Virus record (IMG/VR): IMGVR_UViG_3300020582_000005
DNA length: 64,000 nucleotides
From: a virus
Lineage: Duplodnaviria > Heunggongvirae > Uroviricota > Caudoviricetes
Direction: 5' to 3' (one strand)
The notes under the pieces are model-generated. The model was not told where the DNA came from. It worked only from the letters and a program-made list of their open reading frames with translations, and ran no database searches. The position numbers and the translations under genes were made by a program. Positions within the stretch are counted from its first letter, which is position 1, and each line of letters begins with the position of its first letter. This document shows, in pieces, positions 1 through 64,000 of the stretch.

Positions 1-276
1 TATGGTAGAAAATCTACGAAGAAAGTTAAAACTGTGACTCTTTCTACGGTTCATATGGCAAAAGGTCGAGAGTGGGATCATGTTTATGTTATTGGGGTAA
101 ATGAAGGTAGAATGCCCCATAGAGACGGAGAACTTAACGAAGAGAGACGAATATTTTTCGTCGCTTGCTCAAGAGCAGCCAAGACTCTGAGTATAAGTTA
201 TAATGGAGATCGATCTATGTTTTTAAATTCGTTCGGAGATCAAATTAAGGTTCATACAAGTGGCTTACAAAACTAA
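1..276 (+). CDS. UvrD/PcrA-like helicase, C-terminal fragment (5' end lies upstream of window)
   Basis: The reading frame is open from nt 1. The sequence ...VTLSTVHMAKGREWDHVYVIGVNEGRMPH...FFVACSRAAKTL matches the UvrD C-terminal motif VI region (TxHxAKGLEF...ACTRA). Confidence 0.7.
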   Translation, partial: YGRKSTKKVKTVTLSTVHMAKGREWDHVYVIGVNEGRMPHRDGELNEERRIFFVACSRAAKTLSISYNGDRSMFLNSFGDQIKVHTSGLQN

Positions 277-691
277 GAAGAAAGAAAAAGAGTGGCGTAA
301 AAATCACCGAGCATTACTTAGAAAATACGGCAGAGAGTGGCATATTAAACATCGTGAGCATAAACGGATGGAAGGCCAGTTATATCAGTTGCGTCTCGCT
401 TTAGCTAAACGAGGAAAGCTTTATTGTGGTTGGCCCGACGATGGATTTAGATTAGAGGTAAAACTTGGAAATGATCTTATTAAGCGAGATCAACTTAGAA
501 GGTATGCGTGGTTAGAAAAGAATAATTTAGAACACGTTAAAATACGTTTATCGCCAGGACATCAAGAGTGCTTTGAAGGAAATTACGAGGATGTGTGCAT
601 TAAAACATTTTTGAATAGGATATGTGGAAGGAGAAAAGATTACGCTCTTACTTTATGGGATAAATTACTTGAAAAAATGGGGAAGATTTAA
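260..691 (+). CDS. hypothetical basic protein
   Basis: 143-aa ORF, K/R-rich, same strand and tight packing with neighbours. Confidence 0.45.
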   Translation: MAYKTKKKEKEWRKNHRALLRKYGREWHIKHREHKRMEGQLYQLRLALAKRGKLYCGWPDDGFRLEVKLGNDLIKRDQLRRYAWLEKNNLEHVKIRLSPGHQECFEGNYEDVCIKTFLNRICGRRKDYALTLWDKLLEKMGKI

Positions 692-1066
692 ATGAACGAA
701 AGAGAATGGACAGCAGTGACACTGGCTTTCACAGACTTGTTTGACAAGTTGAAGAAGATTGCTCCAGAACAAATTAATATTGATAAGTCATACGTGGCTG
801 GAAAGATTCTTCAAGATGAGCTTAAACGAATTAGAGCCACATCAGCTCTAGAAAATTATTACATAACCAATGCTGGATGGCTTAGTTATGGCATTAGACC
901 TACAGGAATACGTAGTACAGGAATGCGTAATAGTATGGATTGGCAGAAACAAAACGAGGAGTTAGAGAAAAAGAAAGAGGCGCAACGTGCCGAAGAGTTA
1001 GGTGATTTGACACAAGCGTTAAAGTTGTCGATTGAAAAAGCCGACCGAGATCGGCAGGGGGAGTAG
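692..1066 (+). CDS. hypothetical protein
   Basis: 124-aa ORF. Its ATG overlaps the previous stop (TAAATG). Confidence 0.5.
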   Translation: MNEREWTAVTLAFTDLFDKLKKIAPEQINIDKSYVAGKILQDELKRIRATSALENYYITNAGWLSYGIRPTGIRSTGMRNSMDWQKQNEELEKKKEAQRAEELGDLTQALKLSIEKADRDRQGE

Positions 1067-2187
1067 TGGCATTTTTATATATTAATACGAAAGGAAAACC
1101 TCACAGAAAGCACAGTTATAGTGCGGGAAACGAATATGATCAGTGTCCACTTAAGTACTATCTACGCCGTATTGGTGGCTGGCGAGAAATTGAAAATAAA
1201 GCACGTTTTCTTTTCGGACGTGCGCTTGAAGAATCTATTCAGTGGCATCATGATCACGAAGGAATAGGTGCTCTTGAGGATTTTCAACATCGGTGGGCGC
1301 AACATAAAGATCGAAAGGATTTGCTGTATACCGCTACAGAGAAGGATTGGGAAACGCTGAATCTTGACGGTCAAGAAATGATCAAGTTGTATCAGATCAT
1401 GCAGCCTAAACTTCCAATTCCTCTCGGCGGTTGTTCTGTCTTTCAACGAGAGATAGCCAAGGAAGTATTTCCCGGTGATCCTAATTACGGGGAGATTGAG
1501 GATGCAGGTAAGTTGGATATTATAACTTATGTTCAGCCTGACCATCCTATGCTTGAAACTGTCGTTTGGAATACTCAGGATGGAGTATATCGTCCTCTGA
1601 TCGTTGATATTAAGACTAGCGGTATAGATTTTCCAGAACAATCTGGCATAGCTTCATTTGATACACAGCTTAGACGGTACTCTTGGCTATCAGGTATCCG
1701 AGACGTTGCTTTGTTAGTCTTCAAGAAAACCGGACGGTCATTACGAAAAGGAAGTCGAGTCACGTTGTTGGGTGATGCTCATTCGGCAAAGTTTAAAATA
1801 GACTATGAAGCTGGTCAGGAAGTTTTTATCGCTGAAGCTGGAGAAGAGACAAGTTTGATTGTACCTAGTGAAAATCTAGGAAAAGAGTACGGTATTCCAG
1901 TACCGAACTTTATCTTGACTCGACAGCGGTTACAATTCCTGACAGGTCGAGTCACAGAGAAATCTGCCATGGAAGCAGGAGAAATAGCAGCCCGGCAGAT
2001 AGTTCAGATTGTAAACTCGTGGAAGAACAATTCTTGGCCGAATACCTTCGGCATAAGATATCCTCATGATGATCGAAATGATCCTTATTTTCGAGCATTT
2101 GTTCTTGAGGATCAGATGTTTAAAGAACAAAATTTTACAAAGACGGACGAAGAAAATTTCGACGACCTACTAGAGGATAATGAATGA
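1066..2187 (+). CDS. PD-(D/E)XK RecB-family (Cas4-like) nuclease
   Basis: Motifs GKLDIITY (D), LIVDIKTSG (D-x-K) and QLRRYSWL (QhxxY) occur in the order expected for RecB/Cas4 nucleases. It sits directly downstream of the helicase fragment. Confidence 0.65.
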   Translation: MAFLYINTKGKPHRKHSYSAGNEYDQCPLKYYLRRIGGWREIENKARFLFGRALEESIQWHHDHEGIGALEDFQHRWAQHKDRKDLLYTATEKDWETLNLDGQEMIKLYQIMQPKLPIPLGGCSVFQREIAKEVFPGDPNYGEIEDAGKLDIITYVQPDHPMLETVVWNTQDGVYRPLIVDIKTSGIDFPEQSGIASFDTQLRRYSWLSGIRDVALLVFKKTGRSLRKGSRVTLLGDAHSAKFKIDYEAGQEVFIAEAGEETSLIVPSENLGKEYGIPVPNFILTRQRLQFLTGRVTEKSAMEAGEIAARQIVQIVNSWKNNSWPNTFGIRYPHDDRNDPYFRAFVLEDQMFKEQNFTKTDEENFDDLLEDNE

Positions 2188-2474
2188 AAATTCAATGCAG
2201 AATTAAAGATTGTCCATCATTTATTGAAGTAGAGAACGCTACGGAGAATACGACGTATCTATGTAGTAAACACCCGGAGCATGATCAAAATAAGGCGATA
2301 GGACGGAAACGAAAAACTCAAGAAGAAGTTTCATTTCAAGATCGTCAATTTGATCCCGATCTTAGACGATCAGTTAAACCTTTGGGTACAAATCATGTTC
2401 GTCGTCAAGGAAATCAGACGAACGAATTTGTCGGACGACAATTAAATGAATTGCTTTTGACTAATTTGATCTAA
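2184..2474 (+). CDS. hypothetical protein (Cys/His-containing)
   Basis: 96-aa ORF with ATGA overlap to the upstream gene. Confidence 0.45.
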   Translation: MKIQCRIKDCPSFIEVENATENTTYLCSKHPEHDQNKAIGRKRKTQEEVSFQDRQFDPDLRRSVKPLGTNHVRRQGNQTNEFVGRQLNELLLTNLI

Positions 2475-2475
2475 T

Positions 2476-2874
2476 ATGCCTAATCTGAGAGACACATTTA
2501 GTGAATTACGAACGGTTATGGATGGTTCTGATCCGTTTATGACTGACGGGCATCAGATTATCTCGCCACGATCAGATTCAAGAAAGAAGGTTCCAGCATG
2601 GAGTAAGGATGACGATGCCGTTAAGAAACTATTGTTGTGTTCTTTCCCTAAGTTGAAAACTAACATAAAGCACCGAGCCGGGGCGGCTCGTTGGATGCGA
2701 ATAATTCATATGTATTATCGGGTTGGATTGACCGTTGGACATATAGCCGAAGAATTACATGCTAAACCTAATGTAATTAAAAGAGTTTTGATTAGTATAA
2801 GACGAGCGGCAAACGGAAAGAGTGCTGCCAAGGGATTAGCACGTCAAAAAAGGGGGCGACCGGCTAAAATTTAA
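2476..2874 (+). CDS. hypothetical protein with possible C-terminal HTH
   Basis: 132 aa. The segment GHIAEELHAKPNVIKRVLISIRRA looks HTH-like, followed by a basic tail. Confidence 0.4.
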   Translation: MPNLRDTFSELRTVMDGSDPFMTDGHQIISPRSDSRKKVPAWSKDDDAVKKLLLCSFPKLKTNIKHRAGAARWMRIIHMYYRVGLTVGHIAEELHAKPNVIKRVLISIRRAANGKSAAKGLARQKRGRPAKI

Positions 2875-2938
2875 TCGTGTACCTACTGCGACCACTATGG
2901 GAAGAATGTTAAGCTTCCTCTAGGAGAAGTGTGCAAGA

Positions 2939-3682
2939 ATGGGTGTTATTGTAAAGTCTGTATTAGTTCATTCGTGTGAAAAGGAAGCTATAAGTTATCC
3001 CGAGGCGAGCCTTCAAGTAGGTAAAAAGTACGTTCTTGATGGTATCGATCCAAAAGAAATGAGTATTATTCCGTTAGACGGGACGAAGTTTTACTTCGCT
3101 TTGGACGAAAATAGGACCGTTAACGGGGTTAAAATTCGAGGAAAATGTAACTGTCGTAAGTTTGAAACGTATTCTTACTCGGAGAGTTTGTTTGCCATCG
3201 GTGGAGCTAAAGCGGTTTGGACGTTGAATTTAAAGAAGCACCGAATGGAGTTGTTTACCGAGCGAAGATATGAAACAGAAACTGTCAATGGTGAAAAACG
3301 AAGAACCGGCACAATGCAGCTTATTTTTCACGTGTGGCGACGACAGCAGCCTAGAGTGCCCCGAGTAGATTTGATTACGCAAGAGGATATAGAAAGAGCT
3401 TATATAGATGGTCGGCATTTTTATATAGATCACATTGAAAATGTACATGATTTGTATATGTTAAATCGTTTAGATTTATTCGCTCCTGAAGTGGCCCAAG
3501 ATTTGAAACGTCTTTATCATGCAGATCAGAACAAAACTAGAATTGTTCACGGCAAGGAAAGAAAACAGTTAGAAAATAAAGCCGATGAAATTAAGCGAAA
3601 AGGTTTCAAGGATGATCCAACAGAAGGTCGATTAATCTTTCCCTTTCCGAATGATGATCGGACACCTGGAGGACATAAATAA
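2939..3682 (+). CDS. hypothetical protein
   Basis: 247-aa ORF. Confidence 0.5.
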   Translation: MGVIVKSVLVHSCEKEAISYPEASLQVGKKYVLDGIDPKEMSIIPLDGTKFYFALDENRTVNGVKIRGKCNCRKFETYSYSESLFAIGGAKAVWTLNLKKHRMELFTERRYETETVNGEKRRTGTMQLIFHVWRRQQPRVPRVDLITQEDIERAYIDGRHFYIDHIENVHDLYMLNRLDLFAPEVAQDLKRLYHADQNKTRIVHGKERKQLENKADEIKRKGFKDDPTEGRLIFPFPNDDRTPGGHK

Positions 3683-4137
3683 TGGAACCGCACGAAGAAG
3701 CTTTAGGAAAATTGCAAAATGAATATGAACGTACGGAAATTCAGAATGCCATAGATAGATTTAGAGAAAAATATCACAATAAGTCTTTTTCTGGTCGGCA
3801 CCCTGAGTTAGGTCGTATGATCAATTGTCCTATATGCGACCGTCGTCATAGAACTTCTGAAATCTGTCTACAGAGATTCGCTAAAACTGAGGAAGGTGTT
3901 GAGTTAGTAGCCCGAGGGCACGGTCACGGAAAAGGTCGAATTAATCGGCACTGGAATAAACGAAGTCTTGAACTGGTTGATTTGACACGTAAACTAATTA
4001 TTTTTTATCCTAATGGTAATGAAGATGTTAAGAAAGCTCGTTCGGCTGCTATGAATGCACTTCGAAAAAAGTGGCACGCACGTAGTCAACAAATTCAGCA
4101 TCAGCAGAAGTTGTCTAGAAAAATTAATAGAGGGTAG
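3682..4137 (+). CDS. hypothetical protein (CxxC...C pair, basic)
   Basis: 151-aa ORF with NCPICDRRHRTSEIC. Confidence 0.5.
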   Translation: MEPHEEALGKLQNEYERTEIQNAIDRFREKYHNKSFSGRHPELGRMINCPICDRRHRTSEICLQRFAKTEEGVELVARGHGHGKGRINRHWNKRSLELVDLTRKLIIFYPNGNEDVKKARSAAMNALRKKWHARSQQIQHQQKLSRKINRG

Positions 4138-4138
4138 A

Positions 4139-4366
4139 ATGTCGGTCACGGATCACGAATTCGAAATAAGAGAATTACATGCCAGAGAAGAGTGTGAAAC
4201 TCTTGGCGTTATTGGGAAGACAGGGAAGCCGGATCATTGGTTTAACGCTTCTTTACGAGAATGCTTTGCTCGTGATAAGAAGTCTGGGGCTATTAATTGG
4301 CAGCAGACTCTAGAGCTTCGAAAGAAGTTAGTTGCTGGATATGAAAAGAGGAAAGAGCGTGGCTAG
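4139..4366 (+). CDS. hypothetical protein
   Basis: An internal ATG at 4139 (MSVTDHEF) avoids overlap with the previous gene. The 4055 start given by the ORF track overlaps that gene. Confidence 0.4.
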   Translation: MSVTDHEFEIRELHAREECETLGVIGKTGKPDHWFNASLRECFARDKKSGAINWQQTLELRKKLVAGYEKRKERG

Positions 4367-5138
4367 CCCATTTACAAATATCGCTATCGGTATAAAAACA
4401 TTTTTGAGAGACGAGCATTTGGAAGTGGCTGTTAAAGGTATTCTTCATAATATGCCCGGTGCTCAAATTATCGTAGCTGACGATGGAAGAATGACTCCAG
4501 CGAAATCTTTATTTTATGATAATCTTAGATATTGGGGACATTATGTTATGTATATGCCTTATGACTCTGGTTTTGGAGCTAAAAGTAATGTCATATCGCA
4601 AGCAAATGAACATCCTTATCTCCTGATAGGATCAGATGATTTTGATTTTACATATGAAGCAGCGGAAGGTGTATTGAAGTTGCAAAGTATTCTGGATAAC
4701 AATCCAGAAATAGCCGTTGCTAGTGGCCGAGTTAGAAATCGTCCTTATGAGTTTCTTCTAGAGGAAAAGGATGGAGTCATCACGGAACACCCTCTTGATG
4801 TTGATATTAATGGTCGTGGGCAGTCGTTCATAGAGTGTGACCTGACTGTCAATTATTCTCTGATTAGAAAGAAAGTTTTCAATTTTGTGCGATGGGATGA
4901 TGATGTCAAGATCGGTGGTGGTGAGCACGGGGCGTGGTTCTTAGATGTTAAGAGGGCGGGATTTAAAGTGGCCTATGTACCAGGAGTAAATATTAATGAA
5001 CAAAATCGTCCGAGTTCTCAAGAGTATCGGAAATATCGTGCTAGAGCACATTCTCCGAAGCGTCCTTGTTTTGAGCGAAGAGGTATCAAGCGTTACATCC
5101 TTGGAAATGGACAGGTAGATTACGATGCCATCAGTTAA
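4332..5138 (+). CDS. glycosyltransferase family 2-like
   Basis: The N-terminal IAIGIKTF...ADDG and GSDDFDF (DxD) follow the GT2 pattern. The start could be 4332 or 4341. Confidence 0.6.
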   Translation: MLDMKRGKSVASPFTNIAIGIKTFLRDEHLEVAVKGILHNMPGAQIIVADDGRMTPAKSLFYDNLRYWGHYVMYMPYDSGFGAKSNVISQANEHPYLLIGSDDFDFTYEAAEGVLKLQSILDNNPEIAVASGRVRNRPYEFLLEEKDGVITEHPLDVDINGRGQSFIECDLTVNYSLIRKKVFNFVRWDDDVKIGGGEHGAWFLDVKRAGFKVAYVPGVNINEQNRPSSQEYRKYRARAHSPKRPCFERRGIKRYILGNGQVDYDAIS

Positions 5139-5535
5139 ATCTTATCAGAATCGCAAGAAAGAAATTGAAAGTCTTCGACATCTTCTTCAACAGTACGAAG
5201 TGTATTTGAAAAATAAGGACATGAGAATATGCCAACTAGAGGGACAGTTAAATCACTATGCTGGTGTGTTAGCCGATAATTTAGCTTTTCAAATTCAACC
5301 GCCTTTTATTGTAAATACAAAAGAAGCGGAGTTGCTTAAGAAGGAAATTGAAGCATTGAAAGTGACGTTGCGTCTTTATCGAGAGTACATCTTGAAGACT
5401 TATCACGACGCAGATTTCATAGATTTGATGGAAATTCCTAGTTGTTTGAAACCGTTTGACGCTATTAAATACGCCGGGGAGAAAAGTTTGTGGCTTTACA
5501 ATGGAGAAAATAATGGACCTGATAATAAGTCATAA
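5125..5535 (+). CDS. hypothetical coiled-coil protein
   Basis: 136 aa with heptad-like charged repeats. Confidence 0.45.
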   Translation: MPSVKSYQNRKKEIESLRHLLQQYEVYLKNKDMRICQLEGQLNHYAGVLADNLAFQIQPPFIVNTKEAELLKKEIEALKVTLRLYREYILKTYHDADFIDLMEIPSCLKPFDAIKYAGEKSLWLYNGENNGPDNKS

Positions 5536-6496
5536 ATCGTGTCCTGACGGCTTCTGTGCTTCGTTCATAGCACATAAGCGATATCCCGAGGCTGAAATTC
5601 TCCCGTTGAATCACGGTGATCCTCTGCCTATTGAACAGGTTAGAGGGAAAGATGTCATCGTTTTAGATTTTTCTTGGAAACGTCGAGAAGATAATGAAGC
5701 TGTCGCTGCTTCAGCCAAGTCAATCTGGATTTTAGACCATCATAAAACATCTCTTCAAGCTTGCCAGGGTTTACCATATGCTACGTTTGACATGAGTCGA
5801 TCTGGTGCCGGGTTGACGTGGGATTATCTTTTCGGCAAAGATTCTCCACGAGCACAGGACGCAGCAAATTGCTCTGTTGTGGATATGTATAAATACAATA
5901 AAATTCTTGAAGAGATGAGACGCCCTTGGTACGTTAATTATATCGAGGATTACGATCTGTGGAATCATAAATTAATAAGCACTGAGGAAGTTAACGCCTT
6001 TTTGCATTCGTTAAATTTCGACTTCGCTGAGTGGGAAGAACTCGATAATATACACTGGCTTGATGCAGCAGAGCGTGGTAAGTATGTGGTTCGTAACAAT
6101 GAACGTCGAGTTAAATTAGCACTACAGCAAGCTTTTGAAGGACGGTTAGTAATTAACCCAGGAGGATTCGATCCAGAAGCTTTTTCGTGCGATTACTCGG
6201 TGAAAATAGTCAATACTCAATATACGGATGCTTCTGAAGTCGGAGCAGCATTAGTTGAATCGGGCGCAGATATCGGCTTGACTTGGTTTGAACGTGGCGA
6301 TGGAATGATTCAGTTCAGTCTTCGATCTTTAAAAGGCGGTCCTGTAGATGTTTCTAAAGTAGCTGCACTTATCGCACCTGGAGTCGGTGGTGGGCATCAG
6401 TCGGCGTCCGGAGCACCATTACCAATTTATCAGGGGCGAGCATTGATCGACTCTATTTTGAATCGAAAGTGTGGATTGGGAGTAAAGTTTCAGTGA
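5501..6496 (+). CDS. DHH/DHHA1-family phosphoesterase (NrnA/RecJ-like)
   Basis: Contains DGD...ILDHHKT (DHH motif) and GVGGGHQSASGA (GGGH motif). Start is placed at MEKIMDL, though 5513 is also possible. The ORF-track start at 5456 overlaps the upstream gene. Confidence 0.75.
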   Translation: MEKIMDLIISHKSCPDGFCASFIAHKRYPEAEILPLNHGDPLPIEQVRGKDVIVLDFSWKRREDNEAVAASAKSIWILDHHKTSLQACQGLPYATFDMSRSGAGLTWDYLFGKDSPRAQDAANCSVVDMYKYNKILEEMRRPWYVNYIEDYDLWNHKLISTEEVNAFLHSLNFDFAEWEELDNIHWLDAAERGKYVVRNNERRVKLALQQAFEGRLVINPGGFDPEAFSCDYSVKIVNTQYTDASEVGAALVESGADIGLTWFERGDGMIQFSLRSLKGGPVDVSKVAALIAPGVGGGHQSASGAPLPIYQGRALIDSILNRKCGLGVKFQ

Positions 6497-7173
6497 GAAC
6501 GTTGATAGCAGTAAAGTCGTGTCACGATGATCTAGATAAGGGTTGTCACGATACTATTAAACAAACTTGGGGTAAAAATGTTCAATGTGATTTACGTTTC
6601 TTCGTGGGTCAGAAAGTTGGAACACCTTGGAGATGGGGCGGTCTTTTAGATACTATTTATTTAGACGTGAAAGACGATTATAATAGTTTGCCTCAAAAAA
6701 CAAAACGAATCCTTCAGTGGTCTTTTGGGAGGGATTACGATTTTATATTTCTTTGCGATGTAGACACATTCTTGATCCCGTATAAATTATTTCAAACTGA
6801 TTTTCAGAAATTTGATTATTCGGGACGATTTGGTTCTTCGCCCAAGATAGGGTCTACTTTTCACTTTAAGGATGGAAGAGGAATTCATCACTTTCATTGC
6901 CACCCGTGGGCGTCAGGGGGATTTGGGTATGCGCTGTCCCGTAAAGCAGCTGAAATAGTTATTCGTACAGAATCTGGAATGTGGGCCGAGGACATGATGG
7001 TCGGCAATTGTCTTGGCCCTGAGATTCAGTCTGGTAATGTGACGGCGAGTGATTTAATGAGATTCGAGAATGAAGCAAGCTGGCATTATCCGGCGCATAA
7101 ACTTGGGTGGACTCGGGAACGAATGAAACTGTGGATGTGTGAAATGTATAAGGAGCATTTCTTTGATAGTTAG
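6469..7173 (+). CDS. Fringe-like (GT31-like DxD) glycosyltransferase, paralog 1
   Basis: Shares D..KIKQTWGK, YDFIFLCDVDTF.IP, FDYSGR, GGFGYALSRKAAE and WHY motifs with the ORFs at 12646, 13308 and 15678. Confidence 0.55.
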   Translation: MWIGSKVSVRTLIAVKSCHDDLDKGCHDTIKQTWGKNVQCDLRFFVGQKVGTPWRWGGLLDTIYLDVKDDYNSLPQKTKRILQWSFGRDYDFIFLCDVDTFLIPYKLFQTDFQKFDYSGRFGSSPKIGSTFHFKDGRGIHHFHCHPWASGGFGYALSRKAAEIVIRTESGMWAEDMMVGNCLGPEIQSGNVTASDLMRFENEASWHYPAHKLGWTRERMKLWMCEMYKEHFFDS

Positions 7174-7918
7174 ATTAACTGGTGGCTTAGGAAATCAGTT
7201 GTTCATGTACGCATTCGGAAGATCAGTTGCAGCGATAGCTAATGAACCTTTGAAGTTTCATTGGTGTCGTTCAACGTGGGATTATGCTCTTGAACCCTTT
7301 CATCTTCCAATAATACTAGGTTCTCCTGATGGAGCGGAGCTTACATATGAAGAGTCAGGATTCTTTTACGATTCAAAAATAGCTAGTGGAATAAGGGTAT
7401 CTTCCAGACCTCGTCCATGTGAAAGAATTTATTTTCGTGGTTATTGGCAGAGCGAAAAATATTTCAATGTAGATTTGATTAGAAAAGATTTCGATTGGTG
7501 GGTTAACTCTCCGCTGAGAGTACAGTTTAGAAACAAAGCCTTCATTCACGTCCGTCGTGGTGATTATCTAAATCGAGGTACTAAGGAATTCCATGGATCG
7601 CTTCCATTGGAATATTATCAAGCGGCAGTTGCCTATATTAAAGAGCGTGTTCCTGATATAACTTTTGAAGTCTTTACAGATGATCCCGACATGAAAGAGT
7701 TCATGGGTTATCCTGTAGTTTCAACTGGAAATCAGCATCTAGATTTACACACGATGACTAAGTATTCTCATGCAATCTTGGCTAACTCTACATTTTCGTG
7801 GTTCGGGGCATGGTTAGGCGAGCATTCAAGTCAAATTGTTATAGCTCCAAAGAAATGGTTTCAAGATGAAACAATTAATACTTCTGATTTAGTACCTGAT
7901 CGCTGGATAAGGATTTAA
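7139..7918 (+). CDS. GT11 alpha-1,2-fucosyltransferase-like
   Basis: N-terminal IVRLTGGLGNQLFMYAF and the signature FIHVRRGDYL of GT11 FutC/WbsJ-type enzymes. Confidence 0.8.
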   Translation: MKCIRSISLIVRLTGGLGNQLFMYAFGRSVAAIANEPLKFHWCRSTWDYALEPFHLPIILGSPDGAELTYEESGFFYDSKIASGIRVSSRPRPCERIYFRGYWQSEKYFNVDLIRKDFDWWVNSPLRVQFRNKAFIHVRRGDYLNRGTKEFHGSLPLEYYQAAVAYIKERVPDITFEVFTDDPDMKEFMGYPVVSTGNQHLDLHTMTKYSHAILANSTFSWFGAWLGEHSSQIVIAPKKWFQDETINTSDLVPDRWIRI

Positions 7919-7921
7919 ATT

Positions 7922-8374
7922 ATGTCGTCTCAAACTTATAGAGAAACACACCGAGAAATCAATAAAATTAAACAAAGGGAGTGGAGAGCGGCTAATCGAG
8001 AGCACCATCGTGCATATTCACGAAAATACAGTAAAGAACATCCTGAACGACGTAAAGCACAATAAAAGAAGTTACCAGCTAGATACGCTCGTTTGAAGGC
8101 TCACGCTAAAAGTTATGAATTGATTTGTTCAATTTCTTTTGAGCAATACAAATCATTAATAGAGAATCCCTGTTATTATTGCGGAGAAAAATTAGCACTA
8201 TTGCAAACCGGCAGTGGATTAGATCGTATTAATTCTTCCGAAGGTTATACACTTGAAAATCTTCGTGCCTGTTGTATGATATGTAATCAAGCTAAAAATG
8301 TACGTTCAGAAAATGAATTTAGAGAATGGGTAAATAAAATTTACCACTATTGGATTAGCAAGGTGTCTTTATGA
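7922..8374 (+). pseudogene. HNH endonuclease interrupted by an in-frame TAA (N-part 7922-8065, HNH part 8066-8374)
   Basis: ATG at 7922 encodes MSSQTYRETHREINKIKQREWRAANREHHRAYSRKYSKEHPERRKAQ. A TAA follows at 8063-8065, and the same frame continues KKLPARYARLKAHAKSYEL...CYYCGEKLAL...LDRINSSEGYTLENLRACCMICNQAKN (HNH). The downstream part has no in-frame ATG before the HNH motif. Confidence 0.55.
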
Positions 8375-9333
8375 AACGAGCTTTAATTACCGGGGTTTCC
8401 GGACAAACAGGATCGTATTTAGCGGAGTCGCTTCTCGAAAAGGGATATGAAGTTCATGGAATTATACGTCGATCTAGTTCATTAAATACGGGTCGCATAG
8501 ACCATATTTTTAATGATCTACATCTTCATTATGGAGATTTGACCGACGCCAATTCTATTCGTCATATTGTTCAGGAGTCGAAACCAGACGAAGTGTATAA
8601 TCTTGGCGCACAATCACATGTTAAAGTTTCATTTGAGTTGCCGGTTTATACTGCCGAAGCTACCGGTCTAGGTGCTTTGAATATGTTAGAAGCTACTACT
8701 CAATATGGTCACGCTAAATTTTATCAAGCCTCATCAAGTGAGTTATTCGGAAAAGTTGTCGAAACTCCTCAGAAAGAAACTACTCCGTTCTGGCCACGTA
8801 GTCCTTACGGCATCGCAAAACAATTCGCATATTGGAGTACGGTGAACTATCGTGAAGCTTATAATATGTTTGCTTGTAATGGGATTCTTTTTAATCATGA
8901 GTCGCCTCGTAGAGGTGATACGTTTGTCACACAGAAAATAGTCAAAGCAGCTGTTCGGATCACTCAAGGTAAGCAGGACAAACTTTTCCTAGGTAATCTG
9001 GATGCCCGAAGGGATTGGGGCTACGCCAAGGATTATGTTGAGGCTATGTGGCTTATGCTTCAACAAGATAAACCAGATGATTACGTGATCGCCACGGGCG
9101 AAACCCACTCCATAAAAGAGTTCTTGACAGAAGCCTTCAGCTATGTTAATCTAGACTGGACTAAGTATGTAGAGATCGATTCTAAGTATTATCGCCCCGC
9201 TGAAGTGGATTTGTTATTGGGAGACGCTTCAAAGGCTAGACGACAGTTAGGTTGGGAGCCACGAGTGAAGTTTAAAGAGTTGGTTAAAATTATGATGGAA
9301 GCGGAGTTAAATGCTCGATCTTTTAATTCGTGA
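8371..9333 (+). CDS. gmd: GDP-mannose 4,6-dehydratase
   Basis: Near end-to-end similarity to bacterial Gmd: [74 protein letters not shown]. Confidence 0.95.
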
Positions 9334-10309
9334 CGCCGAAGAAACTTTAAACATAGTTGACTACAGTCCACTAGATGGTGCTCGTGTCTTTATTTCTGGG
9401 GCCACAGGTTTGATCGGTATGCACTTGATGACAATTTTGTACGTTCTTAAACAGCGAGGGTATAAGATAGAAGCTTTTGGACAGTATCATAACGAGCCTG
9501 CGTGGTATACTAACCAACTTGCAAAACGGGCTGGATTTAATCTCTATCACGATTCAATGCGATTTGTATCAGCCGATATTATTATTCATGCGGCTGGATA
9601 CGGTCAACCTGTCATTTTTATGCAAAATCCAGCAGATACAATCCATGTAAATACAACTATCACGGAACGATTATTAAAATCTCTCGCTCCTGGCGGTCGC
9701 TTCCTTTTTGTAAGTTCGAATGAAGTTTATCATGGTTTACAGAAAGAATTCGCTACGGAAGAAGATATCGGGAGCACTACTCCTTACCATCCACGGGCAG
9801 GTTATGTCGAAGGAAAACGAAGCGGTGAAGCCATAACTTATGCCTATCGTAAAAATGGAGTAAATGCCTCTTCTGCCCGGTTAAATTTGACTTATGGCCC
9901 AGGCGTTCGTAAGGATGATAAACGTGCTTTGAGCCAATTTATTGATCAGGCGATCACGAAGAATCATATTGAGATGAAGTTTTCAGGCAAGGAAATGAGA
10001 ACTTGTTGTTACGCCAAAGATGTCGCAACGATGCTCTGGAAGGTTGTTCTGCACGGCACTAAACCCGTCTATAACGTTGGTGAGCGCTCTACCACTAGTA
10101 TTGCTGAATTAGCTACGATTGTTGCCCGATTAACTAATTCAACTATTCACATTCCGGAAGAGGATAAAGAATTACCCGGTTCCCACGCCTTACCTAGAAT
10201 GGATATCGGTTTAATGGAAGCGGATATGGGAAAGATGAACTATACCACTTTGGAAGAAGGTCTGAAGAGAACAATTGAGTGGCAACGGAGATTATATGGA
10301 TCATTTTAA
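9311..10309 (+). CDS. NAD(P)-dependent extended-SDR epimerase/reductase (Fcl/ColC/Rmd-like)
   Basis: [15 protein letters not shown] (Rossmann fold) and a Y-x-x-x-K motif (YVEGK). It sits directly after gmd. The exact activity cannot be told from sequence alone. Confidence 0.6.
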
Positions 10310-10838
10310 GATTGAAGAGGAAAAGTTTAATGGACGTGTCAAGTTGATTCGTTCCACTTGCTTTGAAGATGAGCGTGGATATTTCAACATCACTTATCTC
10401 GATAATGAAATGCAAGAAATGGGACTTCCACGATTTGTTCGTGATCTTCACTCTCGGTCAATGAAAAATGTTATACGAGGTTTACACTTTCAATTTACGC
10501 CCCCAATGGCAAAATTAATGCGGGTCACTCAAGGAAGAATTTTTATGGTAGCAGTCGATGTTCACAAACAGTCCGCTACATTTTTACAGTACTATAGTCT
10601 TATTATGCAGAAGGGAGACAAACTTTTACTTTGGGGTGATTCTTATATCGCTCGTGGATTTTGTGCTTTACAGGAATCTGAAGTACAGTACAAATGTTCT
10701 AGTCATTTCGACAAAGCATCTGATGACGCAATTCTATGGAACGATCCTATGATAGGTATCGATTGGCCAGTTAAAGACCCCACTTTATCAGATAGGGATA
10801 GGCACGCCATGACTGCGAAGGAGTTTTTCCATCTATGA
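10275..10838 (+). CDS. RmlC-like cupin sugar-nucleotide 3,5-epimerase
   Basis: FEDERGYF, GLHFQ, VTQGRIFMVAVDV and WNDPMIGIDWP resemble dTDP-4-dehydrorhamnose 3,5-epimerase family enzymes. Confidence 0.7.
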   Translation: MSGNGDYMDHFKIEEEKFNGRVKLIRSTCFEDERGYFNITYLDNEMQEMGLPRFVRDLHSRSMKNVIRGLHFQFTPPMAKLMRVTQGRIFMVAVDVHKQSATFLQYYSLIMQKGDKLLLWGDSYIARGFCALQESEVQYKCSSHFDKASDDAILWNDPMIGIDWPVKDPTLSDRDRHAMTAKEFFHL

Positions 10839-11992
10839 GATCGATAACTTTAGGACATTTGAATATCAGTGAAAACGGAAAACGTTATGTTAATAATGCG
10901 TTGAATGCTAATCGTTTAAGTCGTGGTAAATTTACCGAGTCGTTTGAATTTTCTTTCGCTGAACTACATCAAGTAAAACATGCGTTATTTTGTAATAGCG
11001 GTACATCTGCGCTACAAATCGCTTTGGCGGCATTGAAAGAAGTTTACGGATATAAAGATGGGGACGAAGTCATTGTTCCAGCAACTACGTTTATCGCTAC
11101 GTCTAATATCGTCCTACAAAATAATCTTAAACCCGTGTTCGTTGATGTCAGTCCTGAAACTTATAATATCAATCCATTCAAAATTTCAAAAGCTATTACT
11201 GATAGAACACGTTGTATCATTCCTGTTCATTTGTTTGGCTTGCCAGCGGATATGCACAACATAATGATTACTGCGAAGGGTTACGGATTGCAGGTACTTG
11301 AAGATTCGTGTGAAACTATGTTTGCTACACAAAATGGTAAGTCAGTTGGAAGTTTTGGAGATTTAGCTTGTTTCTCAACTTATGTTGCTCATTTAATTGT
11401 CGGTGGAGTTGGTGGTATTGTCACTACATCGAATTCTAAATTATACGACATATGTCGCAGTTTGATGAATCATGGTCGTAGTACAGATTATATTTCAATA
11501 GATGATGATGATAACCTCCCGACGGACATTATGGATCGACGTTACGAATTTGAAAGAGTAGGCTATTCTTATAGAGCCACAGAGCTAGAAGCCGCCCTCG
11601 CTTTAGCAGAATTAGAACAACGTGAAAACAACATTATAGCACGGCGACGAAATGCCCACGAATTGACTACACTGTTGAAGGATGTTAATTGGTTGCAGTT
11701 ACCGAAAATTCCCGAAAAGATGACGCATAGTTTTATGATGTATCCTATAGTCGTTAAACCTTTTACAAAGAAACGAAATGATTTTCTTATTTATTTAGAA
11801 CGAAACGGAATTGAGACGAGATATATGTTTCCTCTGTTGAGTCAACCGATTTATCAGAAATTATTTCCACGAGAAGAGTCTAAACACTATAACGCTGTGG
11901 GATTAGCAGAACGGGGCTTTTTTATAGGAATTCACCAAGGTCTAAATGGTGATGACATGCAGTATATCGCTAAAGTGATCAAGGATTATTAA
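10835..11992 (+). CDS. DegT/DnrJ/EryC1-family PLP enzyme with His in place of the Schiff-base Lys (ColD/E1-like putative sugar 3-dehydratase)
   Basis: Aminotransferase class-V-like fold. The segment CFSTYVAHLIVGGVGG aligns by eye to the SF-x4-K-x4-GEGG motif (ArnB FSFHAIKNITCAEGG), with H at the Lys position. Confidence 0.7.
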   Translation: MRSITLGHLNISENGKRYVNNALNANRLSRGKFTESFEFSFAELHQVKHALFCNSGTSALQIALAALKEVYGYKDGDEVIVPATTFIATSNIVLQNNLKPVFVDVSPETYNINPFKISKAITDRTRCIIPVHLFGLPADMHNIMITAKGYGLQVLEDSCETMFATQNGKSVGSFGDLACFSTYVAHLIVGGVGGIVTTSNSKLYDICRSLMNHGRSTDYISIDDDDNLPTDIMDRRYEFERVGYSYRATELEAALALAELEQRENNIIARRRNAHELTTLLKDVNWLQLPKIPEKMTHSFMMYPIVVKPFTKKRNDFLIYLERNGIETRYMFPLLSQPIYQKLFPREESKHYNAVGLAERGFFIGIHQGLNGDDMQYIAKVIKDY

Positions 11993-11998
11993 AGCAAA

Positions 11999-12649
11999 AT
12001 GACGATTCAAGAAATAAGACGTGATGTAATCATTAGTATTTTAAAGGATGTAAAGTTTCCGGTTATCGTGGAAGCCGGAGCCTGTCACGGTGAAGATAGC
12101 CAAATGTTAACTTATGCAGCTACTTATCCCGAGAATATTATCCACGTAATGATCGAACCCGATCCCGAGAACTGTGAAGTTATTCGACGAACCGCACTAG
12201 ACATTCCAGGCAGACGCTTGATTGAAGGCGCAGTAGCCAAATATTCTGGTTTTAGAAAGTTTAATCGTGCAATTGAAATAAAAACTGGTTATCGATTTTG
12301 TGGATCGTTATTAGAACCACGGAAAGATGCATTTCGGCAGATGAACTTCGATGAGGTGATTGAAGTTCAATGCTACACTCTCGATGAGATTTTTCAGCAA
12401 CAGGGCTTAACTCACGTCGATTTACTGTGGGCCGACGTTCAAGGCGGGGAAAGAGGAATGCTTGAAGGCGGCGAAGCGGCCCTTTCTAAAACTCGTTACT
12501 TGTTTATGGAAGTCGTTAAAGAAGAACAATATGTAGGAGAAGCTCTTAAAGAAGAATTAGTTTCCTTATTAGAACAAAGAGGCTGGTCAATCGTAATCGA
12601 TTTCGACACTATTGGCGATGTTCTGATGAAAAATGAGAGGTATCAATGA
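11999..12649 (+). CDS. FkbM-family methyltransferase
   Basis: IVEAGACHGEDS is a glycine-rich SAM motif. The protein is the size of FkbM-domain proteins and lies in the sugar locus. Confidence 0.5.
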   Translation: MTIQEIRRDVIISILKDVKFPVIVEAGACHGEDSQMLTYAATYPENIIHVMIEPDPENCEVIRRTALDIPGRRLIEGAVAKYSGFRKFNRAIEIKTGYRFCGSLLEPRKDAFRQMNFDEVIEVQCYTLDEIFQQQGLTHVDLLWADVQGGERGMLEGGEAALSKTRYLFMEVVKEEQYVGEALKEELVSLLEQRGWSIVIDFDTIGDVLMKNERYQ

Positions 12650-13350
12650 GAGTTTTAATAGCGATTATTTCTTTTCAGGGAGACGCTGAAAACGGGAATC
12701 ACGATAAGATTCGGCAAACTTGGGGGAAAGACGTTGCTATAACCGGTGCCGATCTACGCTTTTTCCTTGGGCGACGTGATAAGTTTTATAAGCCAAAAGC
12801 TGATGAAACATCGATTCCTTGGCAAGAGGACGGAACTAGGAAGTGTCAGCACCCTTATTGGACAGCCGTAGCAGGCTGCTGCGTCGAATACTGGCAAGTC
12901 CTTTATAGAGGAATTCTTGATTGGTCGCTACGTAACGGATACGATTACACGTTTCTCGCTGAAAATGACACTTTCTTGATACCACGGAAGTTGATGAAAA
13001 GTGGTTTTGAAAACTACGATTTTTCTGGCTGGATGATGTATACCCACTCAGATAAGCCTGATCAATATTACGTTGAACCCGGTGCTGGATATTTTCTTTC
13101 ACGACGAGCCTCTGAAGCTATTCTGAAAACAACTCCGGATCATTTGCATTTTGAAAATCTTGCTTGCGACGTTTTAAAGCCGATGCAGGAACGTGGGGAA
13201 ATGACAATTAAGTCTCTAGATCATTTTTGGAACGAGACTTCGTGGCACTATAGAGCGCAAGGAATTATAGACCCGGTGATTAGAGACGGCTATCCGGTAG
13301 GCTCTCGTTGGATGTTCGATATGTATCGGCAGCACGGAGCAGATCAATGA
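12646..13350 (+). CDS. Fringe-like glycosyltransferase, paralog 2
   Basis: HDKIRQTWGK, YDYTFLAENDTFLIP, YDFSGW, AGYFLSRRASE, WHY. Confidence 0.55.
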   Translation: MRVLIAIISFQGDAENGNHDKIRQTWGKDVAITGADLRFFLGRRDKFYKPKADETSIPWQEDGTRKCQHPYWTAVAGCCVEYWQVLYRGILDWSLRNGYDYTFLAENDTFLIPRKLMKSGFENYDFSGWMMYTHSDKPDQYYVEPGAGYFLSRRASEAILKTTPDHLHFENLACDVLKPMQERGEMTIKSLDHFWNETSWHYRAQGIIDPVIRDGYPVGSRWMFDMYRQHGADQ

Positions 13351-14048
13351 GAATTCTAGTGGCTGTTTATTCTCATTCCGGAGATTCCGTCAATGGAAAC
13401 CATCAAAAAATTCGAAATACCTGGGGTAAACATGTAGCGCCTTGGGATGTTCGCTTTATGATTGGGCACCGAGACGCCCCAGGCTGGCATATCCAGAACG
13501 ATGAAGTGCTTTTACCTGAACGAGCCAATCGTGCTTGCGGAAATGACTGGTTACTTTGGAATCTTTATTATCAAGAATTAACTATTGAGATGCTTCGGTG
13601 GTCTTTAGAACAAGGTTACGATTTCACGTTTCTTTGCTGCAATGACACGTTCATTATCCCTAGTAAACTGAAAGCGACAGACTTCGAAAAATATGATTAC
13701 TCGGGGATTTTTTATCCTCTTAGTCAGTTAGGAGAAACTTTTTACGAGCCTTTCTATAAGCGGCAGGCTTATGTAGCAGCGGACGCAGGCACGGGCTGGT
13801 TTATGAGTCGTAAAGCATCGGAAATAGTTCTTAACAGTACTCAGGGTGAGTATTTCGGCACTAGTGATCAATATACAGGACAAGTTTTGGGACCGTATAT
13901 TAAGTCTGGAACAATTACTGCAAAGAATCTAGATAATTTTCATCACGTAGCCGCTTGGCATTACCGGGAAGAAGAGAATGCTTTATCAACTGGATATTCT
14001 ATCGGTTCCACTTGGATGCATCAAATGTATCAGAAATACGGGGGATAG
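13308..14048 (+). CDS. Fringe-like glycosyltransferase, paralog 3
   Basis: HQKIRNTWGK, YDFTFLCCNDTFIIP, YDYSG, GWFMSRKASE, WHY. Confidence 0.55.
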   Translation: MDVRYVSAARSRSMRILVAVYSHSGDSVNGNHQKIRNTWGKHVAPWDVRFMIGHRDAPGWHIQNDEVLLPERANRACGNDWLLWNLYYQELTIEMLRWSLEQGYDFTFLCCNDTFIIPSKLKATDFEKYDYSGIFYPLSQLGETFYEPFYKRQAYVAADAGTGWFMSRKASEIVLNSTQGEYFGTSDQYTGQVLGPYIKSGTITAKNLDNFHHVAAWHYREEENALSTGYSIGSTWMHQMYQKYGG

Positions 14049-14909
14049 ATGGAAAATAAAACTTACAAACCTGTCATCTACGCTAACCACGAGTTGAATG
14101 TTCCTGAATTGAATTGGAGAGCATCGATTTCGGTAGACTACTTCAATTTTGAAGATCGAACGCCGTACAAAATATTTTGGCAGTTAGAGCCTGAAGACAT
14201 CACTCCAACGGAAAAGAAACTCATCAAGAATCACCAATTCTACGATCTCATTTTGACTTACAATAATACTGTACTAAGTGAATGCTCTAATGCTGTTTTC
14301 TTTTTGAACAATGGAGTTTGGACCCACGAAAGTGATGTATCACAGAAAAAATTTGCCGTTTCCTTTTTGACCAGTGCAAAGACGATGTGTCCTGGGCATA
14401 AATTCCGTGTCATGACTTTTAAGAAATTACAACAGTATTTAGAGGGAAGTAATTCTGCCCTACCTTGTCCTTTAACGATGCACATGTCCCCTCCTTATCT
14501 ACCCGACAAGCGGAGTATGCTAATACCATTTCAATATGCAATTTCAATTCAAAATTCTCAGATGCATAACTACTTCTCGGAAATTCTTTTAGATTGTTTT
14601 GCTACTAAGACGATTCCTATTTTCTGGGGAAGCGCCAATGTCGGAGAATTTTTTAATCCAGACGGCATTTTGTCTTTTGGTAATCCTTACGATCCTAGAG
14701 CTAGGACAACCTTGAATGATGTTTTGTTGTCCTTGACACCTGATTTTTATCATTCACCTAAGGTCCAGGCAGCGATAGAAGAAAATTATCTGAAGTCTCT
14801 TACATACTCAGATAGGATAGGCCGTTTGGTTAACGCTATCACAGATTCGTGGACTCCGAAGATAACTAAAATTCATAGTGGAGAACCAAATGTCGCTCCC
14901 AACAGTTAG
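14049..14909 (+). CDS. GT10 alpha-1,3/4-fucosyltransferase-like
   Basis: The C-terminal block YQYAISIQNSQMHNYFSEILLDCFATKTIPIFWGSANVGEFFNP matches the GT10 motif (Y.F.L.FENS...YVTEK......IP.YWGS....FNP). Confidence 0.7.
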   Translation: MENKTYKPVIYANHELNVPELNWRASISVDYFNFEDRTPYKIFWQLEPEDITPTEKKLIKNHQFYDLILTYNNTVLSECSNAVFFLNNGVWTHESDVSQKKFAVSFLTSAKTMCPGHKFRVMTFKKLQQYLEGSNSALPCPLTMHMSPPYLPDKRSMLIPFQYAISIQNSQMHNYFSEILLDCFATKTIPIFWGSANVGEFFNPDGILSFGNPYDPRARTTLNDVLLSLTPDFYHSPKVQAAIEENYLKSLTYSDRIGRLVNAITDSWTPKITKIHSGEPNVAPNS

Positions 14910-15681
14910 CCTAGTTTGTCCAACATATAATCGTCAACAATTTCTTCCTGTGGCTATACGTAGTTTTTTACAGCAGACATATCGACCTCTTGAACTGATT
15001 TTTGTTGATGATAGTGGTGATTTATCATGGACTCAAAATTTAGATATTCCATTTGTTTATGTCCGTCTGAGTAAACGTACACCGACAGGCACAAAAAGAA
15101 ACATGGGTGCCGATTTAGCCACAGGTGATATAATCGCTAATTGGGATGATGACGACTGGAGTATGGCTCATAGAATTCAAACTCAAGTCATGCACTTAGA
15201 AAATTCTCAGAAAGCCGTCACAGGATACAACGTGACAATATGTTATGATGAAAAGACACGGGGTTTTTATAGGAATCAAGGCGGTCCTCCTTATTTCGCA
15301 TCCGGAACGTCCCAGATGTACTGGAAAAGTTGGTGGCGTGAGCACCCGTATCCAGATGTAACTTTTGGCGAGGATAGCGTTTTCTCTAGAACAGCACGGC
15401 TTAAGGATCAATTAGCTATTTTTAGTCCAGGGAAAATGCTTGTCGCTAGAAAGCATCAAGCTAACACCGATAAAGTACCGCTTAAGTGGCTTAAAAACGT
15501 AGATTCGAGGGAAATTCATACCGACTTTTTCCGGGCGCTGGAAAGTCCGTCGTTTTCAGATACTTACTTGAAAGAAAAACACGTTTGTTATCAAGAGTGT
15601 CACGAGGAACTTGAACGAGATTTCGCTGGACAAATGATAGACTATCGTGTAAACTGGACTCCGGAGATTAAAACCCGATGA
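14878..15681 (+). CDS. glycosyltransferase family 2
   Basis: LSLVCPTYNRQQFLPVAIRSFLQQTY...LIFVDDSGD and a later DDDD motif. Confidence 0.8.
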   Translation: MENQMSLPTVSLVCPTYNRQQFLPVAIRSFLQQTYRPLELIFVDDSGDLSWTQNLDIPFVYVRLSKRTPTGTKRNMGADLATGDIIANWDDDDWSMAHRIQTQVMHLENSQKAVTGYNVTICYDEKTRGFYRNQGGPPYFASGTSQMYWKSWWREHPYPDVTFGEDSVFSRTARLKDQLAIFSPGKMLVARKHQANTDKVPLKWLKNVDSREIHTDFFRALESPSFSDTYLKEKHVCYQECHEELERDFAGQMIDYRVNWTPEIKTR

Positions 15682-16337
15682 AGATATTGGCTGCTGTTGA
15701 GTCTTGTCAGGCAAATCGACATTTGCATCAAGCTATGCTCGATACGTGGCTTGGTACTTTATCCACTATGGATATAGACTGTCGTTTCTTTATCGGCGGT
15801 TTGAGTGAGCCTGAAAATCACCTTGAGGTATGGGTTCCTTGTTTAGATACATATGATAATCTAGCCGTTAAAACGAGAGGAATTTGTAGATGGGCTGCTA
15901 CCAATAATTATGATTTTCTTTTCAAGTGTGATACTGATACCGTTGTTAATCCGAAGCGTCTTTTAGAAAGTGGATTCGAACAATATGATTATATGGGCGC
16001 TGAAAATTGTGATAATCTTCCGCCTAGTTTAAATGCGGCTTTTCCTGAATGCGTCGGAGGAAAAATTTCGTTTGCGAGTGGCGGTGCAGGCTATTGGTTA
16101 AGTCGAGATGCTATGTCCTACGTAGCGAATGGACCACTCGCATCATTTCCAGAAGATGTATATGTTTCTGGGGTATTAGGCGATAACTACATTTATCCGG
16201 TATGGCACAAGGGGTACCGCTGGCGACCAGGATCGAAGATTAAAGGCGCAACAACTTTCCATTTATCTAGTGCATTGCAGGTGAAATACCGCCCTGAGTT
16301 GATGTACGAATATTATAAGAAAATACTTGACAAATAA
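15678..16337 (+). CDS. Fringe-like glycosyltransferase, paralog 4
   Basis: YDFLFKCDTDTVVNP, YDYMG and GGAGYWLSRDA are shared with the other three paralogs. Confidence 0.55.
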   Translation: MKILAAVESCQANRHLHQAMLDTWLGTLSTMDIDCRFFIGGLSEPENHLEVWVPCLDTYDNLAVKTRGICRWAATNNYDFLFKCDTDTVVNPKRLLESGFEQYDYMGAENCDNLPPSLNAAFPECVGGKISFASGGAGYWLSRDAMSYVANGPLASFPEDVYVSGVLGDNYIYPVWHKGYRWRPGSKIKGATTFHLSSALQVKYRPELMYEYYKKILDK

Positions 16338-16355
16338 ACTTAAGTTTGCTATTCT
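16327..16355 (+). promoter_or_regulatory. sigma70-like promoter, TTGACA(16327-16332)-17 nt-TATTCT(16350-16355)
   Basis: One of three near-identical promoter copies. It is followed by the RBS AGTGAGG and the ATG at 16373. Confidence 0.6.
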
Positions 16356-16372
16356 AGGAAAGTGAGGTTGAA

Positions 16373-16642
16373 ATGGATTACGGACAGTTTCTTGAAGCCT
16401 TGAGTAAAACCACTGGTTGGTTTCTAGAAAAAGATGGGGCTATTAGACGTGGAGAGGGACCGATAATTGGTAATTTAGGTAGCGGTAAGGAGTGTCCGCT
16501 AATGGCTGTTTTCACTGATGGTACTACTTATGATCAACCTTACTCTAGAGAAGTTTGGCACGCTGCTGATAATTGGCCTGGAAATGATAGTCGTAGTCAA
16601 ATTCGTCACGACCTTCTGAAAGCCTGCCACTTGGAGTCGTGA
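16373..16642 (+). CDS. hypothetical protein
   Basis: 89-aa ORF downstream of the promoter and RBS. Confidence 0.5.
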   Translation: MDYGQFLEALSKTTGWFLEKDGAIRRGEGPIIGNLGSGKECPLMAVFTDGTTYDQPYSREVWHAADNWPGNDSRSQIRHDLLKACHLES

Positions 16643-16812
16643 TGGCTAAACTGACAGTTAATTTAAAAGATGTCACTGTCTCGGATATGCGTCGAAATTT
16701 GGCTCGTGTTTTGTCGAAGATGGACGGCACTCTGATGGTTGAGCACGCTTCTTTTTCAGTGGAAATTTTGTTTCCGAAACGAAAACTTCCGAATTTTCCT
16801 AAGGGTGACTAA
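16642..16812 (+). CDS. small hypothetical protein (56 aa)
   Basis: ATG 16642 MAKLTVNLKDVTVSDMRRNLARVLSKMDG.... It ends in TAATG, which overlaps the next start, and is preceded by AGGTGA. Not in the ORF track because it is under 60 aa. Confidence 0.35.
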   Translation: MAKLTVNLKDVTVSDMRRNLARVLSKMDGTLMVEHASFSVEILFPKRKLPNFPKGD

Positions 16813-16988
16813 TGCACATTTTTCATAAATGGGCGAAGTGGGTAACAATTGAAACCCAACGATTCGGTGCTCGCTATCCTTGGACTGCTCCAGGGAAGTA
16901 TGCGTCAATTGGCACCGTAGAAACTCAAAGACGTGTTTGTGAAATTTGTGGCGAAGTTCAATTTAAAACAGTGGAAAGTTCAATTTAG
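16812..16988 (+). CDS. small hypothetical protein (58 aa) with CxxC
   Basis: ATG at 16812, coupled to the previous stop. Contains VCEICGEV. Confidence 0.35.
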   Translation: MHIFHKWAKWVTIETQRFGARYPWTAPGKYASIGTVETQRRVCEICGEVQFKTVESSI

Positions 16989-16995
16989 GTGACTA

Positions 16996-17334
16996 ATGGA
17001 AATTACCCCAGGACAGCGTTTAGATTTATTGTCAGAAATTAAAACCCTTCTTCCTGACGCTGAATTTTCTGTGGAAGAATCTTTTAGGGGGAAAGATATC
17101 GTTTTTCAATCTGTCTGTAGTTGTTATTCTGAGTATACAACTGAGCCATGTTCTTTTGAAGTATGTATCAGCGGAACATTACCTACATCACAGGAAGATC
17201 AATACACGTTAAATCAAGCCGTTCAATCAAAAGTTAGCCGGTGGGTTGAATGTTCTTTAACGTGGTCTGGATGTGAATGTTGTGATGATGAAATTTCGGT
17301 TTGGACTCGTGTTTATCAAAAGAAGGTAAAATGA
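16996..17334 (+). CDS. hypothetical Cys-rich protein
   Basis: 112 aa, preceded by the second AGGTGACTAATG junction. Confidence 0.45.
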   Translation: MEITPGQRLDLLSEIKTLLPDAEFSVEESFRGKDIVFQSVCSCYSEYTTEPCSFEVCISGTLPTSQEDQYTLNQAVQSKVSRWVECSLTWSGCECCDDEISVWTRVYQKKVK

Positions 17335-17504
17335 AAGACGAACGTACTGGACAGAAAAAGCCGTCTTATCAAAGAAAGAATCCTCGCTCGCATGATTTGT
17401 ATGTAGAGCGAAAGCAAGCTCGTAATCAGGCTCGACCGAAGCAACAATTTCTTGGTGTTAATATTCAAACTGGACTAGGATTAGGGTGGACACGCAATGG
17501 CTAA
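17301..17504 (+). CDS. hypothetical basic protein
   Basis: 67 aa, K/R/Q-rich. Confidence 0.35.
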   Translation: MDSCLSKEGKMKDERTGQKKPSYQRKNPRSHDLYVERKQARNQARPKQQFLGVNIQTGLGLGWTRNG

Positions 17505-17724
17505 AATTGGAAATGTTAATTTGATTCTTGTTGGCGATCAACCTGTATTTACCCTTAAGCCGGGTACACTCGTAAAGTATCAGGAACAATTCTGTATTCG
17601 TAATTGGGCGGGGATGGGCACTCTCGACGGTCAATTGTGGTGGAATAATGAAACTATTGAGAGACTTAAAATGTGCGCTGAAGTTCTGCCGTTTGGTGCC
17701 ACGGTAGAAGTGATTCAGAAATGA
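17497..17724 (+). CDS. hypothetical protein
   Basis: 75 aa, overlapping the neighbouring stop and start. Confidence 0.45.
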   Translation: MAKIGNVNLILVGDQPVFTLKPGTLVKYQEQFCIRNWAGMGTLDGQLWWNNETIERLKMCAEVLPFGATVEVIQK

Positions 17725-18032
17725 GATTGATTAATAAAGATTTGGAGCGAGCCTTTCGTAAATTTAACAAAGATTATTTTAACGATGAGCTTCCCCCTGT
17801 CCTAATTAAATTCGATACTGACAAAGAATTAGATTCGGAGACTTACGGAGAGTTTACCGTTGATGGAGAAATTCTAATCAACGAATCTCTCCGAGAAATT
17901 CCAGAATACTGCTTCATAGTCGTTCTGCACGAAATGTCTCATGTAAAGCATCCTATGAATAGCCACGGGATTGCTCATAAAGCAGTTCTCTACGATCTGT
18001 TTATGCAGGGGGCATATGATCCATATCTTTAA
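17721..18032 (+). CDS. SprT-like zinc metallopeptidase
   Basis: The sequence YGEF...INESL...VLHEMSHVKH carries an HExxH in SprT-domain context. Confidence 0.6.
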   Translation: MRLINKDLERAFRKFNKDYFNDELPPVLIKFDTDKELDSETYGEFTVDGEILINESLREIPEYCFIVVLHEMSHVKHPMNSHGIAHKAVLYDLFMQGAYDPYL

Positions 18033-18294
18033 ACTTTTGTTTGCATTTTTGATAGTTCTATTCTGGATTCTTTTTGTGGTAGCTTTAAGTGCCACGCCAG
18101 TTAGGACATTGACTCTTCCTCTCGATTGCCGTAAATCTAGCATTCAAGCTGGCGTCCCTGTCCGAAGAAACAGTGACGGTCGAATCACCAAGGTGGATGT
18201 TTGCGGAGCCGCAGATTCTGGAGACGATACATTTCGAGATATTCCTTATCAGGCACAGTGTGAACAATTCGATACAGGGCAAATTTGCCGATGA
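18016..18294 (+). CDS. possible small secreted/membrane Cys-rich protein
   Basis: MIHIFKLLFAFLIVLFWILFVVALSA (signal/TM) followed by a Cys-containing tail. It fills the 250-nt gap before the NADAR gene. The start is uncertain. Confidence 0.3.
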   Translation: MIHIFKLLFAFLIVLFWILFVVALSATPVRTLTLPLDCRKSSIQAGVPVRRNSDGRITKVDVCGAADSGDDTFRDIPYQAQCEQFDTGQICR

Positions 18295-18713
18295 TCAATG
18301 GATTCACAGGTCGATATACTTTTCTGTCAAATTTCTATATCTATCCGATCAAATGGAGAGATAGAATTCTCATGTCAGCCGAACACGCCTACCAATCAGA
18401 GAAAACGACCGATCCAATTGACCGTGAGACTATCTACAATGCACCAAATCCGTCACAGGCAAAACGATTGGGCGGAAAGAAATATTTACATAGTTTACGT
18501 GCTGATTGGGATCGCATTAAAGATGCTATCATGCTTCAAATTCTTCGAGAAAAGTTTTTCGACTCGGACTTACGTATGAGACTTTTGGAAACCGGTGATC
18601 AGGAGTTAGTTGAAATGAATTGGTGGAATGACACATATTGGGGAGTCTGCAACGGAATCGGTAAGAATAAACTTGGAAAACTTTTAATGCAAGTTAGAGA
18701 GGAAATAAAATGA
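18285..18713 (+). CDS. NADAR (YbiA/DUF1768) domain protein
   Basis: GRYTFLSNFY, SAEHAYQSEK, RLGG and WWNDTYWGVCNG are the conserved NADAR blocks. Confidence 0.8.
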   Translation: MPMINGFTGRYTFLSNFYIYPIKWRDRILMSAEHAYQSEKTTDPIDRETIYNAPNPSQAKRLGGKKYLHSLRADWDRIKDAIMLQILREKFFDSDLRMRLLETGDQELVEMNWWNDTYWGVCNGIGKNKLGKLLMQVREEIK

Positions 18714-19020
18714 AGCATTTAGCTTGTTTAGGAATCGGTTTAAGCATACTCTTATTTGCATTCGCACCATTCTGCCTCATCGTGTTTGCGATTATAAAAC
18801 CAATGATAGGAGTACCGATATTCGTAATTCTTTTTGCTTATTTACTAGGTTTAGCATTTACACAATAAGGGAGAAAAATGAACTACATCTGCCATAAATG
18901 TCGTGTTCGTCAACCGGTCAAACAAGATGCTCCTGTACCGAAATGTCAAGACTGCGGGGAACAAATGCAGCCGGATGTCCTGAATGATCAGGAAGCAACT
19001 AAGAAAGGAATTTATCGGCG

Positions 19021-19305
19021 ATGGTAGAAATATCTCATAAACGAGAGCCGTTATGGAGCGGAATTAACGTTTGGGAAGTTGAATACAAAGTATATTGGAA
19101 TAAGCGTTGGGAAGTGCGAAAGAAACTTGTCATCGGTTTAAATTCTACATCAGGATGTGAAATGGAAGCGTTTATGTCTGTTGCCGCCGTATATGGTGGT
19201 CGAAAGATTAAAGCTCTGTCAGCAAGATTTCTCGGAACCGGCGTATTAGCTGGACACCCTTGGGAGCTTCAAAAGAAACATTGGCAGGATTTAAATAAGG
19301 CTTGA
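19021..19305 (+). CDS. hypothetical protein
   Basis: 94-aa ORF. Confidence 0.4.
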   Translation: MVEISHKREPLWSGINVWEVEYKVYWNKRWEVRKKLVIGLNSTSGCEMEAFMSVAAVYGGRKIKALSARFLGTGVLAGHPWELQKKHWQDLNKA

Positions 19306-19330
19306 CAATATTCTGAAAGTTTGATATTCT
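19302..19330 (+). promoter_or_regulatory. sigma70-like promoter, TTGACA(19302-19307)-17 nt-TATTCT(19325-19330)
   Basis: AAATAAGGCTTGACAATATTCTGAAAGTTTGATATTCT is almost identical to the copy at 30513-30550. The RBS GTGAGGA and the ATG at 19348 follow. Confidence 0.65.
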
Positions 19331-19347
19331 CTTAAAGTGAGGACAAA

Positions 19348-19698
19348 ATGGAAATAAGCAAGACAGCCCGAGCCAGTATGGGTAAGCAGGTTAAAGAAGT
19401 ACATGTTGAGACTCCAGAAGAGGCGATTCGTCAGCTTCGTCTGAATCGGGAAGCTGGATTGCATATCGGCGATATGTCACGAGTGGACGCTCTTTTAAAG
19501 GCTTACGACGAAGCCATTAAACTAGGCGAAGCTTTAGTTCAAGCTGCACCTATTCATGTAGCGACGGGCATCGAGATGGCTGAGCTTCCGGCTCAGGAAG
19601 AGGACCCGAATCATATGAACGATTTTGAACCGGAACCGGTGACTAGAATTATTCATAATTCAGACGGCTCGAATAAGTTTAAACACGGTGTAGAGTGA
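19348..19698 (+). CDS. hypothetical protein
   Basis: 116 aa, first gene after the promoter. Confidence 0.5.
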   Translation: MEISKTARASMGKQVKEVHVETPEEAIRQLRLNREAGLHIGDMSRVDALLKAYDEAIKLGEALVQAAPIHVATGIEMAELPAQEEDPNHMNDFEPEPVTRIIHNSDGSNKFKHGVE

Positions 19699-19892
19699 AA
19701 TACCTTTACATAGAAACGAAAGGTGATCGTAACTTTAGAATTGAAATAGGTGAACATGAGACTCGACCAGATTCAGCTATTGTAGTAGATTTTATACGGA
19801 ATGTTCAACAAAATGGCTTTTATTATCATGGAGAAGATAAAGCGGGATTTCCTTGGCACTCAATAGTTCAAGTCACTTTAAAGGGAATATGA
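19695..19892 (+). CDS. hypothetical protein
   Basis: 65 aa with ATGA coupling. Confidence 0.4.
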
Positions 19893-20221
19893 TTGAAACG
19901 AAAAATGCTGTGATAGAATCTATAGAAATCACTTCCGATGATCACGGGTGTTTGTCTGCATGGCTCTATCTAGACTACGGCGGAAGTGGTCAAGGATTTG
20001 GTGGATATGCTTTATATCTTCCGAAATCTTTTAAGAACCATACAATCGATTCCGGAGCCGGTCATTTTATTTATCGCTGCATGGAAATAGCTGGAGTGAC
20101 TGAATGGTCTAAGATGAAAGGAAAAACTATCCGTGTCCGTTGTGAACATGTTAAAGTTCACGCTATCGGGCACATTGTCAAGGATGATTGGTTTAATCCG
20201 TCTGAGGATTTTAAATCATGA
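19889..20221 (+). CDS. hypothetical protein
   Basis: An internal ATG at 19889 (MIETKNAV) overlaps the upstream TGA. The ORF-track start at 19853 would overlap the previous gene. Confidence 0.45.
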
Positions 20222-20445
20222 GCTATCTAACGTTTACAGAAATTCCGAATCCGACTCGAAAGACTAAGCGATGGAAGGTTGAAAATATTCAATATGGGGG
20301 ACAACTTGGAATCATTTCATTTAATCCTTCGTGGCGAACGTATGTGTTTTGTAATTCAAATTTGATACAATTAGATGCTGGATGCCTAGAAGAAATCGTA
20401 AATTTTCTTAAAGAACAAACTGGATTGTGGAGAAATAGTCTGTGA
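20218..20445 (+). CDS. hypothetical protein
   Basis: 75 aa. Confidence 0.4.
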
Positions 20446-20654
20446 CAAATTTTCGTTGTAAGTTTTACAAACGTGCTTTCAAGTATAACTCTGCTCCAAT
20501 TGAGTTTGCCAAAATAGATTTAGAAATTGTTGTCAAGGCGTGGGATATAGAAGAGGCTATTTCAAACGGTAAAGCAGTTATCAAAAGTTTGGGAATAACA
20601 GAAGGTATTCTATCGTTAACTGAAATAGAGGAATCAAAATCGTGGGGAATTTGA
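20442..20654 (+). CDS. hypothetical protein
   Basis: 70 aa. Confidence 0.4.
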   Translation: MTNFRCKFYKRAFKYNSAPIEFAKIDLEIVVKAWDIEEAISNGKAVIKSLGITEGILSLTEIEESKSWGI

Positions 20655-20657
20655 TCG

Positions 20658-21158
20658 ATGCGAATTAACTTATTCGGCGGTCCAGGCAGTGGAAAGAGTA
20701 CTACGGCAGCATGGTTGTTCTCGGAATTGAAGCGGCGATTGGTAAGTGTAGAGCACGTCAATGAGTACGTCAAAGCATGGGCCTACGCCAAGCGACCTGT
20801 CGATCACTATGATCAGATTTACATCATGGCGAAGCAGATGCAGTATGAGTACCGGTTTCTGAAGAATGGTATCAAGAACACTGTAACAGATTCGCCGGTT
20901 GATTTGAGTATCGTCTACTCGCCGGAACATTTGAAGCCAGCGATGCGTTTGCTTAGTCAGACGTACAATCAAGACTTCGCTTATGAGAACATTTTCATTC
21001 GTCGGGGAGATAAGCCGTACGTTCAAGAGGGACGATATCAAGATAAGATACGAGCTTTGGAAGTTGATCATAAAATCAAGGAAGAAATTGGCACCATGGT
21101 AGAGTTTGACTTCGGTGATCCGGCTGTGCTAGACTATGTTTTAGCGAGAATCAGATGA
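20658..21158 (+). CDS. P-loop kinase (T4 Pnk-kinase/AAA_33-like)
   Basis: The Walker A sequence INLFGGPGSGKSTTAAWL closely resembles the polynucleotide kinase and nucleotide kinase GxPGSGKST motif. Confidence 0.6.
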   Translation: MRINLFGGPGSGKSTTAAWLFSELKRRLVSVEHVNEYVKAWAYAKRPVDHYDQIYIMAKQMQYEYRFLKNGIKNTVTDSPVDLSIVYSPEHLKPAMRLLSQTYNQDFAYENIFIRRGDKPYVQEGRYQDKIRALEVDHKIKEEIGTMVEFDFGDPAVLDYVLARIR

Positions 21159-21355
21159 AGTGGTTAACGCCTGCACATCCAAAGCACGGAGACAAACGCT
21201 TCCGGAAGATATTTGCGTGGTTTCCAATCGAATGTGATGATGGAACTACTCGTTGGTTAGAAACTCTCTACGTAGAAGAGACTTGGTTTCAAAGTACTAC
21301 TAGGAGTCACTGGCATTGGTGGTCTAAGAAAAAGTATATCACGGTGAACAAATGA
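21155..21355 (+). CDS. hypothetical protein
   Basis: 66 aa. Confidence 0.35.
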   Translation: MKWLTPAHPKHGDKRFRKIFAWFPIECDDGTTRWLETLYVEETWFQSTTRSHWHWWSKKKYITVNK

Positions 21356-22080
21356 AAACTTGGTTGATTTCAGACACGCATTTTAATCATCAGAATATCG
21401 CCACGTACTGTCAACGTCCGGATAATTTTACCGAGTTGATCGTCCGGAACTGGCAGAATAAAGTTCATCCAAATGATATGGTTATCCATGTGGGCGATGT
21501 TTTTATCGGCAAGCCGGATGGCTGGCGTCAGATTTACCCGCTGTTGCCCGGTAGAAAGGTATTGGTACGGGGCAACCACGATAAACATCCGTCTTTGTGG
21601 TGGATGGAGAATGGCTTCGATATCGCCATAGATGCCATGATCTTCCGGCACACGTGGATTACTCATCGACCGGCACAATCATTGCCGAAGCACACTTACT
21701 TGAACATTCACGGTCATTTGCACAACATCTGGCATGGTTTTCACAAAGATGAGCCAGATACCCGAGTGATCAATAACCAAGGCCGATTGCATAACCGTTG
21801 GCAGCGTTTGTTTGCTGTCGAATACGCTGATTACGGTCCTGTTGAGTTTGAAGATTTTCTTGCTCATCCGGACAAGTATCAGGCTCGTGGTCCCGCTGCC
21901 GAAGCTGAAGCAGATTATGAGGCACAAGTCTTTCAGGACGAGAAAGAAGCAAAACGTAAAGAACGACTTGCGAACCACATCTGTAAATCAGATAAGTGCC
22001 GTTGCCCAAAAGCAGAGGCGAATAGAACTCCTGAAATGATTGCCGAGAACTATTCGCCCTCTCCTATGGAGCGGGACTAG
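21352..22080 (+). CDS. calcineurin-like metallophosphoesterase
   Basis: Contains the ordered MPP motifs LISDTHFNH, GDVF and GNHD. Confidence 0.75.
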   Translation: MKTWLISDTHFNHQNIATYCQRPDNFTELIVRNWQNKVHPNDMVIHVGDVFIGKPDGWRQIYPLLPGRKVLVRGNHDKHPSLWWMENGFDIAIDAMIFRHTWITHRPAQSLPKHTYLNIHGHLHNIWHGFHKDEPDTRVINNQGRLHNRWQRLFAVEYADYGPVEFEDFLAHPDKYQARGPAAEAEADYEAQVFQDEKEAKRKERLANHICKSDKCRCPKAEANRTPEMIAENYSPSPMERD

Positions 22081-22508
22081 TGAGAAAATACACATCGATT
22101 TTCGCTACTGCTGAGCATAAACTGATTACTTCCATCAAAGATGTGAAGGGCCGGTGGAGCTATCATACAATGGGTTTCTTTTTAAACGGAGAAGCAATTG
22201 GGCACGGTTCGTTAAATTTAATAAGTAAAAGACGTAAAATTTTTGAAACTAGTGCCACGGAAATTTTCAAAAAGTTTAGAAACAAAGGGCATGGGATTCA
22301 TCTTTATATAGCTCTGATTGAAACAGCCAGGAGCATTGGAGCTAAACAAATTCAATCTGATAATACGTTGAATCAATTTTCTCGACGTATGTGGCAGGAG
22401 AAATTAGCGAAAATTTATCCGGTTAAAATAAGAAAAACTAGACGACCATGTTCTCATTGTGACCAGGATGGATTGAGACGAAAATACTTCTACATAGAGC
22501 TAACATGA
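22080..22508 (+). CDS. hypothetical protein (possible GNAT-like fold)
   Basis: 142 aa. The GNAT assignment is weak and rests on HGIHLYIALIETARSIGAKQI. Confidence 0.35.
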   Translation: MRKYTSIFATAEHKLITSIKDVKGRWSYHTMGFFLNGEAIGHGSLNLISKRRKIFETSATEIFKKFRNKGHGIHLYIALIETARSIGAKQIQSDNTLNQFSRRMWQEKLAKIYPVKIRKTRRPCSHCDQDGLRRKYFYIELT

Positions 22509-22605
22509 GTTGGGATACATTAACTGCCCCGCAATGGGCTACTTTGTTCGGTGTTCTCTTGATCGCTGTAGTCTTGATTGCAGCCGATTTGATAAATGAT
22601 GAACC

Positions 22606-22872
22606 ATGGGGAGGATTCAAGCTATGAATGGTATGACAACGTTACAGTATTTCGACAAGCAGAAGCGGGATGAAGTCTATAACCGATTACGTCAATCAGA
22701 GGAACCAAATGAGCGTCAAGTTATACGTTATTCGGACCCTGTTCCGATCATGCTCAGTGAAGAGGAATTCAAGTTGGATCAGAAAAATCGAGTCATATAC
22801 AAAACTGGGTATTTTCTAGCGTATCCCGAGGAGTGTACATGGAAAAGATTGAAGAGAAAATCAGCAGAATAG
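22606..22872 (+). CDS. hypothetical protein
   Basis: 88 aa. Confidence 0.4.
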   Translation: MGRIQAMNGMTTLQYFDKQKRDEVYNRLRQSEEPNERQVIRYSDPVPIMLSEEEFKLDQKNRVIYKTGYFLAYPEECTWKRLKRKSAE

Positions 22873-23109
22873 TTCTTTCCGCACTGATGTTTGTGGCGAT
22901 TCTTTTTATACTCATACCACTATTCGGTAAGTTGATCGCTCTAGGATTGTTGAAGTTGTTCACGTACTATCTATGATCGTAAACTTAGATAGATTCGAAC
23001 ACTGGAAAGAAATACTCGATAGGTTTGAAGCCGGAGAATTGATTGACACGACAGCCAGTAAAATGCTTCAAGATTTAAGAGACAAAGAACGTAAAGAATT
23101 TGAGGAATC

Positions 23110-23679
23110 ATGCCCGACAACGACCAAGAAATAAAAGATCATTTGCTTGAAAAGTTTAATGAGCTAGCTGAGAAAGAAGTAATAGATAAGGCAAAGCGAG
23201 ACGATTTTATGGCGAGAATGCAGAAAAAGATGCAAATTGAACTAATGAAAGTTCAGCAAGCTTGTTCACATAGGAAGGGGCAGGCGTGGACTATCCCGAC
23301 TCCGGATATAAATAGCGAGAGTTTCCTAAAGTTTGAACCTAAACTTCCTTTATTTGTGTTCGATTTCTGTATAATCATGCACACATTTGTAGATGGCAAT
23401 CAAATGATCAAATGTGTCATGTGCAACCGAACGTGGTATAACACTGATCCTGATTTTCCTGAAGCTTTGAAAATGGTCATGGCTTCTTCAAATAAGCCTT
23501 CCGCTAGTGAAAGATTAATCAATGGAGCGACGTCTGCTCTCCCGCCTAACATAGTCACGTATGTGACTCCCCTGAAAAAGAGTTTCTGGAAACGGTTTTG
23601 GATAGCTTTGACTACTCCGAATGAAAGAAAAGCTTTAAATGATGCAATAGAAGAATTCAAGGGAGATGATAATGTTTAG
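23110..23679 (+). CDS. hypothetical protein
   Basis: 189 aa. Confidence 0.45.
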   Translation: MPDNDQEIKDHLLEKFNELAEKEVIDKAKRDDFMARMQKKMQIELMKVQQACSHRKGQAWTIPTPDINSESFLKFEPKLPLFVFDFCIIMHTFVDGNQMIKCVMCNRTWYNTDPDFPEALKMVMASSNKPSASERLINGATSALPPNIVTYVTPLKKSFWKRFWIALTTPNERKALNDAIEEFKGDDNV

Positions 23680-23914
23680 TCGGGAGGACCTTGTAATACC
23701 AGTCAGTGGTTGGGTACCGAATATCGAGCCGGGTAAAAAATGCACTCACGGAGTTTATATTCCGTCAACTCAAGAGCAGCAATTGTTTGCAGATAATTGC
23801 CAAGTATGCACCGGCTTGATAGGATATTTAACCAGGACCGGAAAGACTTTGGAAGAGGCTAATGCGAGAGTTAAATTTTTATGGAATCGTTTAGATAAAA
23901 AAGAGGAACAATGA
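23666..23914 (+). CDS. hypothetical protein
   Basis: 82 aa. Confidence 0.4.
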   Translation: MIMFSREDLVIPVSGWVPNIEPGKKCTHGVYIPSTQEQQLFADNCQVCTGLIGYLTRTGKTLEEANARVKFLWNRLDKKEEQ

Positions 23915-24061
23915 AGTTAAATCTCGACCGGGTACAAGAACTTTCCGAAACCTTGGCTCTCTTATTAAAAGACCGTCATCCTGGCTTAGTAACGTGGAGA
24001 GAATCTGTACTACAAATTTTAGAGCAATTACGAAAAGAACTACTTTAGGAGAAGCAATTAA

Positions 24062-24529
24062 ATGGCGGATTCAAAAATTGCAATAGCAAAAACCCTGATT
24101 AATGAGGGCGGGTATGTCGACAACCCAAACGATTCGGGTGGCCCGACAAAATACGGTATCACTCAGAAGGATATGCCTGGAGTGAACATTCAGGATATAA
24201 CTTCAGATCAGGCAACGGCGTATTATCAGGAGCACTATTGGAAGAGTCTCTATTCTGAAATTAGCTCCCAACTAGTGACCGATAAAATTTTTGATATGGG
24301 CGTCCTGTTCGGCGTCGGCGAAGCTATCAAACTACTTCAAATTCTCCTAGGCGTCCAGGTGGACTGCGACTTCGGTCCCCATACCCTAGCCTGCTTGAAT
24401 CAAATTGATCCTGCAAATTTGTTGACAACGTACAAGACGGCTCTAGTTACATATGCTATCGGTATCGCTAACGATAAGCCACAGGATCGGGTGTTCCTGA
24501 ACGGGTGGATACGTCGAGTGAATAGTTAA
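24062..24529 (+). CDS. endolysin, GH108 N-acetylmuramidase with C-terminal peptidoglycan-binding domain
   Basis: The N-terminus AKTLINEGGYVDNPNDSGGPTKYGIT is the GH108 signature, with the C-terminal region typical of PG_binding_3. Confidence 0.8.
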   Translation: MADSKIAIAKTLINEGGYVDNPNDSGGPTKYGITQKDMPGVNIQDITSDQATAYYQEHYWKSLYSEISSQLVTDKIFDMGVLFGVGEAIKLLQILLGVQVDCDFGPHTLACLNQIDPANLLTTYKTALVTYAIGIANDKPQDRVFLNGWIRRVNS

Positions 24530-24823
24530 ATGATCTATGATTTTGAATTTAAAAAGCTGACTCCGAAGGAACGAGAAATACTCCGAGTTAATTCTCGATT
24601 GATCGATCAACTGTTAGAACGCTGTCCTGGTGAATGCGGTAATCCAGATTGTAAGTACCCGTTACCGTCAGTAGATAATTATCGCACTGTCGAATTTGGT
24701 GAAGTTTGTGAATTGTGCTACTATATGTATAAGATTTTGTATGAAAAAGCATACTTCTTAAAACTACACCGAGAATGGAAGCGAGATCACCCGGATAAAA
24801 ATGGAAACACAGAAATATATTAG
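24530..24823 (+). CDS. hypothetical Cys-containing protein
   Basis: 97 aa. Confidence 0.4.
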   Translation: MIYDFEFKKLTPKEREILRVNSRLIDQLLERCPGECGNPDCKYPLPSVDNYRTVEFGEVCELCYYMYKILYEKAYFLKLHREWKRDHPDKNGNTEIY

Positions 24824-24833
24824 GAGAATAAAA

Positions 24834-25190
24834 ATGAATAGACGAACATCAAATCCGTATGTAGAAAATTTTACAGATAGGGAAGATATTATCAACAACT
24901 ACCATGCTCCTGATGACGCCCTGAAAGGAGCTAAGATATATCTAGCTTGGTATGGCTACGGCAATTACGACGGTCAATCGTTAGTGATCTTTGAAAAAGA
25001 CGGCCAGCTTTATGAAGTAAACGGTTCACACTGCTCGTGCAACGGATTAGAGGGGCAGTGGTCGCCTGAAGAAACTTCATGGAAGGCTCTTTCTGGACGT
25101 AACATAGACGACAATCATACAACCGGAGCCGCAGTGGCAAATGAACTTCTGAAGAAATTAGTTAAAAAACATCTTGACAAGAAGAAGTAA
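24834..25190 (+). CDS. hypothetical protein
   Basis: Start at MNRRTSNPYV after the RBS TAGGAGAATAAAA. The earlier ORF-track start overlaps the upstream gene. Confidence 0.4.
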   Translation: MNRRTSNPYVENFTDREDIINNYHAPDDALKGAKIYLAWYGYGNYDGQSLVIFEKDGQLYEVNGSHCSCNGLEGQWSPEETSWKALSGRNIDDNHTTGAAVANELLKKLVKKHLDKKK

Positions 25191-25218
25191 ATTTGTTAAT
25201 CTAACAATAGAGGCGAAC

Positions 25219-25437
25219 ATGGAAAAAGAAACAAAAGAGCAGCGATTCACCCGGCTTGCCACAGCCCGAGTTAATAAGGCTATCAAGGCAATCCGAGTTG
25301 TCGGTAGGTTGGCGAAGCAGAATACCAATCCGGAGTACGCTACTAAAATTGTCAGTGCATTGGTAGCGGCTGTGGACTTGGTTGAGGCTCAGTTCCAGCC
25401 TAAGGCAGACGAGGAAAAGACGGGATTCGCACTCTAA
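25219..25437 (+). CDS. hypothetical protein
   Basis: Start at MEKETKEQRF after GAGGCGAAC. Confidence 0.4.
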   Translation: MEKETKEQRFTRLATARVNKAIKAIRVVGRLAKQNTNPEYATKIVSALVAAVDLVEAQFQPKADEEKTGFAL

Positions 25438-25514
25438 GACATGACCGGGAAAGTGGAGGCGAGTGGCAGTACCACCGCTTTCGGCGAGTACCGGTCTAAT
25501 TTTAAGGAGATAAA

Positions 25515-25883
25515 ATGTGCATAGAAGAAGTTAGTAATAAGAAACCTGTGCTGAGTGGTTATGGTTACAAAGTTTTCCGAGTAGACAACAATACTTTGTA
25601 TTCCGCATTCATGGACACGCCGAATCCGGGGAATGAGTGGCTTATAGCAGAAGATAGTGGACATGACGAACCTGGATTTCATATTTATACGACACGGGAA
25701 AAAGCTGACGAATGTGTTCGTTGGTACGATAACTTTATATGTAGGCGTGAGAAACCAGAAAACCGAGACATTTATAAGGTTTTTAAGGTTCGATATCGCA
25801 AAGCTACAAAACAAGGAATTGGAGACGGCGGATTCACTAAGAATCCACGAATAATCATAGCACAAGAAATGTACATTCTTTAG
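25515..25883 (+). CDS. hypothetical protein
   Basis: The RBS TAAGGAGATAAAATG precedes it. It is preferred over the antisense ORF 25434-25913 on strand context. Confidence 0.45.
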   Translation: MCIEEVSNKKPVLSGYGYKVFRVDNNTLYSAFMDTPNPGNEWLIAEDSGHDEPGFHIYTTREKADECVRWYDNFICRREKPENRDIYKVFKVRYRKATKQGIGDGGFTKNPRIIIAQEMYIL

Positions 25884-25891
25884 GAGAAACC

Positions 25892-26425
25892 ATGCGAGAC
25901 TGGTTAAAGGCACTTGGAATCACAGTAGCTTCAATGTCGCCACTAGGATTAATTTTCCTGATGCTTTTACCGGTACCGACACATACTATGGCGGTTAATC
26001 CTAGTCCCTACGATGTTCCAGCTTATCGCCAAGCCTTCTTTGACGCTAGCAGAATTTATGGCAAAGCTGGCTGCGGCGATATAACTCTTGCTGAAATGAC
26101 CGCTGAGAATTCACTCAGAACTGGCGTACCAGCTAACATAATCGCTGCCATCATCAGCGTCGAATCGTCCTGCAATCCGCTGGCGATCAGCAATCGTGGC
26201 GCAGTTGGTTTGACTCAAGTGAACGTTAAAGTGCAATCTGAAAAATTTGAACAATTTAGTGCAATCAATCTTTTTAATCCGAAAGAGAACATGCGAGTCG
26301 GCACTCAAATTATGTCTGAAATGATCAAACAATATGGACTACGCTCTGGTATAAGTCACTACGACGGCGTAGGACCAGAAGCTGACGCCTATGTTCTAAA
26401 GGTGTTGGCACTGGCTGGCAAATGA
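25892..26425 (+). CDS. SLT-domain lytic transglycosylase with N-terminal signal-anchor
   Basis: The N-terminal hydrophobic LGITVASMSPLGLIFLMLL is followed by the SLT core IISVESSCNPLAISNRGAVGLTQV. The RBS GGAGAAACC lies upstream. Confidence 0.75.
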   Translation: MRDWLKALGITVASMSPLGLIFLMLLPVPTHTMAVNPSPYDVPAYRQAFFDASRIYGKAGCGDITLAEMTAENSLRTGVPANIIAAIISVESSCNPLAISNRGAVGLTQVNVKVQSEKFEQFSAINLFNPKENMRVGTQIMSEMIKQYGLRSGISHYDGVGPEADAYVLKVLALAGK

Positions 26426-26552
26426 ACGATCTTATCAAACGCAATTCTGAACTAGAACAAGAGAATATTCAACTAAAGAAACGTGCCGAAAAAGCAGAAC
26501 AAACACTACTAGAAATTCAAGCAGCGTGGAAAACTATCACCAGAATTATGAG

Positions 26553-27518
26553 ATGCTATTCATGAGTTTACCTGGGGCTACAGACGTTGGTGTAGTGATC
26601 GGTCGATTTCAAGTGCCGAATCTTCACGAAGGTCATCGGAGTCTACTCGATTTAGTCGCAACTAGACATAAACGGGTTTTAATTCTACTAGGATCGCCTG
26701 CGTGGAAGGGTGGTAAGAGTGATCCTCTTGACTACCATACTCGGGCATTGATGTTTCATCAAGAGTATCCAGACTTTCTAGTTGCACCAGTGACAGATAC
26801 GCAATCAAATGATCAGTGGTCAGAGCAAGTAGATAAAATTATCCAGAGTGTATTTTCACTTTGTCAAGTGACACTTTATGGAGCACGAGACAGTTTCATC
26901 GATCAATATAATGGGCGATACAAAACAAGCGAAATTATACAGTCTGTTGAATCTTCTGGCACAACTGTTCGAGAATATACAGCAGCCATGCCTCAGGAAA
27001 AAGAAAGTTTCCGTGCCGGTGCAATCTATGGAATTCTAAACAATCCAAGTCTGATAGTGCCATGCGTTGACGGCGCTGTCTTAAGAAAGAGCGAGGATGA
27101 AATTCGAGTTGTATTGATCAGGAAACCAGATGAAAAACTTCTCAAATTTCCTGGTGGGAAAGTGGAATACGATGACAAATCCTACGAATCCGCCGTCAAT
27201 CGAGAAGTCCGAGAAGAAACCGGACTTGAAGTCGGAACCCCGATCTACGTCACGTCCAGTTGTAGTCTGCCTGATTGGAGAGCTATCGGCGCTGGAATTG
27301 CTGTACATACTTCTCTCTTTGCGCTCCGATTTATATATGGCGCTCCCAAAGGTCGAGACGACGCAGCTGAAGCCGGATGGTTCAACCTCTTTGAAATAAA
27401 AGAGGCGCAGATGGAAGATTGCCATAAAAAGTTGTTGACAACTTTGAAAGCTTGGGTTAGTATAAATTCAGGAGACTTCTTCAATGACGAATTTACTGCT
27501 GCAGACCGACTCATATAA
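26553..27518 (+). CDS. nadM: bifunctional NMN adenylyltransferase / Nudix hydrolase (NadM-Nudix type)
   Basis: The N-terminus VGVVIGRFQVPNLHEGH carries the (H/T)xGH nucleotidyltransferase motif. The C-terminal Nudix box is GGKVEYDDKSYESAVNREVREETGLE. The start is uncertain (26526, 26553 or 26562). Confidence 0.8.
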   Translation: MLFMSLPGATDVGVVIGRFQVPNLHEGHRSLLDLVATRHKRVLILLGSPAWKGGKSDPLDYHTRALMFHQEYPDFLVAPVTDTQSNDQWSEQVDKIIQSVFSLCQVTLYGARDSFIDQYNGRYKTSEIIQSVESSGTTVREYTAAMPQEKESFRAGAIYGILNNPSLIVPCVDGAVLRKSEDEIRVVLIRKPDEKLLKFPGGKVEYDDKSYESAVNREVREETGLEVGTPIYVTSSCSLPDWRAIGAGIAVHTSLFALRFIYGAPKGRDDAAEAGWFNLFEIKEAQMEDCHKKLLTTLKAWVSINSGDFFNDEFTAADRLI

Positions 27519-28920
27519 ACTGACACACTTCAAACAATACCCGCCAAAGACACAGTATGTCTACTCTTATCTAGAAAGTCGTGGCGGTCAATTCGACAAC
27601 ACAGTATTCTTTGGTCTGCAATATCTCTTGAAGAAATACTTGGTAGGGAAAGTATTCACACCGAAAGATATAGAAGCTGCAAATCGATTTGCTTTGGCAC
27701 ATTTCAGTCGAACCGATTGTTTCAACTATACCGGATGGTATCAGTTGTACAATAAATACGATGGTGTTCTGCCTATTAAGATTAAGGCAGTTCCTGAAGG
27801 CTCTGTTATTCCAGTTCATAATGTTTTGATGACAATCGAGAATACGGATGCGGACTTCCCGTGGCTGACGAATTATCTCGAAACGATTCTAATGAAGGTG
27901 TGGTATCCGACAACGGTTGCAACCCTGTCTCGGGAAATCAAGAAACTTATCACAGACTATCATACAAAGACAGGTTCAGACCTTAGTGGCATAAATTTCA
28001 AGCTACACGACTTTGGATACAGAGGGGTCAGTTCAGAGGAAACAGCAGGAGTTGGCGGGGCCGCTCATCTTCTTAATTTTCAGGGCACGGATACAATTGC
28101 CGGAATCTTGCATTTGCAAGAATATTATTCTAAAATCGAAGCAAAAGAGATAGTCACATCTACTCTTAAAAATGAGGGTGGTCAATTCCCAGGGCCAGGG
28201 ATGTACGGATTCAGTATTCCTGCAGCAGAGCATTCAACAATCACATCCTGGGGCAAAGATAACGAATATCAGGCAATGAAAAATATGCTTGATCAATATC
28301 CCGGCACTGTGGCCATTGTCAGTGATTCTTACGATTTGAAGGAAGCCGTCAATGTAGTTCTTGGATGGAAACTTCGAAATCAGATCATTCACCGAGATGG
28401 GGCTGTCGTGGTACGTCCAGACTCAGGGGACCCGGCGACTGCTGTAGGAAATGTCCTCGAATGGCTCGATAGTAAATATGGGTCCGAAGTAAATAGTAAA
28501 GGATTCAAGGTTCTTAATCCACACGTTAGAGTGATTCAAGGAGACGGAGTAAACTATGAATCCATCAGAGGGATTCTAGCGCATATCCACAATCGGGGGT
28601 GGGCGGCTGAAAACGTCGCATTCGGCATGGGTGGGGCGCTTCTACAGAGACTGGACCGAGATACGCAACGATTTGCTATCAAATGTTCCTCCATTACAGT
28701 TGACGGTGTGGAAAGAGACGTATGGAAAGAGACGATCACTGATACAAGTAAGGCTAGTAAACGGGGCCGCTTAGTTCTCGGGCACAATGGCAGAGAATTC
28801 ATCACCGTCAAAGCTGAACCCGGTCTGATATACACAAGCGATAATCTAAAAACAGTCTTTGAAAACGGGGAACTAAAAATCGACCAGACGGTAGAAGAAA
28901 TTAGGAAAAGGGCAGAGTAA
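27484..28920 (+). CDS. nadV: nicotinamide phosphoribosyltransferase (NAMPT/NadV)
   Basis: 478 aa. The N-terminus LLQTDSYKLTHFKQYP is typical of NAMPT. Length and domain order fit. Confidence 0.9.
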   Translation: MTNLLLQTDSYKLTHFKQYPPKTQYVYSYLESRGGQFDNTVFFGLQYLLKKYLVGKVFTPKDIEAANRFALAHFSRTDCFNYTGWYQLYNKYDGVLPIKIKAVPEGSVIPVHNVLMTIENTDADFPWLTNYLETILMKVWYPTTVATLSREIKKLITDYHTKTGSDLSGINFKLHDFGYRGVSSEETAGVGGAAHLLNFQGTDTIAGILHLQEYYSKIEAKEIVTSTLKNEGGQFPGPGMYGFSIPAAEHSTITSWGKDNEYQAMKNMLDQYPGTVAIVSDSYDLKEAVNVVLGWKLRNQIIHRDGAVVVRPDSGDPATAVGNVLEWLDSKYGSEVNSKGFKVLNPHVRVIQGDGVNYESIRGILAHIHNRGWAAENVAFGMGGALLQRLDRDTQRFAIKCSSITVDGVERDVWKETITDTSKASKRGRLVLGHNGREFITVKAEPGLIYTSDNLKTVFENGELKIDQTVEEIRKRAE

Positions 28921-29312
28921 TGGGTAGACCTCGTATTTATCCCGTTGAAACGTTGCCGCAAAGAGCACGCATTAACTTTAAACGATGGAGAAATAGTTTA
29001 ACTTTAAAAGAATTTACTTTGAAATTATATACATATCGCTTAAAATACAGGTTCAATTTAACTCCCGAGACTGTAAAGCGAATGTTTGAAAAACAGAGTG
29101 GTTTATGTAAACTATGTAGAGTAGCATTGAAGAAATGGGTTATAGATCACGATCACAAATGTTGTCCCGGCAGGCGATCTTGTGGTAAATGTGTTCGAGG
29201 TCTTTTGTGTATCCCATGCAACGCAATGCTTGGGCAACTCGACCGCATGTTAAGAATCGGATTTAAAAGAATCTGTAAGTATTTGAGGCTAAAGCATGAC
29301 TTGGCTATATGA
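28920..29312 (+). CDS. Endonuclease VII-like HNH nuclease
   Basis: CKLCRVALKKWVIDHDHKCCPGRRSCGKCVRGLLCIPCNAMLG matches the T4 gp49/Endo VII zinc-binding HNH signature. It is a paralog of the gene at 52764-53171. Confidence 0.7.
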   Translation: MGRPRIYPVETLPQRARINFKRWRNSLTLKEFTLKLYTYRLKYRFNLTPETVKRMFEKQSGLCKLCRVALKKWVIDHDHKCCPGRRSCGKCVRGLLCIPCNAMLGQLDRMLRIGFKRICKYLRLKHDLAI

Positions 29313-29417
29313 AGCTTTGTTCTGTCCTCAACACGGTTTATTAAAGCCAGATAATTTTATGGCTATCTGGGCAACAATTCAAGTCTCAACAATTCACGCT
29401 AGGTTTTATCTAACGAA

Positions 29418-29807
29418 GTGGTTCGGCATATGAACACGATCTACATTCCATCGCTTGCCCATATTTTTATCGTTGAGGATGATCTAAGCCGTATTGGATG
29501 GTTTATTAATAAACTCGGTTCCAAAATTATTGGAATACACGACAAACCTGCAAATGCTATCCAAGCCCTGCGAGCATTTAACATAAACGAAATTGATATG
29601 TTCTTTCTCGATCACGATCTAGGCGGTCCATTCGAGCCACCTTTTAGCACTGATATAGCGAAGTATATGTTTGAACAAGACCCAAAGATTGGCAGACGAA
29701 CTATCATACACAGCTGCAATCCCGCTGGTACACGAAACCTTGAAGTGATTCTGCCGGGAGCGATACAGCTTCCGTTTGGAACATTTGATATTCAGGACAA
29801 AGAATGA
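29418..29807 (+). CDS. hypothetical protein, possible receiver(REC)-like fold
   Basis: IFIVEDD...IDMFFLDHDLGG weakly recalls a CheY-like acidic pocket. Low confidence. Confidence 0.35.
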   Translation: MVRHMNTIYIPSLAHIFIVEDDLSRIGWFINKLGSKIIGIHDKPANAIQALRAFNINEIDMFFLDHDLGGPFEPPFSTDIAKYMFEQDPKIGRRTIIHSCNPAGTRNLEVILPGAIQLPFGTFDIQDKE

Positions 29808-29976
29808 GAGAAAAACTACATAAAGCCGGGATAACTTTCGATGGGCACGTAACAAACGGAAGTCTTGACGCTCAAATAAAAGTCATCGTAGATTTCTTAG
29901 AGTCTGAGCGTGGCCCTGACAGTGGGGGAGAATACGCTAAAGAGGATTGGGACGAATTAATAGAGAGGATTAAATC

Positions 29977-30525
29977 GTGACGAGCATTAAACAGTTTTAC
30001 CTTTTAAAATTGATTGAAGAGTGTTCCGAAGTAGCTCAACAAGCTGCCAAGCAAATACAGTTTGGACATTTCTCAACAAGTCAGACAACTGGCAAGAGAT
30101 ATGACAATACAGCGTTGCTACGTGCTGAAGTTAACGATATTCTCGCCACGCTAGATGTACTAATGGACTTGGGAGAGCTTCCTGAAATTTCTCCTCAAGA
30201 ATTGCTTGAAGCTAAAAACAAGAAACGAAATCGAATCATGGAGTATCTACAACACTCACAGGCACTTGGTCTAGTTGAAAAAAACTTCAAGGATTATGAA
30301 GCCGTGGAATATCCACACCGATTTGGATCTATGTCCGATTTGTGCATAGACTGCGGAATCGGGACTGGTTGGTTTGGACGTAATTATGGAAAACCGTGTC
30401 CTGAAAGAAAACAAACTAAAAAATTTGAACGGGGATATTGCGGTTGTAGAGAATATCCTGACGGAGATGCTTGCCTTCTACCTAACAACCACGACGGGAG
30501 GCACGACTGGCAAAATAAGCCTTGA
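29977..30525 (+). CDS. MazG-like nucleotide pyrophosphohydrolase (putative)
   Basis: KLIEECSEVAQQ and the downstream E/D pattern resemble the MazG EExxE helix. The C-terminal Cys cluster is extra. Confidence 0.45.
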   Translation: MTSIKQFYLLKLIEECSEVAQQAAKQIQFGHFSTSQTTGKRYDNTALLRAEVNDILATLDVLMDLGELPEISPQELLEAKNKKRNRIMEYLQHSQALGLVEKNFKDYEAVEYPHRFGSMSDLCIDCGIGTGWFGRNYGKPCPERKQTKKFERGYCGCREYPDGDACLLPNNHDGRHDWQNKP

Positions 30526-30550
30526 CAAACATCTGAAAGTTTGATATTCT
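30522..30550 (+). promoter_or_regulatory. sigma70-like promoter, TTGACA(30522-30527)-17 nt-TATTCT(30545-30550)
   Basis: AAAATAAGCCTTGACAAACATCTGAAAGTTTGATATTCT is a near-identical copy of 19292-19330. The ATG of the integrase lies at 30558. Confidence 0.65.
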
Positions 30551-30557
30551 TCTGATT

Positions 30558-31490
30558 ATGAAGCTAAGCGAACAGTCTGAAAGGTTCATCCGTCAAATCG
30601 CTAACCGGAAGCGTGCTCCTGCCCGTTTAGCTACGCTCAAGACCTTCCAAAACCGGTTAAATAGCGTTATCCTGCCTCGACTTGGCGAGATGGACCTTAA
30701 AGACATTGAAAATGGCGTCGTACGGCGGTTTATAGCTGACATTTCTCAGGAATTAGCTCCAAGCACCGTGACAGCTACTTTGTCACTCTTAAAGGCTGTA
30801 ATAGCCTCTGCTGTGGATGAAAATGGCAATCGGACATATAACCGGACCTGGAATGCTGACTTTATAGACGCCCCTTTGATAGTCCAGAAAGACCTAAATG
30901 CCCCTGTAATAGGCCGGGAATCGCTTTCAGAGGCGATTTCCAAGGCTCAGGGAGTAGATAAGCCTCTATATGCCATCCTAGCCGGAACGGGGCTTAGAAT
31001 CGGAGAGTGCCTAGCTCTGGGAACCGGACAGGGAACCGGTCTAAACATCTGGAATCCGGCTAAGGCTACTTTAAGCATTCGAAGCACTGTTTTACAGAAC
31101 GGAGAGATTCAACCGATGCCTAAAACAGAAGCAGGCATTAGAGAGGTTGATATTCATCCAGAATTGAACAAATTTCTCACTGGCACTCTCTTAAGAGAGG
31201 GCGAGAAAAGGGGTTTGTTATTCCAAAACAGTAATAAACCCCTTGTTTATTCTACAGTACTTCGCCGGATGCATAAACTAGGAATCGAAGAGGCATTTCA
31301 TGCCTTTCGCCGCTTTCGTGTGACACATCTTGAAGCCAATAACGTGCCGCATACTTTGATTCAATTTTGGGTTGGACATGCCGCCGGAGATATTACGGAT
31401 CAATACACTAGGATTGGTTCCGATATTCAAACTCGAAAAGAATGGTGCGAAAAGGTTGGTTTAGGGTTCAAAATTCCTGATGTGGGATAG
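30558..31490 (+). CDS. int: tyrosine integrase/recombinase
   Basis: The catalytic residues are in order: R (GLRIGE), HAFRRFRVTHL (H-x-x-R), VGH, and the Tyr in DQYTRIG. Confidence 0.8.
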   Translation: MKLSEQSERFIRQIANRKRAPARLATLKTFQNRLNSVILPRLGEMDLKDIENGVVRRFIADISQELAPSTVTATLSLLKAVIASAVDENGNRTYNRTWNADFIDAPLIVQKDLNAPVIGRESLSEAISKAQGVDKPLYAILAGTGLRIGECLALGTGQGTGLNIWNPAKATLSIRSTVLQNGEIQPMPKTEAGIREVDIHPELNKFLTGTLLREGEKRGLLFQNSNKPLVYSTVLRRMHKLGIEEAFHAFRRFRVTHLEANNVPHTLIQFWVGHAAGDITDQYTRIGSDIQTRKEWCEKVGLGFKIPDVG

Positions 31491-31595
31491 CACAGATTAC
31501 ATGATTTTAGGTATATTTAGTTTACTGTTAATTGCAATCGGCTCCATATGTTATGCTGTAATTTGTTTAATTCTAGACAAATAAAAAGAGGAGAT

Positions 31596-32483
31596 ATGGG
31601 AATATTGTTTTTTCTGTTGTTCGTAGCGGGGATTATTTTGGCAATTGTGTTGCCGATAGTAACATTCGTTCAGACTGAGAAGGTTAAGCTAAGCCGTTCG
31701 ATTCCAGGTATTGGAGTCGCTCTGTTTTTCTTGACACTTGCTCTGTCTTTTACTACAATCGATGCTGGCAGTGTCGGTATTGTCAAGCGATTCGGACAGG
31801 CCACCCGCCAGCTACAACCAGGAGCGCACTTTGTTCTGCCATATGCAGACACTGTCACACCTGTTGCCGTTCAAACTAGAATTGTCAAGCCAAGCGAAGA
31901 GGCTTCTAGCCGTGATCTTCAGATGGTAAATTTTGAAGTCACATTCGCTTATCATGTTGATTCAGCGCACGCAACAGAAATCTTGACTCAATTAAATGAT
32001 GATGCTGAATCCCGTGTGATCACTCCAGCTATTCTTGAAGCTATTAAGTCTGTCACAGCGCAATACGATGTGCAAGAATTGGTTGGCAAGCGACCGGAAG
32101 TTCGGGATAAGATCGAATCGTTTGTCAAGACCCGATTGCTCCCTTACCACATTGTAGCTGAAACCGTCAGCATCACTAACTTCAAATTTTCTGAGCAGTA
32201 CGAACAGAGCATTGAAGCCAAGGTGACGGCTCAGCAAAATGCCGAGAAAGCCTTGAACGATCTACAGCGTATTAAAACTGAGGCGCAACAAAAGATCGAA
32301 CAAGCTAAGGGAGAAGCTGAAGCTCTGAAGTCTCAGAAGGAACAAATCACGCCTGAACTTCTTCAGCTTCGCACGATTGAAATGATGTCAAAGAATTGGG
32401 ATGGTCATCTACCAACTACCATGGTAGGCGGAAGCGGAGCACTCCCAATGTTGGATGTTCTTGAAGCAGCACGAAAGAAGTAG
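31596..32483 (+). CDS. SPFH/band-7 (stomatin/prohibitin-like) membrane protein
   Basis: The RBS AAAGAGGAG precedes the ATG at 31596. An N-terminal TM helix is followed by the SPFH core GIVKRFGQATRQLQPGAHFVLPYADTV and a coiled-coil C-terminus. Confidence 0.75.
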   Translation: MGILFFLLFVAGIILAIVLPIVTFVQTEKVKLSRSIPGIGVALFFLTLALSFTTIDAGSVGIVKRFGQATRQLQPGAHFVLPYADTVTPVAVQTRIVKPSEEASSRDLQMVNFEVTFAYHVDSAHATEILTQLNDDAESRVITPAILEAIKSVTAQYDVQELVGKRPEVRDKIESFVKTRLLPYHIVAETVSITNFKFSEQYEQSIEAKVTAQQNAEKALNDLQRIKTEAQQKIEQAKGEAEALKSQKEQITPELLQLRTIEMMSKNWDGHLPTTMVGGSGALPMLDVLEAARKK

Positions 32484-32533
32484 ATGAGGAAAAGGGGCCG
32501 GAGCAATCCGGCTCCGATCCCAGAAAGACTAAA

Positions 32534-32788
32534 ATGAAAAAGATAGGAATTGCGATAAGTATAATACTCGTGGTAGGATACTTCGTAATTAAAACTAAAG
32601 CACAACAATATCCGCCTGTATTTCAAAATTATCAAACATCTTTAACTTATTTTTGGGATTCACGAACGAATTTATGTTTTGCATATGTGGAAATCGACAA
32701 TCTCTATAGAACTCCATCTTTAGGATTCACGATCACAAATGTTCCTTGTACAGATTCAGTTAAGAAAATAATAAATAAGGAACAATGA
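32534..32788 (+). CDS. small secreted protein (signal peptide)
   Basis: MKKIGIAISIILVVGYFVIKTKA has signal-peptide character. Confidence 0.4.
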   Translation: MKKIGIAISIILVVGYFVIKTKAQQYPPVFQNYQTSLTYFWDSRTNLCFAYVEIDNLYRTPSLGFTITNVPCTDSVKKIINKEQ

Positions 32789-33108
32789 TGATCGAAGGCA
32801 TAGTCTGGACAAAGAAAGATGACAGATGGGAAATGACCGATAACTGGCCTGCAGGTCGCCGCAGTGCCCGAATTATCATAGACGATCAACCTGAGGCGTT
32901 TGGGAATTACAGCCAGTCTGAAGCCGTGAAGATCATCACTGATGCCATAACAAAAAAGCAAACTAAAGATCATTACAAATACACAATCATTCCGGGCAAA
33001 GAAATGACGCAGGAGTCAAAAGAAAAATTGATTGAATTTACAAAACGGAAGAAGCAGGAACGTGGTGAGATTGAGCCTGTGGAATCTTACATCTCAAAGG
33101 AAGAATGA
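32785..33108 (+). CDS. hypothetical protein
   Basis: 107 aa, ATGA-coupled. Confidence 0.4.
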   Translation: MMIEGIVWTKKDDRWEMTDNWPAGRRSARIIIDDQPEAFGNYSQSEAVKIITDAITKKQTKDHYKYTIIPGKEMTQESKEKLIEFTKRKKQERGEIEPVESYISKEE

Positions 33109-33296
33109 TGGAAACTTATACGCTAAGATTATTTTACGATGGACAGCGAGATTTTCAGGAAGAGGAATTCCAAGCGGTAACTTCGACTGTAGCTTTTTAT
33201 CATGCAGCCGATGAAGCAAAGAAATTCAAAGCTAGTCACTTTAATGTTAATTTAGGAAGGATCGAACGAGAGGAATATGGAAAACAAAGGCGGTGA
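33105..33296 (+). CDS. hypothetical protein
   Basis: 63 aa, ATGA-coupled. Confidence 0.35.
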   Translation: MMETYTLRLFYDGQRDFQEEEFQAVTSTVAFYHAADEAKKFKASHFNVNLGRIEREEYGKQRR

Positions 33297-33428
33297 TGTT
33301 CTAGCCAGCGGTGGAGTTAAATGCCAATTTCCCCCCGCAGGAAGCGGCGTGACTCAAAAGAAATGGGACGAGATATGGAAGGATTATGTCCCCGAAAAAA
33401 CTTACATTAAACCGAAACGAAAGAAGAA

Positions 33429-33611
33429 ATGATTCTTCCAAGAGACACATACGAATTGAATCATTTAATAGCTAAAGTACAAGCCGCTGAGCTATTATTT
33501 CGAATTGAACGAGACTCTTTTTCTGGTATACCAACAGAACTAGACTCCTGTGCTAGGCTATGGAAAGCAAAACAGGAACTAGAAATTTACTACAAAGTTC
33601 ATTTTGAGTAA
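33429..33611 (+). CDS. hypothetical protein
   Basis: 60 aa. Its stop lies immediately before palindrome copy 1. Confidence 0.35.
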   Translation: MILPRDTYELNHLIAKVQAAELLFRIERDSFSGIPTELDSCARLWKAKQELEIYYKVHFE

Positions 33612-33612
33612 G

Positions 33613-33633
33613 CAATCAATGCACGATTGATTG
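33613..33633 (+). promoter_or_regulatory. palindromic element copy 1: CAATCAAT-gcacg-ATTGATTG followed by TAC
   Basis: An 8-bp inverted repeat read directly from the sequence. It lies upstream of an RBS (AAGGAG) and the ATG at 33664. Confidence 0.5.
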
Positions 33634-34022
33634 TACTGCGACTGAGAACAAAGGAGTTACGAAATGTCGAAGAAATGCGAACATTGCGTCTATCCCGGCT
33701 GGAATCCGGTTTCGGTTTCTGACGGAAATGCTTACTCCTACAACTACGAATTACGACAGGACTCGCACATCGAATACCGGCCCTGTATATATTGCAATAA
33801 AGACGGCAAGAAACCGAGGACGTACCCGCACCTATGAGAAAAATTACGATCTATCGGGACGATTCAACAACGCAAGTCGTTTACGACCGAGTGAAACATT
33901 TCTTCTGGACGGCAAATAACTCTGTGTTAGTGATCGCCCAATATACAAAACCACCGAAGCACCGTTATATCCAGTGGCCTCGGGAGCGGTTTTGCTGGTT
34001 CAAGGACGAAGAAGATAAAGTG

Positions 34023-34043
34023 CAATCAAGAGCGTATTGATTG
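34023..34043 (+). promoter_or_regulatory. palindromic element copy 2: CAATCAA-gagcgta-TTGATTG followed by TAC
   Basis: A 7-bp inverted repeat with the same half-sites as copy 1. It is followed by the RBS AAAGGAG and the ATG at 34074. Confidence 0.5.
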
Positions 34044-34197
34044 TACTCGGAACGGAAACAAAGGAGATAGCAAATGGACGTACTAAATTGGATTGGCGAC
34101 CACCCGATACTCACTTTTGTGATACTCATCGTAGTGGCAAATTTTGTCCTTCGCCTATGCGGAAAGTAGCACGCTGATTGCACCGGAGGAAACGAAA

Positions 34198-34404
34198 ATG
34201 GCCGAGATTGAACGCTGTCCGCAATGTGACGACTATACCGTATGCGGGCATCCTTATCACAAATTGATAGTCCAAGCCAATCTAATCGCTCTACGTGCAC
34301 TGTGGATGGAGAGGGCGAAGCAATTAAGAAAAGATACCGCCTATACAGACTGCGCCGTGACGTTAGAGGCTTGCGCCGACGATCTTTCGTCTTTATTTCG
34401 TTAG
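34198..34404 (+). CDS. small Cys-rich (zinc-ribbon-like) protein
   Basis: MAEIERCPQCDDYTVCGHPYH. This is the last plus-strand gene before the convergence point. Confidence 0.35.
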   Translation: MAEIERCPQCDDYTVCGHPYHKLIVQANLIALRALWMERAKQLRKDTAYTDCAVTLEACADDLSSLFR

Positions 34405-34410
34405 AAAGTG

Positions 34411-34432
34411 CAATCAACACGCTAGTTGATTG
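34411..34432. terminator. palindromic element copy 3 / putative bidirectional terminator: CAATCAAC-acgcta-GTTGATTG
   Basis: An 8-bp stem lies exactly between the convergent stop codons at 34402-34404 (+) and 34438-34440 (-). A TTTT run follows on the plus strand. Confidence 0.45.
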
Positions 34433-34437
34433 TAGTT

Positions 34438-37400
34438 TTAAGAAGCCTTTCTTTGAGCAGCCTGTCTATATTGCTCTCGACTCTTTTCTAATTGCTCAGT
34501 GACGGCTTCTTTCGTAACCTTGTCTACCGGCAACGCTAATGTCGATCCCGAAGTAGGATCGTGAAATAAAGCCATATCTGGAATATTCAATTCTTTATCA
34601 CCTTTCCAAATTCCACCGGGTATAGCACCAGCTTCCTTGATCGGCGCATCGTACTCTCCTGTTGTCCGCTCTGGCGGTAACGAATTCTCTGTTTTAAGCA
34701 ATGTACCACCCGGCCCTGTACCGGTTGGAGGTGGTTTATAAGGCAATCTTAGAGATTCAAATAAGTCTCTTTTAAAAGCATCGTCATCGGTTTCTCTTAT
34801 TTCGTCGGCGGCAGTTCCCGCAGCTTCTCCTGTATCGCTTGACGCAACACTCGTTTCTCGGTTGGATTCGCCTGCCGGATTGTGTTCCGTACCGACTCCA
34901 TGAGTTCCTTCAGGGTTGTTTGCATTTTTTCCTCTCAAACTATCTAATCTATCTTTAAATTCCATCAATCTAATTACACTATAGTGATGTGATTCAGGAA
35001 GACCACGCTCTCGTGTATCCGAAAATTCGTTGATCAAATTTTCTACTTCTGGGTCCGATAGAGTAGCCTTTGCTCTTGTTATTCCCCACTCAATAAACTT
35101 ATCTTTTTCTTCTTCTGACAAACCAAGTAAATCCAGCGCATCTTTAACTTCTCTAAGATCAGCTCCTAAAGCTTTATTATCTTCTATCTTAACACCATCG
35201 TATAATTCATTCGCAGCAGCACCAGCTAAATACATAGACAAAACATCAGGAAGACGTTCTTTTAATCCTTTAGGCTCTAATGTACCATCTGATCTTTTAA
35301 CTAAGTCCTCTGGTAAACTAACACGTAAAGCAGCTATTGTCTGCGGAGAAGCAGCCACATGTTCACCGCTAATAATATCGTGAACTTCAAAACCCGCCAT
35401 ATATGCTAATACCGCATGAGCTAATTCGTGATTCAAGATAGCTTTTGTGTCTAATCCTGTTTGACTTTTAATTTCAGACGGTGCTTCAAATTCACCGTAT
35501 GCCTTAACTAGTTTCGGCGCAGGCTCAGCTGCGCCCTGCTCTTTTGGGCGTTTAAAGCCCTCTGGAATTCTACCACCAAATATTTGTTCTAACTGATGTT
35601 GTGCTGCATCTTTCTCTACGGATGTGGCTGTAGGATTTTCGAGAGCTTCTCGTAAACTGTTTATATAATTACTAATTTTATTCAAATCCTCTGGATACAT
35701 TTCTAGCGGAGTAGGTTTACCCTGAAGCCGTCCAAACAACGGTATAGGACCATATGGAATTTCTTCCTGACCTTTCGCCTCAGGAGTTTCTGGCTTCTGA
35801 ATTCTTCCTCTGATCTGTTGTTCTTCTGGAGTCTCTGTGACAAACTTATCAGCCTCAGGGTGATTTAAAGCACGATCCAGCAATTCAGACCGAGTCAAAT
35901 CCTCAGGAACTTCTGGCGGTGGAAGAAGCTTTTCTCCAGCTTCTCTTCCTAGATAAGCTCCAGCCGCAGCACCCAAAGCGCCTGATTTAGAACCCACTAA
36001 AGCACCAGCTACCGGAGCCACGCCTCGTGCGACTCTACGTGTCAAAGGTTCTTCAGGTGCTTCCGGCGCTGTTCCCTTAACTTGCTGATCAGCACCATAA
36101 ACCTTATCCAACACAGCGTTCTTAAATGAAATAAGATTTCCGATAATATCTCGACGAAAATCACGAGCCGTGACACCTTTATCTAAACCGTGAGCATCAA
36201 TTGTATCGTAAACTCCGTCACGAAGAACATCCTTAGCTACTTGTAAAGCAGCGTATTTAGGATCAACGTTTTCGATTCGAACTTGTTGATAATCTGGTTT
36301 CTTTTCTATAGCTGTTGTTTGATCATTCAATTGTCGACGAATTCTGTCCGCATCGCTAACCGTCACAGACTTACCTTTAGTCAAACCGAATTTTTCCAAC
36401 TCATCCATCGCCTTATCTACGAATCCAGCTTCAGCGTACTTTCTAGAGTCTAATTCACTCTTAACTTCGTCCCAAACGTTGACGGGTTTGTTATTCTTTA
36501 AGATAGGCTCATCCGGAACCTGCTTAATAGCACCTTGCATAACCTTATCTTCAGCTTTGGTAATTTGGCTCTGTAAGGCTTCAGCCGCCTCTGCCGGATC
36601 GTGTATGGTGTTTAGCTTGTGTTCAGCCGCAAGAGCGTTATAAGCGACCTGAGGTGCCTTCTCAACGTCGTAAGGATTGGTCTTAGAAGGCGGAAAAGCG
36701 TCAGCGATATCCTTGATTGGATTTGACTTTACTTCTACCCTTGGCACAGATATCTTATCTTTAACAGCTGCAGCAACCTTACCTGGAGCCTCTTTAACTG
36801 CTGTAGCTGTTTTACCAGCTACTTCAGCAACCTTTCCAGCTACAGCACGATCTGTCGGAGAAGCGACTTCCAGCGGTTTACCAGCCATATCGTACATACC
36901 GGCCACAGTCAACGCACCACTCAACAAAAGATGAGTTCCTTCATACAGAACTTTTGAGGAATCGCCCTTATCCCACGCTTTCTTAACTTCAGGGAATCGA
37001 TTGTACATATCGACAATCTGTTGTGAAGTCAAACCAAGATTCGCCAATTGATGCACTGCATAAATCTTTGCCGCAGAATCTATCATTCCCAAACCGCCAG
37101 ATGCAGCAATCAAACCAAGATTAATTGGAGAAGTCATTCCTTCAGCGAATTCTAATCCGGCTTTCAAAATAGGATGCTTCTGTCCGTCGATTTGTTCTGA
37201 ACCTTTTGTCAATGAAGCGGTAGCCATCTTTTTATAACCCTGTGCCGCTTGCTTAGCTCCACCGACAATATCTCCCTGAAGCATTCGGCGAATACCCTCA
37301 CCAGCTGCCGGAGCTTCGCCCAAAACAGTCCCCGGACCGGCTACTTCCTGTTTCAACTGCTCTATCATCCCTTGTTGTTTCTGAACATCTTCAGGAACTG

Positions 37401-37575
37401 CCTCAGGTTTACCTGTCTGCTGAAGTACACTATCTAGAGTTCCAATATGTTCCGGATTCGTCAATGTTGTAGGTTGCAAAGCTGGAGCAGGCGCAGGGGA
37501 CGGAGTATCAGGCGAATCTGGAGAATCGGCTGGTTTACCCGTTGCTCTTAAAATGTCATCTAGATTTTGAGGCAT
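34438..37575 (-). CDS. large virion/ejection-type protein with zincin-like HExxH motif
   Basis: 1045 aa. It has a Pro/Ala-rich N-terminus, a Gly/Ala-rich middle and HELAHAVLAYMAGFEV in the C-terminal half. It is the last gene of the structural operon. Confidence 0.55.
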   Translation of the reverse strand: MPQNLDDILRATGKPADSPDSPDTPSPAPAPALQPTTLTNPEHIGTLDSVLQQTGKPEAVPEDVQKQQGMIEQLKQEVAGPGTVLGEAPAAGEGIRRMLQGDIVGGAKQAAQGYKKMATASLTKGSEQIDGQKHPILKAGLEFAEGMTSPINLGLIAASGGLGMIDSAAKIYAVHQLANLGLTSQQIVDMYNRFPEVKKAWDKGDSSKVLYEGTHLLLSGALTVAGMYDMAGKPLEVASPTDRAVAGKVAEVAGKTATAVKEAPGKVAAAVKDKISVPRVEVKSNPIKDIADAFPPSKTNPYDVEKAPQVAYNALAAEHKLNTIHDPAEAAEALQSQITKAEDKVMQGAIKQVPDEPILKNNKPVNVWDEVKSELDSRKYAEAGFVDKAMDELEKFGLTKGKSVTVSDADRIRRQLNDQTTAIEKKPDYQQVRIENVDPKYAALQVAKDVLRDGVYDTIDAHGLDKGVTARDFRRDIIGNLISFKNAVLDKVYGADQQVKGTAPEAPEEPLTRRVARGVAPVAGALVGSKSGALGAAAGAYLGREAGEKLLPPPEVPEDLTRSELLDRALNHPEADKFVTETPEEQQIRGRIQKPETPEAKGQEEIPYGPIPLFGRLQGKPTPLEMYPEDLNKISNYINSLREALENPTATSVEKDAAQHQLEQIFGGRIPEGFKRPKEQGAAEPAPKLVKAYGEFEAPSEIKSQTGLDTKAILNHELAHAVLAYMAGFEVHDIISGEHVAASPQTIAALRVSLPEDLVKRSDGTLEPKGLKERLPDVLSMYLAGAAANELYDGVKIEDNKALGADLREVKDALDLLGLSEEEKDKFIEWGITRAKATLSDPEVENLINEFSDTRERGLPESHHYSVIRLMEFKDRLDSLRGKNANNPEGTHGVGTEHNPAGESNRETSVASSDTGEAAGTAADEIRETDDDAFKRDLFESLRLPYKPPPTGTGPGGTLLKTENSLPPERTTGEYDAPIKEAGAIPGGIWKGDKELNIPDMALFHDPTSGSTLALPVDKVTKEAVTEQLEKSREQYRQAAQRKAS

Positions 37576-39617
37576 TACTGTGCTCCTTGCTGTTTCTCTA
37601 ACGCCATCTTAGCTTGCATGTATTTAGCAAGAGGGGCCACTTCTGTGAATGTGTACGGTCTACCTTGAGAGTCTTTGATTGTAACTTTACCGTCATCGGC
37701 AACCAATTGAAGTGAAGCATAAGCTTCTGGACTTAAATCAGAATATTTCGTTTCATAAGCTGGAGACGGAGCCGCCTGCTTATATCGAGTCTTATATTCA
37801 CTAATACCGTCTGCCATCAAACTAGCTACTTTTCTAAGATTTGCCTTAGCATTCCACGTCGCTGAAAACTCGCCGCCCAATGTTTTCTTAGCGTCTTCGA
37901 TTTCAGTTTTACCAGGAGAATTTGATTGAGCATTAAATGAAGCTAATTCTTGAGCTAATTGATTATAAATAGATTCTTTTTCATGTATAGGTTCAAATCC
38001 TGGCACTAAGGCACCTAATGTAGTACCTTGGTAAAGCTGCAACAAGTGCTTAGAAGCAATACCGGCTGATCGCAGCCGTATGTTATCCTTACCGGCAGTC
38101 ATGCTCTTAACCGCTTCCGCATATCCACCAACCTTTGAACTATCGAAGTTAGGATAGAAGAAATTAACAGCGTCAGCCAAGTTTGAATTTCGTGACAACA
38201 AATACGCAAGTCGACCTACGTCGCCTTTTCCTACGCCAATAGAATCTATTGTTGCCATTTCATTCGCAGGGAACGAAGCTCTGTAAGCTTGCTTTGCCAT
38301 AACTTTTTCGGCGGGATCGGCTGTAGTTTCATACTTTTCTAACAATTCCGGATTACCCTCGTACTTATTCTTGGTAGCATCTTTCAATTTATTATTAGCT
38401 TCAAGAATTCGTTCTGTTTCTGCATCATGAGTTTCTCGTTCCTCTTCTCGACGCTGATCTTCGGCGTCTTTCTGCTGCTTTTCTAATGCTGTTGTATAGC
38501 CACTCTGTCCTGTTGGGTCTTCTTTCGTAGCAAACATTCTGACAATATCTTGATGCAAATTAGGAAATTTCTGTTTCATATCGGGAGAACTTTTCCAATC
38601 AGCCAACATATGCTTTTCAGCTTGAGCGATATCGCCTTTTGCAGCGCCAAGATATTTAGTCCACTCGCCCGACGGAGCAAAAGTGTTATACTCATTTGTC
38701 AGTTGCAAATCAGAGGCAGCTTTTTTAGTAGCCGCAGTCTGAGCCTGAATAGTCTGAGACTGCTTAAACAAACTGTTGGCCACGTATCCAGGCATTCTAT
38801 CACTCTTATTTTCACTTCCATCGTATTTAATGTTATATTGATTACCACCAGGAATCTTATTGACAACATCAATCCAAGGCTGATCTTCCTTTGTCAACTG
38901 ATATTCCGCAGGAACCGACATAACAGTGTAAGTCAAAGCATACTGTGGTTTCCCTTGCTTATCTTCACCCACATATTTCTTTCCGGTAGGAAACGCTGTA
39001 TGTGTCGAGGCATAAGTTCCGGGTTTGTCATTTCTAGCAGCGTCTCTTGTCTTTATCAAATTCGTCAATTCAGACGCAGTAACATTCTCAGCGTCAACCT
39101 GAGACTGAGCCTTCGGTAATGATGACCACTGATCAGCCATTTGACTTCCGCTGGCAATAGACTTATCCATCTGTTCTTCGCCAAGCTGCCAAGTCAGAGC
39201 CTGCTCGTGACGCATCTGAGCATTAGCTGTCGCCACATTAGCCATAGCACGCCAATCTTCACGTGTATTCTCTCGGGCTTGCTGTTCCAACACTTCCTTA
39301 TGCTCTTGTTCTTGCTTCTGTCGTGCCTGTGCCGCTTGCATAGTCTTCTGAGCACCATACAAGGCTCCTGCACCTTCTGGTACTTGCCCTACAGCACCGG
39401 CGTCGCCCATAGCAGCTGTAAATCCCTTCAAAGCGTTAGCCAGTTTAGCACCGAAACTTCCTGGTTTTACTGCAGGTTCCTGTGGAATAGGAGTCGCTGG
39501 TGCAGGTTTGTAGGGTGGAATCTGTTCCGGCTGCGTAGCCTGCATATCCGGTTGATTAGCTAATGTATCCAATCCCGCTTGTTCGGGAGTAACTACGTTT
39601 CCATCTGCCATGTTCAT
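37575..39617 (-). CDS. large Q/A/E-rich coiled-coil structural protein (internal virion or tape-measure-like)
   Basis: 680 aa with strong coiled-coil and low-complexity composition. Confidence 0.5.
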   Translation of the reverse strand: MNMADGNVVTPEQAGLDTLANQPDMQATQPEQIPPYKPAPATPIPQEPAVKPGSFGAKLANALKGFTAAMGDAGAVGQVPEGAGALYGAQKTMQAAQARQKQEQEHKEVLEQQARENTREDWRAMANVATANAQMRHEQALTWQLGEEQMDKSIASGSQMADQWSSLPKAQSQVDAENVTASELTNLIKTRDAARNDKPGTYASTHTAFPTGKKYVGEDKQGKPQYALTYTVMSVPAEYQLTKEDQPWIDVVNKIPGGNQYNIKYDGSENKSDRMPGYVANSLFKQSQTIQAQTAATKKAASDLQLTNEYNTFAPSGEWTKYLGAAKGDIAQAEKHMLADWKSSPDMKQKFPNLHQDIVRMFATKEDPTGQSGYTTALEKQQKDAEDQRREEERETHDAETERILEANNKLKDATKNKYEGNPELLEKYETTADPAEKVMAKQAYRASFPANEMATIDSIGVGKGDVGRLAYLLSRNSNLADAVNFFYPNFDSSKVGGYAEAVKSMTAGKDNIRLRSAGIASKHLLQLYQGTTLGALVPGFEPIHEKESIYNQLAQELASFNAQSNSPGKTEIEDAKKTLGGEFSATWNAKANLRKVASLMADGISEYKTRYKQAAPSPAYETKYSDLSPEAYASLQLVADDGKVTIKDSQGRPYTFTEVAPLAKYMQAKMALEKQQGAQ

Positions 39618-39628
39618 TCCTCTTTAAG

Positions 39629-40393
39629 TTATTCTGACGCACCTGGAGCAGCGCCCATGTTTAACCAATCTGTACCAAATTGTCCTTCTAGCGGTCCGGT
39701 AGCTGACGGAGTAGTGCTAGAGAACACACCTGGATTGGCAAAAGAGCCTATACCGCCATCACTTGAGCCACCGCCACCTAACAAACCACCACCTAAAACA
39801 CCCAAACCAGCTTTAGCTAACCCTGTAACGGCACCAGTTATATCAGCCCATTTCTGATTCTTCTGCTGATTAATTGTCTTAGCTTGACCGAATGCCGCCT
39901 GATTAGCTTGAGATGCACCGCTAGCGAATGCTTCTGGGTTTTCTGCTCCAGCTAGTGTTTGTAAGCCACTTATTGATTGCAATAAATTCTGACGACCTAA
40001 ATCAAAACTATTAATATTCAACTGATTCAAAAGATCAGCTTGTTTAGTGGCTCCAGCTGCGGCGATCTCACCCTGAATTTCTTGTTGAGGACCGCTAACC
40101 AAAGCGCTACCTGCTCCACCACCTTCACCTGCAATAGCGTTCCCGGCAGCTTGTCGAGCCGATCTCGTAGCGCCAGCCACATTATTCAATACACTAGCTT
40201 GCAATTGAGACATAACGGCAGGAGAGTAACCAGGAGGAAAATTACCTGATTGCAACTGACCTAATGCACCTTGCACTTGGCTAAGTATATTAGTCTGTGT
40301 AGCGAATCTATCTTTATAGGCGTTGTCGAGCGCAGTTGATAAAGATGCTTCCTGATTGGCTAATTGTTCTTCTTGTCCGCTAGGGCCACACAT
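39629..40393 (-). CDS. low-complexity G/A/Q/S-rich structural protein
   Basis: 254 aa with GGGLLGGGGSSDGG runs. Confidence 0.45.
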   Translation of the reverse strand: MCGPSGQEEQLANQEASLSTALDNAYKDRFATQTNILSQVQGALGQLQSGNFPPGYSPAVMSQLQASVLNNVAGATRSARQAAGNAIAGEGGGAGSALVSGPQQEIQGEIAAAGATKQADLLNQLNINSFDLGRQNLLQSISGLQTLAGAENPEAFASGASQANQAAFGQAKTINQQKNQKWADITGAVTGLAKAGLGVLGGGLLGGGGSSDGGIGSFANPGVFSSTTPSATGPLEGQFGTDWLNMGAAPGASE

Positions 40394-40794
40394 AGTTTGT
40401 ACTCTCCAACAGATTCCTCTACAGGACGAAATCCTCTCGAAACCATAAATCTAATTAAACTCGAATTAGATGAATTAAAAATAATACTTTTTCCCTTACT
40501 CATTAAATGCATCAATAGGGGAGGTAAACCTTCGTTCATCGCTAATATGAGACGTAAACGACTAACTTCTTTTCTCGGACCGAATTGACAGTGAAGTCTA
40601 AACTGTTTTGTCTCTTCCTCAACTTTCAAATAAACAACCGGACCCATTTCGTCTTGCACACAGGCGCAAACATAAGCGTCGCTTCCCGTTAACCACCAAT
40701 CGGGTTGTTTCTGATTTTGATGCCAAGGATCGGCCTCTGTCCACTCTCGTATTTGATCTATGTCTTCTTTAACTGACGGAATAAATTTAATCAT
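40360..40794 (-). CDS. hypothetical structural-module protein
   Basis: 144 aa. Confidence 0.45.
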   Translation of the reverse strand: MIKFIPSVKEDIDQIREWTEADPWHQNQKQPDWWLTGSDAYVCACVQDEMGPVVYLKVEEETKQFRLHCQFGPRKEVSRLRLILAMNEGLPPLLMHLMSKGKSIIFNSSNSSLIRFMVSRGFRPVEESVGEYKLCVALADKKNN

Positions 40795-41528
40795 TAGATA
40801 ATCTTTTCAGCAGCAATGTAAAATGTGTACGCACGACCAGCCACAGACGATCCCCAAAATTTTCGTCGTCTTCTCTGGGAATTTGGTGGACCGTCTACAA
40901 CAACTGGATTTCCAGTCGCTGTTCCAAAATTCTGATTTTGTGACAAGTCTTGCAACGGTGTTTGTTCATTAAACTTATAATTAACAGCCAGAGCACCATT
41001 ATCTAAAGATATGGGAGTAATTTGCTGTGATGCCAATGACAAAATTTCACTCACCGATAAAGCCCGATTAAAAATAGCGAAATCGGACATGCGGCCAGCG
41101 CCCCAAAGTGTAGTGTTATTTCGACTCATAAGATTTAACGTAAAATTTCCGAAATTCCCCCCTGGCGATGCCCCTCCAGAAACTGTCTGTGACTTACCGT
41201 CTACCCAAACTTGAGCCTGAGCTGTCGTGCTAGCAATTATTCCATAATGATGCCACGTGGCGGCACTAGGACGAGGAAAATTACAAGAATTATAGTTGCT
41301 AGTGTGAACATTTACATCGAAGGCTGAACTAGTGGACGAATTGGGATCGATCAAGATTGCCCCATTATTACTATTATAGTTTGCGCTCGTTTCCAATGCC
41401 AACTCATCGTCATTAGCGAATGCGTTCCACCACAACCAAAACGATAAAGTAATTGTCGCTGTGTTAGACAAATTTACCGTAGATTGAGATTGAATTGCTT
41501 GACTAGTACCATTAAAAGATCGAGCCAT
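40794..41528 (-). CDS. tail-associated protein, possible lectin/LamG-like fold
   Basis: 244 aa, beta-rich, S/T/N composition, lying within the tail-fiber region. Fold not confirmed. Confidence 0.4.
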   Translation of the reverse strand: MARSFNGTSQAIQSQSTVNLSNTATITLSFWLWWNAFANDDELALETSANYNSNNGAILIDPNSSTSSAFDVNVHTSNYNSCNFPRPSAATWHHYGIIASTTAQAQVWVDGKSQTVSGGASPGGNFGNFTLNLMSRNNTTLWGAGRMSDFAIFNRALSVSEILSLASQQITPISLDNGALAVNYKFNEQTPLQDLSQNQNFGTATGNPVVVDGPPNSQRRRRKFWGSSVAGRAYTFYIAAEKII

Positions 41529-41992
41529 TAAGCCACCGTCTGTGTTAAGCCCATATACTGAGATGTACTTGCGGCTGCGCCTAGTGATCCACCGTTAGTA
41601 TTTTTAACTGCAAGACCCCAACGTTGGGGAACAGAGCCGCCAAAAGCCTGAGCCAATGAAAACATTCTAGACGTATACTGCGTCGTAGTTGACGGTGTTT
41701 GAATCGAACCTATAAAAACCAAATTTGGATTTGCAGTTGGGGTAAAAGCTGCATCTGAGCCTGATGCTCCATCAGAATACGAAGTTCCACCATCATTTGA
41801 TGCATACGCCCACAAATCGACCGTACCGGCTGCAGTCCCTCCAGTTGTGACGATAACCTGAATTAAAGCATCTAGAAATAAATTAGTGCTGTTATCCACA
41901 AACGCAGATTGTCTCCACGACCCTGATCCTAAACTCGCTAATGTGATAGTTATCGCCGTAGATGAGCCAAAATTTTCTTTAATTGTCGCCAT
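41528..41992 (-). CDS. hypothetical tail protein
   Basis: 154 aa, S/T/G-rich. Confidence 0.45.
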   Translation of the reverse strand: MATIKENFGSSTAITITLASLGSGSWRQSAFVDNSTNLFLDALIQVIVTTGGTAAGTVDLWAYASNDGGTSYSDGASGSDAAFTPTANPNLVFIGSIQTPSTTTQYTSRMFSLAQAFGGSVPQRWGLAVKNTNGGSLGAAASTSQYMGLTQTVA

Positions 41993-42004
41993 ATATTCTC
42001 CAAC

Positions 42005-44314
42005 TTATGATAAAGTAAAACTGTATGAAACATCGTGAATTCCATCTGATTCTATTACAGAATCAAATTGAATAATCGTCCCTATAGACGTTGTCGAAAT
42101 AGATGCCGGAGTAAACGATTGAGAAGCAACTCCGTCATTCCAAGAAATAGATGCGGTTAAATTTCCGGTACCACCGGTTGTAACAACCACATAAACAGAA
42201 ATTCTATACAATCCTGTAGGAAGAATAGCTCCACAAGCTCTCAAATTCCCTGTCACGGTTGTAGTATTTCCAAATTGTGTTACAGACGTAATCGAGAGAT
42301 TCAAAAGGTCTGACCCTTGAATCTGTCGAGCGGTTATCGGACCTGGACCGGCACAAGCTGTCGGACCGATAATAGCAAAACTAGGAGATACAGTGCCCGA
42401 TCCAATGGTAACTTTTCCTGATGCATCAGGACCTGTAGCCGTCAAAAACGACGGAACTGCTATACTATTTACACCGTGCCAAGTAAAATAATTTGTTCCG
42501 TCGGTGAAAATAAGGATGCCCTGATTTTGACCTAGAGTAAGACTACTTAACGAACCGTCAATCAATAATCCGTTCGGAGAAATAGTCAACGTCCCTGCAC
42601 CTATGTTCTGAACTAAAATCCACCAACCCGAATCTGACAATCCTATGATTTGGGGGTGAGCCGGAACGGGATTTGGAAGAGTTAACGTAGCAGCAGAAGC
42701 CGAGTTAAATGATAGAAGAGTGCCTTCATCGCCTCGAACTGCCAAATAACTTCCCATCTTAGCTTGAACAAAGCCAGTCGCAGGACCTATCAGCGCCCAA
42801 CTCGAAGGAGATGTAAAAGCATCACCAGTAGTTTCCGCTAAACAGACAAAAACTGAACCACGAAATTCAACCACATCGTAAGGAAGAAATTTTGAAGTAC
42901 TTTGAACTGATCCTGGTAATTCAAAACCTATAGCACCCGAGGAAAGTTGTAATCCGCTGCTAAGAGGAAGAATAGTCGGTGTACTCAAGGCTCCATTATT
43001 TTGCGCCGCAGCTAGACAGGCACCGTCATCAGTATTTGCTAATTTATACACATTGGAAGGAATGTTGTTATCTCCTACCGACGATACGGCTCCGCTAGGG
43101 CCGGTGTGACCCTCCCACAAGTCCGTATAGATAAACGTACTTCCCTTAGTAGTAGCCTGAGTAAACCCAACCGCATTCGGACCACCACCACCGGATACCA
43201 ATGCTGTTGCTTGCAACATGGTCAAAGATGCCGTACCGGTATCGGCTGTAGGACCATAATTAGGATTTCCGTAAACGCTGTTAATCGTAAACTGAGTTGG
43301 AGAAGCTGATGCCACGAATCCCGACTGACCATTCAAAAATGTAGCGTTAGCTAGATTGAAAAACGTTACATAATTTCCCGCCACAAGACTATTGTTAGCT
43401 GTAACCGTCAAAACAGTCGGCGAAGTTTGAATCTGCGTTATAGAAAACGGAGCAAACCCCCCGAAACCAAAAAATGCGATCAGAGCTTCCCAATCATCGC
43501 TAGAACTTAAGGTAGCCGTAAAAGTTACTGAAGAACCACCAGGAATAGCTTTCCAATACAAATGCGATCCACCCGAAATGTTGTATAATAAGTTCCAACC
43601 GGCAGGAGGAGTAAACGTGAATCCGGCATTATCGTTACTAACAAAAACAAGAGCTACTTCATTCGGAAAGGTACCGCTGGAAGTGGCCGTAACCGTAGGT
43701 GAGACTGTACTACCGGAAGCCCCTACAACTCCAGTCGCATCGATGGGACCGAATCCCCCTGCACTAAACTGAGCTGGATAAGTACCGTTAAATACAAGAT
43801 TTTCTGATACTAAAGTCCAAGCAGACGGGGTAAGAGGCTGGTTAGTAGACTCTCCGATTTCTCCTACGGCATTTAAATCTGGCTGCAAGCCTATGCTTGT
43901 CGAATTCGCAACATACGTCGATACATTAAAAATTACCACGTCACCAGGATTATAAGTTACGAATCCAAGCCAATACCCACGAAATCGCATTCCTGTACCG
44001 GACGTTATAACCGTTGTTGTCGACTTATTCTCAGTAATAACGCTTTGAATAGCAGCGTTATTTTGTGGATTAGCCGACGGTGCAGTAGGCATGATTGGAA
44101 TGCTTGTAACTCGTGGCGTACGATCTGTGCCGACAAGATAAGCGTCATGCTGCAAATTAGCTGGAATACTTCCCCGATAATACGGTGGAAGAACTATCGG
44201 AGTTGACGAAATCGGAGAAGGCACTTCACCCGGAACAATGGGCTTAGTTTCTACTTCTTGCCAATTTTCAGGAATGTCCGCTTCGTTTATAAAATTTGAT
44301 TTCTGTTCTGCCAT
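42005..44314 (-). CDS. tail fiber/spike-like protein
   Basis: 769 aa. The S/T/G/N-rich beta composition is typical of fibers. The gene overlaps its neighbours, which suggests translational coupling. Confidence 0.5.
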   Translation of the reverse strand: MAEQKSNFINEADIPENWQEVETKPIVPGEVPSPISSTPIVLPPYYRGSIPANLQHDAYLVGTDRTPRVTSIPIMPTAPSANPQNNAAIQSVITENKSTTTVITSGTGMRFRGYWLGFVTYNPGDVVIFNVSTYVANSTSIGLQPDLNAVGEIGESTNQPLTPSAWTLVSENLVFNGTYPAQFSAGGFGPIDATGVVGASGSTVSPTVTATSSGTFPNEVALVFVSNDNAGFTFTPPAGWNLLYNISGGSHLYWKAIPGGSSVTFTATLSSSDDWEALIAFFGFGGFAPFSITQIQTSPTVLTVTANNSLVAGNYVTFFNLANATFLNGQSGFVASASPTQFTINSVYGNPNYGPTADTGTASLTMLQATALVSGGGGPNAVGFTQATTKGSTFIYTDLWEGHTGPSGAVSSVGDNNIPSNVYKLANTDDGACLAAAQNNGALSTPTILPLSSGLQLSSGAIGFELPGSVQSTSKFLPYDVVEFRGSVFVCLAETTGDAFTSPSSWALIGPATGFVQAKMGSYLAVRGDEGTLLSFNSASAATLTLPNPVPAHPQIIGLSDSGWWILVQNIGAGTLTISPNGLLIDGSLSSLTLGQNQGILIFTDGTNYFTWHGVNSIAVPSFLTATGPDASGKVTIGSGTVSPSFAIIGPTACAGPGPITARQIQGSDLLNLSITSVTQFGNTTTVTGNLRACGAILPTGLYRISVYVVVTTGGTGNLTASISWNDGVASQSFTPASISTTSIGTIIQFDSVIESDGIHDVSYSFTLS

Positions 44315-47300
44315 TATAGTTCAACAATTAATTTTCCAAAAATAGTCAAATTATACAACTCGTCGCCATTTGAAGTTGTTCCTAGGTCTACCTTAATTTG
44401 CAAGTGACGACAAACAGCTAGCGACGGATTACTCGCAAAATAATATCGATTAGGACTATATGATGCCGGAGAAATGGTTGTTCCGTAAATTGAAGGCGGA
44501 TCGAACACCGGCTCTTGTGTAAACGGAGTAAACGTTCCGGATATTTCATTCAATAAATATGAAACCGTAGGAGTAAAATCCACTCCAGAAAAATCCACTT
44601 CTATGAACTTTAACAACGCTCGTTGACCAGGATGAGCCAACATAATTCCACCCATAGTGAAATTTGCATCGTATGGTGTTCCATTATCAGTAAAAACGGA
44701 CAAACTTCTCTTCAAAATATTGTGTCCACCAGTTGACGCACCTACCAGCAAAGCCTTAATACCCGGAGTATACTCAATACTCTGAACCATGTGGCATCCA
44801 CCAGTAATAGCGGCAAATGGACTCCAGATAGGTTCAGCGCCTTGCAAACCACCGGGAACTTGTCTAGGATTCAACCGATACCAACCTGTAGCACCGTCGC
44901 AAACAAAAATACAGTTATCTATTCCACTTTGGTGAACAGCCACATAACCAGTAGCGGCATTCCACGTCGTATCCGAAACACCAGAAGAAGGCAAATTGGC
45001 GAATTGATCGCCTAATGGGAAACCGAAATTCGCCAAATTCAAACTAGGACTCAATACCATGAATTCGTTATCAGCGCTAAAGAAGAATATTTCTCCCGCA
45101 TAAACATCCAAGAAATTGAAACTCAACAACCCCACGCCAGGACATAATGTAACTGAATAGAAAGTTGCTGTCGCAGGACCACCAGCTATTAATTCAATAG
45201 AATCCACCGTAAATGTTATTATCCCTTGCGGAGTTCTAACTAAACGGGTAACGGAAGCCAAGAAAGGCAATGAGTTAATAGCTGGAAATGCGAAATTGGC
45301 ATTCCCAGTTGGAGTATCAGGACCTCCGCTAGATAAAACATTTTGTCCTACAGTTCCCCAAATTCTTTGAAAATTAAATACCATCGGCAAGAAATTCGAT
45401 GGAGCAGGATTATTAATACCATTTATCGGAGCTATAATTTGAGGATTCAAACCCGGAAACTGGTTTGTCGCAACGCTAGGTAGAAAGTCTTGAAATACCC
45501 AATCATATTTTACTCCATTAACTGTATACTTACCAGAGCCAGCCTGAGACGGAATGTTAGGAATTTCTGTCAATTCAAACATCTGCGTAGGACCGCCGCC
45601 GTCAGCCGAACGCCATATCACAATTGTATCGAATTGAATATCAGGAGAATATTGACCGTAAACAGAGAACACGGCTCCCGCATTAGCTCCTGTCAAAGTT
45701 GTAGCAGGAGACGCAGTCGTAATAAAACCCGTCTCACTTCCAGTTGGAGCAGGTAAAGCACCATTAAATGGTGGACCCGGAGGAGGAATATTTTGTGGGG
45801 TGCTAGTTCCTGGTATTAATACTGAATAAAAATCTGTCAAAGTTCGTGCTTTATACGAGTACGCCCACGAAAGAGATGTAGAGAATGATAACGAATTCTG
45901 CTTAAACGGCCCATTATTATACCAAACTACACCACCTGCAGCCGCAGGAGACGGATCATACGTTTCATTTGAACCCGGTGCTGTTGAAGTATTCCATGTT
46001 GGAGTACTACTTCCTGAAACTCCTGTTTGAACTACGTACTCTATATTAGTTCCATCATTAACATTAGCACCACCCAATGGAACTGAAATAGGAGCAAAAA
46101 ATCCTGCGTTAGGCAAATAATACTTTTGACTTGCAATCCAAACAGCACTTCGTCCTACGTTTACCCATGTAAGACCATTAGTTCCATCCGGAACTGGTCC
46201 GAAACCATAAGCGGAACCCAAATTCTGCCATCGCAAAGTACCGTTATCAACAGTAGTGCCGCCTTGATTTCTATTCCAAACCGGAGCCGAACCTCCCGAT
46301 GTTCCTGAAGCTGTCACCTGTTGACGATTAGAATTCGAATCTATGATAATTGTTCCAACACCATAGACATGACCAGTTTGGTAATACAGCTGAGCACCAG
46401 AGTTACCGAACGGATCGGATGCGCCTGAAGTTCCTGAACTAGCCGCAACCCACAAACTTCCGTTATTGTCCTTAACAACTCCGAACGCTGAACCCGGAGA
46501 AGACCACCCAATGTATGGAGTTCCCGATTGCCACAGCCCAGTTCCGTTATTGGTTGCTGTTACGCATAGCCACTTTAGAGTACTTCCATCTGAACCTGCT
46601 GGCTCAGTAGTAGTTTGACCGGCTGCTGTTTGCCATGTTATAGAAGTATTACTTGCTGCTGTTGTACCGGAACCGGTGTTTTCCTGCAAATAAATAGTTC
46701 CCGCAGGAAGTGGATGACCCGGCTGCGGCAATGTAAACGGCTCCAGAATACGAACAGACGGTGGAGGAGTCGCTATCACTTGGGAAGGTCGCCATATGCC
46801 TTGACAGTATCCATTTGGAATATTATTTATATTTCCCAAACTCATCCAAGTTACTTGACGATCTGGAATAACAGTACCTGGAGGTGGAGGATTTGCAGTT
46901 CCGTAACCTGCAGCAGCGAATGGATTTGACAGACCCGTATTCGCCGTTGCTTGACTTGAAATATTTACAAAGAAACAACCGGTTGCTTGATCGTAACAAA
47001 TACATCGCAGAGCATTTGTACTAAAAGCCTGAGTTTCTGTTTCAAATGGGAAATTCGGCATCCACGGAATAACATCACTTAGATTTCTCCAAGTAACAGT
47101 ATTATCCGATGTAGTGTTACCTGGAGTTTGATTCCAAGTAGGACCGCCTGTACTAGACGTACCTAAAACAGCCACAGAACCTATCACTACTGACGGATTA
47201 TTAATAAAATTTAACTGTTGAATATTACCATTAGGATCGACAATCAATCCCATCGTCGAAAACCATGTACTCGCTTGCCAAGTTCCAGCCGCAGTACCAG

Positions 47301-48081
47301 ACGGCGTAGCTACTACTGCTGGAGCATTTAAAGGACCTAAAGCTCCATAACTAAAAATCGTTCCATTAGGATTTAACGGAGTATATATTCTGGTTTCTAC
47401 TCCGTCCCCCATGTACAAAATACCGGCGACAGCTAGAAAATAGGTTTGACCAGCACCGACACCTTTTCCAAACAAAAATGTAGTAGTTCCGTTTTGAACA
47501 TCCCAATAAACAGCGCCTGCCGATACCGCAGTCGCCACATGGATTTCTGACACGGCGACAGAATTAGAAACAGTCAAAGTTGTTGTGGTTGAAGCTGTGA
47601 CAGTAAAGGTTCCATTATTCCCAGGGTTTGTCGCAAAACCAGCGATCTGAAAAATAAATCCCTGATAAGCATTACTACCGCCATTAGGAAAAACTCCGGT
47701 ATAAACAGCCGTAGAACCGACAGAGGACGCAACAGACGAGATAGCAAGCGGTCCCGTACTTCCAGTATCTACGATAACTCTAATTGTACCATCTGTTAAT
47801 TGGAAGGAAAATGCCCGTAAAGGGGTGGTAGGATATATGTCAGCCGAAAAAGGAACCAGACCGGGACGACGCTGAAGAGTCAAGCGATTTGTAAGCTCGA
47901 TATTCTTCCCCATCCACAATGCGTCTGGACGACCGCCATAAAATCTAGCTGTGGCGACATCAGAAGGATCATGCAGCACGTTTCTTTGAGTATACAATCC
48001 TGTAAACGCCCGATCCATAAAGATAGGCGTATACCGAGGCTGTTTTTGAGGCTGTGCTCCATGTGCCTGAAGTAAATTCAT
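44314..48081 (-). CDS. very large tail structural protein
   Basis: 1255 aa with T/S/G/N-rich repetitive beta-type composition. Confidence 0.5.
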   Translation of the reverse strand: MNLLQAHGAQPQKQPRYTPIFMDRAFTGLYTQRNVLHDPSDVATARFYGGRPDALWMGKNIELTNRLTLQRRPGLVPFSADIYPTTPLRAFSFQLTDGTIRVIVDTGSTGPLAISSVASSVGSTAVYTGVFPNGGSNAYQGFIFQIAGFATNPGNNGTFTVTASTTTTLTVSNSVAVSEIHVATAVSAGAVYWDVQNGTTTFLFGKGVGAGQTYFLAVAGILYMGDGVETRIYTPLNPNGTIFSYGALGPLNAPAVVATPSGTAAGTWQASTWFSTMGLIVDPNGNIQQLNFINNPSVVIGSVAVLGTSSTGGPTWNQTPGNTTSDNTVTWRNLSDVIPWMPNFPFETETQAFSTNALRCICYDQATGCFFVNISSQATANTGLSNPFAAAGYGTANPPPPGTVIPDRQVTWMSLGNINNIPNGYCQGIWRPSQVIATPPPSVRILEPFTLPQPGHPLPAGTIYLQENTGSGTTAASNTSITWQTAAGQTTTEPAGSDGSTLKWLCVTATNNGTGLWQSGTPYIGWSSPGSAFGVVKDNNGSLWVAASSGTSGASDPFGNSGAQLYYQTGHVYGVGTIIIDSNSNRQQVTASGTSGGSAPVWNRNQGGTTVDNGTLRWQNLGSAYGFGPVPDGTNGLTWVNVGRSAVWIASQKYYLPNAGFFAPISVPLGGANVNDGTNIEYVVQTGVSGSSTPTWNTSTAPGSNETYDPSPAAAGGVVWYNNGPFKQNSLSFSTSLSWAYSYKARTLTDFYSVLIPGTSTPQNIPPPGPPFNGALPAPTGSETGFITTASPATTLTGANAGAVFSVYGQYSPDIQFDTIVIWRSADGGGPTQMFELTEIPNIPSQAGSGKYTVNGVKYDWVFQDFLPSVATNQFPGLNPQIIAPINGINNPAPSNFLPMVFNFQRIWGTVGQNVLSSGGPDTPTGNANFAFPAINSLPFLASVTRLVRTPQGIITFTVDSIELIAGGPATATFYSVTLCPGVGLLSFNFLDVYAGEIFFFSADNEFMVLSPSLNLANFGFPLGDQFANLPSSGVSDTTWNAATGYVAVHQSGIDNCIFVCDGATGWYRLNPRQVPGGLQGAEPIWSPFAAITGGCHMVQSIEYTPGIKALLVGASTGGHNILKRSLSVFTDNGTPYDANFTMGGIMLAHPGQRALLKFIEVDFSGVDFTPTVSYLLNEISGTFTPFTQEPVFDPPSIYGTTISPASYSPNRYYFASNPSLAVCRHLQIKVDLGTTSNGDELYNLTIFGKLIVEL

Positions 48082-49010
48082 TAAATCCCTCTACCTTGAA
48101 CTCCCTGTTGAAGTTTCAACGTTACCGAATTTTGCTCTCTGCCCTGAGCAAACCATTGTTGGGCAAATATATTCTTTTGAGTGTCGGACAGCCCTTCGGC
48201 TTTCGCCAAGAAAGCTGCGACTCCACGTTGTCTATAAATCTGCGATCTAGTATCGTCGACAACTGCCAGAGACTCACCCAAAAAGAGATTGTTATAAATA
48301 TCCGAATACGAATCCGGAATTGGTGCCCAACTTTGATTTATTACCAAACCAGGATCGGTTTCAGCTTGACCATTTGGATTATTAAGTATCAAAGTTGTCA
48401 AATTGACAGACACAATAGAAAAAGCTCCGTTATTTGCGGCAGTTTTAAGACCCGATACAAAAGCACTCTGCCCTATTAAGAACGACAACGGATCAAATGT
48501 TCCAACATATTCAGTAGTTCCACCCGAAGCATTCATAACAGACGTAATCGGAAACGAGCCGAATTGAACAGCCAGCTTCTGATAAGTCAAAACAATTGTA
48601 TAAACTTGATCGGGAATACCCATAAAACGAATCTTAAAACCAACTCCAGGAGTATTCAAAATAACTGCCACAGCATGAGGTTGTTGTTGATCTCCACCTA
48701 AAGACAAAGCTGCTGTATTATAAACATCCTTAATTTCTATAACTTGATTATTTGAATCTATCAAAGATGCTTTTTCCAAAAATCCGAAATCAGTGTTTGT
48801 ATAAGTATAATCCTGAACATTAACTTGAGTTGATTTAGTAGAATCCTCAACTCGATTAAACGCCCACCCAATAGGCGGAAGAAACAACATAGAATTTCTA
48901 ATCATTGAACAAATAGAAACCGCAGGCTCGTTACTTGTACCGGCATTCATAGGACTATATTCTATGTACGGTAAAGACCAATTTAAAGTCGATGTAAGCG
49001 TATTCGCCAT
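48081..49010 (-). CDS. structural protein
   Basis: 309 aa. Confidence 0.45.
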   Translation of the reverse strand: MANTLTSTLNWSLPYIEYSPMNAGTSNEPAVSICSMIRNSMLFLPPIGWAFNRVEDSTKSTQVNVQDYTYTNTDFGFLEKASLIDSNNQVIEIKDVYNTAALSLGGDQQQPHAVAVILNTPGVGFKIRFMGIPDQVYTIVLTYQKLAVQFGSFPITSVMNASGGTTEYVGTFDPLSFLIGQSAFVSGLKTAANNGAFSIVSVNLTTLILNNPNGQAETDPGLVINQSWAPIPDSYSDIYNNLFLGESLAVVDDTRSQIYRQRGVAAFLAKAEGLSDTQKNIFAQQWFAQGREQNSVTLKLQQGVQGRGI

Positions 49011-49417
49011 TAACTCACCAAAAGAAAGGCAGGAGCCGTCAACGTCTCAGTGAATAGCACCTGTTGTGTCTGCTGTGGAGTATTTGTCACATTCAGTCCA
49101 CCAATACTCTGAGAAACCGTCTCCACATTTGTGACTAAACATATAAATTGAAAACCGTTATCCGAAGTACTCAATACCGGTGTAGTGTAACTTGAGCCTT
49201 GTGCTCCAGTAATTTGCCAGAACCCATCAGCTTCGGCTCCAGGTAAAGGAGTGAATCCAGAAGCTGTAGAGATAGCATGATCCGTCGTAAACCACTGATA
49301 TGACAACACGCCGTCTGCTTTCGCTACGACGAAAAATGTCGCCGTACTCCCATGGAGGACAGATTGATTCTGCGGTTGTACGGTAATGATAACAGGAGAT
49401 TCAGGCATAGACACCAA
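49010..49417 (-). CDS. Ig-like domain protein
   Basis: ITVQPQNQSVLHGSTATFFVVAKADGVLSYQWF...GSSYTTPVLSTSDNGFQFICLVTN follows an I-set/Big-like Ig pattern (W core, Y.C..N). Confidence 0.5.
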   Translation of the reverse strand: MVSMPESPVIITVQPQNQSVLHGSTATFFVVAKADGVLSYQWFTTDHAISTASGFTPLPGAEADGFWQITGAQGSSYTTPVLSTSDNGFQFICLVTNVETVSQSIGGLNVTNTPQQTQQVLFTETLTAPAFLLVS

Positions 49418-49423
49418 TAGAAA

Positions 49424-49447
49424 AGCCGCCTATATTTATGGGCGGCT
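49424..49447 (-). terminator. intrinsic terminator after the GIY-YIG gene
   Basis: On the minus strand: AGCCGCC-cataaatata-GGCGGCT followed by TTTTCTATT. Confidence 0.6.
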
Positions 49448-49469
49448 CTGAGATTACGATAATTAAAAT

Positions 49470-50093
49470 CTATTTACAGTACTGGCAAGAAGAATTGATA
49501 ATATTGCGATTTACATGCCAACGGATGTGAAGATAACGTTTAGAACCTGCGACATGTTCTTCTTTATTCAAACCGCCATATTTCTTACCCACTGCCGACA
49601 TGTGGCCGCTTTCTACATTTCTCTTTGCCGCTAATGCTCCAGCTACCTTACCACCTATTGAAGAAATCTTTTGAAGATGACCTGACTCGACGTTATTTTT
49701 ACCCGCTTTGCGAGAACCTTCTCTACAAATTTCTTTATTTACAGGATTAAAGAAGCCGATCTTATTTTCAACACAAAATTTTCCACCGGCTTTAGCAGCA
49801 TTAACCTGATGTTCTTTAGTAAAAATGATACCAGATACTCCGTCGCCACCATCCGTAAGATTACGAAGACAACCAGTTCCTAAATCTTTTCGTCCCCAAT
49901 TTGCAATTAACTCTTTCTCAGTTTCAAAAGCTTCCTCTTCAGAGTCTCTCAATAAAATTAAAATTCGTGAATTATCTACAGGTTTGTGACAAGTATGATC
50001 TCTACTTGTAAATGCCCGATTACCTCGGCCTTTACCAACATAGTATGGAGTCCCATCTTTTCTTAGCCACAAATAAGCGTAAAATTGTGCCAT
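49470..50093 (-). CDS. GIY-YIG homing endonuclease
   Basis: The ATG at 50093 is preceded by AAGGAG. MAQFYAYLWLRKDGTPYYVGKGRGNRA is the GIY-YIG motif. The C-terminal repeats NVESGHLQKISSIGGK and NVESGHMSAVGKK form a NUMOD-like DNA-binding region. Confidence 0.85.
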   Translation of the reverse strand: MAQFYAYLWLRKDGTPYYVGKGRGNRAFTSRDHTCHKPVDNSRILILLRDSEEEAFETEKELIANWGRKDLGTGCLRNLTDGGDGVSGIIFTKEHQVNAAKAGGKFCVENKIGFFNPVNKEICREGSRKAGKNNVESGHLQKISSIGGKVAGALAAKRNVESGHMSAVGKKYGGLNKEEHVAGSKRYLHIRWHVNRNIINSSCQYCK

Positions 50094-50110
50094 GTTTTCT
50101 CCTTTATAAG

Positions 50111-50139
50111 AGTATATCACAACACGAGGCTATTGTCAA
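50111..50139 (-). promoter_or_regulatory. sigma70 promoter for the GIY-YIG gene: TTGACA-17-TATACT
   Basis: The minus strand reads cTTGACAatagcctcgtgttgtgaTATACTcttataAAGGAGaaaacATG. Confidence 0.65.
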
Positions 50140-50200
50140 GAACAAATTAAATATTCGCCTAATTTTCGCTATAAATACTATAAGTCTTTTATTATTAATA

Positions 50201-51295
50201 TTATCTGGTAGGGTACTGGAACGGCCATTGAGGACCGAACCAACGTTGACGACCAACTACTCCACCCATTATTCCACGATCTGGAACGAAACTGTTCTCT
50301 TCTAATTCGAAGTCTTCCTTGGCTCGCATAGAGTATGCAGCTGCTTGCCACAATGCCCACTCTTCTTTAAACTTCGCTCTGATTTTCGCTTCCGGAGAAT
50401 ATCTGTAGCACTGAGCAATAAATCCTTGTCGAAAAATAGGTTCGTATTCATCCGGCAACGGAGCTAATGTTTGCGAAAGACTTGTGAATCTAACCGGCAC
50501 CGCCTGTCCACATAAGCTAAACTGCCATACGACACCAGTCTGAGACGGAGCAGGGAGAATTCTAAATCCAGCACCATTTGGATCAACTACAGTCCAAACT
50601 GTAGTCGAAGCGTCCTGACGAGTTGCTGCAGTCACCAAGAAACCCGGAGCCGAATTTGGAGGAGCTACAGGAGGGTTCACGCCCTCAGTTCCGAAAACTG
50701 TCAAGACCAAAAGATTGTTATTAGAATCCTTAATCTGCAAAATAGGATTAAACGGCATCGCTGTTAAATTAGGACTAACTAGCGGCTGATATACGGAACC
50801 CGCAACAGGATTATTACCGAAAGAAGTGCTTCCGGTATTTCCTTTACCCCATTGACCGTAATACAACGTACGATTTGGAAACCAATTGCACAAAAACAAC
50901 GGAGAATTCGTAGCAGAATTAAAAAGCATACCAGTCTGTTGTGGCAACTGACGACCTACTTCAACCTGACGCCACGGCTTAGGAACAGCAGTATTGTTAA
51001 TATCGACTACAATTCCTCTCTCTAACCACGACAAATTAAAAATAGATGAGCCGTCAAGATTTATACCCGCATAATCCTGTTGAAACGAGTTTGTATAAAA
51101 TTGAGGTAAGTTGATCTCGTTCCATTTATGAGGAAAAGGTAGAGCGCAGATAGCATTCATAACATCGTTTGCAATTGTTTTGGCGGGTTGACCAGAAGAC
51201 TGAGGGACATTAAGGACAGGTGCAATATCACCAAATCCCTGCGCTATTGTGACTATATCCTGAAGCTTTACGGTACTTAAAGAAGATGTGGGCAT
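50201..51295 (-). CDS. structural protein
   Basis: 364 aa. Confidence 0.45.
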   Translation of the reverse strand: MPTSSLSTVKLQDIVTIAQGFGDIAPVLNVPQSSGQPAKTIANDVMNAICALPFPHKWNEINLPQFYTNSFQQDYAGINLDGSSIFNLSWLERGIVVDINNTAVPKPWRQVEVGRQLPQQTGMLFNSATNSPLFLCNWFPNRTLYYGQWGKGNTGSTSFGNNPVAGSVYQPLVSPNLTAMPFNPILQIKDSNNNLLVLTVFGTEGVNPPVAPPNSAPGFLVTAATRQDASTTVWTVVDPNGAGFRILPAPSQTGVVWQFSLCGQAVPVRFTSLSQTLAPLPDEYEPIFRQGFIAQCYRYSPEAKIRAKFKEEWALWQAAAYSMRAKEDFELEENSFVPDRGIMGGVVGRQRWFGPQWPFQYPTR

Positions 51296-51357
51296 CTAGG
51301 CCTCAAATAAAAATCCGGTTGTTATCGCACAACCGGTAAAGCGGTAGAACGACTTCT

Positions 51358-52047
51358 TTATACTGTTGGCTGATCTTTAGTTCGTTCCAAGAACGCTCTA
51401 CCTTCAGGACTACTCAATAGCGCTGAGATAAAGGATGGATCACGACCTTGCAACAACAAAGCAATGTCGCCGTCTACGTGCAACGGAGCTTCCGAACTAG
51501 ACTCTTTATCCGTCGACTGCTTAGTCATCTCGACGGCTTCTGCCCAACCGACCTTTGTATGATTTGTGACTTGTTTTCCACTGATCATCAAGAATTCCTT
51601 GGTGTCTCCTGGTTTCCACTTCATCTTACAAATTCGGCACATAATGGTCTGAGAGTGATCGATAAAGGTATGAAGATAAACAGCATAGTCGACAACTGGA
51701 CCTTTAATACTGCCCTTACCTAGACCCTTCTGATGCTTACACTGCGCCTGAGTCAGCAGACGAGTTCTATCGAACTCTCTAGCATTCAATCGGCGCTGCT
51801 TGTCTCTCTGTTCAATTCTTTCAATTAATGCTCGTTCTTCAACTTCTTTTCGAGCCTCTCGCTGAAACATCATCTGTGTCAGCTTTTGGTTTTCCACCTG
51901 CATCTGAACCAACATAGCGATAGCCCCTTCCAACGTAGTTGGTGCGGCGGCTGCTATAGGTTGTACTGCTGGAGCCTGTTCTTGAGGCTTCTCAACTTTC
52001 TTATCTACAGACAAAAGAAAATCACTGACTTCTTGTTTCTTATCCAT
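51358..52047 (-). CDS. hypothetical protein (structural module)
   Basis: 229 aa, charged and coiled N-terminus. Confidence 0.45.
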   Translation of the reverse strand: MDKKQEVSDFLLSVDKKVEKPQEQAPAVQPIAAAAPTTLEGAIAMLVQMQVENQKLTQMMFQREARKEVEERALIERIEQRDKQRRLNAREFDRTRLLTQAQCKHQKGLGKGSIKGPVVDYAVYLHTFIDHSQTIMCRICKMKWKPGDTKEFLMISGKQVTNHTKVGWAEAVEMTKQSTDKESSSEAPLHVDGDIALLLQGRDPSFISALLSSPEGRAFLERTKDQPTV

Positions 52048-52113
52048 AACATGTCCTTTCTCAGGCTAGACTTCTTCTGAGAACTAATCCGGATTACGTT
52101 CCGGTGACGAAAT

Positions 52114-52767
52114 TTACAACGATGAAGTTTCGTGCCTTTTTCCATTACGAAATAGCCACAAAGTTCTTCTATAAACTCTACTAATCTTACTCAAAGCTGG
52201 CTTACCGAATATTCGATGAGCCTCATCTTCAGTAACAATTTCTTTAATTATTAATTGAGACAACACAGTTCGCCATCCCCTGAAATCTTCTCCCTGGGGA
52301 ACATTGTGACGATCCAACTTCAAAACACTCCATTCATACATAGCTGGTACTTGAAGATAGCAGACGTAAACTGCTTGATCACTCCACTTTCGAATAGCCC
52401 ACAAAGCAACTGTTTGAGGCGGGTATCCATTATCAACAGTGAAACAATGCACCCCATTATCTCGAAGTTTCTGAATAAAATCACGAGTAGATATGGCGTT
52501 TACTTTTCTACCTTCGGGATTTGCCAAGATATCTTGATCTTCGATCTGATAGGCTTTCGCCATCGTATCGCTGATTTCTTTTTCTTGGGCAAAACTTTCC
52601 TTAACAAATGCTTTATAATCATGCGGGAAACGAACCCAATCTGGAGTTCCATTAGCGAGTAACTTTTTTATAGTTGCTTGCGTGGTCTTCATATCGTGAA
52701 CACTATTGATGGGATTTTCTGCTGGTGCTAAAAAATCCTCATACTGACGACCATTGATATTTTTCAT
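52114..52767 (-). CDS. hypothetical protein
   Basis: 217 aa. Confidence 0.45.
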   Translation of the reverse strand: MKNINGRQYEDFLAPAENPINSVHDMKTTQATIKKLLANGTPDWVRFPHDYKAFVKESFAQEKEISDTMAKAYQIEDQDILANPEGRKVNAISTRDFIQKLRDNGVHCFTVDNGYPPQTVALWAIRKWSDQAVYVCYLQVPAMYEWSVLKLDRHNVPQGEDFRGWRTVLSQLIIKEIVTEDEAHRIFGKPALSKISRVYRRTLWLFRNGKRHETSSL

Positions 52768-53171
52768 TGTTCCTTCTTATAACTATTGACGTACTGAATA
52801 GCATTAGACAATATTTCAGGATTTTCCTGAAGCATTCCTAACCCTATGTTACAGCCCTCACACAACAAACCACGACGACACTTATCACAACTCTTTAACT
52901 TAGGGCAGCACTTATGGTCGTGATCAATATGCGGAGTTCTTTCAAATGGCTTACGACAAACGGCACACTTATTATCTTGCTCAACTAATTTCGTATCAAA
53001 CCACTCTTGAGTTATACCGTGTCTAGTGTTTCTATGCCGCTTAGCTTGTGCTTCTTTATTGTCTCTATAAAACTGAGCATTACGAGCAAGGGATTGCTCT
53101 TTATGATTTTCGTAATATCTTTTATTTCTTTCTGACTGAGTTAACGGTCTGTCCGAAAATATTCTTCGCAT
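52764..53171 (-). CDS. Endonuclease VII-like HNH nuclease
   Basis: CAVCRKPFERTPHIDHDHKCCPKLKSCDKCRRGLLCEGCNIGLG. The start is placed at the ATG at 53171, which follows GAGGAGAGAAA. The ORF-track start at 53225 overlaps a hairpin. Paralog of 28920-29312. Confidence 0.7.
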   Translation of the reverse strand: MRRIFSDRPLTQSERNKRYYENHKEQSLARNAQFYRDNKEAQAKRHRNTRHGITQEWFDTKLVEQDNKCAVCRKPFERTPHIDHDHKCCPKLKSCDKCRRGLLCEGCNIGLGMLQENPEILSNAIQYVNSYKKEQ

Positions 53172-53195
53172 TTTCTCTCCTCGAAAGAGCGAGTT

Positions 53196-53222
53196 GGAAG
53201 GTATGTTCGAGGCATACCTTCC
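53196..53222 (-). terminator. strong hairpin downstream of the putative capsid gene (10-bp stem GGAAGGTATG/CATACCTTCC)
   Basis: Read directly from the sequence. The trailing T-run is weak, so this may be a partial terminator or an RNA-stability element. Confidence 0.45.
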
Positions 53223-53229
53223 CACTCTA

Positions 53230-53258
53230 ATCTTAGCATAAGTTGCAACTTATGTCAA
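53230..53258 (-). promoter_or_regulatory. promoter-like TTGACA-17-TAAGAT with perfect palindrome CATAAGTTGCAACTTATG in the spacer
   Basis: The minus strand reads cTTGACAtaagttgcaacttatgcTAAGAT. It is located between the capsid stop and the Endo VII gene. Confidence 0.35.
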
Positions 53259-53267
53259 GAGTTAAAT

Positions 53268-54293
53268 TTATTGAATGGCAGGAACGCTATCAATGTAGCG
53301 AATTCTCTGCGTGTTCAATCCTGTTGCTGGAGGAAGTGTAACGGTCTGGTGAAATTTGTACGATGCCCAGCCCCCGATTGTTCCTGTTGGATCAAATGAA
53401 CTCTGAGGCGCATCTGTTACGACACGGCACTCAATTGTTCTCCAATCGCCTTCGTCTAGGTCTGTGTCACCGGGAACTTCCAACCATACACCGATAAAGG
53501 CATAGTTACCGTACACGTATGTACGATACGCTGTCTTACCTGTGCCGTTGTAATTCGCTGTTGTTGTCACAAACGGTGTCTGTCGCAACACAATGTTTGT
53601 GCCGGGAAGTTCAATATCCTGGGTCTGGTCAGAACCAGCCATCTTGTCGAACTTCTCCATGTTGGCGTACTTCCACAAATCAACAATGCTGTTGTTAACA
53701 GTTGTTGCGTTGTAAATATCACCCAACACGTTAGGACTTACAGAACCGCCGAACTTACCACGCTTGCAAGGCAACACGTTGTGCGAAACTAACTGCTGTT
53801 TCAATTCACGAACTGTTCCTAGGTCAAGTGTGTAAGGGGCTGATAGCAAACCGCTCTGGTTAACGTTAGCGTCAACTGTCGATGCCGAGTCAACTACGGC
53901 GCTATACAATTCAGAAATCGACTGACCAGCCTGATAGCCTAGTTCAACAGCCGAATTTCCGACCAACTCATCAATCGCTGCGGCAATCGCAAACGAAGAG
54001 AAGTTGGAATAGTTATTCCATTCACCAATCTGCGCCGGAGCGCTCAACTGGCTGATCAGTTCCGGACTTCCAACCGTACCGTCGGCTCGCTGTGTTGTAT
54101 CACCAGATAGCGTGTTGTACTGGAAGAATGTTCGGTTGATACCCATGTGCAACGGTTGCACACGTCGCTCTGCCCATGCTACGAAAGCATCGGTTTCGCC
54201 CTTCAGGTTAGGAATCAGTTCCTTATCGAACAAGATAGCCTGCGCTGTTAAAACGTTTCCTACGTTCATTGCTGCTGGATTTGGTCCACTCAT
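53268..54293 (-). CDS. putative major capsid protein
   Basis: 341 aa. It lies directly downstream of a scaffold-like protein. Terminators/hairpins lie after the gene. No family signature was recognised. Confidence 0.45.
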   Translation of the reverse strand: MSGPNPAAMNVGNVLTAQAILFDKELIPNLKGETDAFVAWAERRVQPLHMGINRTFFQYNTLSGDTTQRADGTVGSPELISQLSAPAQIGEWNNYSNFSSFAIAAAIDELVGNSAVELGYQAGQSISELYSAVVDSASTVDANVNQSGLLSAPYTLDLGTVRELKQQLVSHNVLPCKRGKFGGSVSPNVLGDIYNATTVNNSIVDLWKYANMEKFDKMAGSDQTQDIELPGTNIVLRQTPFVTTTANYNGTGKTAYRTYVYGNYAFIGVWLEVPGDTDLDEGDWRTIECRVVTDAPQSSFDPTGTIGGWASYKFHQTVTLPPATGLNTQRIRYIDSVPAIQ

Positions 54294-54323
54294 AAAATCT
54301 CTGCCTTAATATGCTTTACGAAG

Positions 54324-55580
54324 TTATCGAGGCTGTGCAAGGACTGCGTTAATCTCGGCCCGTGATTTCGGGTCTTTGACTAAGCGCTTCAATTTTTCCT
54401 TGTCCATCTTCAAAATACCTTCTCTTGTGTATTTCGGTTCACCTGAAACCGTCGGTCGCTGTGCTGATAGCGATCCTGGTTCAAGTCCACCGTTAATACC
54501 CGGTCTTGGCGTAGCAGGAGGTGTATTGTCTGCTGGCAAAGTTGCCGGTGGTACTGGCGCTGCTGGAGGAGCAGCCGCCGCTGCTTGTCTTGCCGCTAAT
54601 TCGGCGGCAGGATGTTGCACGGCTGGTAACGCTTGTGGCACCGTTACCGGTGGATTAGCCACGGGCGGTACCTCTACTCGACTAGCTGGCACCACTACCG
54701 GAGCCAACTCGTGTTCCAATGCAATAAATGCAATTTCCAAATTATCTAAAGTAAACTCAAGTTGATTTTCCTCAAGATACTTTCCGATCAAATCAGAATT
54801 TGCTTTGCATGGATTAAAATCTTTAACGTGTCGCTGCATAAACTCAAAACCAATTTGCTTACCCTTAGCTTTTGCTTCAGCTTCTCGGGCTGCTTCTCGG
54901 TCTTTAGCGACTTCACTTCCGGCGATCTTTCTTGCCGCTGCAACAGCCTTGGCAGAATCGTCGCCTTTCAAATCTTTTAGTAATGCAGCCATATCTTCGT
55001 CTGTCAGAGGCTTATACTCTGGCTCCACGGGCTGCTGTTGTTTAAACGTAACTTTCTGAGTCTTCAAACGATTGAAGGCTCGTGTTGCTTGAACATGACA
55101 CTCATCTTTCTTTGCGATAAACTCAGGCCACGTCTTAGCCTCAAGATGAGTAGGTCGTCCAATAGGATTACCAGATTCGTCTTTAACCTGATATTCCTGA
55201 ACAATTCTTAAAATTTTACCTTCGGCATCACGAGTAACATGTATACCGTAAACAGCATAAGAAGCATCTTCTGCTTCCCACGGCTTAACTAATACTTGGT
55301 TTGCTGACGCTGCCGCCGTTGCCGCTTCTGATACTGCTTTGGCTGCTGCTGCATCCGCTGCGTCTTGTTCTGCTGCCGCCGCTTCTTTTGTCGCTTGATC
55401 TGCGGCTTCTTTCGCTGCTGCTTCTTCTGGAGTAATCACAGGAGCTTCTTCGGTTGCCTGAAGTGCTCGATTAATCTCAACTATACCTTCCGGCGTCGAC
55501 ATCTTTTTCTTCAGTTCTTCAGTACCGAGTTTATACACATCGGCCTTAGTACGCAGTATTTCTGACATATTAGTCTCCAT
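54324..55580 (-). CDS. putative scaffolding protein
   Basis: 418 aa, A/E/K-rich, with long helical or coiled segments and a Pro/Ala-rich tail. It sits between the portal and capsid genes. Confidence 0.45.
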   Translation of the reverse strand: METNMSEILRTKADVYKLGTEELKKKMSTPEGIVEINRALQATEEAPVITPEEAAAKEAADQATKEAAAAEQDAADAAAAKAVSEAATAAASANQVLVKPWEAEDASYAVYGIHVTRDAEGKILRIVQEYQVKDESGNPIGRPTHLEAKTWPEFIAKKDECHVQATRAFNRLKTQKVTFKQQQPVEPEYKPLTDEDMAALLKDLKGDDSAKAVAAARKIAGSEVAKDREAAREAEAKAKGKQIGFEFMQRHVKDFNPCKANSDLIGKYLEENQLEFTLDNLEIAFIALEHELAPVVVPASRVEVPPVANPPVTVPQALPAVQHPAAELAARQAAAAAPPAAPVPPATLPADNTPPATPRPGINGGLEPGSLSAQRPTVSGEPKYTREGILKMDKEKLKRLVKDPKSRAEINAVLAQPR

Positions 55581-55962
55581 CTTGTAATTTATTAGACAAC
55601 ACCACTGCTTGCGCTAGTGGATTACCCGGTCGAGCTTTAGATTCCGCCGCATTAATAACAGCACGAATTTCCTCTTCCGATACTTGCTGACTCAAAACAG
55701 CTACTCGCTCATGAAAATCAATTGACTTCATAACATCGGCACAAAATTCATTTATCGTTTGAGACTGTAAATGCAAACGACTAAGTTTCTTTTCATACTC
55801 CGCATCATCAGATTTAAGAGCAAGAAAACGTCTATTAACTCTCTCACACGATTTATTGAAAATCATGATCAAAACTTCGTAACCGGGATGATGAGCTAAA
55901 TTAGCCAAAGCTGCTCGCTGTGGCATAGTTAATTCATCAAATAACAAAGGTTCTACGGACAT
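55570..55962 (-). CDS. hypothetical protein
   Basis: 130 aa, lying between the portal and the scaffold gene. Confidence 0.45.
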   Translation of the reverse strand: MSVEPLLFDELTMPQRAALANLAHHPGYEVLIMIFNKSCERVNRRFLALKSDDAEYEKKLSRLHLQSQTINEFCADVMKSIDFHERVAVLSQQVSEEEIRAVINAAESKARPGNPLAQAVVLSNKLQDGD

Positions 55963-55981
55963 TGTGACTCCTAACTATTGA

Positions 55982-58120
55982 TTATATTTCTGTTGACGAA
56001 CCGACTCCTGTTGTAGTTGGTTCACCAGATATTTCTGGTTGTAAAGCATGTTCTGTAGCCGCTCTGACGACTTCATTTGAAGCCTTTCCTAACTGCTCTT
56101 GTTCCTGTAAAGCCTGCTCTTGCTGGAACTTCTGCTGTTGCTGCTCTTGCTGTGCTTGAGCTTGACGAGCTTGAACTCCGGCAGGAGAATTTGCATCTCG
56201 CTGCTTAGTTTCATCAGGAGACATAGGAATCAAGAATTCTTGACTGTACTTCCATCCAGCTGCTGCGGCGTACATTTTAAATATCTGAGGATAATTCCAC
56301 TTCACGCCTGCCTGAGTAAGCCCGTTATTAAATGCTGGTGCAGCAAAAAGTTGCATCAGAATAGGAAAAAATTGAGCCATCTCTTTCTTAGCGCCAAGAT
56401 GAGCACCGGCAAGTACTTCATACTCTAACTGAGCATTTCTGAAATCGATATGATCGACACTCTTTATGGCGTCTTTACCCATCTTCTCGCCAAGGATTCT
56501 GTTCAAGACAGAAGTAGGTAATAAATCATTGTTCAATTCATCCATTGTCTGAAGCCAAGGCTCAAAAACTTGACGAATGATTCGACCGATAGGATTATCT
56601 AATCTCGATGCATTAGCCTGAATAACTCCAGCCGCACCGGTTCCTGATCGCATACCAGTTGACTTAATACCAGCCGAACTAGCGCCTTGAACAACTTGCT
56701 CATTGGCTCCAGACGAAGCCGCAGCCGCTGCTTGTGACTGCTGAATAGCCTGATAAGCTGCCGCAGGTGGCGACGGCATTTCTAGAATTCTAAATGCCTT
56801 ATCTACGTCGTCATCTACGTCGATAATACCGCCCTGCTTCCACCGAATGTTCTGCGTAGGAGTATTAAATCCCTTCTTACGAACAAACGGAGGCTGCAAG
56901 CAATACGAAATCAAATCCAACGAAAGGTTTGTCACACCCTGCTCAACCAATTGTTCTGAACCGATCAAGATACCCAACCCTTGACCATAAAAACAATCCG
57001 GAATGTTTCTCCAGTTTGCTGAGAAGAACGGAATTCGCCCATACGGATTAGCTTCATTTCGAATCAAGATGTTGTGACCATCAAAAGTCATAATCACAAT
57101 GACTCGTTCTTTATCCCATCGCTCAAGAATCTCAATTGGAGTTTCTTGTGGGTTTGCCGAAGTCTTATAGCTTCGAGGAAGAGCATGTTGCAAATAACCA
57201 TACATACCTTCCGGAATAGTCAACGTGATGTTATCTGGTCCGGAAGTAGGTTTAGAAAAATACAGCCCTCTCAAAACATCTTCATCAGGAATGTTATAAC
57301 CAGGAACATTTCGCAGACGATCTAAATCCGAAAACGTGGCGTAATCTCGATAGATAACCCACTTTGCTTTTCGAATATCACCAACACGAGTGCCGGGATC
57401 GACTAGGACAGTTCGAATATCGCAAAATTTAATCCAAGGTCGAGAATGAAGAACTTCAACTACTTCACTGACAAACTCATCCGATTCGGCAGTATGAATA
57501 GGCTCAATTTCTTGAGTCGCACCAACGAATGTTCCTGTTTTCTTCTTTCGGCTATATGTCTTTCTCTTTTCTTTATATTCGGAATATCCCCACTTCATTA
57601 TCCCTGTTCCGAACAAAGCCATATGTTCCGCAAACAACTCAACTTCTTCTTCAAAATGCATTAAGTCTAATTGAGTAGTGAAAAGAGCTTTCTTCGCTTC
57701 GACTACAGTCTGTGTTGTTCCAGGTCGAGGACGTAGTTCAAACGGTGGTTTCTCATAAAAGATTCCGCCCATCACCTTAGGGATGATAGAACTAATATGA
57801 TTCGAAACCATAAACTTCGGAACGTTAGCCTGAGCTACGTTACCACCATCAAAAGCGGTACTAGCTGCTGGCGATTGATACAACGTATCCGCCAAAGTCC
57901 AACCTGAAGGCCACTGATTTATATTGATGTAATTATCAGCTGAAGCACAATCATCCAATACCAACTTAACAGCTGCTTGCGCCTGTAGCATAAGGATGTT
58001 AGTTTCAACATCCACACTAGTATTATCTTTAGTTATTTCTCCCGCAGGCTCTACATATAGTTTTGAAATCTCTTCTGGTGCCGGTTGAGAACTACCGGGG
58101 ACTGCTCCGATTCCTGCCAT
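55982..58120 (-). CDS. putative portal protein
   Basis: About 712 aa, directly downstream of TerL. The start is placed at the ATG at 58120 (GGATGGAAATAATATG), 14 nt after the TerL stop. The ORF-track start at 58246 overlaps TerL. It has a Q/E-rich C-terminus. The call rests on position and size. Confidence 0.5.
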   Translation of the reverse strand: MAGIGAVPGSSQPAPEEISKLYVEPAGEITKDNTSVDVETNILMLQAQAAVKLVLDDCASADNYININQWPSGWTLADTLYQSPAASTAFDGGNVAQANVPKFMVSNHISSIIPKVMGGIFYEKPPFELRPRPGTTQTVVEAKKALFTTQLDLMHFEEEVELFAEHMALFGTGIMKWGYSEYKEKRKTYSRKKKTGTFVGATQEIEPIHTAESDEFVSEVVEVLHSRPWIKFCDIRTVLVDPGTRVGDIRKAKWVIYRDYATFSDLDRLRNVPGYNIPDEDVLRGLYFSKPTSGPDNITLTIPEGMYGYLQHALPRSYKTSANPQETPIEILERWDKERVIVIMTFDGHNILIRNEANPYGRIPFFSANWRNIPDCFYGQGLGILIGSEQLVEQGVTNLSLDLISYCLQPPFVRKKGFNTPTQNIRWKQGGIIDVDDDVDKAFRILEMPSPPAAAYQAIQQSQAAAAASSGANEQVVQGASSAGIKSTGMRSGTGAAGVIQANASRLDNPIGRIIRQVFEPWLQTMDELNNDLLPTSVLNRILGEKMGKDAIKSVDHIDFRNAQLEYEVLAGAHLGAKKEMAQFFPILMQLFAAPAFNNGLTQAGVKWNYPQIFKMYAAAAGWKYSQEFLIPMSPDETKQRDANSPAGVQARQAQAQQEQQQQKFQQEQALQEQEQLGKASNEVVRAATEHALQPEISGEPTTTGVGSSTEI

Positions 58121-58133
58121 ATTATTTCCATCC

Positions 58134-60266
58134 TTAAACGTGCATTCCATTACCACCGAAGATTTTATTTCGAGGGTCATTTGAAGGTCGCACATCTTCT
58201 GGTGCTGACGGTGCCTGCGTAGGCGTAGGATCACCCCATCCACCAAAAATTCTTTTGTGAAATTCAGCTTGCGCCATTGCGATTCGCTGAGTTTCTTTTG
58301 TTTTTTCTTGAGCCTTTATATCTTCCACTGAGGGAATATACGTTGGCAGAAAGAAATACAACATCGACATGGCGTCAGGAATATCATCCTTTCGACCACG
58401 ATTTCTTCGCTCACCCGTGTAACGAGTTAACTGAGTAAATGCCTCATCATTCCATGCACCGAAACAGAACCAAAGCAAATCATTCGTAAGCAATATTTCC
58501 AACTGCTTAATGCGATTTCTTTTGGCATCAGGCTCGACAGAAGGTGTTCTCCACCAAATTCTGGGCATAACATCCAAACGCTTATACCAACGATCTAACT
58601 CTATTTGAAGCAGTTCAGAGCTTGGAGTTTTCTCAATCAATGTTTGTCGTGGATTCCAATCCCGATCCATCTTGACAATCTGCTGAGCTAACTCAGAAGG
58701 TGTCCAACGACCGAAACGAACATCTAAAATTGCTAATCCCCATCGCCCATCTTTTTGATAACGTCGAGCAGCTACACCAACTGAGTAGTCTGAATTCTTA
58801 TTATGTGTCAGTGCCCAATCCCAAGCTATAAAAAGATCACCATCTTGAGGAGCCATTGTCATAGGATACAAATGCTTACGCAATGCATCCTCAGTGAACG
58901 TTACTCTGAAAGAATCTTCGGCTTCCAAAGCGGGTTCATTCAATTGCTGACAACGAAACAACTTCTCATTATCTAGAAGCTTTCCACGAAGAACTTGAAA
59001 AGCATTCTTAGACAACTCAGGAAAAGCTAAAACAACCATATCTTCCGTAAGTTGCTTCAAAGGTAAATCTTCAAACCCTGGTTTAACTATCCAACACGCA
59101 CGACAAAAATACTTTAACGGCTTATCATCTCGAATAGCTATACGAGAACCATACCAATCGTCCGGAAAATATCTCGTACCAATACTGTCTGTAAACCCAT
59201 GCCCATCAACTAGGTTGGAACTGTTATCTATCTGATCTTTCAACGATTCTCTGGTTTGCGTAGTTAAACAATTTTTATCGTTAACAGCATCATCATTCTT
59301 TTTAATATCGCAATGCCAACCCGACAAACCAGAATCAATCGAGTTAACCCATAAAGTAGGTTCTACTTGACTGTGTTTTCTACATCGCAAAAGAATAGGA
59401 GTATTGGCTCTACCAGCGGCTTTCCGCAAAACATACTCAGGAAATAACAGTTGAAAATCTGTCGGTGTTCCCTGCTCCGCTAAATAAAGATAACCCTTAA
59501 TCGCCTTCATGAAAGCAAAAGCTAATTTCTTTTCAGCCGTCATGATCAAGATACGAACATCCGGAACGTTTAGCATCCATTGAATACAATCCACTCTATT
59601 CAACGTAGACTTAAAATGTCCTCTAGAATCCAGAATCAGGGACTCTTTTGTAAGACATCCGTGTTCATCAAATCGCTCTTGACGATCAATAGCCTTATGA
59701 ACATCGCCGATGGTATAACCTTTATAATACACACCATCGAAATTTTTCTGAACGTACGTATCGGCTATTTCTTGATGAACTCGGCGTACAAAATCGTGAC
59801 GTAGAATATCGATACCTAGAAATAGTAAATCCTTTCTAGCTTTATCTCTAAGATCAAGCCACTCTCTAAAATTACGATAAGCTCCGAGAATCTTTGAATC
59901 CAACGGCTTTGGAGTATTAGACTTCTTAGTCTTAGAACCTTTTGGACGACCACGAGGTCGTTTTACATCATCCTCTTCTTCCTCTTCTTCTGAAGCTAAC
60001 CACTCGTCTCGACCAACATAAAGCTGACCTAACTGTGCCCAACTCAAACTCTCCGACCGTCTATCAACCTTACCAAGACTTCCTACATCAGCTAAAGGAA
60101 GTTCCGCCTCATCGAAGGGTGCTAATGTTTCACGAATAAACTGATTCTCTACTGTGACAAACTGTGCAGGAGCACTTTCTCTTACTGAAAGATCAAAGCC
60201 TAATCGTAACGCACGCTCTTTACTATACTTTCTCTCTTCTCGTGTTTCTTCTGTAGTATTACCCAT
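58134..60266 (-). CDS. terL: terminase large subunit with N-terminal basic/acidic extension
   Basis: DSRGHFKST is a T4-type deviant Walker A (gp17 SRQLGKT). The C-terminal DGDLFIAWDWALT...D is the RNaseH-like nuclease motif. The N-terminal 150 aa carry an E/D run and RPRGRPKGSKTKK. Confidence 0.75.
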   Translation of the reverse strand: MGNTTEETREERKYSKERALRLGFDLSVRESAPAQFVTVENQFIRETLAPFDEAELPLADVGSLGKVDRRSESLSWAQLGQLYVGRDEWLASEEEEEEDDVKRPRGRPKGSKTKKSNTPKPLDSKILGAYRNFREWLDLRDKARKDLLFLGIDILRHDFVRRVHQEIADTYVQKNFDGVYYKGYTIGDVHKAIDRQERFDEHGCLTKESLILDSRGHFKSTLNRVDCIQWMLNVPDVRILIMTAEKKLAFAFMKAIKGYLYLAEQGTPTDFQLLFPEYVLRKAAGRANTPILLRCRKHSQVEPTLWVNSIDSGLSGWHCDIKKNDDAVNDKNCLTTQTRESLKDQIDNSSNLVDGHGFTDSIGTRYFPDDWYGSRIAIRDDKPLKYFCRACWIVKPGFEDLPLKQLTEDMVVLAFPELSKNAFQVLRGKLLDNEKLFRCQQLNEPALEAEDSFRVTFTEDALRKHLYPMTMAPQDGDLFIAWDWALTHNKNSDYSVGVAARRYQKDGRWGLAILDVRFGRWTPSELAQQIVKMDRDWNPRQTLIEKTPSSELLQIELDRWYKRLDVMPRIWWRTPSVEPDAKRNRIKQLEILLTNDLLWFCFGAWNDEAFTQLTRYTGERRNRGRKDDIPDAMSMLYFFLPTYIPSVEDIKAQEKTKETQRIAMAQAEFHKRIFGGWGDPTPTQAPSAPEDVRPSNDPRNKIFGGNGMHV

Positions 60267-60279
60267 TGATCCCTCGACA

Positions 60280-60483
60280 TTAAGCCGATGGTATCAATGA
60301 TCCTGTCGGCTTTAAACTTGGCTTCTTAGCAGCTTCGCCCCATCTTTTTATTAAGGAGTACGGAGCTTGTGAATACTCATTAGCGATTATATCTGGATTT
60401 GAAACTGAGTCTCTTTGTAAAGTCTTATCAAAAGTTTCAGCTGTTTCCAGAGGATTCTTTCCAAGACCACTCATATCTGGCAT
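60280..60483 (-). CDS. hypothetical protein
   Basis: 67 aa. Confidence 0.35.
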   Translation of the reverse strand: MPDMSGLGKNPLETAETFDKTLQRDSVSNPDIIANEYSQAPYSLIKRWGEAAKKPSLKPTGSLIPSA

Positions 60484-60484
60484 G

Positions 60485-60697
60485 TTACTGCCCCTCTGCT
60501 ACCTTTCTTTGCTGAGCATTCCACTCTAGTGATTTCTCTTCGTCAGACTTAGGCTTTGCTGCCTTTGGAGCCGCCATCTTATAAGATGCACCAGAATACT
60601 CGTTGCTTAGTTCATGGGGCAACGGCACAGGAGAAGTCTTTCCAGGTCTACTGGAGACTTCCGACGTTCTTTTTACATCTTCAAAAATATCTGGCAT
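60485..60697 (-). CDS. hypothetical protein
   Basis: 70 aa. Confidence 0.35.
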   Translation of the reverse strand: MPDIFEDVKRTSEVSSRPGKTSPVPLPHELSNEYSGASYKMAAPKAAKPKSDEEKSLEWNAQQRKVAEGQ

Positions 60698-61326
60698 TAG
60701 CTCACCATATCTTCCGAATGTTTAATCTCTTTCGTTAAAGCAATAGCTTTATATCCAGATGGGTCTTGATCATCTTTATAAACGCCTACAACTCCACCCG
60801 GCGCTACTTTTACTTTATTATGATCACCATGAAGTAATTGAGACAACTCGTGGACGATTGAACTATGAACAACTGAAATAGAAGGATATTTACTAGCTTC
60901 ACCCTTGTGAATAGCCATCATAATCTTAGGATCGGTTCTCTTTCTAAAATCATTCAGCCGTTCACCCCGAGGAATTTTCTCATCAGGATTATCTTGATAA
61001 TATCGAATCGTCGCTAAATTCTCTTTATCTTTTGGCTTACCTGATAGCTCACCGACATTAAAAGCATCGAAATCCTTAACCATCTTAGGCTTTATCTTAG
61101 ACTTCGATTTTTCCAAAATCGGTTCTATAGTTTGCAGCGTTCGCTTTTTACTACTATGATAAGCTGCGCTAAACTTTCGACTCTTGAAAAAATTACCTAA
61201 CTCTTCAGCCTGTTCTTTTCCTTTATCATCCAACGATACATCAACAGGGCCACGAAACTTCCCCGCATCATTTAATTCGGTACTACCGTGCCGAACAAAA
61301 TATGCTACGGGTTTCAACATATTCAT
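60697..61326 (-). CDS. histidine phosphatase superfamily (PGAM-like) protein
   Basis: AYFVRHGSTELN contains the RHG catalytic motif. Confidence 0.7.
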   Translation of the reverse strand: MNMLKPVAYFVRHGSTELNDAGKFRGPVDVSLDDKGKEQAEELGNFFKSRKFSAAYHSSKKRTLQTIEPILEKSKSKIKPKMVKDFDAFNVGELSGKPKDKENLATIRYYQDNPDEKIPRGERLNDFRKRTDPKIMMAIHKGEASKYPSISVVHSSIVHELSQLLHGDHNKVKVAPGGVVGVYKDDQDPSGYKAIALTKEIKHSEDMVS

Positions 61327-62273
61327 GCTTTCCCTACAAGTTCTATGTCTACTCCATATCCCTTCGAAGTAATAAGACGATATATGCCATCCATTTTTTC
61401 GATATAAACACGCTTCTTATAATAGATATCGGCCAATTCGAACCCTAAAACCTGAACTTGAAACTTGTATCCAGCTTGAACAAACGTTGGATTAGGACCG
61501 TGAACTTTCAACTTAAACGAATGTTCTTTACCAAATAGTTGTTTAAAATCGGTATCTGAAATAGACGGCTTAACAACTTCAACAGAGACAAGAGCATTCA
61601 AAAATGCTTGAAAATTATCTATAGACTCAACACCTAAGCCGACAGTTATTTGTGCTTCATCCTCATTACTAAATTGCATTGTGACGATTCCTACAATCTT
61701 ATGTGTAGTCAGTGATATAAGAGCCGAACCTGAAGAACCTTCACTACCAAAAATTTGAGCTATGAAATAACCCGGCACTAGAATTCCTTCAGAGGTCAAA
61801 TTAGCTGAAGATACTTTTCCTACGCTAAGTTGTTTAGCAGCAGATAAAGCGAAATTCACATCTATAACATCATCTCCAATAGAAACCCCACCTAGAGTTC
61901 CCAAAGGAATAACTGGATAAACCTTATCGGTCTTTAATTCAAATACGGCGAAATCGAATTTTTTATCGAATACCGATTTAACAACAGTCACGGGTGTAAA
62001 ATCTTCATCCACATCATCAGCTACTGCATAAGTATAGCCCGTAGACTTACCGACACAATGACCTGCTCCGATCAAATGATAACCACCAGGAATAATTTCA
62101 TACGCTGTCACTGTACAAAAATCTTGAACGTGATCTTTATAAATTCCTTCTAACAGCATTGTTGCCTTAAACACATCACCATTGAAACCTTTCGGTGATT
62201 GAATAACTGATCCTCCTGCCGCAAGAGGAAGCGAGAGAATTAAAACCAAAGCTAACGTGGCTAATTTTTTCAC
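61323..62273 (-). CDS. secreted trypsin-like (S1/S1B, HtrA or V8-like) serine protease
   Basis: Signal peptide MKKLATLALVLILSLPLAAGG, a His box HLIGAGHCVG and a Ser box GSEGSSGSALIS. Confidence 0.7.
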   Translation of the reverse strand: MKKLATLALVLILSLPLAAGGSVIQSPKGFNGDVFKATMLLEGIYKDHVQDFCTVTAYEIIPGGYHLIGAGHCVGKSTGYTYAVADDVDEDFTPVTVVKSVFDKKFDFAVFELKTDKVYPVIPLGTLGGVSIGDDVIDVNFALSAAKQLSVGKVSSANLTSEGILVPGYFIAQIFGSEGSSGSALISLTTHKIVGIVTMQFSNEDEAQITVGLGVESIDNFQAFLNALVSVEVVKPSISDTDFKQLFGKEHSFKLKVHGPNPTFVQAGYKFQVQVLGFELADIYYKKRVYIEKMDGIYRLITSKGYGVDIELVGKA

Positions 62274-62332
62274 ACTAATACCCTAACAGAGCATAGTTTA
62301 AAGCCGCCCTCTTACAAGGTCCTCTGCTCGGC

Positions 62333-62527
62333 TTACTGTTGATCGTCGTCTTTTCTAGCGGGTGAAAAAGCGTGGCTAGCGACACCGCCGACTACTACGC
62401 TGGTAAAAGCTACGAAAGTGGGGTCCATGTGATGGAACCACTGAAGAACTGCCCCCACCCCAAAAATACTACCTATCATCGGAAGGTGATAATCTTTAAC
62501 ATTAGTTAAAATTTTATCCCAATTCAT
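62333..62527 (-). CDS. small membrane protein
   Basis: 64 aa with two hydrophobic segments. Confidence 0.35.
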   Translation of the reverse strand: MNWDKILTNVKDYHLPMIGSIFGVGAVLQWFHHMDPTFVAFTSVVVGGVASHAFSPARKDDDQQ

Positions 62528-62721
62528 TAGTGTTTAAACCCCGACATCGTTTGCGCAAAGTTTGCCATCTTTTGAACATGGGCGTTCTTGCTGTGAGTAG
62601 CGGCTTCGACCTTAGACTTAGGAATCGTTTCTCCCTCAGGAACACCTAGCGCCCGATGCAAACCACCTTTTCGAAGTTTATGCAGCGCTCTATAAAGAGA
62701 GGGATTTTTAGCTCTTGCCAT
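62527..62721 (-). CDS. hypothetical basic protein
   Basis: 64 aa. Confidence 0.35.
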   Translation of the reverse strand: MARAKNPSLYRALHKLRKGGLHRALGVPEGETIPKSKVEAATHSKNAHVQKMANFAQTMSGFKH

Positions 62722-62722
62722 A

Positions 62723-62971
62723 TTACACTCCCTTCATAGGAATACCAGCCTTAACTGCTTCGGCGGCATCTACACCGTGATCTCCAGCTTCAGCTGCGCC
62801 TTCCTGTTCATCTGGCTCAGATGTGTGCTCCATAAGGCCGTCCATCATTCCGTCATGATCAGCACGAGCGTAATCCTTGTGCTTACCCTCTTCATGCTCG
62901 TGATGAATCGAATGCGAACCATCGGCGTGATGAGTAATGTGAGTGTGAGAATATTTATGAGTCTTAGCCAT
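62723..62971 (-). CDS. histidine-rich acidic small protein (possible metal binding)
   Basis: 82 aa containing 16 His, for example HTHITHHADGSHSIHHEHEEGKH. Confidence 0.4.
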   Translation of the reverse strand: MAKTHKYSHTHITHHADGSHSIHHEHEEGKHKDYARADHDGMMDGLMEHTSEPDEQEGAAEAGDHGVDAAEAVKAGIPMKGV

Positions 62972-62982
62972 GATAATCTCCG

Positions 62983-63396
62983 TTACTTGGCATTATGCCG
63001 ATTATTAAATTGTTCCGGAACTGCGTGTTCGCCTTTCTCATCATGACCACTGTCGACGCCTTCCTGCCACATAGCCAATCCATTTGCTCTGGCACTTGCG
63101 TTAGGCTTATGATATGGTCTGTGACCTGTTTCTTGATTAGTAGGCATTCTGTCATGAGCGCCATTGGCAGCATGACCGCCTGTAACTCCACGCTTCCAAT
63201 TATCTAAAGCGGCTGCTCTTGTGCCCATTTGATGCTTTGCATCTTTAACAGGTACACCAGTGTTCATACCACTCTGACCTTCACCTTGACGAATGTCGGC
63301 CTCGTGATCACAAACCTCGCCTGTACCCGGAGTAGCCATAGCTACACCGATCTTATTTCCTCTTTTCGGACTGTGGTCCTTTGCATAATCTGACAT
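62983..63396 (-). CDS. hypothetical G/H/K-rich protein
   Basis: Start at the ATG at 63396 after AGGAGAAATAAT, which removes the overlap with the upstream gene. Confidence 0.4.
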   Translation of the reverse strand: MSDYAKDHSPKRGNKIGVAMATPGTGEVCDHEADIRQGEGQSGMNTGVPVKDAKHQMGTRAAALDNWKRGVTGGHAANGAHDRMPTNQETGHRPYHKPNASARANGLAMWQEGVDSGHDEKGEHAVPEQFNNRHNAK

Positions 63397-63397
63397 A

Positions 63398-63715
63398 TTA
63401 TTTCTCCTGATCTTTTTTCTTGAAGGCTTCGACAAACTCGCAACATCCTTTTTCGATGTTAACGATAGGCAAACCCTTCGAATCTTTTTTAACTTGTGGA
63501 TCAGCTAACATAACAGACTGAAGACAGCGACCACGACCATCTTCATCCTTAAAAATCTTATCTTGCTTAATACCTTTGAGGTATTCACACATACCACAAT
63601 AATAAGGACCGTTTTCAGCATATCCTGCTAAATCCGTACTCTTAGGCCAAATTGGACCTACGTCAGAGATAAACTTTTTTAACTTACCGATTATTTTAAG
63701 CCAGGACTTAGCCAT
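63398..63715 (-). CDS. hypothetical Cys-containing protein
   Basis: The start is placed at MAKSWLK to limit overlap with the upstream gene. Contains CGMCEY...CC. Confidence 0.35.
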   Translation of the reverse strand: MAKSWLKIIGKLKKFISDVGPIWPKSTDLAGYAENGPYYCGMCEYLKGIKQDKIFKDEDGRGRCLQSVMLADPQVKKDSKGLPIVNIEKGCCEFVEAFKKKDQEK

Positions 63716-63917
63716 TTTTCCGTGCCTTATGTGCCACCTTATAAGATGGCAAATGCTTCTCAGAAGTCGAAGCGAAATCATGAAGCTGCTCATGGCTCAT
63801 TTTCTTCAAACCTTTATTACGAGCATATAACTTTTCCGGATGATGTTCAGCGATTGCCATAGCTGTCCGTTGAGCTACTGAAACTGCTGGCATGTTATGC
63901 TCCGTGTCGACGACCAA
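63708..63917 (-). CDS. hypothetical protein
   Basis: 69 aa. A further minus-strand ORF continues beyond the window end. Confidence 0.35.
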   Translation of the reverse strand: MVVDTEHNMPAVSVAQRTAMAIAEHHPEKLYARNKGLKKMSHEQLHDFASTSEKHLPSYKVAHKARKNG

Positions 63918-64000
63918 GTAACATCAATAAGCCCTGAACGGCGTAAGTAACTAAAAACTTGCCATTCTCCCAATTCTTTGCTGTCTTAGCATCGTCTTTA

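Follow-up and report, generated by a model that had tools for sequence, protein, structure and literature searches.

Four ancient GT31-like glycosyltransferase paralogs in conserved slots of a phage glycan-synthesis island, with a probable role in stepwise oligosaccharide assembly

Virus-encoded glycan genes are known from several systems. Cyanophage S-SCSM1 encodes Gmd, a GDP-fucose synthase, an alpha-1,2-fucosyltransferase, NodZ and five transferases (PMC9602691), virion glycosylation is reported in mycobacteriophages (Freeman et al. 2023, as cited in PMC12619734), and chloroviruses and giant viruses likewise carry such machinery. The phage island described here resembles that of S-SCSM1 in its nucleotide-sugar synthesis combined with several transferases, in its GDP-fucose genes and in its fucosyltransferases, and differs from other viral glycan islands in having four GT31-like genes (F1 to F4) in fixed slots. 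Pithovirus, Cedratvirus and one uncultured myovirus have proteins annotated with Fringe-like domains, and viral structural matches to the phage GT31-like proteins reach at most 20% identity. In bacteria, the same combination of enzyme families occurs in O-antigen and Lewis/blood-group-mimicry loci (H. pylori FutA/FutC, E. coli O86/O127-type), which have in common with the island a beta-1,3-transferase, a GT11 alpha-1,2-fucosyltransferase, a GT10 alpha-1,3-fucosyltransferase and GDP-fucose synthesis; GT6 is present in the sister lineage L002. The likeness to blood-group-type glycans would be one of family names only. The phage islands vary as mosaics with swapped modules, as O-antigen loci do; unlike the bacterial loci, the island is without Wzx/Wzy, ABC transporter, initiating transferase and membrane proteins, and its putative beta-1,3 step is GT31-like and phage-restricted.

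The window, that is, the whole 64-kb stretch of DNA analysed, belongs to a genome of about 112 kb. Gene identities in the island were assigned by Pfam and NCBIfam matches and by PDB sequence matches (among them H. pylori alpha-1,3-fucosyltransferase, 5e-7, and B4GALNT1, 7e-4), as follows:

4332..16337, + strand, glycan-synthesis island of 12 kb, co-oriented and tightly packed, holding F1 to F4
4332-5138, + strand, GT-A-like
5125-5535, + strand, small ORF
5456-6496, + strand, DHH-like phosphoesterase, directly before F1
6493..7173, + strand, F1, canonical GT31-like GT-A glycosyltransferase, 226 aa
7139-7918, + strand, GT11 alpha-1,2-fucosyltransferase-like, directly after F1
8093-8374, + strand, HNH-like insert
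8371-9333, + strand, GDP-mannose 4,6-dehydratase (Gmd)
9311-10309, + strand, SDR epimerase/reductase
10275-10838, + strand, RmlC-like 3,5-epimerase
10835-11992, + strand, DegT aminotransferase
11999-12649, + strand, FkbM methyltransferase, between DegT and F2
12646..13350, + strand, F2, non-canonical GT31-like paralog, 234 aa
13347..14048, + strand, F3, second non-canonical GT31-like paralog, 233 aa
14049-14909, + strand, GT10 alpha-1,3-fucosyltransferase-like, after F3
14878-15681, + strand, GT2, directly before F4
15678..16337, + strand, F4, canonical yet most divergent GT31-like paralog, 219 aa

Most neighbouring genes overlap, by 4 to 35 bp, and none of the island proteins has a hydrophobic segment of transmembrane level. 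The four ORFs were confirmed on the + strand with the ends given by the sequence-only reading, while homolog N-termini, 4-bp overlaps with upstream stops and public-contig gene calls place the true starts of F1 at GTG 6493 (maximal-ORF start 6469) and of F3 at ATG 13347 (maximal-ORF start 13308), the latter overlapping the F2 stop (ATGA). F1 and F4 are identical to the public proteins P0001 and P0013, respectively.

F1 to F4 are true paralogs, as had been claimed from their shared motifs: BLASTP aligns all pairs significantly (F1-F2, 5e-31; F1-F3, 9e-42; F1-F4, 5e-22; F2-F3, 5e-50; F2-F4, 4e-14; F3-F4, 2e-15), with 26-38% identity over 186-248 aligned positions, F2 and F3 (38%) being mutual best matches within the window, whereas a DNA-level comparison of the four finds essentially no similarity left. 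The motif string is real but less uniform than first written, the “G(G/W)xGY” element reading SGGFGY in F1, EPGAGY in F2, DAGTGW in F3 and SGGAGY in F4, and F4 has TWLG for TWGK, DYMG for DYSG and FHL or WHKGY for WHY.

The paralogs belong to CAZy family GT31, whose members have a GT-A fold and are metal-dependent and inverting, a mechanism that the phage copies probably share. A family profile built from 87 sequences matched, in the PDB, B3GalT5 (1.5e-7), C1GalT1 (9e-7), B3GalT6 (1.9e-4) and B3GNT2 (3e-4), with the DxD, GGxGY-LSR and ED motifs in register, and no Fringe sequence at E up to 1. Foldseek placed B3GNT2, B3GalT6 and C1GalT1 on top for the AF2 model of F1 (pLDDT 96), and the first 35 PDB matches of the F2 model (pLDDT 90.8) were all GT31 structures, the best being a chain of the CHSY3-CHPF1 complex; mouse Manic Fringe (2j0a) ranked 21 for F1 (5e-7) and 2 for F2 (2e-7). 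The Pfam model Galactosyl_T (PF01762) is passed by F1 (29.8 bits) and F4 (26 bits) at a cut-off of 23, Fringe (PF02434) reaches 11.8 bits in F4 only, below its cut-off of 21, and F2 has no Pfam match. The earlier description of the genes as Fringe-like thus holds at the level of the family, since GT31 contains Fringe (Manic/Lunatic/Radical), and fails at the level of the Fringe model; the nearest relatives in sequence and structure are the beta-1,3-Gal/GlcNAc transferases and C1GalT1. The acceptor of Fringe is O-fucose on EGF repeats, which it modifies in the secretory pathway; no feature of the phage points to that acceptor. Identity to solved GT31 enzymes (human B3GNT2, B3GalT5 and B3GalT6; Drosophila C1GalT1) is only 11-23%, and from this family-level similarity we infer donor, linkage and acceptor. 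Unlike the Golgi-resident animal enzymes, F1 to F4 are cytoplasmic, soluble and minimal (about 220-235 aa), without signal anchor, stem or disulfide-rich insertions.

The motifs divide the four copies into two kinds:

6565-6576, + strand, F1, TWGK
6673-6702, + strand, F1, DDYNSLPQKT (uracil-cradle type)
6754-6771, + strand, F1, DxD (C-DVD-TF)
6913-6930, + strand, F1, G-loop
6985-6996, + strand, F1, xED (AED)
7081-7089, + strand, F1, C-terminal His (WHY)
12841-12882, + strand, F2, Cys/His-rich insert KCQHPYWTAVAGCC in place of the uracil-cradle motif
12958-12975, + strand, F2, DxD as E-N-D
13075-13092, + strand, F2, G-loop
13147-13158, + strand, F2, xED as H-F-E
13243-13251, + strand, F2, C-terminal His, WHY kept
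13635-13652, + strand, F3, DxD as C-N-D
13782-13799, + strand, F3, G-loop
13860-13871, + strand, F3, xED as T-S-D
13956-13964, + strand, F3, WHY
15846-15875, + strand, F4, DTYDNLAVKT
15927-15944, + strand, F4, DxD (C-DTD-TV)
16077-16094, + strand, F4, G-loop
16149-16160, + strand, F4, xED (P-E-D)

In GT31 enzymes the last Asp of DxD binds the metal and the first Asp/Glu (E-x-D being an allowed form) contacts the donor sugar, the G-loop faces the donor, the Asp of xED is the catalytic base, the C-terminal His is the second metal ligand, and in B3GNT2 the residues T216, F217, L220 and K223 hold the uracil (PMC7948508). F1 and F4 retain all of these landmarks in common with GT31 enzymes, with Y-x-x-L-x-x-K-T as donor loop, GG-x-GY-x-LS(R) as G-loop, and DxD, xED and C-terminal His in place, and C-D-x-D, S-G-G-x-G-Y and A-E-D are conserved at essentially 100% in F1, F4 and the basal clades. 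By contrast, the donor loop is missing from F2 and F3, and their DxD, G-loop and xED are altered (F3 also being without the Cys/His insert of F2), and across their superclade only the last Asp of DxD stands at 100%, about half of the wider superclade having Gly at the xED base position. Many family domains without the first Asp (C-F-T-D-T-Y) still have G-loop and xED. The altered motifs and missing uracil cradle suggest that F2 and F3 use a nucleotide-sugar donor different from that of F1 and F4.

The island always lies at the same place, flanked by conserved phage genes, and is a lineage-wide feature of uncultured phages of about 100-115 kb, in which its gene order is the same and its modules are reshuffled (synteny in L001-L008, L016 and L060-L063); the lineage terminase is only 25% identical to that of the nearest isolate, Tunturiibacter phage Tunturi_3. 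An integrase gene lies at 30558-31490. The paralogs occupy three conserved slots, seen in the window and in L002/4/5, L006, L008, L016, L060, L061, L062 and L063: F1 before GT11, within a core GT4332-(DHH)-F1-GT11 kept across the lineage; F2 and F3 after DegT, with F2 always just after it, with or without the methyltransferase between; and F4 after GT2, always as the final island gene. Some related islands (L009-L011, L019) have DegT and RmlC without an F2-type gene, so that the link from aminotransferase to F2-type gene runs in one direction only, and the argument from co-inheritance draws on few independent lineages. Two such domains are fused into a single protein in at least 18 of the top 146 family representatives, which counts for paralogs working together.

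Stepwise glycan assembly, as the sequence-only reading had proposed, remains a reasonable interpretation of paralogous transferases in one co-oriented, tightly packed glycan-synthesis island, and we regard it as probable that these ancient soluble paralogs build one oligosaccharide in steps. The island would make GDP-6-deoxyhexoses from GDP-mannose, with Gmd, the reductase and the RmlC-like epimerase leading to a fucose-type sugar and Gmd and DegT, with or without the FkbM methyltransferase, to a 4-amino-4,6-dideoxy sugar, and eight cytoplasmic transferases would then assemble one oligosaccharide. Since F1 has all GT-A landmarks and the uracil-contacting Y-x-x-L-x-x-K, a UDP-sugar step is probable for it, namely the addition of a beta-linked hexose or HexNAc from a host UDP-sugar, and its product would be the acceptor for the adjacent GT11 fucosyltransferase; F4, equally canonical, may perform the same kind of step beside GT2. 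For F2 and F3, which always follow the aminotransferase gene, the donor is most likely the island's own non-UDP (GDP-linked) deoxy-amino sugar. We infer the donor sugars, the order of action and the convergence of all four on one glycan.

The origin of the copies was placed too late by the sequence-only reading, according to which they arose by duplication and divergence within this genome, a scenario already contradicted by the tree and scarcely tenable. Each copy falls in a separate clade with bootstrap of 90-100% (F4 clade, 100%) that contains orthologs from related uncultured phages, and each is closer to those relatives (F1 up to 73% identity, F2 89%, F3 80-86%, F4 80%) than to the copies in its own genome; although F2 and F3 are adjacent mutual best matches, and other lineages independently expanded the same slot (L062, for example, with three non-canonical copies), these two belong to different subclades and are not sister genes (F3 with L004_F3, 100%), and the lack of DNA similarity speaks in the same direction. 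The GT31-like family, so far seen only in uncultured phages, was not found in cellular genomes except in two phage contigs mis-binned in a MAG; the paralogs are ancient, and the set of four has been inherited and reshuffled by recombination. All four are under purifying selection, with function kept (synonymous sites saturated, dN 0.07-0.27, dN/dS <= 0.13), F2 being 87% identical to its L002/L004 ortholog despite saturated dS and the F3 ortholog in L004/L005 80% identical (dN/dS 0.06). Two GT31-derived proteins, Cosmc for C1GalT1 and CHPF for CHSY in chondroitin synthase, act as partners of active enzymes, and F2 and F3 could likewise be catalytically dead partners, chaperones or scaffolds for F1 and F4, which we consider unlikely. 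Canonical and motif-degenerate paralogs co-occur in Cosmc/C1GalT1 and in CHPF/CHSY, and the phage set could pair in the same way: the non-canonical type was never found without canonical copies at the loci examined, the motif losses and the frequent Gly at the base position fit an inactive or mechanistically different protein, the best structural match of F2 is to the CHSY3-CHPF1 complex, the GT31 domains of CHPF being without the motifs and likely inactive (PMC13389171), and F3 is split by a frameshift in L002-type contigs (one sub-lineage recovered from four metagenomes) and hence dispensable there. F2 and F3, however, retain the metal-binding Asp (100% conserved in their clade) and the C-terminal His, their base position is still acidic (Glu in F2, Asp in F3), and F2 has the allowed E-x-D form; loss of the first Asp alone is not inactivating, given the many family domains that lack it and retain G-loop and xED. 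Moreover, all members of the tight F2 clade share the altered motifs, and no island protein is better conserved than F2 relative to L002, a pattern typical of an active rather than a relaxed site, and the constant place after DegT points to a donor link.

As to the target, a possible though less likely reading is that the island's target is not the virion but a glycan of the host envelope (LPS O-antigen, capsule/EPS or S-layer glycan), which it would remodel, the paralogs acting on undecaprenyl-linked sugars with superinfection exclusion or serotype conversion as the outcome. O-antigen pathways normally use soluble or peripheral transferases, the Gmd, DegT, RmlC, GT11, GT10 and GT2 families also make bacterial O-antigens, the integrase makes lysogenic conversion conceivable, and the comparable cyanophage gene set was interpreted as cell-wall modification (PMC9602691). 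Yet an initiating phosphoglycosyl transferase, a flippase, a polymerase, a transporter and membrane segments are all missing from the island, which is fixed lineage-wide between conserved genes and is not a sporadic moron beside an attachment site, and the absence of the family from cellular genomes would be unexpected had it been borrowed from host O-antigen loci. Glycosylation of phage DNA by F1 to F4 (hypermodified bases), evading restriction as in T4-like and other phages, is highly improbable: phage transferases, several per genome, do build glycans on DNA (Pyle et al. 2024, as cited in PMC12619734), and all island proteins are cytoplasmic, but the 64-kb window has no hydroxymethylase, thymidylate-synthase-like or base-modification gene, and what the island would supply is GDP-6-deoxy and amino sugars, alongside two fucosyltransferase-like genes. 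We know of no DNA-modification system with this combination; a PADLOC search gave no match.

Acceptor-revealing genes may lie in the part of the genome outside the window. As the acceptor, a virion protein seems slightly more likely than a lipid-linked glycan of the host, and the most likely role of the four paralogs is the stepwise assembly of one glycan with fucose and an amino-deoxy sugar.

The four open reading frames which the sequence-only reading grouped as one glycosyltransferase family are all present on the + strand of the window, where they end at 7173 (F1), 13350 (F2), 14048 (F3) and 16337 (F4), but the starts it gave for F1 (6469) and F3 (13308) are only those of the maximal ORFs. 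F1 starts at a GTG at 6493 and encodes a protein of 226 aa identical to public protein P0001, and F3 starts at an ATG at 13347 and encodes 233 aa; both starts are indicated by the N-termini of the homologs (M-K/R-x-L-I-A-V), by 4-bp overlaps with the preceding stops and by the gene calls of public contigs. F4 is identical to public protein P0013. The four proteins are indeed similar to one another, with BLASTP E-values from 4e-14 (F2–F4) to 5e-50 (F2–F3) and a pairwise identity of 26–38% over 186–248 aligned positions, and similarity at the DNA level is essentially lost. The proposed string of shared motifs is found in all four, F4 departing most (TWLG, DYMG and FHL), but its element G(G/W)xGY takes two forms, S-G-G-x-G-Y in the canonical F1 and F4 versus E-P-G-A-G-Y in F2 and D-A-G-T-G-W in F3 (hereafter non-canonical). 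A family engaged in stepwise glycan assembly is a reasonable overall reading, while duplication within this genome and the name Fringe in its strict sense did not stand, as detailed below.

The four genes belong to a 12-kb block of co-oriented glycan-synthesis genes (the island, 4332–16337) of a tailed phage.

Main features of the window and genes of the island, in island order
58134–60266, − strand, large terminase
55982–58246, − strand, portal
53268–54293, − strand, major head protein
26526–28920, + strand, NUDIX protein and nicotinamide phosphoribosyltransferase (NAMPT), a NAD-salvage pair
30558–31490, + strand, tyrosine integrase
31548–32483, + strand, SPFH/Band 7 protein
Island gene 1, from 4332, + strand, GT-A-like protein with a weak match to B4GALNT1
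Island gene 2, 5125–5535, + strand, small ORF
Island gene 3, 5456–6496, + strand, DHH/DHHA1-like phosphoesterase, below the Pfam cut-offs
Island genes 4–5, + strand, F1, then a GT11 alpha-1,2-fucosyltransferase-like protein
Island gene 6, 8093–8374, + strand, HNH-like insert (CYYCGEKL...CCMICNQAKN) with a 174-nt gap upstream
Island gene 7, + strand, GDP-mannose 4,6-dehydratase (Gmd), passing the NCBIfam equivalog cut-off
Island genes 8–11, + strand, SDR epimerase/reductase, RmlC-like 3,5-epimerase, DegT aminotransferase and FkbM methyltransferase
Island genes 12–13, + strand, F2 and F3
Island gene 14, + strand, GT10-like protein matching an H. pylori alpha-1,3-fucosyltransferase (5e-7)
Island genes 15–16, + strand, GT2, then F4 (end 16337)

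With its integrase and NAD-salvage pair, the phage is possibly temperate and might replenish NAD in the infected cell. The island genes mostly overlap by 4–35 bp at their junctions, and a promoter and terminator scan found no enrichment that would define an operon. A transmembrane-grade hydrophobic stretch is absent from every island protein, and the island encodes no flippase, polymerase, transporter or initiating phosphoglycosyl transferase. The HNH-like ORF has no match in Pfam at E up to 0.01. The DHH-like gene is kept directly 5' of the F1-type gene across many related loci, and our guess is that the phosphoesterase could clear the nucleoside diphosphate products of the transferases.

The family to which the four proteins belong is GT31, represented in Pfam by the beta-1,3-transferase model Galactosyl_T (PF01762; gathering score 23 bits), which F1 and F4 pass directly (29.8 and 26.0 bits), F3 scoring below it (11.7 bits) and F2 giving no match. 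F2 and F3 are reached only through a profile of 87 family members that includes them, which matches B3GalT5 (1.5e-7), Drosophila C1GalT1 (9e-7), B3GalT6 (1.9e-4) and B3GNT2 (3e-4) with the DxD, GG-x-GY-x-LSR and ED motifs in register with the solved GT31 enzymes; a profile of F1–F4 alone gives the same outcome, more weakly. AlphaFold models of F1 and F2 (pLDDT 96 and 90.8) were compared with the PDB by Foldseek. That of F1 matches B3GNT2 (5.6e-11, TM 0.68) and B3GalT6 (TM 0.71), followed by C1GalT1, CHSY3/CHPF and, at rank 21, Manic Fringe, all top matches being GT31. The first 35 matches of the F2 model are likewise all GT31 (E from 8e-8, TM 0.49–0.60), led by a CHSY3–CHPF1 chain, with Manic Fringe at rank 2 and B3GNT2, B3GalT5 and C1GalT1 also found. 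The predicted fold of F1 and F2 is accordingly GT-A and nearest to solved GT31 structures. The term "Fringe-like" therefore fits at the level of CAZy family and fold, but not at that of the Fringe subfamily (PF02434), whose cut-off of 21 is missed by the only protein to score, F4 (11.8 bits, E 0.16), and no Fringe chain is matched by either profile at E up to 1. Fringe, whose acceptors are O-fucosylated EGF repeats within the secretory pathway, is a relative at fold level only, whereas F1–F4 have no signal anchor or membrane segment and their sequences give no hint of an EGF-type acceptor. Searches of PHROGs, NCBIfam and PADLOC returned nothing for the four.

The landmarks of catalysis divide the canonical from the non-canonical proteins. 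In the B3GNT2 structure the last Asp of DxD is a metal ligand and the first Asp/Glu, a position at which Glu is accepted, contacts the donor sugar; the glycine-rich loop of GT-A enzymes faces the donor, the xED Asp is the catalytic base, the C-terminal His is the second metal ligand, and T216, F217, L220 and K223 hold the uracil ring (PMC7948508). The metal-binding Asp is invariant in 87 of 87 aligned family members, and the His of WHY, equated with the C-terminal ligand by position only, shows a family-wide conservation of at least 90%. At the DxD position F1 has D-V-D, F4 D-T-D, F2 E-N-D and F3 C-N-D, the first acidic residue being lost in F3; at xED the canonical A-E-D of F1 and P-E-D of F4 correspond to T-S-D in F3, with the Asp kept, and to H-F-E in F2, with Glu for Asp. 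Conservation of C-D-x-D-T-F, S-G-G-x-G-Y and A-E-D is essentially 100% in the clades of F1 (50 sequences) and F4 (13 sequences) and in two basal clades, all of which also keep a D-x-Y-x-x-L-x-x-K-T loop in which the aromatic residue, the Leu and the Lys are spaced as F217, L220 and K223 of B3GNT2.

This uracil-contact spacing (Y-x-x-L-x-x-K), kept in F1 and F4, is gone in F2 and F3. Their superclade (43 sequences) retains the last DxD Asp at 100% and also the WHY His, but has E, S or C as the first DxD residue, a glycine-rich loop that starts E-P-G or D-A-G, and an insert in place of the uracil loop; most members of the clade share a conserved R-x-C-x-H-P-x-W...G-C-C pattern in this insert. 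Within the tight F2 clade the base residue is Glu, and the other members divide evenly between Asp and Gly; a count over 26 members of the wider superclade gives 12 with Gly, 12 with Asp and 2 with Glu. In F2 the Cys/His insert spans residues 66–79 (12841–12882 of the window); F3 of the window lacks the Cys/His pattern. As a sequence pattern, it could mark a metal site or a disulfide cluster. F2 and F3 both have WHY and, since they also keep the metal-binding Asp and an acidic base position, a metal site and a base are plausible in each. The first DxD Asp is often absent elsewhere in the family too, in domains of the C-F-T-D-T-Y type that keep the glycine-rich loop and xED, so its loss alone is no sign of inactivity.

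The island gene order recurs in contigs of 45–186 kb from many samples, and the family members occupy three slots within it. An F1-type gene lies directly before GT11 in a core unit, GT-A-(DHH)-F1-GT11, that has a fixed place 3' of a conserved nuclease block; a non-canonical F2-type gene follows DegT with at most one gene between; and an F4-type gene comes last, after GT2. The DegT adjacency is seen in the window and in ten related loci (L002, L004, L005, L006, L008, L016, L060, L061, L062 and L063), and DegT is the only F2-type neighbour constant in all lineages; a strict link to RmlC and the epimerase was rejected, because in L008 and L016 the F2-type gene occurs while RmlC is missing, and the converse is seen in L019. 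Most lineages have a single gene in the middle slot, but L062 has three and the L002 group, like the window phage, has two; the family copy number per 20-kb locus runs from 1 to 5. Compared with L002 and L004, the epimerase, RmlC, F2, F3 and GT10-like proteins are 74–87% identical, whereas GT11, GT2 and F4 are only 37–50% identical and F1 is swapped for a different GT31-like gene; L006 gives the reverse pattern, with GT11 at 90%, DegT at 85%, F4 at 80% and F1 at 68%, and the epimerase, RmlC and F2 at only 45–49%. The island is therefore a mosaic with module swapping, as are O-antigen and capsule loci.

Several related loci vary in ways of their own. At the GT11/Gmd junction, where the window has the HNH-like ORF, the two genes abut directly in L002, L061 carries a 201-aa gene (1212–1817) with a faint NUMOD3 match and L060 has a site at 1371–1592, so that the junction looks like a recurrent insertion site for homing endonucleases. 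The F3 ortholog is frameshifted into ORFs of 156 and 82 aa in L002, L003, L032, L038, L039 and L040, from four metagenomes (~10684–11414 in L002), and is intact at 237 aa in L004 (10684–11412) and L005 (3603–4331), from two others; the split is a real population polymorphism or the pseudogenisation of the second middle-slot paralog. Between Gmd and the epimerase, L060 (2511–3699), L061 (2744–4323) and L062 (2454–3593) have a pair of E1_dh and Transket_pyr genes (a split transketolase/E1-like enzyme); this pair, which the window lacks, points to a sugar with a two-carbon branch or extension. The island ends in L062 (10627–12861) and L063 (9922–12193) with a GHMP kinase, a SIS (GmhA-like) isomerase and an epimerase, a set resembling a heptose-nucleotide pathway, which makes the locus more variable still. 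In L002, a 186-kb relative from the sister lineage, a GT6 gene (3450–4157) lies just 5' of the GT31-like and GT11 genes. GT6 is the family of the blood-group A/B transferases, and GT6, GT31, GT11 and GT10-like families together make ABH and Lewis-type glycans in animals; by analogy, the enzyme set of the L002 lineage may resemble that for ABH/Lewis-type synthesis. Adjoining the island of L002 (1–2292, − strand) is a gene whose product, longer than 824 aa, contains an Ice_binding domain (PF11999) and is possibly a tail fibre or adhesin.

Searching with the profile of the four proteins retrieved 315 relatives, and of the 120 matches listed none bears an informative name and nearly all stem from metagenome assemblies; the identity of relatives is 40–73% to F1, 68–89% to F2 (with a looser group at 41–52%) and 67–80% to F4, and the F3 orthologs of L004 and L005 are 80–86% identical. 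In a neighbour-joining tree each of F1–F4 falls in its own clade, with bootstrap support (100 replicates) of 90% for the F2/F3 superclade and 100% each for F3 with its L004 ortholog, the tight F2 clade and the F4 clade. The fourfold duplication within one genome that the sequence-only reading proposed is contradicted by these separate clades with orthologs elsewhere, and is almost certainly wrong as the origin of the four copies. In the bootstrap tree F2 and F3 belong to different subclades, so they do not stem from a recent tandem duplication either. Between the window and related loci synonymous sites are saturated, dN is 0.07–0.27 and dN/dS does not exceed 0.13; all four genes are under purifying selection. 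At least 18 of the top 146 family representatives carry two domains in a single protein, and these fusions are independent evidence that the paralogs act together. Multidomain proteins of the family include P0240 (2123 aa), P0121, P0127 and P0129; several pair a D-x-D with an F-T-D domain, and one has six degenerate GT31-like domains.

HMMER, run exhaustively over 1.84 billion cluster representatives, retrieved 368 clusters at E≤1e-30, 1,882 at ≤1e-10 and 4,409 at ≤1e-3. Among 50,697 GenBank phage records, tblastn with each of F1–F4 and megablast with the island found no match, and the nearest isolate by terminase, at only 25% identity, is Tunturiibacter phage Tunturi_3, a 97.6-kb podovirus of Acidobacteriota (PMC11924767). 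A scan of 185,579 species genomes (GTDB), pattern-based and so no proof of absence from cellular genomes, hit only two contigs, of one "uncultured archaeon" MAG, and one further pattern matched nothing. These contigs (CABMCB010000059.1 and CABMCB010000010.1, isolate LFW-28; 58–100 kb, GC 51–54%) are syntenic with the window phage over the nuclease block, DHH, F1, GT11, Gmd and lysozyme, and are thus most likely mis-binned phage contigs. The family looks phage-restricted.

The phage thus encodes four functional GT31-like GT-A paralogs, two canonical and two remodelled, which are soluble and occupy fixed slots of a recombining island. On the most probable account, the island would convert GDP-mannose to a fucose-type 6-deoxyhexose and to a 4-amino-4,6-dideoxy sugar, possibly methylated. 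F1 and F4 would add beta-linked residues from host UDP-sugars, serving, among other roles, as acceptors for the adjoining fucosyltransferase-like enzymes, and F2 and F3, devoid of the uracil cradle and invariably placed after the aminotransferase gene, would transfer the island's own non-UDP sugar. That F2 and F3 are instead pseudoenzyme partners of the Cosmc or CHPF type (PMC13389171) would fit the erosion of their motifs and the fact that non-canonical genes are never found alone. Such partners, however, would have lost the catalytic motifs (DxD, glycine-rich loop, xED and C-terminal His), whereas F2 and F3 keep the metal-binding Asp, the C-terminal His and an acidic base and differ only in the glycine-rich loop, the first DxD position (F3) and the donor loop; the altered motifs are moreover invariant within the F2 clade and F2 is the best-conserved island protein, which makes the partner role quite unlikely.

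As to the acceptor, we lean towards a cytoplasmic one, for example a virion protein, given the lack of membrane or export components, the fixed lineage-wide position and the phage restriction of the family. For the capsid and other structural proteins, neither the C-termini nor the Ser/Thr content reveals an obvious glycosylation tail, which is uninformative as to the acceptor. Soluble transferases can also work on lipid-linked intermediates of the host and the phage carries an integrase, so remodelling of the host envelope is a serious rival, if clearly less than an even prospect. Glycosylation of the phage DNA by the four transferases is very improbable: the island chemistry is of fucose-type and amino sugars, and genes for hydroxymethylated or otherwise modifiable bases are absent from those ORFs of the 64-kb window that were scanned with Pfam or PHROGs, about 48 kb of the genome lying outside it, and from the annotation of contig L001. 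For virion proteins as acceptors, mycobacteriophages offer a precedent (Freeman et al., 2023, as cited in PMC12619734). A fuller reading, which is unlikely, is that the F2/F3 type is a phage-restricted GT31 offshoot in which a partly Cys/His-rich insert replaced the uracil loop and UDP gave way to the island's GDP-linked 4-amino-6-deoxy or methylated sugar, and that the island places a fucosylated, Lewis- or blood-group-like, strain-variable glycan on the virions of widespread uncultured soil and freshwater phages. If true, it would give phages an equivalent of the self-glycosylation of chloroviruses, and the particle would vary antigenically through an O-antigen-like swapping of modules.

To our knowledge, biochemical evidence for glycosylation by phage enzymes is limited to a few systems, namely DNA glucosylation, O-antigen conversion and the virion glycans of mycobacteriophages. 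Annotations of GT31-like or "Fringe-like" domains already exist for giant viruses and one uncultured myovirus (BFVD fold search), and phage islands that combine GDP-fucose genes, fucosyltransferases and several transferases have been seen in genomes, cyanophage S-SCSM1 being one example (PMC9602691). The finding stands at present as a well-supported annotation and not a surprise; what goes beyond routine annotation is a phage-restricted GT31-like family with three conserved slots, a non-canonical subfamily tied to an aminotransferase gene and a mosaicism, like that of O-antigen loci, in a glycan locus present throughout a phage lineage. An uncultured phage lineage of ~100–115 kb keeps a large, strain-variable glycan locus with eight soluble transferases, four of which belong to a GT31-like family unseen in cultured phages or, apart from mis-binned phage contigs, in cellular genomes. 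The F2/F3 subfamily is a natural experiment in the change of nucleotide-sugar donor by a GT-A enzyme. Were the virion to carry the glycan, the latter would become a candidate factor in host range, particle stability or evasion of immunity and defence, and the module swapping would be a readable record of selection at the particle surface.

Follow-up and report, generated by a model that had tools for sequence, protein, structure and literature searches.

A phage glycan island with GT11 and GT10-like transferases beside a predicted GDP-3,6-dideoxyhexose pathway

Among described systems, the Lewis-antigen system of Helicobacter pylori unites the same two transferase families as the locus described here, with FutA/FutB from GT10 and FutC from GT11. 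To our knowledge, all characterised GT10 enzymes are fucosyltransferases. Colitose systems (GMD, ColD, ColC, WbgN) are found in E. coli O55 and in Vibrio cholerae O139, whose repeat unit contains two colitoses in a Lewis-b-like arrangement, and WbgN is a member of GT11. The WbgN of E. coli O55 is an alpha1,2-colitosyltransferase with GDP-colitose as its natural donor, while GDP-fucose is tolerated too (PMC12723683). The cell-wall/LPS-type clusters of cyanophages (Synechococcus phages S-T4, S-SCSM1, S-SSM7 and others) likewise contain GMD or related SDRs, methyltransferases and many glycosyltransferases. In the cultured cyanophage S-T4 a genuine member of PF00852 (44.1 bits) and two genes of PF01531 lie inside 9 kb, and S-SCSM1 has GMD, Fcl and several fucosyltransferases. 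Such phage clusters have often been annotated, mainly in cyanophages, and we know of no biochemical study of them.

The phage and its glycan island

The window analysed here comprises 64 kb of the uncultured phage IMGVR_UViG_3300020582_000005 (Caudoviricetes). The window is identified as phage by its minus-strand genes at 53-60 kb, which encode terminase, portal and major head protein. The phage also encodes an integrase, and its terminase shares no more than 25% identity with the records of the phage collection that was searched. Co-oriented sugar-building genes on the plus strand form an island of ~12 kb (4332-16337) with 15 proteins (Table 1), which lies in the early/replication-strand block and apart from the structural genes. 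None of the 15 proteins has a transmembrane segment, so that the island is entirely soluble. Since no polytopic membrane protein is encoded in the 64 kb, an initiating phosphoglycosyltransferase, flippase, polymerase and ligase are likewise absent from it.

The gene order of the window is shared with the related loci L002, L003, L005 and L006. Orthologues of the GT-A candidate at the left end occur in L009, L006 and L011, the DHHA1 gene holds the same position in L005 and L006, and the HNH-like ORF is missing from its position in L002 and L005. Paralogues 2 and 3 of the GT31/Fringe-like proteins gave no match in the Pfam search and were assigned by their similarity to the other copies. The FkbM-family enzyme probably serves sugar O-methylation.

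Table 1. Genes of the glycan island, with window coordinates and the evidence for each assignment
Feature	Coordinates	Strand	Evidence
Weak GT-A (GT2/TIGR04440-like) glycosyltransferase candidate, island left end	4332..5138	+	TIGR04440 E 2.7e-6 (below cut-off), PF13641 E 0.09
DHH/DHHA1 phosphoesterase-like, conserved left neighbour of island	5456..6496	+	PF02272, PF01368 E ~1e-3, below cut-off
GT31/Fringe-like GT-A glycosyltransferase, paralogue 1	6469..7173	+	PF01762 29.8 bits vs cut-off 23; paralogue alignment; DxD = DVD
GT11 glycosyltransferase (alpha1,2-fucosyl/colitosyl-transferase family)	7163..7918	+	PF01531 55.1 bits vs 23.9
Small HNH-like ORF, between GT11 and GMD genes	8093..8374	+	PF14279/PF01844 E 0.02-0.03, sub-threshold
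GDP-mannose 4,6-dehydratase (GMD)	8371..9333	+	TIGR01472 514 bits vs 415; PF16363 E 1e-139
Extended SDR, UXS-like (SDR2)	9311..10309	+	PF01370 E 9e-33
RmlC-like NDP-4-keto-6-deoxyhexose epimerase	10275..10838	+	PF00908 E 2e-45; TIGR01221 155.0 vs cut-off 155.75
DegT-family protein, PMP-dependent sugar 3-dehydratase type (ColD/E1-like), His186	10835..11992	+	PF01041 E 6e-92
FkbM-family methyltransferase	11999..12649	+	PF05050 60.6 bits, TIGR01444 51.4 bits, both above cut-off
GT31/Fringe-like paralogue 2	12646..13350	+	BLASTP vs 6469-7173 E 4e-30, vs 13308-14048 E 4e-49; DxD position = END
GT31/Fringe-like paralogue 3	13308..14048	+	BLASTP vs 6469-7173 E 6e-41; DxD position = CND
Short GT10-like GT-B glycosyltransferase, motif variant IQNSQMHNYFSEI (Gln168, Ile179)	14049..14909	+	Profile homology and predicted fold
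GT2 glycosyltransferase	14878..15681	+	PF00535 76.6 bits vs 23.3
GT31/Fringe-like paralogue 4	15678..16337	+	PF01762 26.0 bits vs 23; paralogue alignment; DxD = DTD

The two fucosyltransferase-like enzymes

By its sequence, ORF 7163-7918 clearly encodes a GT11 enzyme. The PF01531 match (E 9.4e-15) exceeds the curated cut-off, and the reading frame, which is open from a GTG at 7139, contains an N-terminal GGLGNQ at aa 15, FIHVRRGDYL at aa 135-144 (with the donor-binding HVRRGDY from aa 137) and a C-terminal STFSW at aa 217. The reaction expected of this family is an inverting alpha1,2 transfer, in which a beta-galactoside receives L-fucose (or colitose) from a GDP-sugar. The start chosen by the gene caller is a TTG at 7163, resulting in a protein of 251 aa that is 100% identical to P0089; PF01531 is present in all 120 homologues listed, of 7827 found. 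The GT10-like protein has a length of 286 aa, with QNS at aa 168, IPIFWGS at aa 189 and FNP at aa 202. An earlier note on this DNA had quoted motif strings of both families; all of them are present in the ORFs named, and chance does not explain them (E 9e-15 for PF01531, E 5.7e-20 for the GT10 profile). The note had also let both assignments depend on family HMM thresholds, and here the outcome is split: GT11 passes, whereas PF00852 reaches only 18.2 bits (E 0.002) on the GT10-like protein and stays below its curated cut-off of 23.9.

Other evidence argues for GT10 membership. The window ORF as a single sequence matches the H. pylori alpha1,3-FucT (2nzw) with E 5e-7. With the family profile, matches were obtained to 2nzw (E 5.7e-20), 5zoi (2.4e-19), 9s6a (5e-13), 7yro (2e-12) and FUT9 (2e-11); only GT10 fucosyltransferase structures were significant, and the next matches had E 0.5. 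In a confident predicted model the protein adopts a GT-B fold (two-Rossmann), nearest to FUT9 and H. pylori FucT. The GT10 kinship suggested here is therefore rescued only by profile and predicted fold and not by the Pfam score, and the assignment of the earlier note stands as homology, with two signature residues replaced. The full alpha1,3-FucT signature, (F/I)-E-N-x5-Y-x-T/S-E-K, is not present in the window protein, which reads I-Q168-N-SQMHN-Y-F-S-E-I179: Asn, Tyr and Glu are kept, Gln168 stands for Glu and Ile179 for Lys (Hp K250). Thus QNS itself departs from the canonical ENS/ENT of GT10. Retained motif residues are Glu47, Lys100, Arg120, Asn169, Tyr175, Glu178 and Asp182. Glu47 is invariant in 56 sequences and is a candidate for the catalytic base (Hp E95, FUT9 E137) only by its position after a beta-strand, as the N-domain gave no HMMER alignment to HpFucT. 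The canonical signature was found in 78/86 related loci and the variant in 4/86.

Co-occurrence of the two families is frequent in viruses. A GT11 gene lies within 10 kb of the GT10-like gene in 65 of 80 IMG/VR loci, on the same strand in 64 of those 65 and with a median gap of 1.3 kb. The earlier note built on the presence of both families in one phage, which is not special in view of these numbers and of S-T4, which has both. The pair is common in environmental phages, and the locus is a useful variant and no surprise.

The deoxyhexose pathway and its probable product

The GMD gene, an equivalog-level match, is located between the GT11 and GT10-like genes and is followed by SDR2, the RmlC-like epimerase and the DegT protein; both transferase families thus lie in the same cluster and orientation as a deoxyhexose pathway that starts from GDP-mannose, in agreement with the earlier note. 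The DegT protein carries His186 in the alignment column that holds the Schiff-base Lys in perosamine synthase and His220 in E1 dehydrase; the H220K mutant entry of E1 has Lys there. Across 24 members of the family this His does not vary. Perosamine synthase and E1 score higher with the dehydratase than ColD does. However, the region aligned to the E1-type [2Fe-2S] cysteine loop (CYCAPGCDNTC) reads ...IDDDD... and contains no cysteines, so that the protein should be mechanistically ColD-like and not E1-like. Viral GT10-like genes have 42 ORFs of the DegT family within 10 kb, of which 38 are His-type, and 11 viral GT10-like loci hold the canonical trio of GMD, ColD-like and Fcl/ColC-like genes.

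No Fcl-like ORF (GDP-fucose synthase/ColC homologue) was detected in the 64-kb window at E<=1e-5. SDR2 as a candidate for Fcl was rejected (35.6 bits with the Fcl model vs 500). Among solved structures it matches UDP-glucuronate decarboxylases best (E 5e-28), and it is nearer to UDP-xylose synthases than to any known colitose or fucose enzyme, so that the final sugar may be colitose or a stereoisomer; we infer a role as NDP-4-keto-sugar 4-reductase. The relatives of the RmlC-like protein include GDP-heptose epimerases. In the related loci L010 and L012-L014 the SDR2 and RmlC pair is replaced by an Fcl/ColC-like gene, which in L010 occupies the position of the pair between GMD and DegT; this fits an equivalent 5-epimerase/4-reductase role. 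Across ~7 related, non-independent loci the variant GT10-like gene varies in step with the SDR2 and RmlC genes, and DegT, GMD and GT11 follow a different relative.

Together, GMD, the His-type DegT protein, the RmlC-like epimerase and the SDR predict a GDP-3,6-dideoxyhexose such as colitose, an identity deduced from a single-residue signature and from gene context. Host GDP-mannose would pass through GMD, the ColD-like 3-dehydratase, the RmlC-like 5-epimerase and the SDR 4-reductase, ending as GDP-3,6-dideoxy-L-hexose (colitose or a stereoisomer) instead of GDP-fucose. The GT2 and GT31/Fringe-like enzymes would build a backbone, on which GT11 and the divergent short GT10-family enzyme would act as capping deoxyhexosyltransferases. 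Judged from the sequence, these two fucosyltransferase-like enzymes most likely attach the rarer 3,6-dideoxy sugar and not fucose, and without the donor-contacting Lys the GT10-like protein could use another donor entirely. Since the pathway would yield a dideoxy sugar and no GDP-fucose, we expect a colitose-type counterpart of an H/Lewis-like epitope, which the FkbM enzyme may O-methylate. Its carrier would be either virion proteins or, in infected cells or lysogens, the envelope polysaccharide of the host; the transferase that takes the dideoxy sugar, the linkages and the acceptor are presumed from the same context. We consider this proposal of a conserved soluble phage island somewhat probable as a whole. 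The earlier note had read the pair as makers of fucosylated Lewis antigens, for which the pathway gives no support, while its hedge towards a related 6-deoxyhexose and GDP-colitose donors points in the right direction.

Under plain fucosylation the donor of both transferases would be GDP-L-fucose, either taken from the host or formed by the RmlC-like 3,5-epimerase and the 4-reductase SDR2 out of the GMD product; true Lewis/H-like epitopes would result, and the 3-dehydratase product would be left to other island transferases. GT10 and GT11 are fucosyltransferase families, all solved structures matched by the GT10-like profile are fucosyltransferases, WbgN-type enzymes tolerate GDP-fucose and S-SCSM1 combines GMD, Fcl and fucosyltransferases. 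RmlC and SDR2 could also act directly on the GMD product and chemically stand in for Fcl, giving GDP-L-fucose or another 6-deoxyhexose. Nevertheless, with Fcl absent from the window, an invariant His-type dehydratase inside the same operon-like block, the same His type prevailing near viral GT10-like genes and the donor-contacting Lys of GT10 replaced, this route appears rather unlikely. The loss of Glu168 and Lys179, both inside the signature motif, could alternatively have turned the protein of this clade into a non-catalytic scaffold or sugar-binding partner. The Lys corresponds to K250 of H. pylori FucT, a conserved catalytic residue contacting the GDP-fucose donor (PMC11468063), and the Pfam score falls below the cut-off only in the clade of the window, while PF00852 matches 51 of the 56 family members aligned at E<=0.01 (best E 2.6e-13). 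However, selection on the gene is strongly purifying (pN 0.15-0.19, pS saturated), all close relatives examined (62-95% identity) share Gln168 and Ile179, the remaining motif residues are kept, and SEI arose independently in P0085, which makes a loss of transferase function highly improbable.

The carrier of the glycan has to be weighed separately. Glycosylation of the phage particle is reported for mycobacteriophages, and virion glycans likewise for chloroviruses. A decoration of capsid or tail proteins instead of the host envelope would be in line with the soluble island proteins, the missing membrane-assembly genes and the sugar methyltransferase. We regard it as somewhat unlikely, since the integrase agrees with a lysogenic conversion of glycans on the host surface, the island is placed away from the structural genes and undecaprenyl-linked intermediates of the host are also within reach of soluble transferases at the cytoplasmic face. 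The colitose-type proposal can be extended to a module widespread among environmental phages, of short GT10-like enzyme, GT11 enzyme and His-type 3-dehydratase pathway, that makes H/Lewis mimics, and in which the GT10 of this lineage, without the canonical donor-phosphate Lys, co-evolved with the swapped epimerase/reductase towards a new donor specificity, possibly for a virion-displayed glycan; this extension seems quite improbable at present. If the colitose-type proposal is true, the label fucosyltransferase is wrong about the sugar for many phage genes, and GT10 gains its first non-fucose donor. The Gln168/Ile179 variant with its co-inherited epimerase/reductase pair would be a natural experiment in donor-specificity rewiring, and the island would offer a concrete way to obtain rare GDP-3,6-dideoxy sugars together with transferases that use them. 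As it stands, the locus is a solid, fairly ordinary example of a common phage module.

Comparison with known systems

The C-terminal donor-binding motif of the H. pylori GT10 enzyme aligns residue for residue with the phage protein, in which the equivalents of R195, N240, Y246 and E249 are kept. In contrast to the H. pylori enzyme, the phage protein is ~90 residues shorter, lacks the heptad-repeat tail, carries Gln and Ile at the positions of E239 and K250, respectively, and does not reach the Pfam cut-off. The phage has no GDP-fucose synthase, and the adjoining pathway is of the 3-deoxygenating type. With the colitose systems of E. coli O55 and V. cholerae O139 it shares GMD, a His-type PMP-dependent 3-dehydratase and a fucosyltransferase-like transferase, whereas ColC (the Fcl homologue) is apparently replaced by separate RmlC-like and UXS-like SDR enzymes. 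Unlike those systems the island is phage-borne, has no lipid-carrier or export genes, and its dehydratase is not closest to ColD. Compared with the cyanophage clusters, protein identity is only ~30% and the window phage is unrelated to T4-like cyanophages, from which it is set apart by its integrase, a ColD-type pathway without Fcl, four Fringe-like paralogues and the Gln/Ile variant of GT10.

Identity of the two transferases

The interval flagged in the earlier note runs from the start of the GT11 ORF to the end of the GT10-like ORF, both on the plus strand, and all the motifs it had quoted were found: FIHVRRGDYL at aa 135-144 of the former, and QNS at 168, IPIFWGS at 189 and FNP at 202 of the latter. 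The GT11 family call held: PF01531 scores 55.1 bits where 23.9 would suffice, and all three family motifs (GGLGNQ, HVRRGDY, STFSW) are present. Translation is called from a TTG at 7163, giving 251 aa, to which the homologous protein P0089 is 100% identical. The database contains >7800 homologues, several bearing the name alpha-1,2-fucosyltransferase, and PF01531 occurs in all 120 among the matches listed; a sequence search of solved structures with the GT11 protein gave nothing at E<=10. Judged by these profile and motif matches, the GT11 membership of ORF 7163-7918 is secure, as an assignment of the family and not of the sugar transferred.

For the GT10-like protein the PF00852 score (18.2 bits, E 0.002) lies below the cut-off of 23.9, an outcome that the earlier note had named as a refutation, yet the protein is a true homologue of GT10 enzymes. 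By itself it matches the Helicobacter pylori alpha1,3-FucT (2nzw) with E 5e-7 across the signature block, and a profile of 56 relatives matched only GT10 fucosyltransferases among solved structures (2nzw at 5.7e-20, 5zoi, Arabidopsis FucTA, mango FUT13 and human FUT9); E is already 0.5 for the match that follows. PF00852 was detected at E<=0.01 in 51 of the 56 members of this family, which represents a compact form of ~280 aa.

In a residue-by-residue alignment to 2nzw, Lys100, Arg120, Asn169, Tyr175 and Glu178 are kept (K179, R195, N240, Y246 and E249 of H. pylori FucT), while Gln168 replaces E239 and Ile179 replaces K250. Y246, E249 and K250 have been described as conserved catalytic residues in contact with GDP-fucose (PMC11468063). 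The Gln/Ile state is common to all close relatives examined (62-95% identity), and relatives at <=56% identity read EN...[TS]EK; among 86 related loci, 78 show the canonical signature and four the variant, all in the lineage of the window. Since synonymous sites are saturated (>0.9) between the variant-clade genes compared, against 0.15-0.19 non-synonymous differences per site, the variant is not a product of decay. A non-catalytic GT10-like protein, to which the two replacements might be taken to point, is on this ground very improbable. When the N-domain was compared with H. pylori FucT by HMMER (a sequence one residue off the PDB numbering), the C-domain alone aligned; we propose the invariant Glu47 as catalytic base, which would be equivalent to Hp E95.

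Coordinates of the features in the window, with % identity of island proteins to those of related viral loci carrying a GT10-like gene
Feature	Position	Strand	L009/L002	L008/L003/L005
Fringe-like (GT31-type)	6469-7173	+	60-80 (joint with 15678)	30-49 (joint with 15678)
GT11	7139-7918	+	74-89	36-43
HNH-like ORF	8093-8374
GMD (4,6-dehydratase of GDP-mannose)	8371-9333	+	77-79	68-77
SDR2 (extended SDR)	9311-10309	+	48-49	74-82
RmlC-like	10275-10838	+	44	68-79
DegT	10835-11992	+	79-85	55-66
FkbM	11999-12649	+
Fringe-like	12646-13350	+	45-48	74-87
Fringe-like	13308-14048	+	38-40	66-73 (L003 and L005 only)
GT10-like	14049-14909	+	55-57	72-78
GT2	14878-15681	+	59-87	49-53
Fringe-like	15678-16337	+	60-80 (joint with 6469)	30-49 (joint with 6469)
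GH108 endolysin with PG_binding_3 domain	24062-24529
SLT transglycosylase	25892-26425
Nudix hydrolase	26526-27518
Nicotinamide phosphoribosyltransferase	27484-28920
Tyrosine integrase	30558-31490
SPFH/Band-7 protein	31548-32483
Nine large structural-region proteins	34438-55580	-
Trypsin-like peptidase	61323-62273

Sugar pathway and mosaic history of the island

The GMD gene between the two transferases reaches 514 bits with TIGR01472 (cut-off 415), a match at equivalog level. The DegT protein, automatically named 'perosamine synthetase' in source databases, has His186 at the position of the Schiff-base Lys of aminotransferases. This residue aligns with the Lys of Caulobacter perosamine synthase, whose Lys-to-Ala mutant entry reads Ala there, and with His220 of the E1 dehydrase, whose H220K mutant entry reads Lys there; it is invariant in 24 relatives. 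A His for this Lys, as in ColD and E1, is the signature of PMP-dependent 3-deoxygenation, and by alignment and analogy the DegT protein carries it. The iron-sulfur cysteine loop of E1 is missing from the protein in the same alignment. The RmlC-like epimerase (PF00908, E 2e-45) has GDP-heptose epimerases among its relatives, and SDR2 is nearest to UDP-xylose synthases. No Fcl/ColC-like gene was found anywhere in the 64-kb window. In the related loci L010 and L012-L014 such a gene stands instead of SDR2 and RmlC, its place in L010 being between GMD and DegT; this speaks for the functional equivalence of the two arrangements. The route would thus lead from GDP-mannose to GDP-4-keto-6-deoxymannose and on to GDP-4-keto-3,6-dideoxymannose, whose C5 epimerisation and subsequent C4 reduction would yield GDP-L-colitose or a stereoisomer.

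The island is a mosaic with two histories. Its parts at 9311-10838 and 12646-14909 resemble L008/L003/L005 (66-87%), while those at 6469-9333, 10835-11992 and 14878-16337 resemble L009/L002 (59-89%). SDR2 and RmlC were therefore co-inherited with two of the Fringe-like paralogues (12646 and 13308) and the GT10-like gene despite DegT and FkbM in between. This is suggestive of a GT10-like enzyme whose donor sugar gets its stereochemistry from SDR2 and RmlC, and on that reading the Gln168/Ile179 variant would reflect a change of donor. The presence of FkbM or of a thiamine-diphosphate enzyme was also considered as its cause, but neither follows the variant consistently. The HNH-like ORF between GT11 and GMD (Pfam sub-threshold) has no counterpart at this position in L002 and L005 and could be a homing-endonuclease insertion.

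The proposed glycan and its possible targets

The island further encodes a GT2, a weak GT2-like protein, an FkbM methyltransferase and four Fringe/GT31-like paralogues of 26-38% mutual identity, two of which exceed the PF01762 cut-off. The metal-binding DxD motif reads DVD and DTD in two of them, END in 12646-13350 and CND in 13308-14048; from these motifs, the latter two may be inactive or work in a different mode. In L172/L008 the 13308-14048 orthologue is split over two frames. Hydrophobic segments of the membrane-span type are absent from all island proteins and no polytopic membrane protein is encoded in the whole window, so an initiating transferase, a flippase, a polymerase and a ligase are not supplied by the phage.

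We lean slightly towards a mechanism in which GT11 and the GT10-like enzyme add a 3,6-dideoxy-L-hexose, derived from GDP-mannose, as a cap to a backbone built by the GT2 and GT31-like enzymes. The product would correspond to an H/Lewis-like epitope, of which it would be a colitose-type analogue, and may be O-methylated. In V. cholerae O139 two colitoses are displayed in a Lewis-b-like arrangement, and WbgN is a GT11 enzyme. In E. coli O55 WbgN acts as an alpha1,2-colitosyltransferase with GDP-colitose as natural donor, GDP-fucose being tolerated (PMC12723683). Such tolerance would also accommodate true fucosylation with GDP-fucose, made by the host or by the RmlC/SDR pair, which we regard as unlikely. 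Both families and their neighbourhood with a GDP-deoxyhexose pathway stand as the earlier note described them, while fucose as the sugar is probably wrong, given the lack of Fcl and the His-type 3-dehydratase.

Glycosylation of DNA is unlikely, since no hydroxymethylase-type gene occurs among the ORFs scanned, and we know of no DNA-glycosylation precedent for GT2, GT31, GT11 or GT10. The presence of a tyrosine integrase (PF00589 at 38.7 bits) points to a temperate phage. In L008/L172, the related IMG/VR record 3300030042_000123 (120,343 bp) shares, at the GT10-like gene, an identical sequence with the 186,275-bp contig Ga0302326_10000172; the record appears to be a 120-kb provirus excised from this 186-kb contig, and the ~66 kb outside it are possibly host DNA. 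Integrase and provirus relative favour lysogenic conversion of host surface glycans. Virion glycosylation would be just as consistent with an enzyme set that is soluble throughout.

Terminase, portal and major head protein genes on the minus strand at 53-60 kb identify the window as phage. No known phage is usable as a guide: against 50,697 phage records, a near-identity DNA search with 7000-15000 gave no match, and the terminase nowhere exceeds 25% identity. None of the nine large proteins of the structural region, the longest of 1255 aa, has a Pfam match, and five of them gave weak matches at most against PHROGs; by these searches the virion module stands very far from characterised phages. 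The nicotinamide phosphoribosyltransferase (phrog_448, E 1e-155) follows the Nudix hydrolase, and both look like a phage NAD+ salvage pair. The SPFH/Band-7 protein has hydrophobic segments at its N-terminus, and the trypsin-like peptidase lies near the terminase. A Logan contig from run SRR7095402 carries genes identical to those of the window. No tRNAs were found in the window, and Rfam gave no match over its whole length, including the wcaG RNA annotated in the cyanophage S-SCSM1 cluster.

Occurrence in other phages

The gene order of the window (DHH, Fringe-like, GT11, GMD, SDR, RmlC, DegT, Fringe-like paralogue(s), GT10-like, GT2, Fringe-like) recurs in four more metagenomic phage loci, L002, L003, L005 and L006. 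Inside the sugar pathway of three of these lies a thiamine-diphosphate E1 alpha/beta-like pair (PF00676 and PF02779; L002 3815-5440, L003 6088-7223, L006 4805-5993), which is not found in the window. Combined with the 3-dehydratase, the pair suggests that the 3,6-dideoxy sugar of those phages is C-branched (yersiniose-like). A scan of IMG/VR found a GT10-like relative on at least 575 viral contigs. Among the best 80 of these, GT11 lies within 10 kb in 65 (32 of 36 loci of >=15 kb), on the same strand in 64 of the 65 and with a median gap of 1.3 kb; the DegT-family ORFs of the fetched loci are His-type in 38 of 42 cases, and eleven loci carry the canonical trio of GMD, ColD-like and Fcl/ColC-like genes, counts that describe a pattern and not a statistical test because the loci are not phylogenetically independent.

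In L024, L026, L029, L030, L039, L042, L046, L065, L067, L074 and L077, GT10-like loci as well, the dehydratase reads CSFYPAHH, a motif resembling E1 of the CDP-3,6-dideoxyhexose route. All except L042 and L067 have GT11 within 10 kb, a distance over which none of the eleven showed a GMD. They may place a CDP-based dideoxy sugar beside GDP-type transferases. Genome contigs yielded no close prophage, with a best match of 43% identity on a 3.6-kb MAG contig and others scattered over phyla at ~30%; metagenomes added only one further long locus of the lineage, L171, the sequence of L172 being that of L008.

Two useful leads emerge, the association with a His-type dehydratase and the co-inherited GT10 variant. 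To our knowledge, the recurrent tie of the transferase pair to 3-deoxygenating pathways has not been described. The pair itself is not new in phages, and its supposed rarity was mistaken, since 65 of 80 viral loci combine both families and in the cultured cyanophage S-T4 two PF01531 genes and one of PF00852 (44.1 bits) lie within 9 kb. Cyanophage S-SCSM1 likewise combines GMD and Fcl with several fucosyltransferases.

Follow-up and report, generated by a model that had tools for sequence, protein, structure and literature searches.

Sugar 3-dehydratases are recognised by a histidine that replaces the conserved catalytic lysine, and in enzymes of the E1/SpnQ type four cysteines around the cofactor form a [2Fe-2S] binding motif (PMC8987622). 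The ColD enzymes characterised from E. coli, Yersinia and C. jejuni share 62-67% mutual identity, and a four-enzyme pathway to a GDP-3,6-dideoxyheptose has been shown biochemically for C. jejuni, where the heptose counterpart of the 4-keto-6-deoxy intermediate shifted from 616.08 to 600.08 (PMC10440746). In E. coli O55, WbgN acts as an alpha-1,2-colitosyltransferase (PMC12723683). While the chemistry of 3-dehydratases is already known, the enzyme lineage and the phage setting described here are uncharacterised, and our literature searches turned up no relevant account of a colitose or 3-dehydratase pathway encoded by a phage. We propose, with a probability of about 0.72, that the phage enzyme described below is a ColD-type, PMP-dependent nucleotide-sugar 3-dehydratase, free of Fe-S clusters, that acts in a phage-borne GDP-3,6-dideoxyhexose pathway; this assignment is a prediction from sequence and gene context.

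The window, a stretch of 64,000 nucleotides from a Caudoviricetes virus (IMG/VR record IMGVR_UViG_3300020582_000005), carries at 10835-11992 on the plus strand, as do all features given here, a DegT/DnrJ/EryC1-fold gene with a histidine (His186) at the Schiff-base lysine position. Its product, which we call DegT(His), is predicted from PF01041, alignments, an AF2 model and dN/dS to be a PMP-dependent GDP-4-keto-6-deoxy-D-mannose 3-dehydratase. The open reading frame, whose span takes in the stop codon, encodes 385 amino acids from an ATG that shares bases with the stop codon of the preceding gene (ATGA), with a Shine-Dalgarno sequence (AAGGAG) 11 nt 5' of the start. Residues 12-382 match PF01041 end to end (E 6e-92; profile positions 4-359 of 360), and the AF2 model superimposes on DegT-family structures in Foldseek at a TM of 0.87-0.92, so that profile and structure both show the aspartate-aminotransferase-like fold of the DegT family. 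Against an orthologue of 85% identity, the gene has a dN/dS of 0.06 and is thus under purifying selection; together with its full length, this value rules out a pseudogene. A recent transfer into the phage was also rejected, as the GC content of the cassette (0.36-0.44) resembles that of the window (0.42). Only distant matches (at most 22% identity) to the model were found among the viral structures in BFVD. In INPHARED, a near-identity DNA search with the structural region gave no match, and tblastn gave relatives at no more than 40% identity, so that this collection holds no annotated close phage relative.

The active-site strand and loop of DegT(His), CFSTYVAHLIVGGVGG, is encoded at 11369-11416, with the His186 codon (CAT) at 11390-11392. 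In phmmer alignments, His186 lies opposite the Schiff-base Lys186 of the C. crescentus GDP-perosamine synthase Per (FSFFGNKIITTGEGG) and opposite His220 of Y. pseudotuberculosis E1, and BLASTP places it within an ungapped block opposite His188 of E. coli O55:H7 ColD, for which the O-antigen cluster of the CB9615 chromosome served as reference. A single MAFFT alignment recovered the same columns. The suggestion of the initial annotation that a His takes the Schiff-base Lys position is therefore borne out by phmmer, BLASTP and MAFFT; formal alignment to ColD and Per gives His186 at the Lys equivalent, and neither a Lys at this site nor a His aligning elsewhere, both of which were looked for, was found. 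DegT(His) thus lacks the lysine that marks GDP-perosamine synthases and other DegT aminotransferases, and the His-for-Lys hallmark of 3-dehydratases is seen in the alignments as well as in the invariance of this residue across the family, whose 120-sequence alignment holds no invariant Lys at any column. The positions of the cofactor site are retained (SGTSA at 55-59, F86 as the aromatic residue, D157 and E160 of EDSCE, and S181); of these, S55-G56-T57, F86, D157, E160 and S181 are invariant and align with their equivalents in ColD, E1 and Per. We take the Asp to contact the pyridine nitrogen, the Ser and Gly-Thr residues to bind the phosphate and the aromatic residue to stack on the cofactor.

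Around this site, the MAFFT alignment shows three replacements: Ala185 stands at the position of ColD Ser187, Val192 replaces the xEGG Glu common to ColD, E1 and Per, and Ser245 replaces the GxNxR Asn that all three keep. The initial annotation had also pointed to structure prediction of the cofactor pocket, which gave a divided answer: the fold is confident (mean pLDDT 88), but the catalytic loop at residues 184-191 falls below 50.

A further difference from Per-type aminotransferases, in which it is not present, is an insertion loop at residues 216-236 (STDYISIDDDDNLPTDIMDRR, 11480-11542; alignments and AF2), which has ColD-like length and sits where E1 has its Cys-rich [2Fe-2S] loop. In DegT(His), the loop is acidic and Cys-free, with invariant Y219, I222, D223 and D225, and its AF2 confidence is low (pLDDT 54-69). 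The C-X-C-X7-C stretch of E1, GRDCYCAPGCDNTC, aligns with GRSTDYISIDDDD of DegT(His), and three of the four cysteines of the motif C-X57-C-X1-C-X7-C are missing, the Cys of EDSCE being the only one there. Given the absence of the E1/SpnQ Fe-S motif, ColD-type chemistry would be expected. Among the roughly 30 ORFs of the window scanned with Pfam, none resembles an E3 or ferredoxin/flavodoxin reductase partner, a role that a host enzyme could fill. Of the earlier assignment to a ColD- or E1-like 3-dehydratase, the ColD branch accordingly finds support in alignments and gene context, while the E1 branch falls with the missing Fe-S motif.

Database comparisons place DegT(His) within a large uncharacterised His clade, defined by sequence, in which GVGG stands for xEGG; it is not a ColD orthologue. 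Among solved structures, those of GDP-perosamine synthases, true aminotransferases, come closest to DegT(His) in sequence, profile and fold, and JGI labels its homologues perosamine synthetase. In searches of the PDB (phmmer and profile), ColD ranks below Per and E1. The initial annotation had brought the enzyme close to ColD, to which it is in fact no nearer than to perosamine synthase (28% versus 33% identity), and 28% falls short of the close identity expected of an orthologue. The motif AHLIVGGVGG of DegT(His), compared with SHHIATMEGG of ColD, likewise lacks both the Ser-His pair and xEGG. His186 is invariant in the 120 nearest homologues and is found in 80 of 80 cellular and 49 of 50 viral loci; among 150 representatives obtained by clustering at 50%, 133 have His at this position and 107 lack the xEGG Glu. 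Relatives with the Lys form a separate cluster that keeps this Glu and is devoid of the insertion loop, and E1-like relatives with Cys-rich loops represent a different sequence type, also with the Glu retained. In a neighbour-joining tree, the clade splits from every sequence of the xEGG type, ColD, E1 and Per among them, at a bootstrap of only 62/100. On this tree, the His may either share its origin with that of ColD and E1 or have arisen separately.

DegT(His) is encoded in a tightly coupled operon with overlapping start and stop codons, which comprises genes for a GT11 glycosyltransferase, Gmd, an SDR, an RmlC-like protein, DegT(His) itself and an FkbM-family methyltransferase. The GDP-mannose 4,6-dehydratase Gmd (8371-9333; PF16363, E 1.4e-139) lies two genes upstream of DegT(His), with the SDR and RmlC-like genes in between. 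Its presence in the operon, part of the earlier pathway proposal, is confirmed by a TIGR01472 score of 514 bits against a cut-off of 415; judged by sequence, it is a bona fide Gmd that would supply GDP-4-keto-6-deoxy-D-mannose. A distant blastn comparison of the phage gmd with E. coli genomes matched many O-antigen gmd copies and did not single out O55.

The gene next to gmd (9311-10309) codes for an extended, UXS-like SDR with the motifs GATGLIG, SSNEVY and YVEGK. It had been described as an Fcl/ColC-like reductase, a description that does not hold: the protein shares 23% identity with ColC, and the solved structures that resemble it most are those of UDP-glucuronate decarboxylases (best PDB match, E 5e-28). 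To our knowledge, SDRs of the UXS type are not known to reduce GDP-4-keto sugars; from its context, the protein would be the C4-ketoreductase of the pathway. Directly upstream of DegT(His), and overlooked in the earlier gene set, a separate gene at 10275-10838, whose translation probably begins at the ATG at 10296, encodes an RmlC-like cupin epimerase (PF00908, E 2.2e-45; TIGR01221, 155.0 bits versus 155.75). The RGLH His, a Lys, the YKC Tyr and an Asp of this protein align with RmlC, and by analogy it could act as a C5-epimerase on the 3,6-dideoxy-4-keto intermediate.

The remaining genes of the cassette suggest the assembly of a glycan. A GT31-type Galactosyl_T glycosyltransferase (6469-7173; PF01762, E 6.2e-7) precedes the GT11 gene (7139-7918; PF01531, E 9.4e-15), which belongs to the alpha-1,2-fucosyl/colitosyl-transferase family. 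The phage GT11 is 29% identical (E 2e-35) to the only GT11-type gene of the E. coli O55 cluster, presumably WbgN, and is by analogy a candidate transferase for the GDP-deoxyhexose. Downstream of DegT(His), the FkbM-family methyltransferase (11999-12649; profile searches), which may methylate the sugar or the glycan, was not found in any related viral locus examined. Two ORFs follow (12646-13350 and 13308-14048) that have no match in Pfam and are conserved in related phages (26-87% identity, 22 viral loci). The cassette continues with an ORF weakly similar to GT10 alpha-1,3-fucosyltransferases (14049-14909; PF00852, E 0.002, below the cut-off), whose orthologue is also a weak GT10 match, a GT2 glycosyltransferase (14878-15681; PF00535, E 2.9e-21) and a second Galactosyl_T-like glycosyltransferase (15678-16337; PF01762, E 9.5e-6). 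A hydropathy scan found no membrane protein in the cassette, be it a Wzx, a Wzy or a priming transferase, and a Pfam scan found no N-acyltransferase.

Similar gene associations recur across the clade. In 80 cellular loci, for which up to 8 kb per side were fetched (less at contig ends), a true Gmd is present in 38, in 34 of them no more than 1.5 kb from the DegT(His) gene, and absent from the fetched stretch in 42. An Fcl/ColC-family SDR lies beside DegT(His) in about 35 of the 80, and natural fusions join a ColC-like SDR to DegT(His) in four proteins (P0127, P0128, P0139 and P0152). The clade member of Paenibacillus thailandensis has only Gmd and ManC in its vicinity. As an Fcl/ColC-family SDR needs a 4-keto substrate, the product of DegT(His) must keep the keto group. 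In Gmd-less loci, the neighbours are glycosyltransferases, SDRs and methyltransferases, with no nucleotidyltransferase among the 25 most frequent neighbour families and hence no pointer to an alternative nucleotide carrier. The 47 IMG/VR contigs examined retain a core of Gmd, DegT(His) and GT11, and alternate in the downstream module, which holds either an Fcl/ColC-like gene or an RmlC-like gene with an SDR, with or without a ThDP enzyme pair; GT11 occurs together with DegT(His) in 27 viral loci. The operon and the linkage within the clade thus provide both a 4,6-dehydratase supply and a consumer of the 4-keto product. A predicted Gmd-fed GDP-3,6-dideoxyhexose rather than an amino sugar, as initially proposed, is by analogy supported by Gmd, the clade linkage, the fusions and the phage modules.

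The strong resemblance to GDP-perosamine synthase, which is the best match by sequence (E 2e-51), profile (246 bits) and fold (TM 0.87-0.92) and agrees with the automatic JGI label, could suggest that DegT(His) is a sugar aminotransferase, which would work from PMP, with no internal aldimine, and yield GDP-perosamine or a different 4-amino sugar. His-type SpnQ indeed transaminates in vitro when its reductase is absent, a behaviour that also counts against the 3-dehydratase reading, but ColD and E1 gave no transamination under comparable conditions (PMC8987622). An aminotransferase would moreover lack the conserved Lys for catalytic regeneration of the cofactor, and the Lys-bearing relatives, with their xEGG Glu and without the insertion loop, cluster apart. 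Transamination would also remove the keto group needed by the RmlC-like, SDR and Fcl/ColC-like partners and fusions, and the cassette is devoid of an N-acyltransferase; we therefore regard an aminotransferase as distinctly unlikely. An E1/SpnQ-type 3-dehydratase, which would receive electrons from a host or phage reductase, retain its PMP and need no amino donor, appears very improbable. It would explain that E1 outscores ColD in PDB searches, that the Ala-His pair resembles E1 (AHH) and not ColD (SHH), and that RfbH/E1 is the best NCBIfam model, but the 232 bits of that match lie far under the cut-off of 423, three of the four motif cysteines are gone from a loop that is acidic and Cys-free, relatives with Cys-rich loops are of the other, Glu-keeping sequence type, and no ferredoxin-reductase-like ORF is found among those scanned.

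The separation of the clade from the xEGG types in the neighbour-joining tree (bootstrap 62/100), with invariant residues of its own, could also indicate another PMP/PLP reaction on a GDP-4-keto sugar, such as an epimerisation, an isomerisation or a different elimination, in which GVGG, GYSYR and the acidic loop would mark a new activity, and about half of the cellular loci are Gmd-less in the fetched stretch and lie among methyltransferases and glycosyltransferases. We consider this unlikely, since the recurrent order of Gmd, DegT(His) and Fcl/ColC-like genes reproduces the three-enzyme colitose pathway and so accounts for the context without any additional activity, and positive evidence for different chemistry is lacking. 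A further reading, doubtful in our estimate, would see in the GVGG/His clade a separate Lys-less DegT lineage that opens the way into a modular deoxysugar toolkit carried by phages. The clade may then derive from Per-like GDP-sugar aminotransferases by a route separate from that of ColD and E1, or may catalyse a modified reaction. The toolkit would lead in this window to a GDP-3,6-dideoxyhexose, possibly methylated, and in sister phages the 4-keto-3,6-dideoxy intermediate would receive a two-carbon branch from a split ThDP-dependent enzyme pair encoded beside Gmd and become a GDP-linked, yersiniose-like sugar; GT11, GT10, GT31 and GT6 enzymes would build a Lewis/blood-group-like glycan on the virion or host surface.

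The 3-dehydratase reading has its own difficulties: Per is nearest and ColD distant, the residues at 185, 192 and 245 have changed, and the catalytic and insertion loops are modelled at low confidence. The Gmd-less loci (42 of 80) and the UXS type of the SDR are further points against it. If DegT(His) is nonetheless a ColD-type 3-dehydratase, the pathway would start with Gmd, which converts host GDP-mannose into GDP-4-keto-6-deoxy-D-mannose. As proposed from the analogy to ColD and to the C3-dehydratases of C. jejuni, DegT(His) would form a ketimine between PMP and the sugar C4, His186 would take the C4' proton with expulsion of the C3 hydroxyl, hydrolysis would yield GDP-4-keto-3,6-dideoxy-D-mannose and ammonia, and an amino donor such as L-glutamate would return PLP to PMP. 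The RmlC-like cupin could then epimerise C5 and the UXS-like SDR reduce C4 with NAD(P)H, giving GDP-colitose (L-xylo) or its C4 epimer (L-ribo). The GT31-like and GT2 enzymes might finally build a glycan to which the GT11 enzyme and the GT10-like enzyme attach this sugar, with possible methylation by FkbM.

Should this hold, C3 deoxygenation would become the assigned role of thousands of proteins of the clade from environmental bacteria, archaea, CPR and phages, some of them now automatically labelled 'perosamine synthetase' or 'aminotransferase', and the glycans predicted from them would shift from amino sugars to 3,6-dideoxyhexoses. A ColD-like enzyme with a different strand (no xEGG Glu, an Ala-His pair and an acidic loop) would help to dissect dehydration from transamination beyond the His. 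Large environmental phages would furthermore combine enzymes of the fucosyltransferase family with complete and modular routes to rare dideoxy sugars, and phage-directed glycosylation of surfaces or virions with dideoxy sugars would become directly testable.

Compared with known systems, DegT(His) shares with ColD (E. coli O55:H7 WbdK, Y. pseudotuberculosis, and the C. jejuni HS:5/HS:11 orthologues) the DegT fold, the active-site His (H188 and H186), the absence of an Fe-S motif, a similar insertion-loop length, a Gmd-type substrate supply and a GT11 gene in the same cluster. It differs in its low identity (28%), its position outside the xEGG group of the tree, its motifs (AH, GVGG and GYSYR versus SH, MEGG and GYNVR), its location in a phage genome and a neighbouring reductase that is not ColC. 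With E1 (CDP-6-deoxy-L-threo-D-glycero-4-hexulose 3-dehydrase, RfbH/AscC) and SpnQ it has in common the His (H220 in E1), the Ala-His pair and an insertion that follows the HGR/WGR motif, and RfbH is its best NCBIfam model; unlike these enzymes, it has no [2Fe-2S] Cys motif, stands in a GDP rather than a CDP or dTDP context, and is accompanied by no E3-type reductase among the window ORFs scanned. Per of C. crescentus (PDB 3BN1/3DR4) is the most similar of these enzymes (33% identity, TM about 0.9) and has the same presumed substrate, GDP-4-keto-6-deoxy-D-mannose, but it possesses Lys186, the GEGG Glu and the GFNYR Asn, is without the insertion of 14-16 residues, and makes an amino sugar for which no reductase or epimerase is needed. 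A parallel in gene content is the GDP-3,6-dideoxyheptose pathway of C. jejuni, which likewise combines a 4,6-dehydratase, a PLP/PMP C3-dehydratase, an adjacent RmlC-like cupin C5-epimerase and a separate SDR C4-reductase (PMC10440746). There, the sugar is a heptose, the dehydratase belongs to another clade and the genes form part of a capsule locus, whereas here Gmd points to a hexose, and the pathway would be completed by phage genes and a UXS-like reductase.

We found that the gene at 10835-11992 (+) encodes a DegT/DnrJ/EryC1-family protein in which a histidine takes the place of the Schiff-base lysine, as the initial annotation had proposed from the sequence. The ORF comprises 385 codons, begins with ATG and ends in a stop codon; an AAGGAG ribosome-binding site is located 11 nt 5' of the start, which overlaps the preceding gene's stop (ATGA), and the DegT/DnrJ/EryC1/StrS model spans the whole protein (E 6e-92). 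The peptide from which the proposal was drawn, CFSTYVAHLIVGGVGG, is encoded at 11369-11416, with the His186 codon (CAT) at 11390-11392. In phmmer searches against PDB sequences, His186 falls opposite the lysine of C. crescentus GDP-perosamine synthase (Per; FSFFGNKIITTGEGG) and opposite residue 220 of Y. pseudotuberculosis E1 (FYPAHHITMGEGG). By BLASTP it pairs, in an ungapped block, with His188 of ColD from E. coli O55:H7 CB9615 (taken from the chromosome stretch L083:18701-19867, minus strand), and a joint MAFFT alignment repeats all three placements. The alignments thus put neither a lysine at this position nor the histidine elsewhere, and no position of a 120-sequence family alignment holds an invariant lysine.

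The 120 nearest database homologues (63-100% identical) all carry His186, which occurs in 49 of 50 viral loci as well as in all 80 cellular loci (49-61% identical), which stem from one-genome-per-species collections and cover Acidobacteria, CPR bacteria, Planctomycetes, Elusimicrobia, a Paenibacillus, DPANN archaea and others. Against an 85%-identical orthologue, dN/dS is 0.06. The AlphaFold model is good overall (pLDDT 88), with a poorly modelled catalytic loop (residues 184-191, pLDDT <50) and insertion loop (about 55-69).

Histidine replaces this lysine in all known sugar 3-dehydratases, of which E1 and SpnQ bind a [2Fe-2S] cluster via four cysteines and need a reductase, while ColD works without a cluster, its intermediate being hydrolysed and PMP regenerated with glutamate (PMC8987622). 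E1-type chemistry is a main rival for the phage enzyme, which had been called ColD/E1-like. Where E1 has GRDCYCAPGCDNTC, the phage protein has GRSTDYISIDDDD at the same alignment stretch (phmmer, MAFFT), and its sole cysteine of the motif is that of EDSCE. Because the cysteine motif is absent, and because a scan of ~30 window ORFs turned up no ferredoxin-reductase-like one, ColD-type chemistry is to be expected; the 3-dehydratase part of the earlier call is supported by the alignments, the E1 part is not. An insertion after HGR (residues 216-236; 11480-11542), missing from the Lys-bearing Per and 7B0M, has a counterpart of similar length in ColD and a longer one in E1 (MAFFT), an indel that links the phage protein to the dehydratases. 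This loop is acidic, with Y219, I222, D223 and D225 (Y-x-x-I-D-x-D) invariant in the closest 120 homologues, and occupies the site of the E1 Fe-S cysteines in a region of low model confidence. Metal or partner binding by the loop is possible.

The other main rivals are a transaminase activity and a new reaction. The closest solved relatives of the phage protein are indeed aminotransferases, but its genomic company in cells argues against transamination. An Fcl/ColC-family epimerase-reductase stands beside the gene in ~35 of 80 cellular loci, often in the order Gmd, DegT, Fcl-like; since enzymes of this family take 4-keto sugars as substrates, the DegT product must keep a keto group, which fits a dehydratase product and is absent from that of an aminotransferase. 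True Gmd (>=50% identical) is encoded in 38 of the 80 loci, in 34 at a distance of <=1.5 kb; the 42 loci lacking it in the fetched stretch (<=8 kb per side) have glycosyltransferases, SDRs and methyltransferases as neighbours. In four representatives, a ColC-like SDR is naturally fused to the DegT protein. From alignments, Gmd, Fcl/ColC-like linkage and fusions, we predict with a probability of about 0.7 that the phage protein is a ColD-type GDP-4-keto-6-deoxy-D-mannose 3-dehydratase. The original reading of a 3-dehydratase on the way to a GDP-3,6-dideoxyhexose thus gains support, amended in four respects: phage origin, ColD-type instead of E1-type chemistry, the identity of reductase and epimerase, and a separate clade.

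Membership in the ColD orthologous group was rejected. The phage protein is 28% identical to ColD, compared with 62-67% among characterised ColD-type enzymes (PMC10440746), and phmmer, profile and fold searches rank perosamine synthase first, E1 second and ColD lower. Its top NCBIfam model, RfbH, reaches 232 bits, far under the 423-bit cut-off, and three positions common to ColD, E1 and Per differ. When 1.84 billion representatives were searched exhaustively with HMMER, 150 sequences were recovered, down to ~30% identity. Sorted by active-site features, 107 have His and lack the xEGG glutamate (mostly GVGG) and form the phage protein's clade, and 2 have His without this glutamate and a Cys-rich loop; His and xEGG occur with a Cys-rich loop in 13 (E1-like) and with no Cys in 11 (ColD-like), and 18 combine Lys, xEGG and a short loop (Per-like). 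A neighbour-joining tree splits the clade from all xEGG sequences (bootstrap 62/100) and leaves its sister group unresolved. Its signatures are Ala185-His186, Val192 and Ser245, the acidic loop being shared among the closest homologues. Judged by these sequence features, the clade makes up a lineage of His-type DegT proteins that is large, distinct and uncharacterised.

Several clade members are fusion proteins (P0127, P0128, P0139, P0152; also P0123, P0124, P0201, P0138), with an N-terminal ColC-like SDR, a GT1 domain, GT2 plus methyltransferase, or a methyltransferase as partner; an intein interrupts P0138. The C-terminal extensions of P0126, P0134, P0136, P0208 and P0219 have an ASRF...GNR motif in common and look GT2-like by eye; in the two scanned, P0126 and P0134, Pfam detects no second domain.

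In the window, the gene belongs to a co-directional, closely packed cassette with the GC content of the window. It is preceded by a GT31-type glycosyltransferase (6469-7173), GT11 (7139-7918; PF01531, E 9.4e-15), Gmd (8371-9333; TIGR01472, 514 bits vs a 415 cut-off), an extended SDR (9311-10309) and an RmlC-like cupin (10275-10838), and followed by an FkbM methyltransferase (11999-12649), two ORFs without family match (12646-14048), a weak GT10-like ORF (14049-14909), GT2 (14878-15681) and a second GT31-like gene (15678-16337). No cassette protein has a predicted membrane span, and the cassette holds no Wzx, Wzy or priming transferase. The neighbouring reductase is not Fcl/ColC-like as first thought: the SDR is 23% identical to O55 ColC, with UDP-glucuronate decarboxylases as closest solved relatives (E 5e-28). 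From gene position alone, we infer that this UXS-like SDR is the reductase of the pathway. A separate RmlC-like epimerase directly upstream of the DegT gene had been missed; the His, Lys, Tyr and Asp at the RmlC RGLH, K, YKC and D positions are retained in it. The same four-enzyme layout is found in the C. jejuni GDP-3,6-dideoxyheptose pathway, where the epimerase beside the C3-dehydratase was demonstrated to be a C5-epimerase, and whether the product is L-ribo or L-xylo depends on which C4-reductase acts (PMC10440746). Given a C5-epimerase, the candidate products would be colitose (L-xylo) and the C4 epimer of colitose.

The FkbM gene directly 3' of the DegT gene has a counterpart in 0 of 52 related viral and metagenome loci, and the sugar or glycan made by the window phage may therefore be a methylated variant. 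The glycan's acceptor may be the host envelope or the virion. A 93-aa ORF between GT11 and Gmd (8093-8374) has weak HNH-endonuclease matches (E about 0.02), and a sister phage carries a LAGLIDADG endonuclease 5' of its cassette (L084:1523-1978); both may be homing endonucleases residing in the glycan module.

A GT11 enzyme as transferase has precedent, because the E. coli O55 enzyme WbgN is an alpha-1,2-colitosyltransferase using GDP-colitose (PMC12723683). The O55 cluster's GT11-type gene, presumably WbgN, shares 29% identity with the phage GT11. Glycosyltransferases of the phage group (window 6469-7918, 14049-16337) comprise GT11, GT10-like, two GT31-like and GT2, plus GT6 in the related locus L087 (9349-10781), and resemble enzymes making H, Lewis and ABO-type determinants. 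Amid its glycosyltransferases, L087 further encodes a collagen-like ORF (11824-12993).

Nearly all viral contigs at >=59% identity keep Gmd, the DegT gene and GT11, and their downstream module takes three forms: an Fcl/ColC-like enzyme alone, as in the classical colitose layout; the RmlC-like and UXS-like SDR pair of the window; or an RmlC-like and SDR pair with a split ThDP-dependent enzyme (E1_dh, Transket_pyr) after Gmd. A constant core with interchangeable tailoring modules fits a shared 4-keto-3,6-dideoxy intermediate.

In sister phages, the ThDP pair (E1_dh, ~195 aa; Transket_pyr, 178 aa) lies between Gmd and the SDR (L084:5358-6478, L086:5349-6475, L087:5775-6910). It is present in 9 of 52 viral and metagenome loci (L084-L135) and absent from the window, where Gmd abuts the SDR. 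On the model of YerE or AviB1/B2, the pair could attach a two-carbon branch to the 4-keto-3,6-dideoxy sugar. In four IMG/VR loci (L091, L092, L110, L122), the SDR, the RmlC-like gene and the two family-less ORFs are 79-87% identical to the window, the DegT protein only 67% and GT11 only 36%, which points to mosaic gene exchange within the cassette.

The window is a phage or prophage, with a large terminase (58134-60266, minus strand), a portal (55982-58246), a weakly matched major head protein (53268-54293), a GH108 endolysin, an SLT transglycosylase, endonuclease VII and a tyrosine integrase (30558-31490), which adjoins an SPFH/Band-7 protein (31548-32483). The integrase is suggestive of a temperate phage, and lysogenic conversion of host surface glycans would be in keeping with that. 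The window has no tRNA genes and no near relative among deposited phage genomes; 47 IMG/VR contigs, many of 50-120 kb, carry relatives of the DegT protein. An NAD-salvage pair (26526-28920) consists of a protein of 330 aa bearing a C-terminal Nudix domain (26526-27518) and a nicotinamide phosphoribosyltransferase (27484-28920; phrog_448, E 1e-155). Four very large structural-region ORFs (34438-48081, minus strand; 1045, 680, 769 and 1255 aa) have absent or marginal PHROGs matches.

The interest of these results lies in a very widespread, uncharacterised clade and in a modular deoxysugar cassette of environmental phages.
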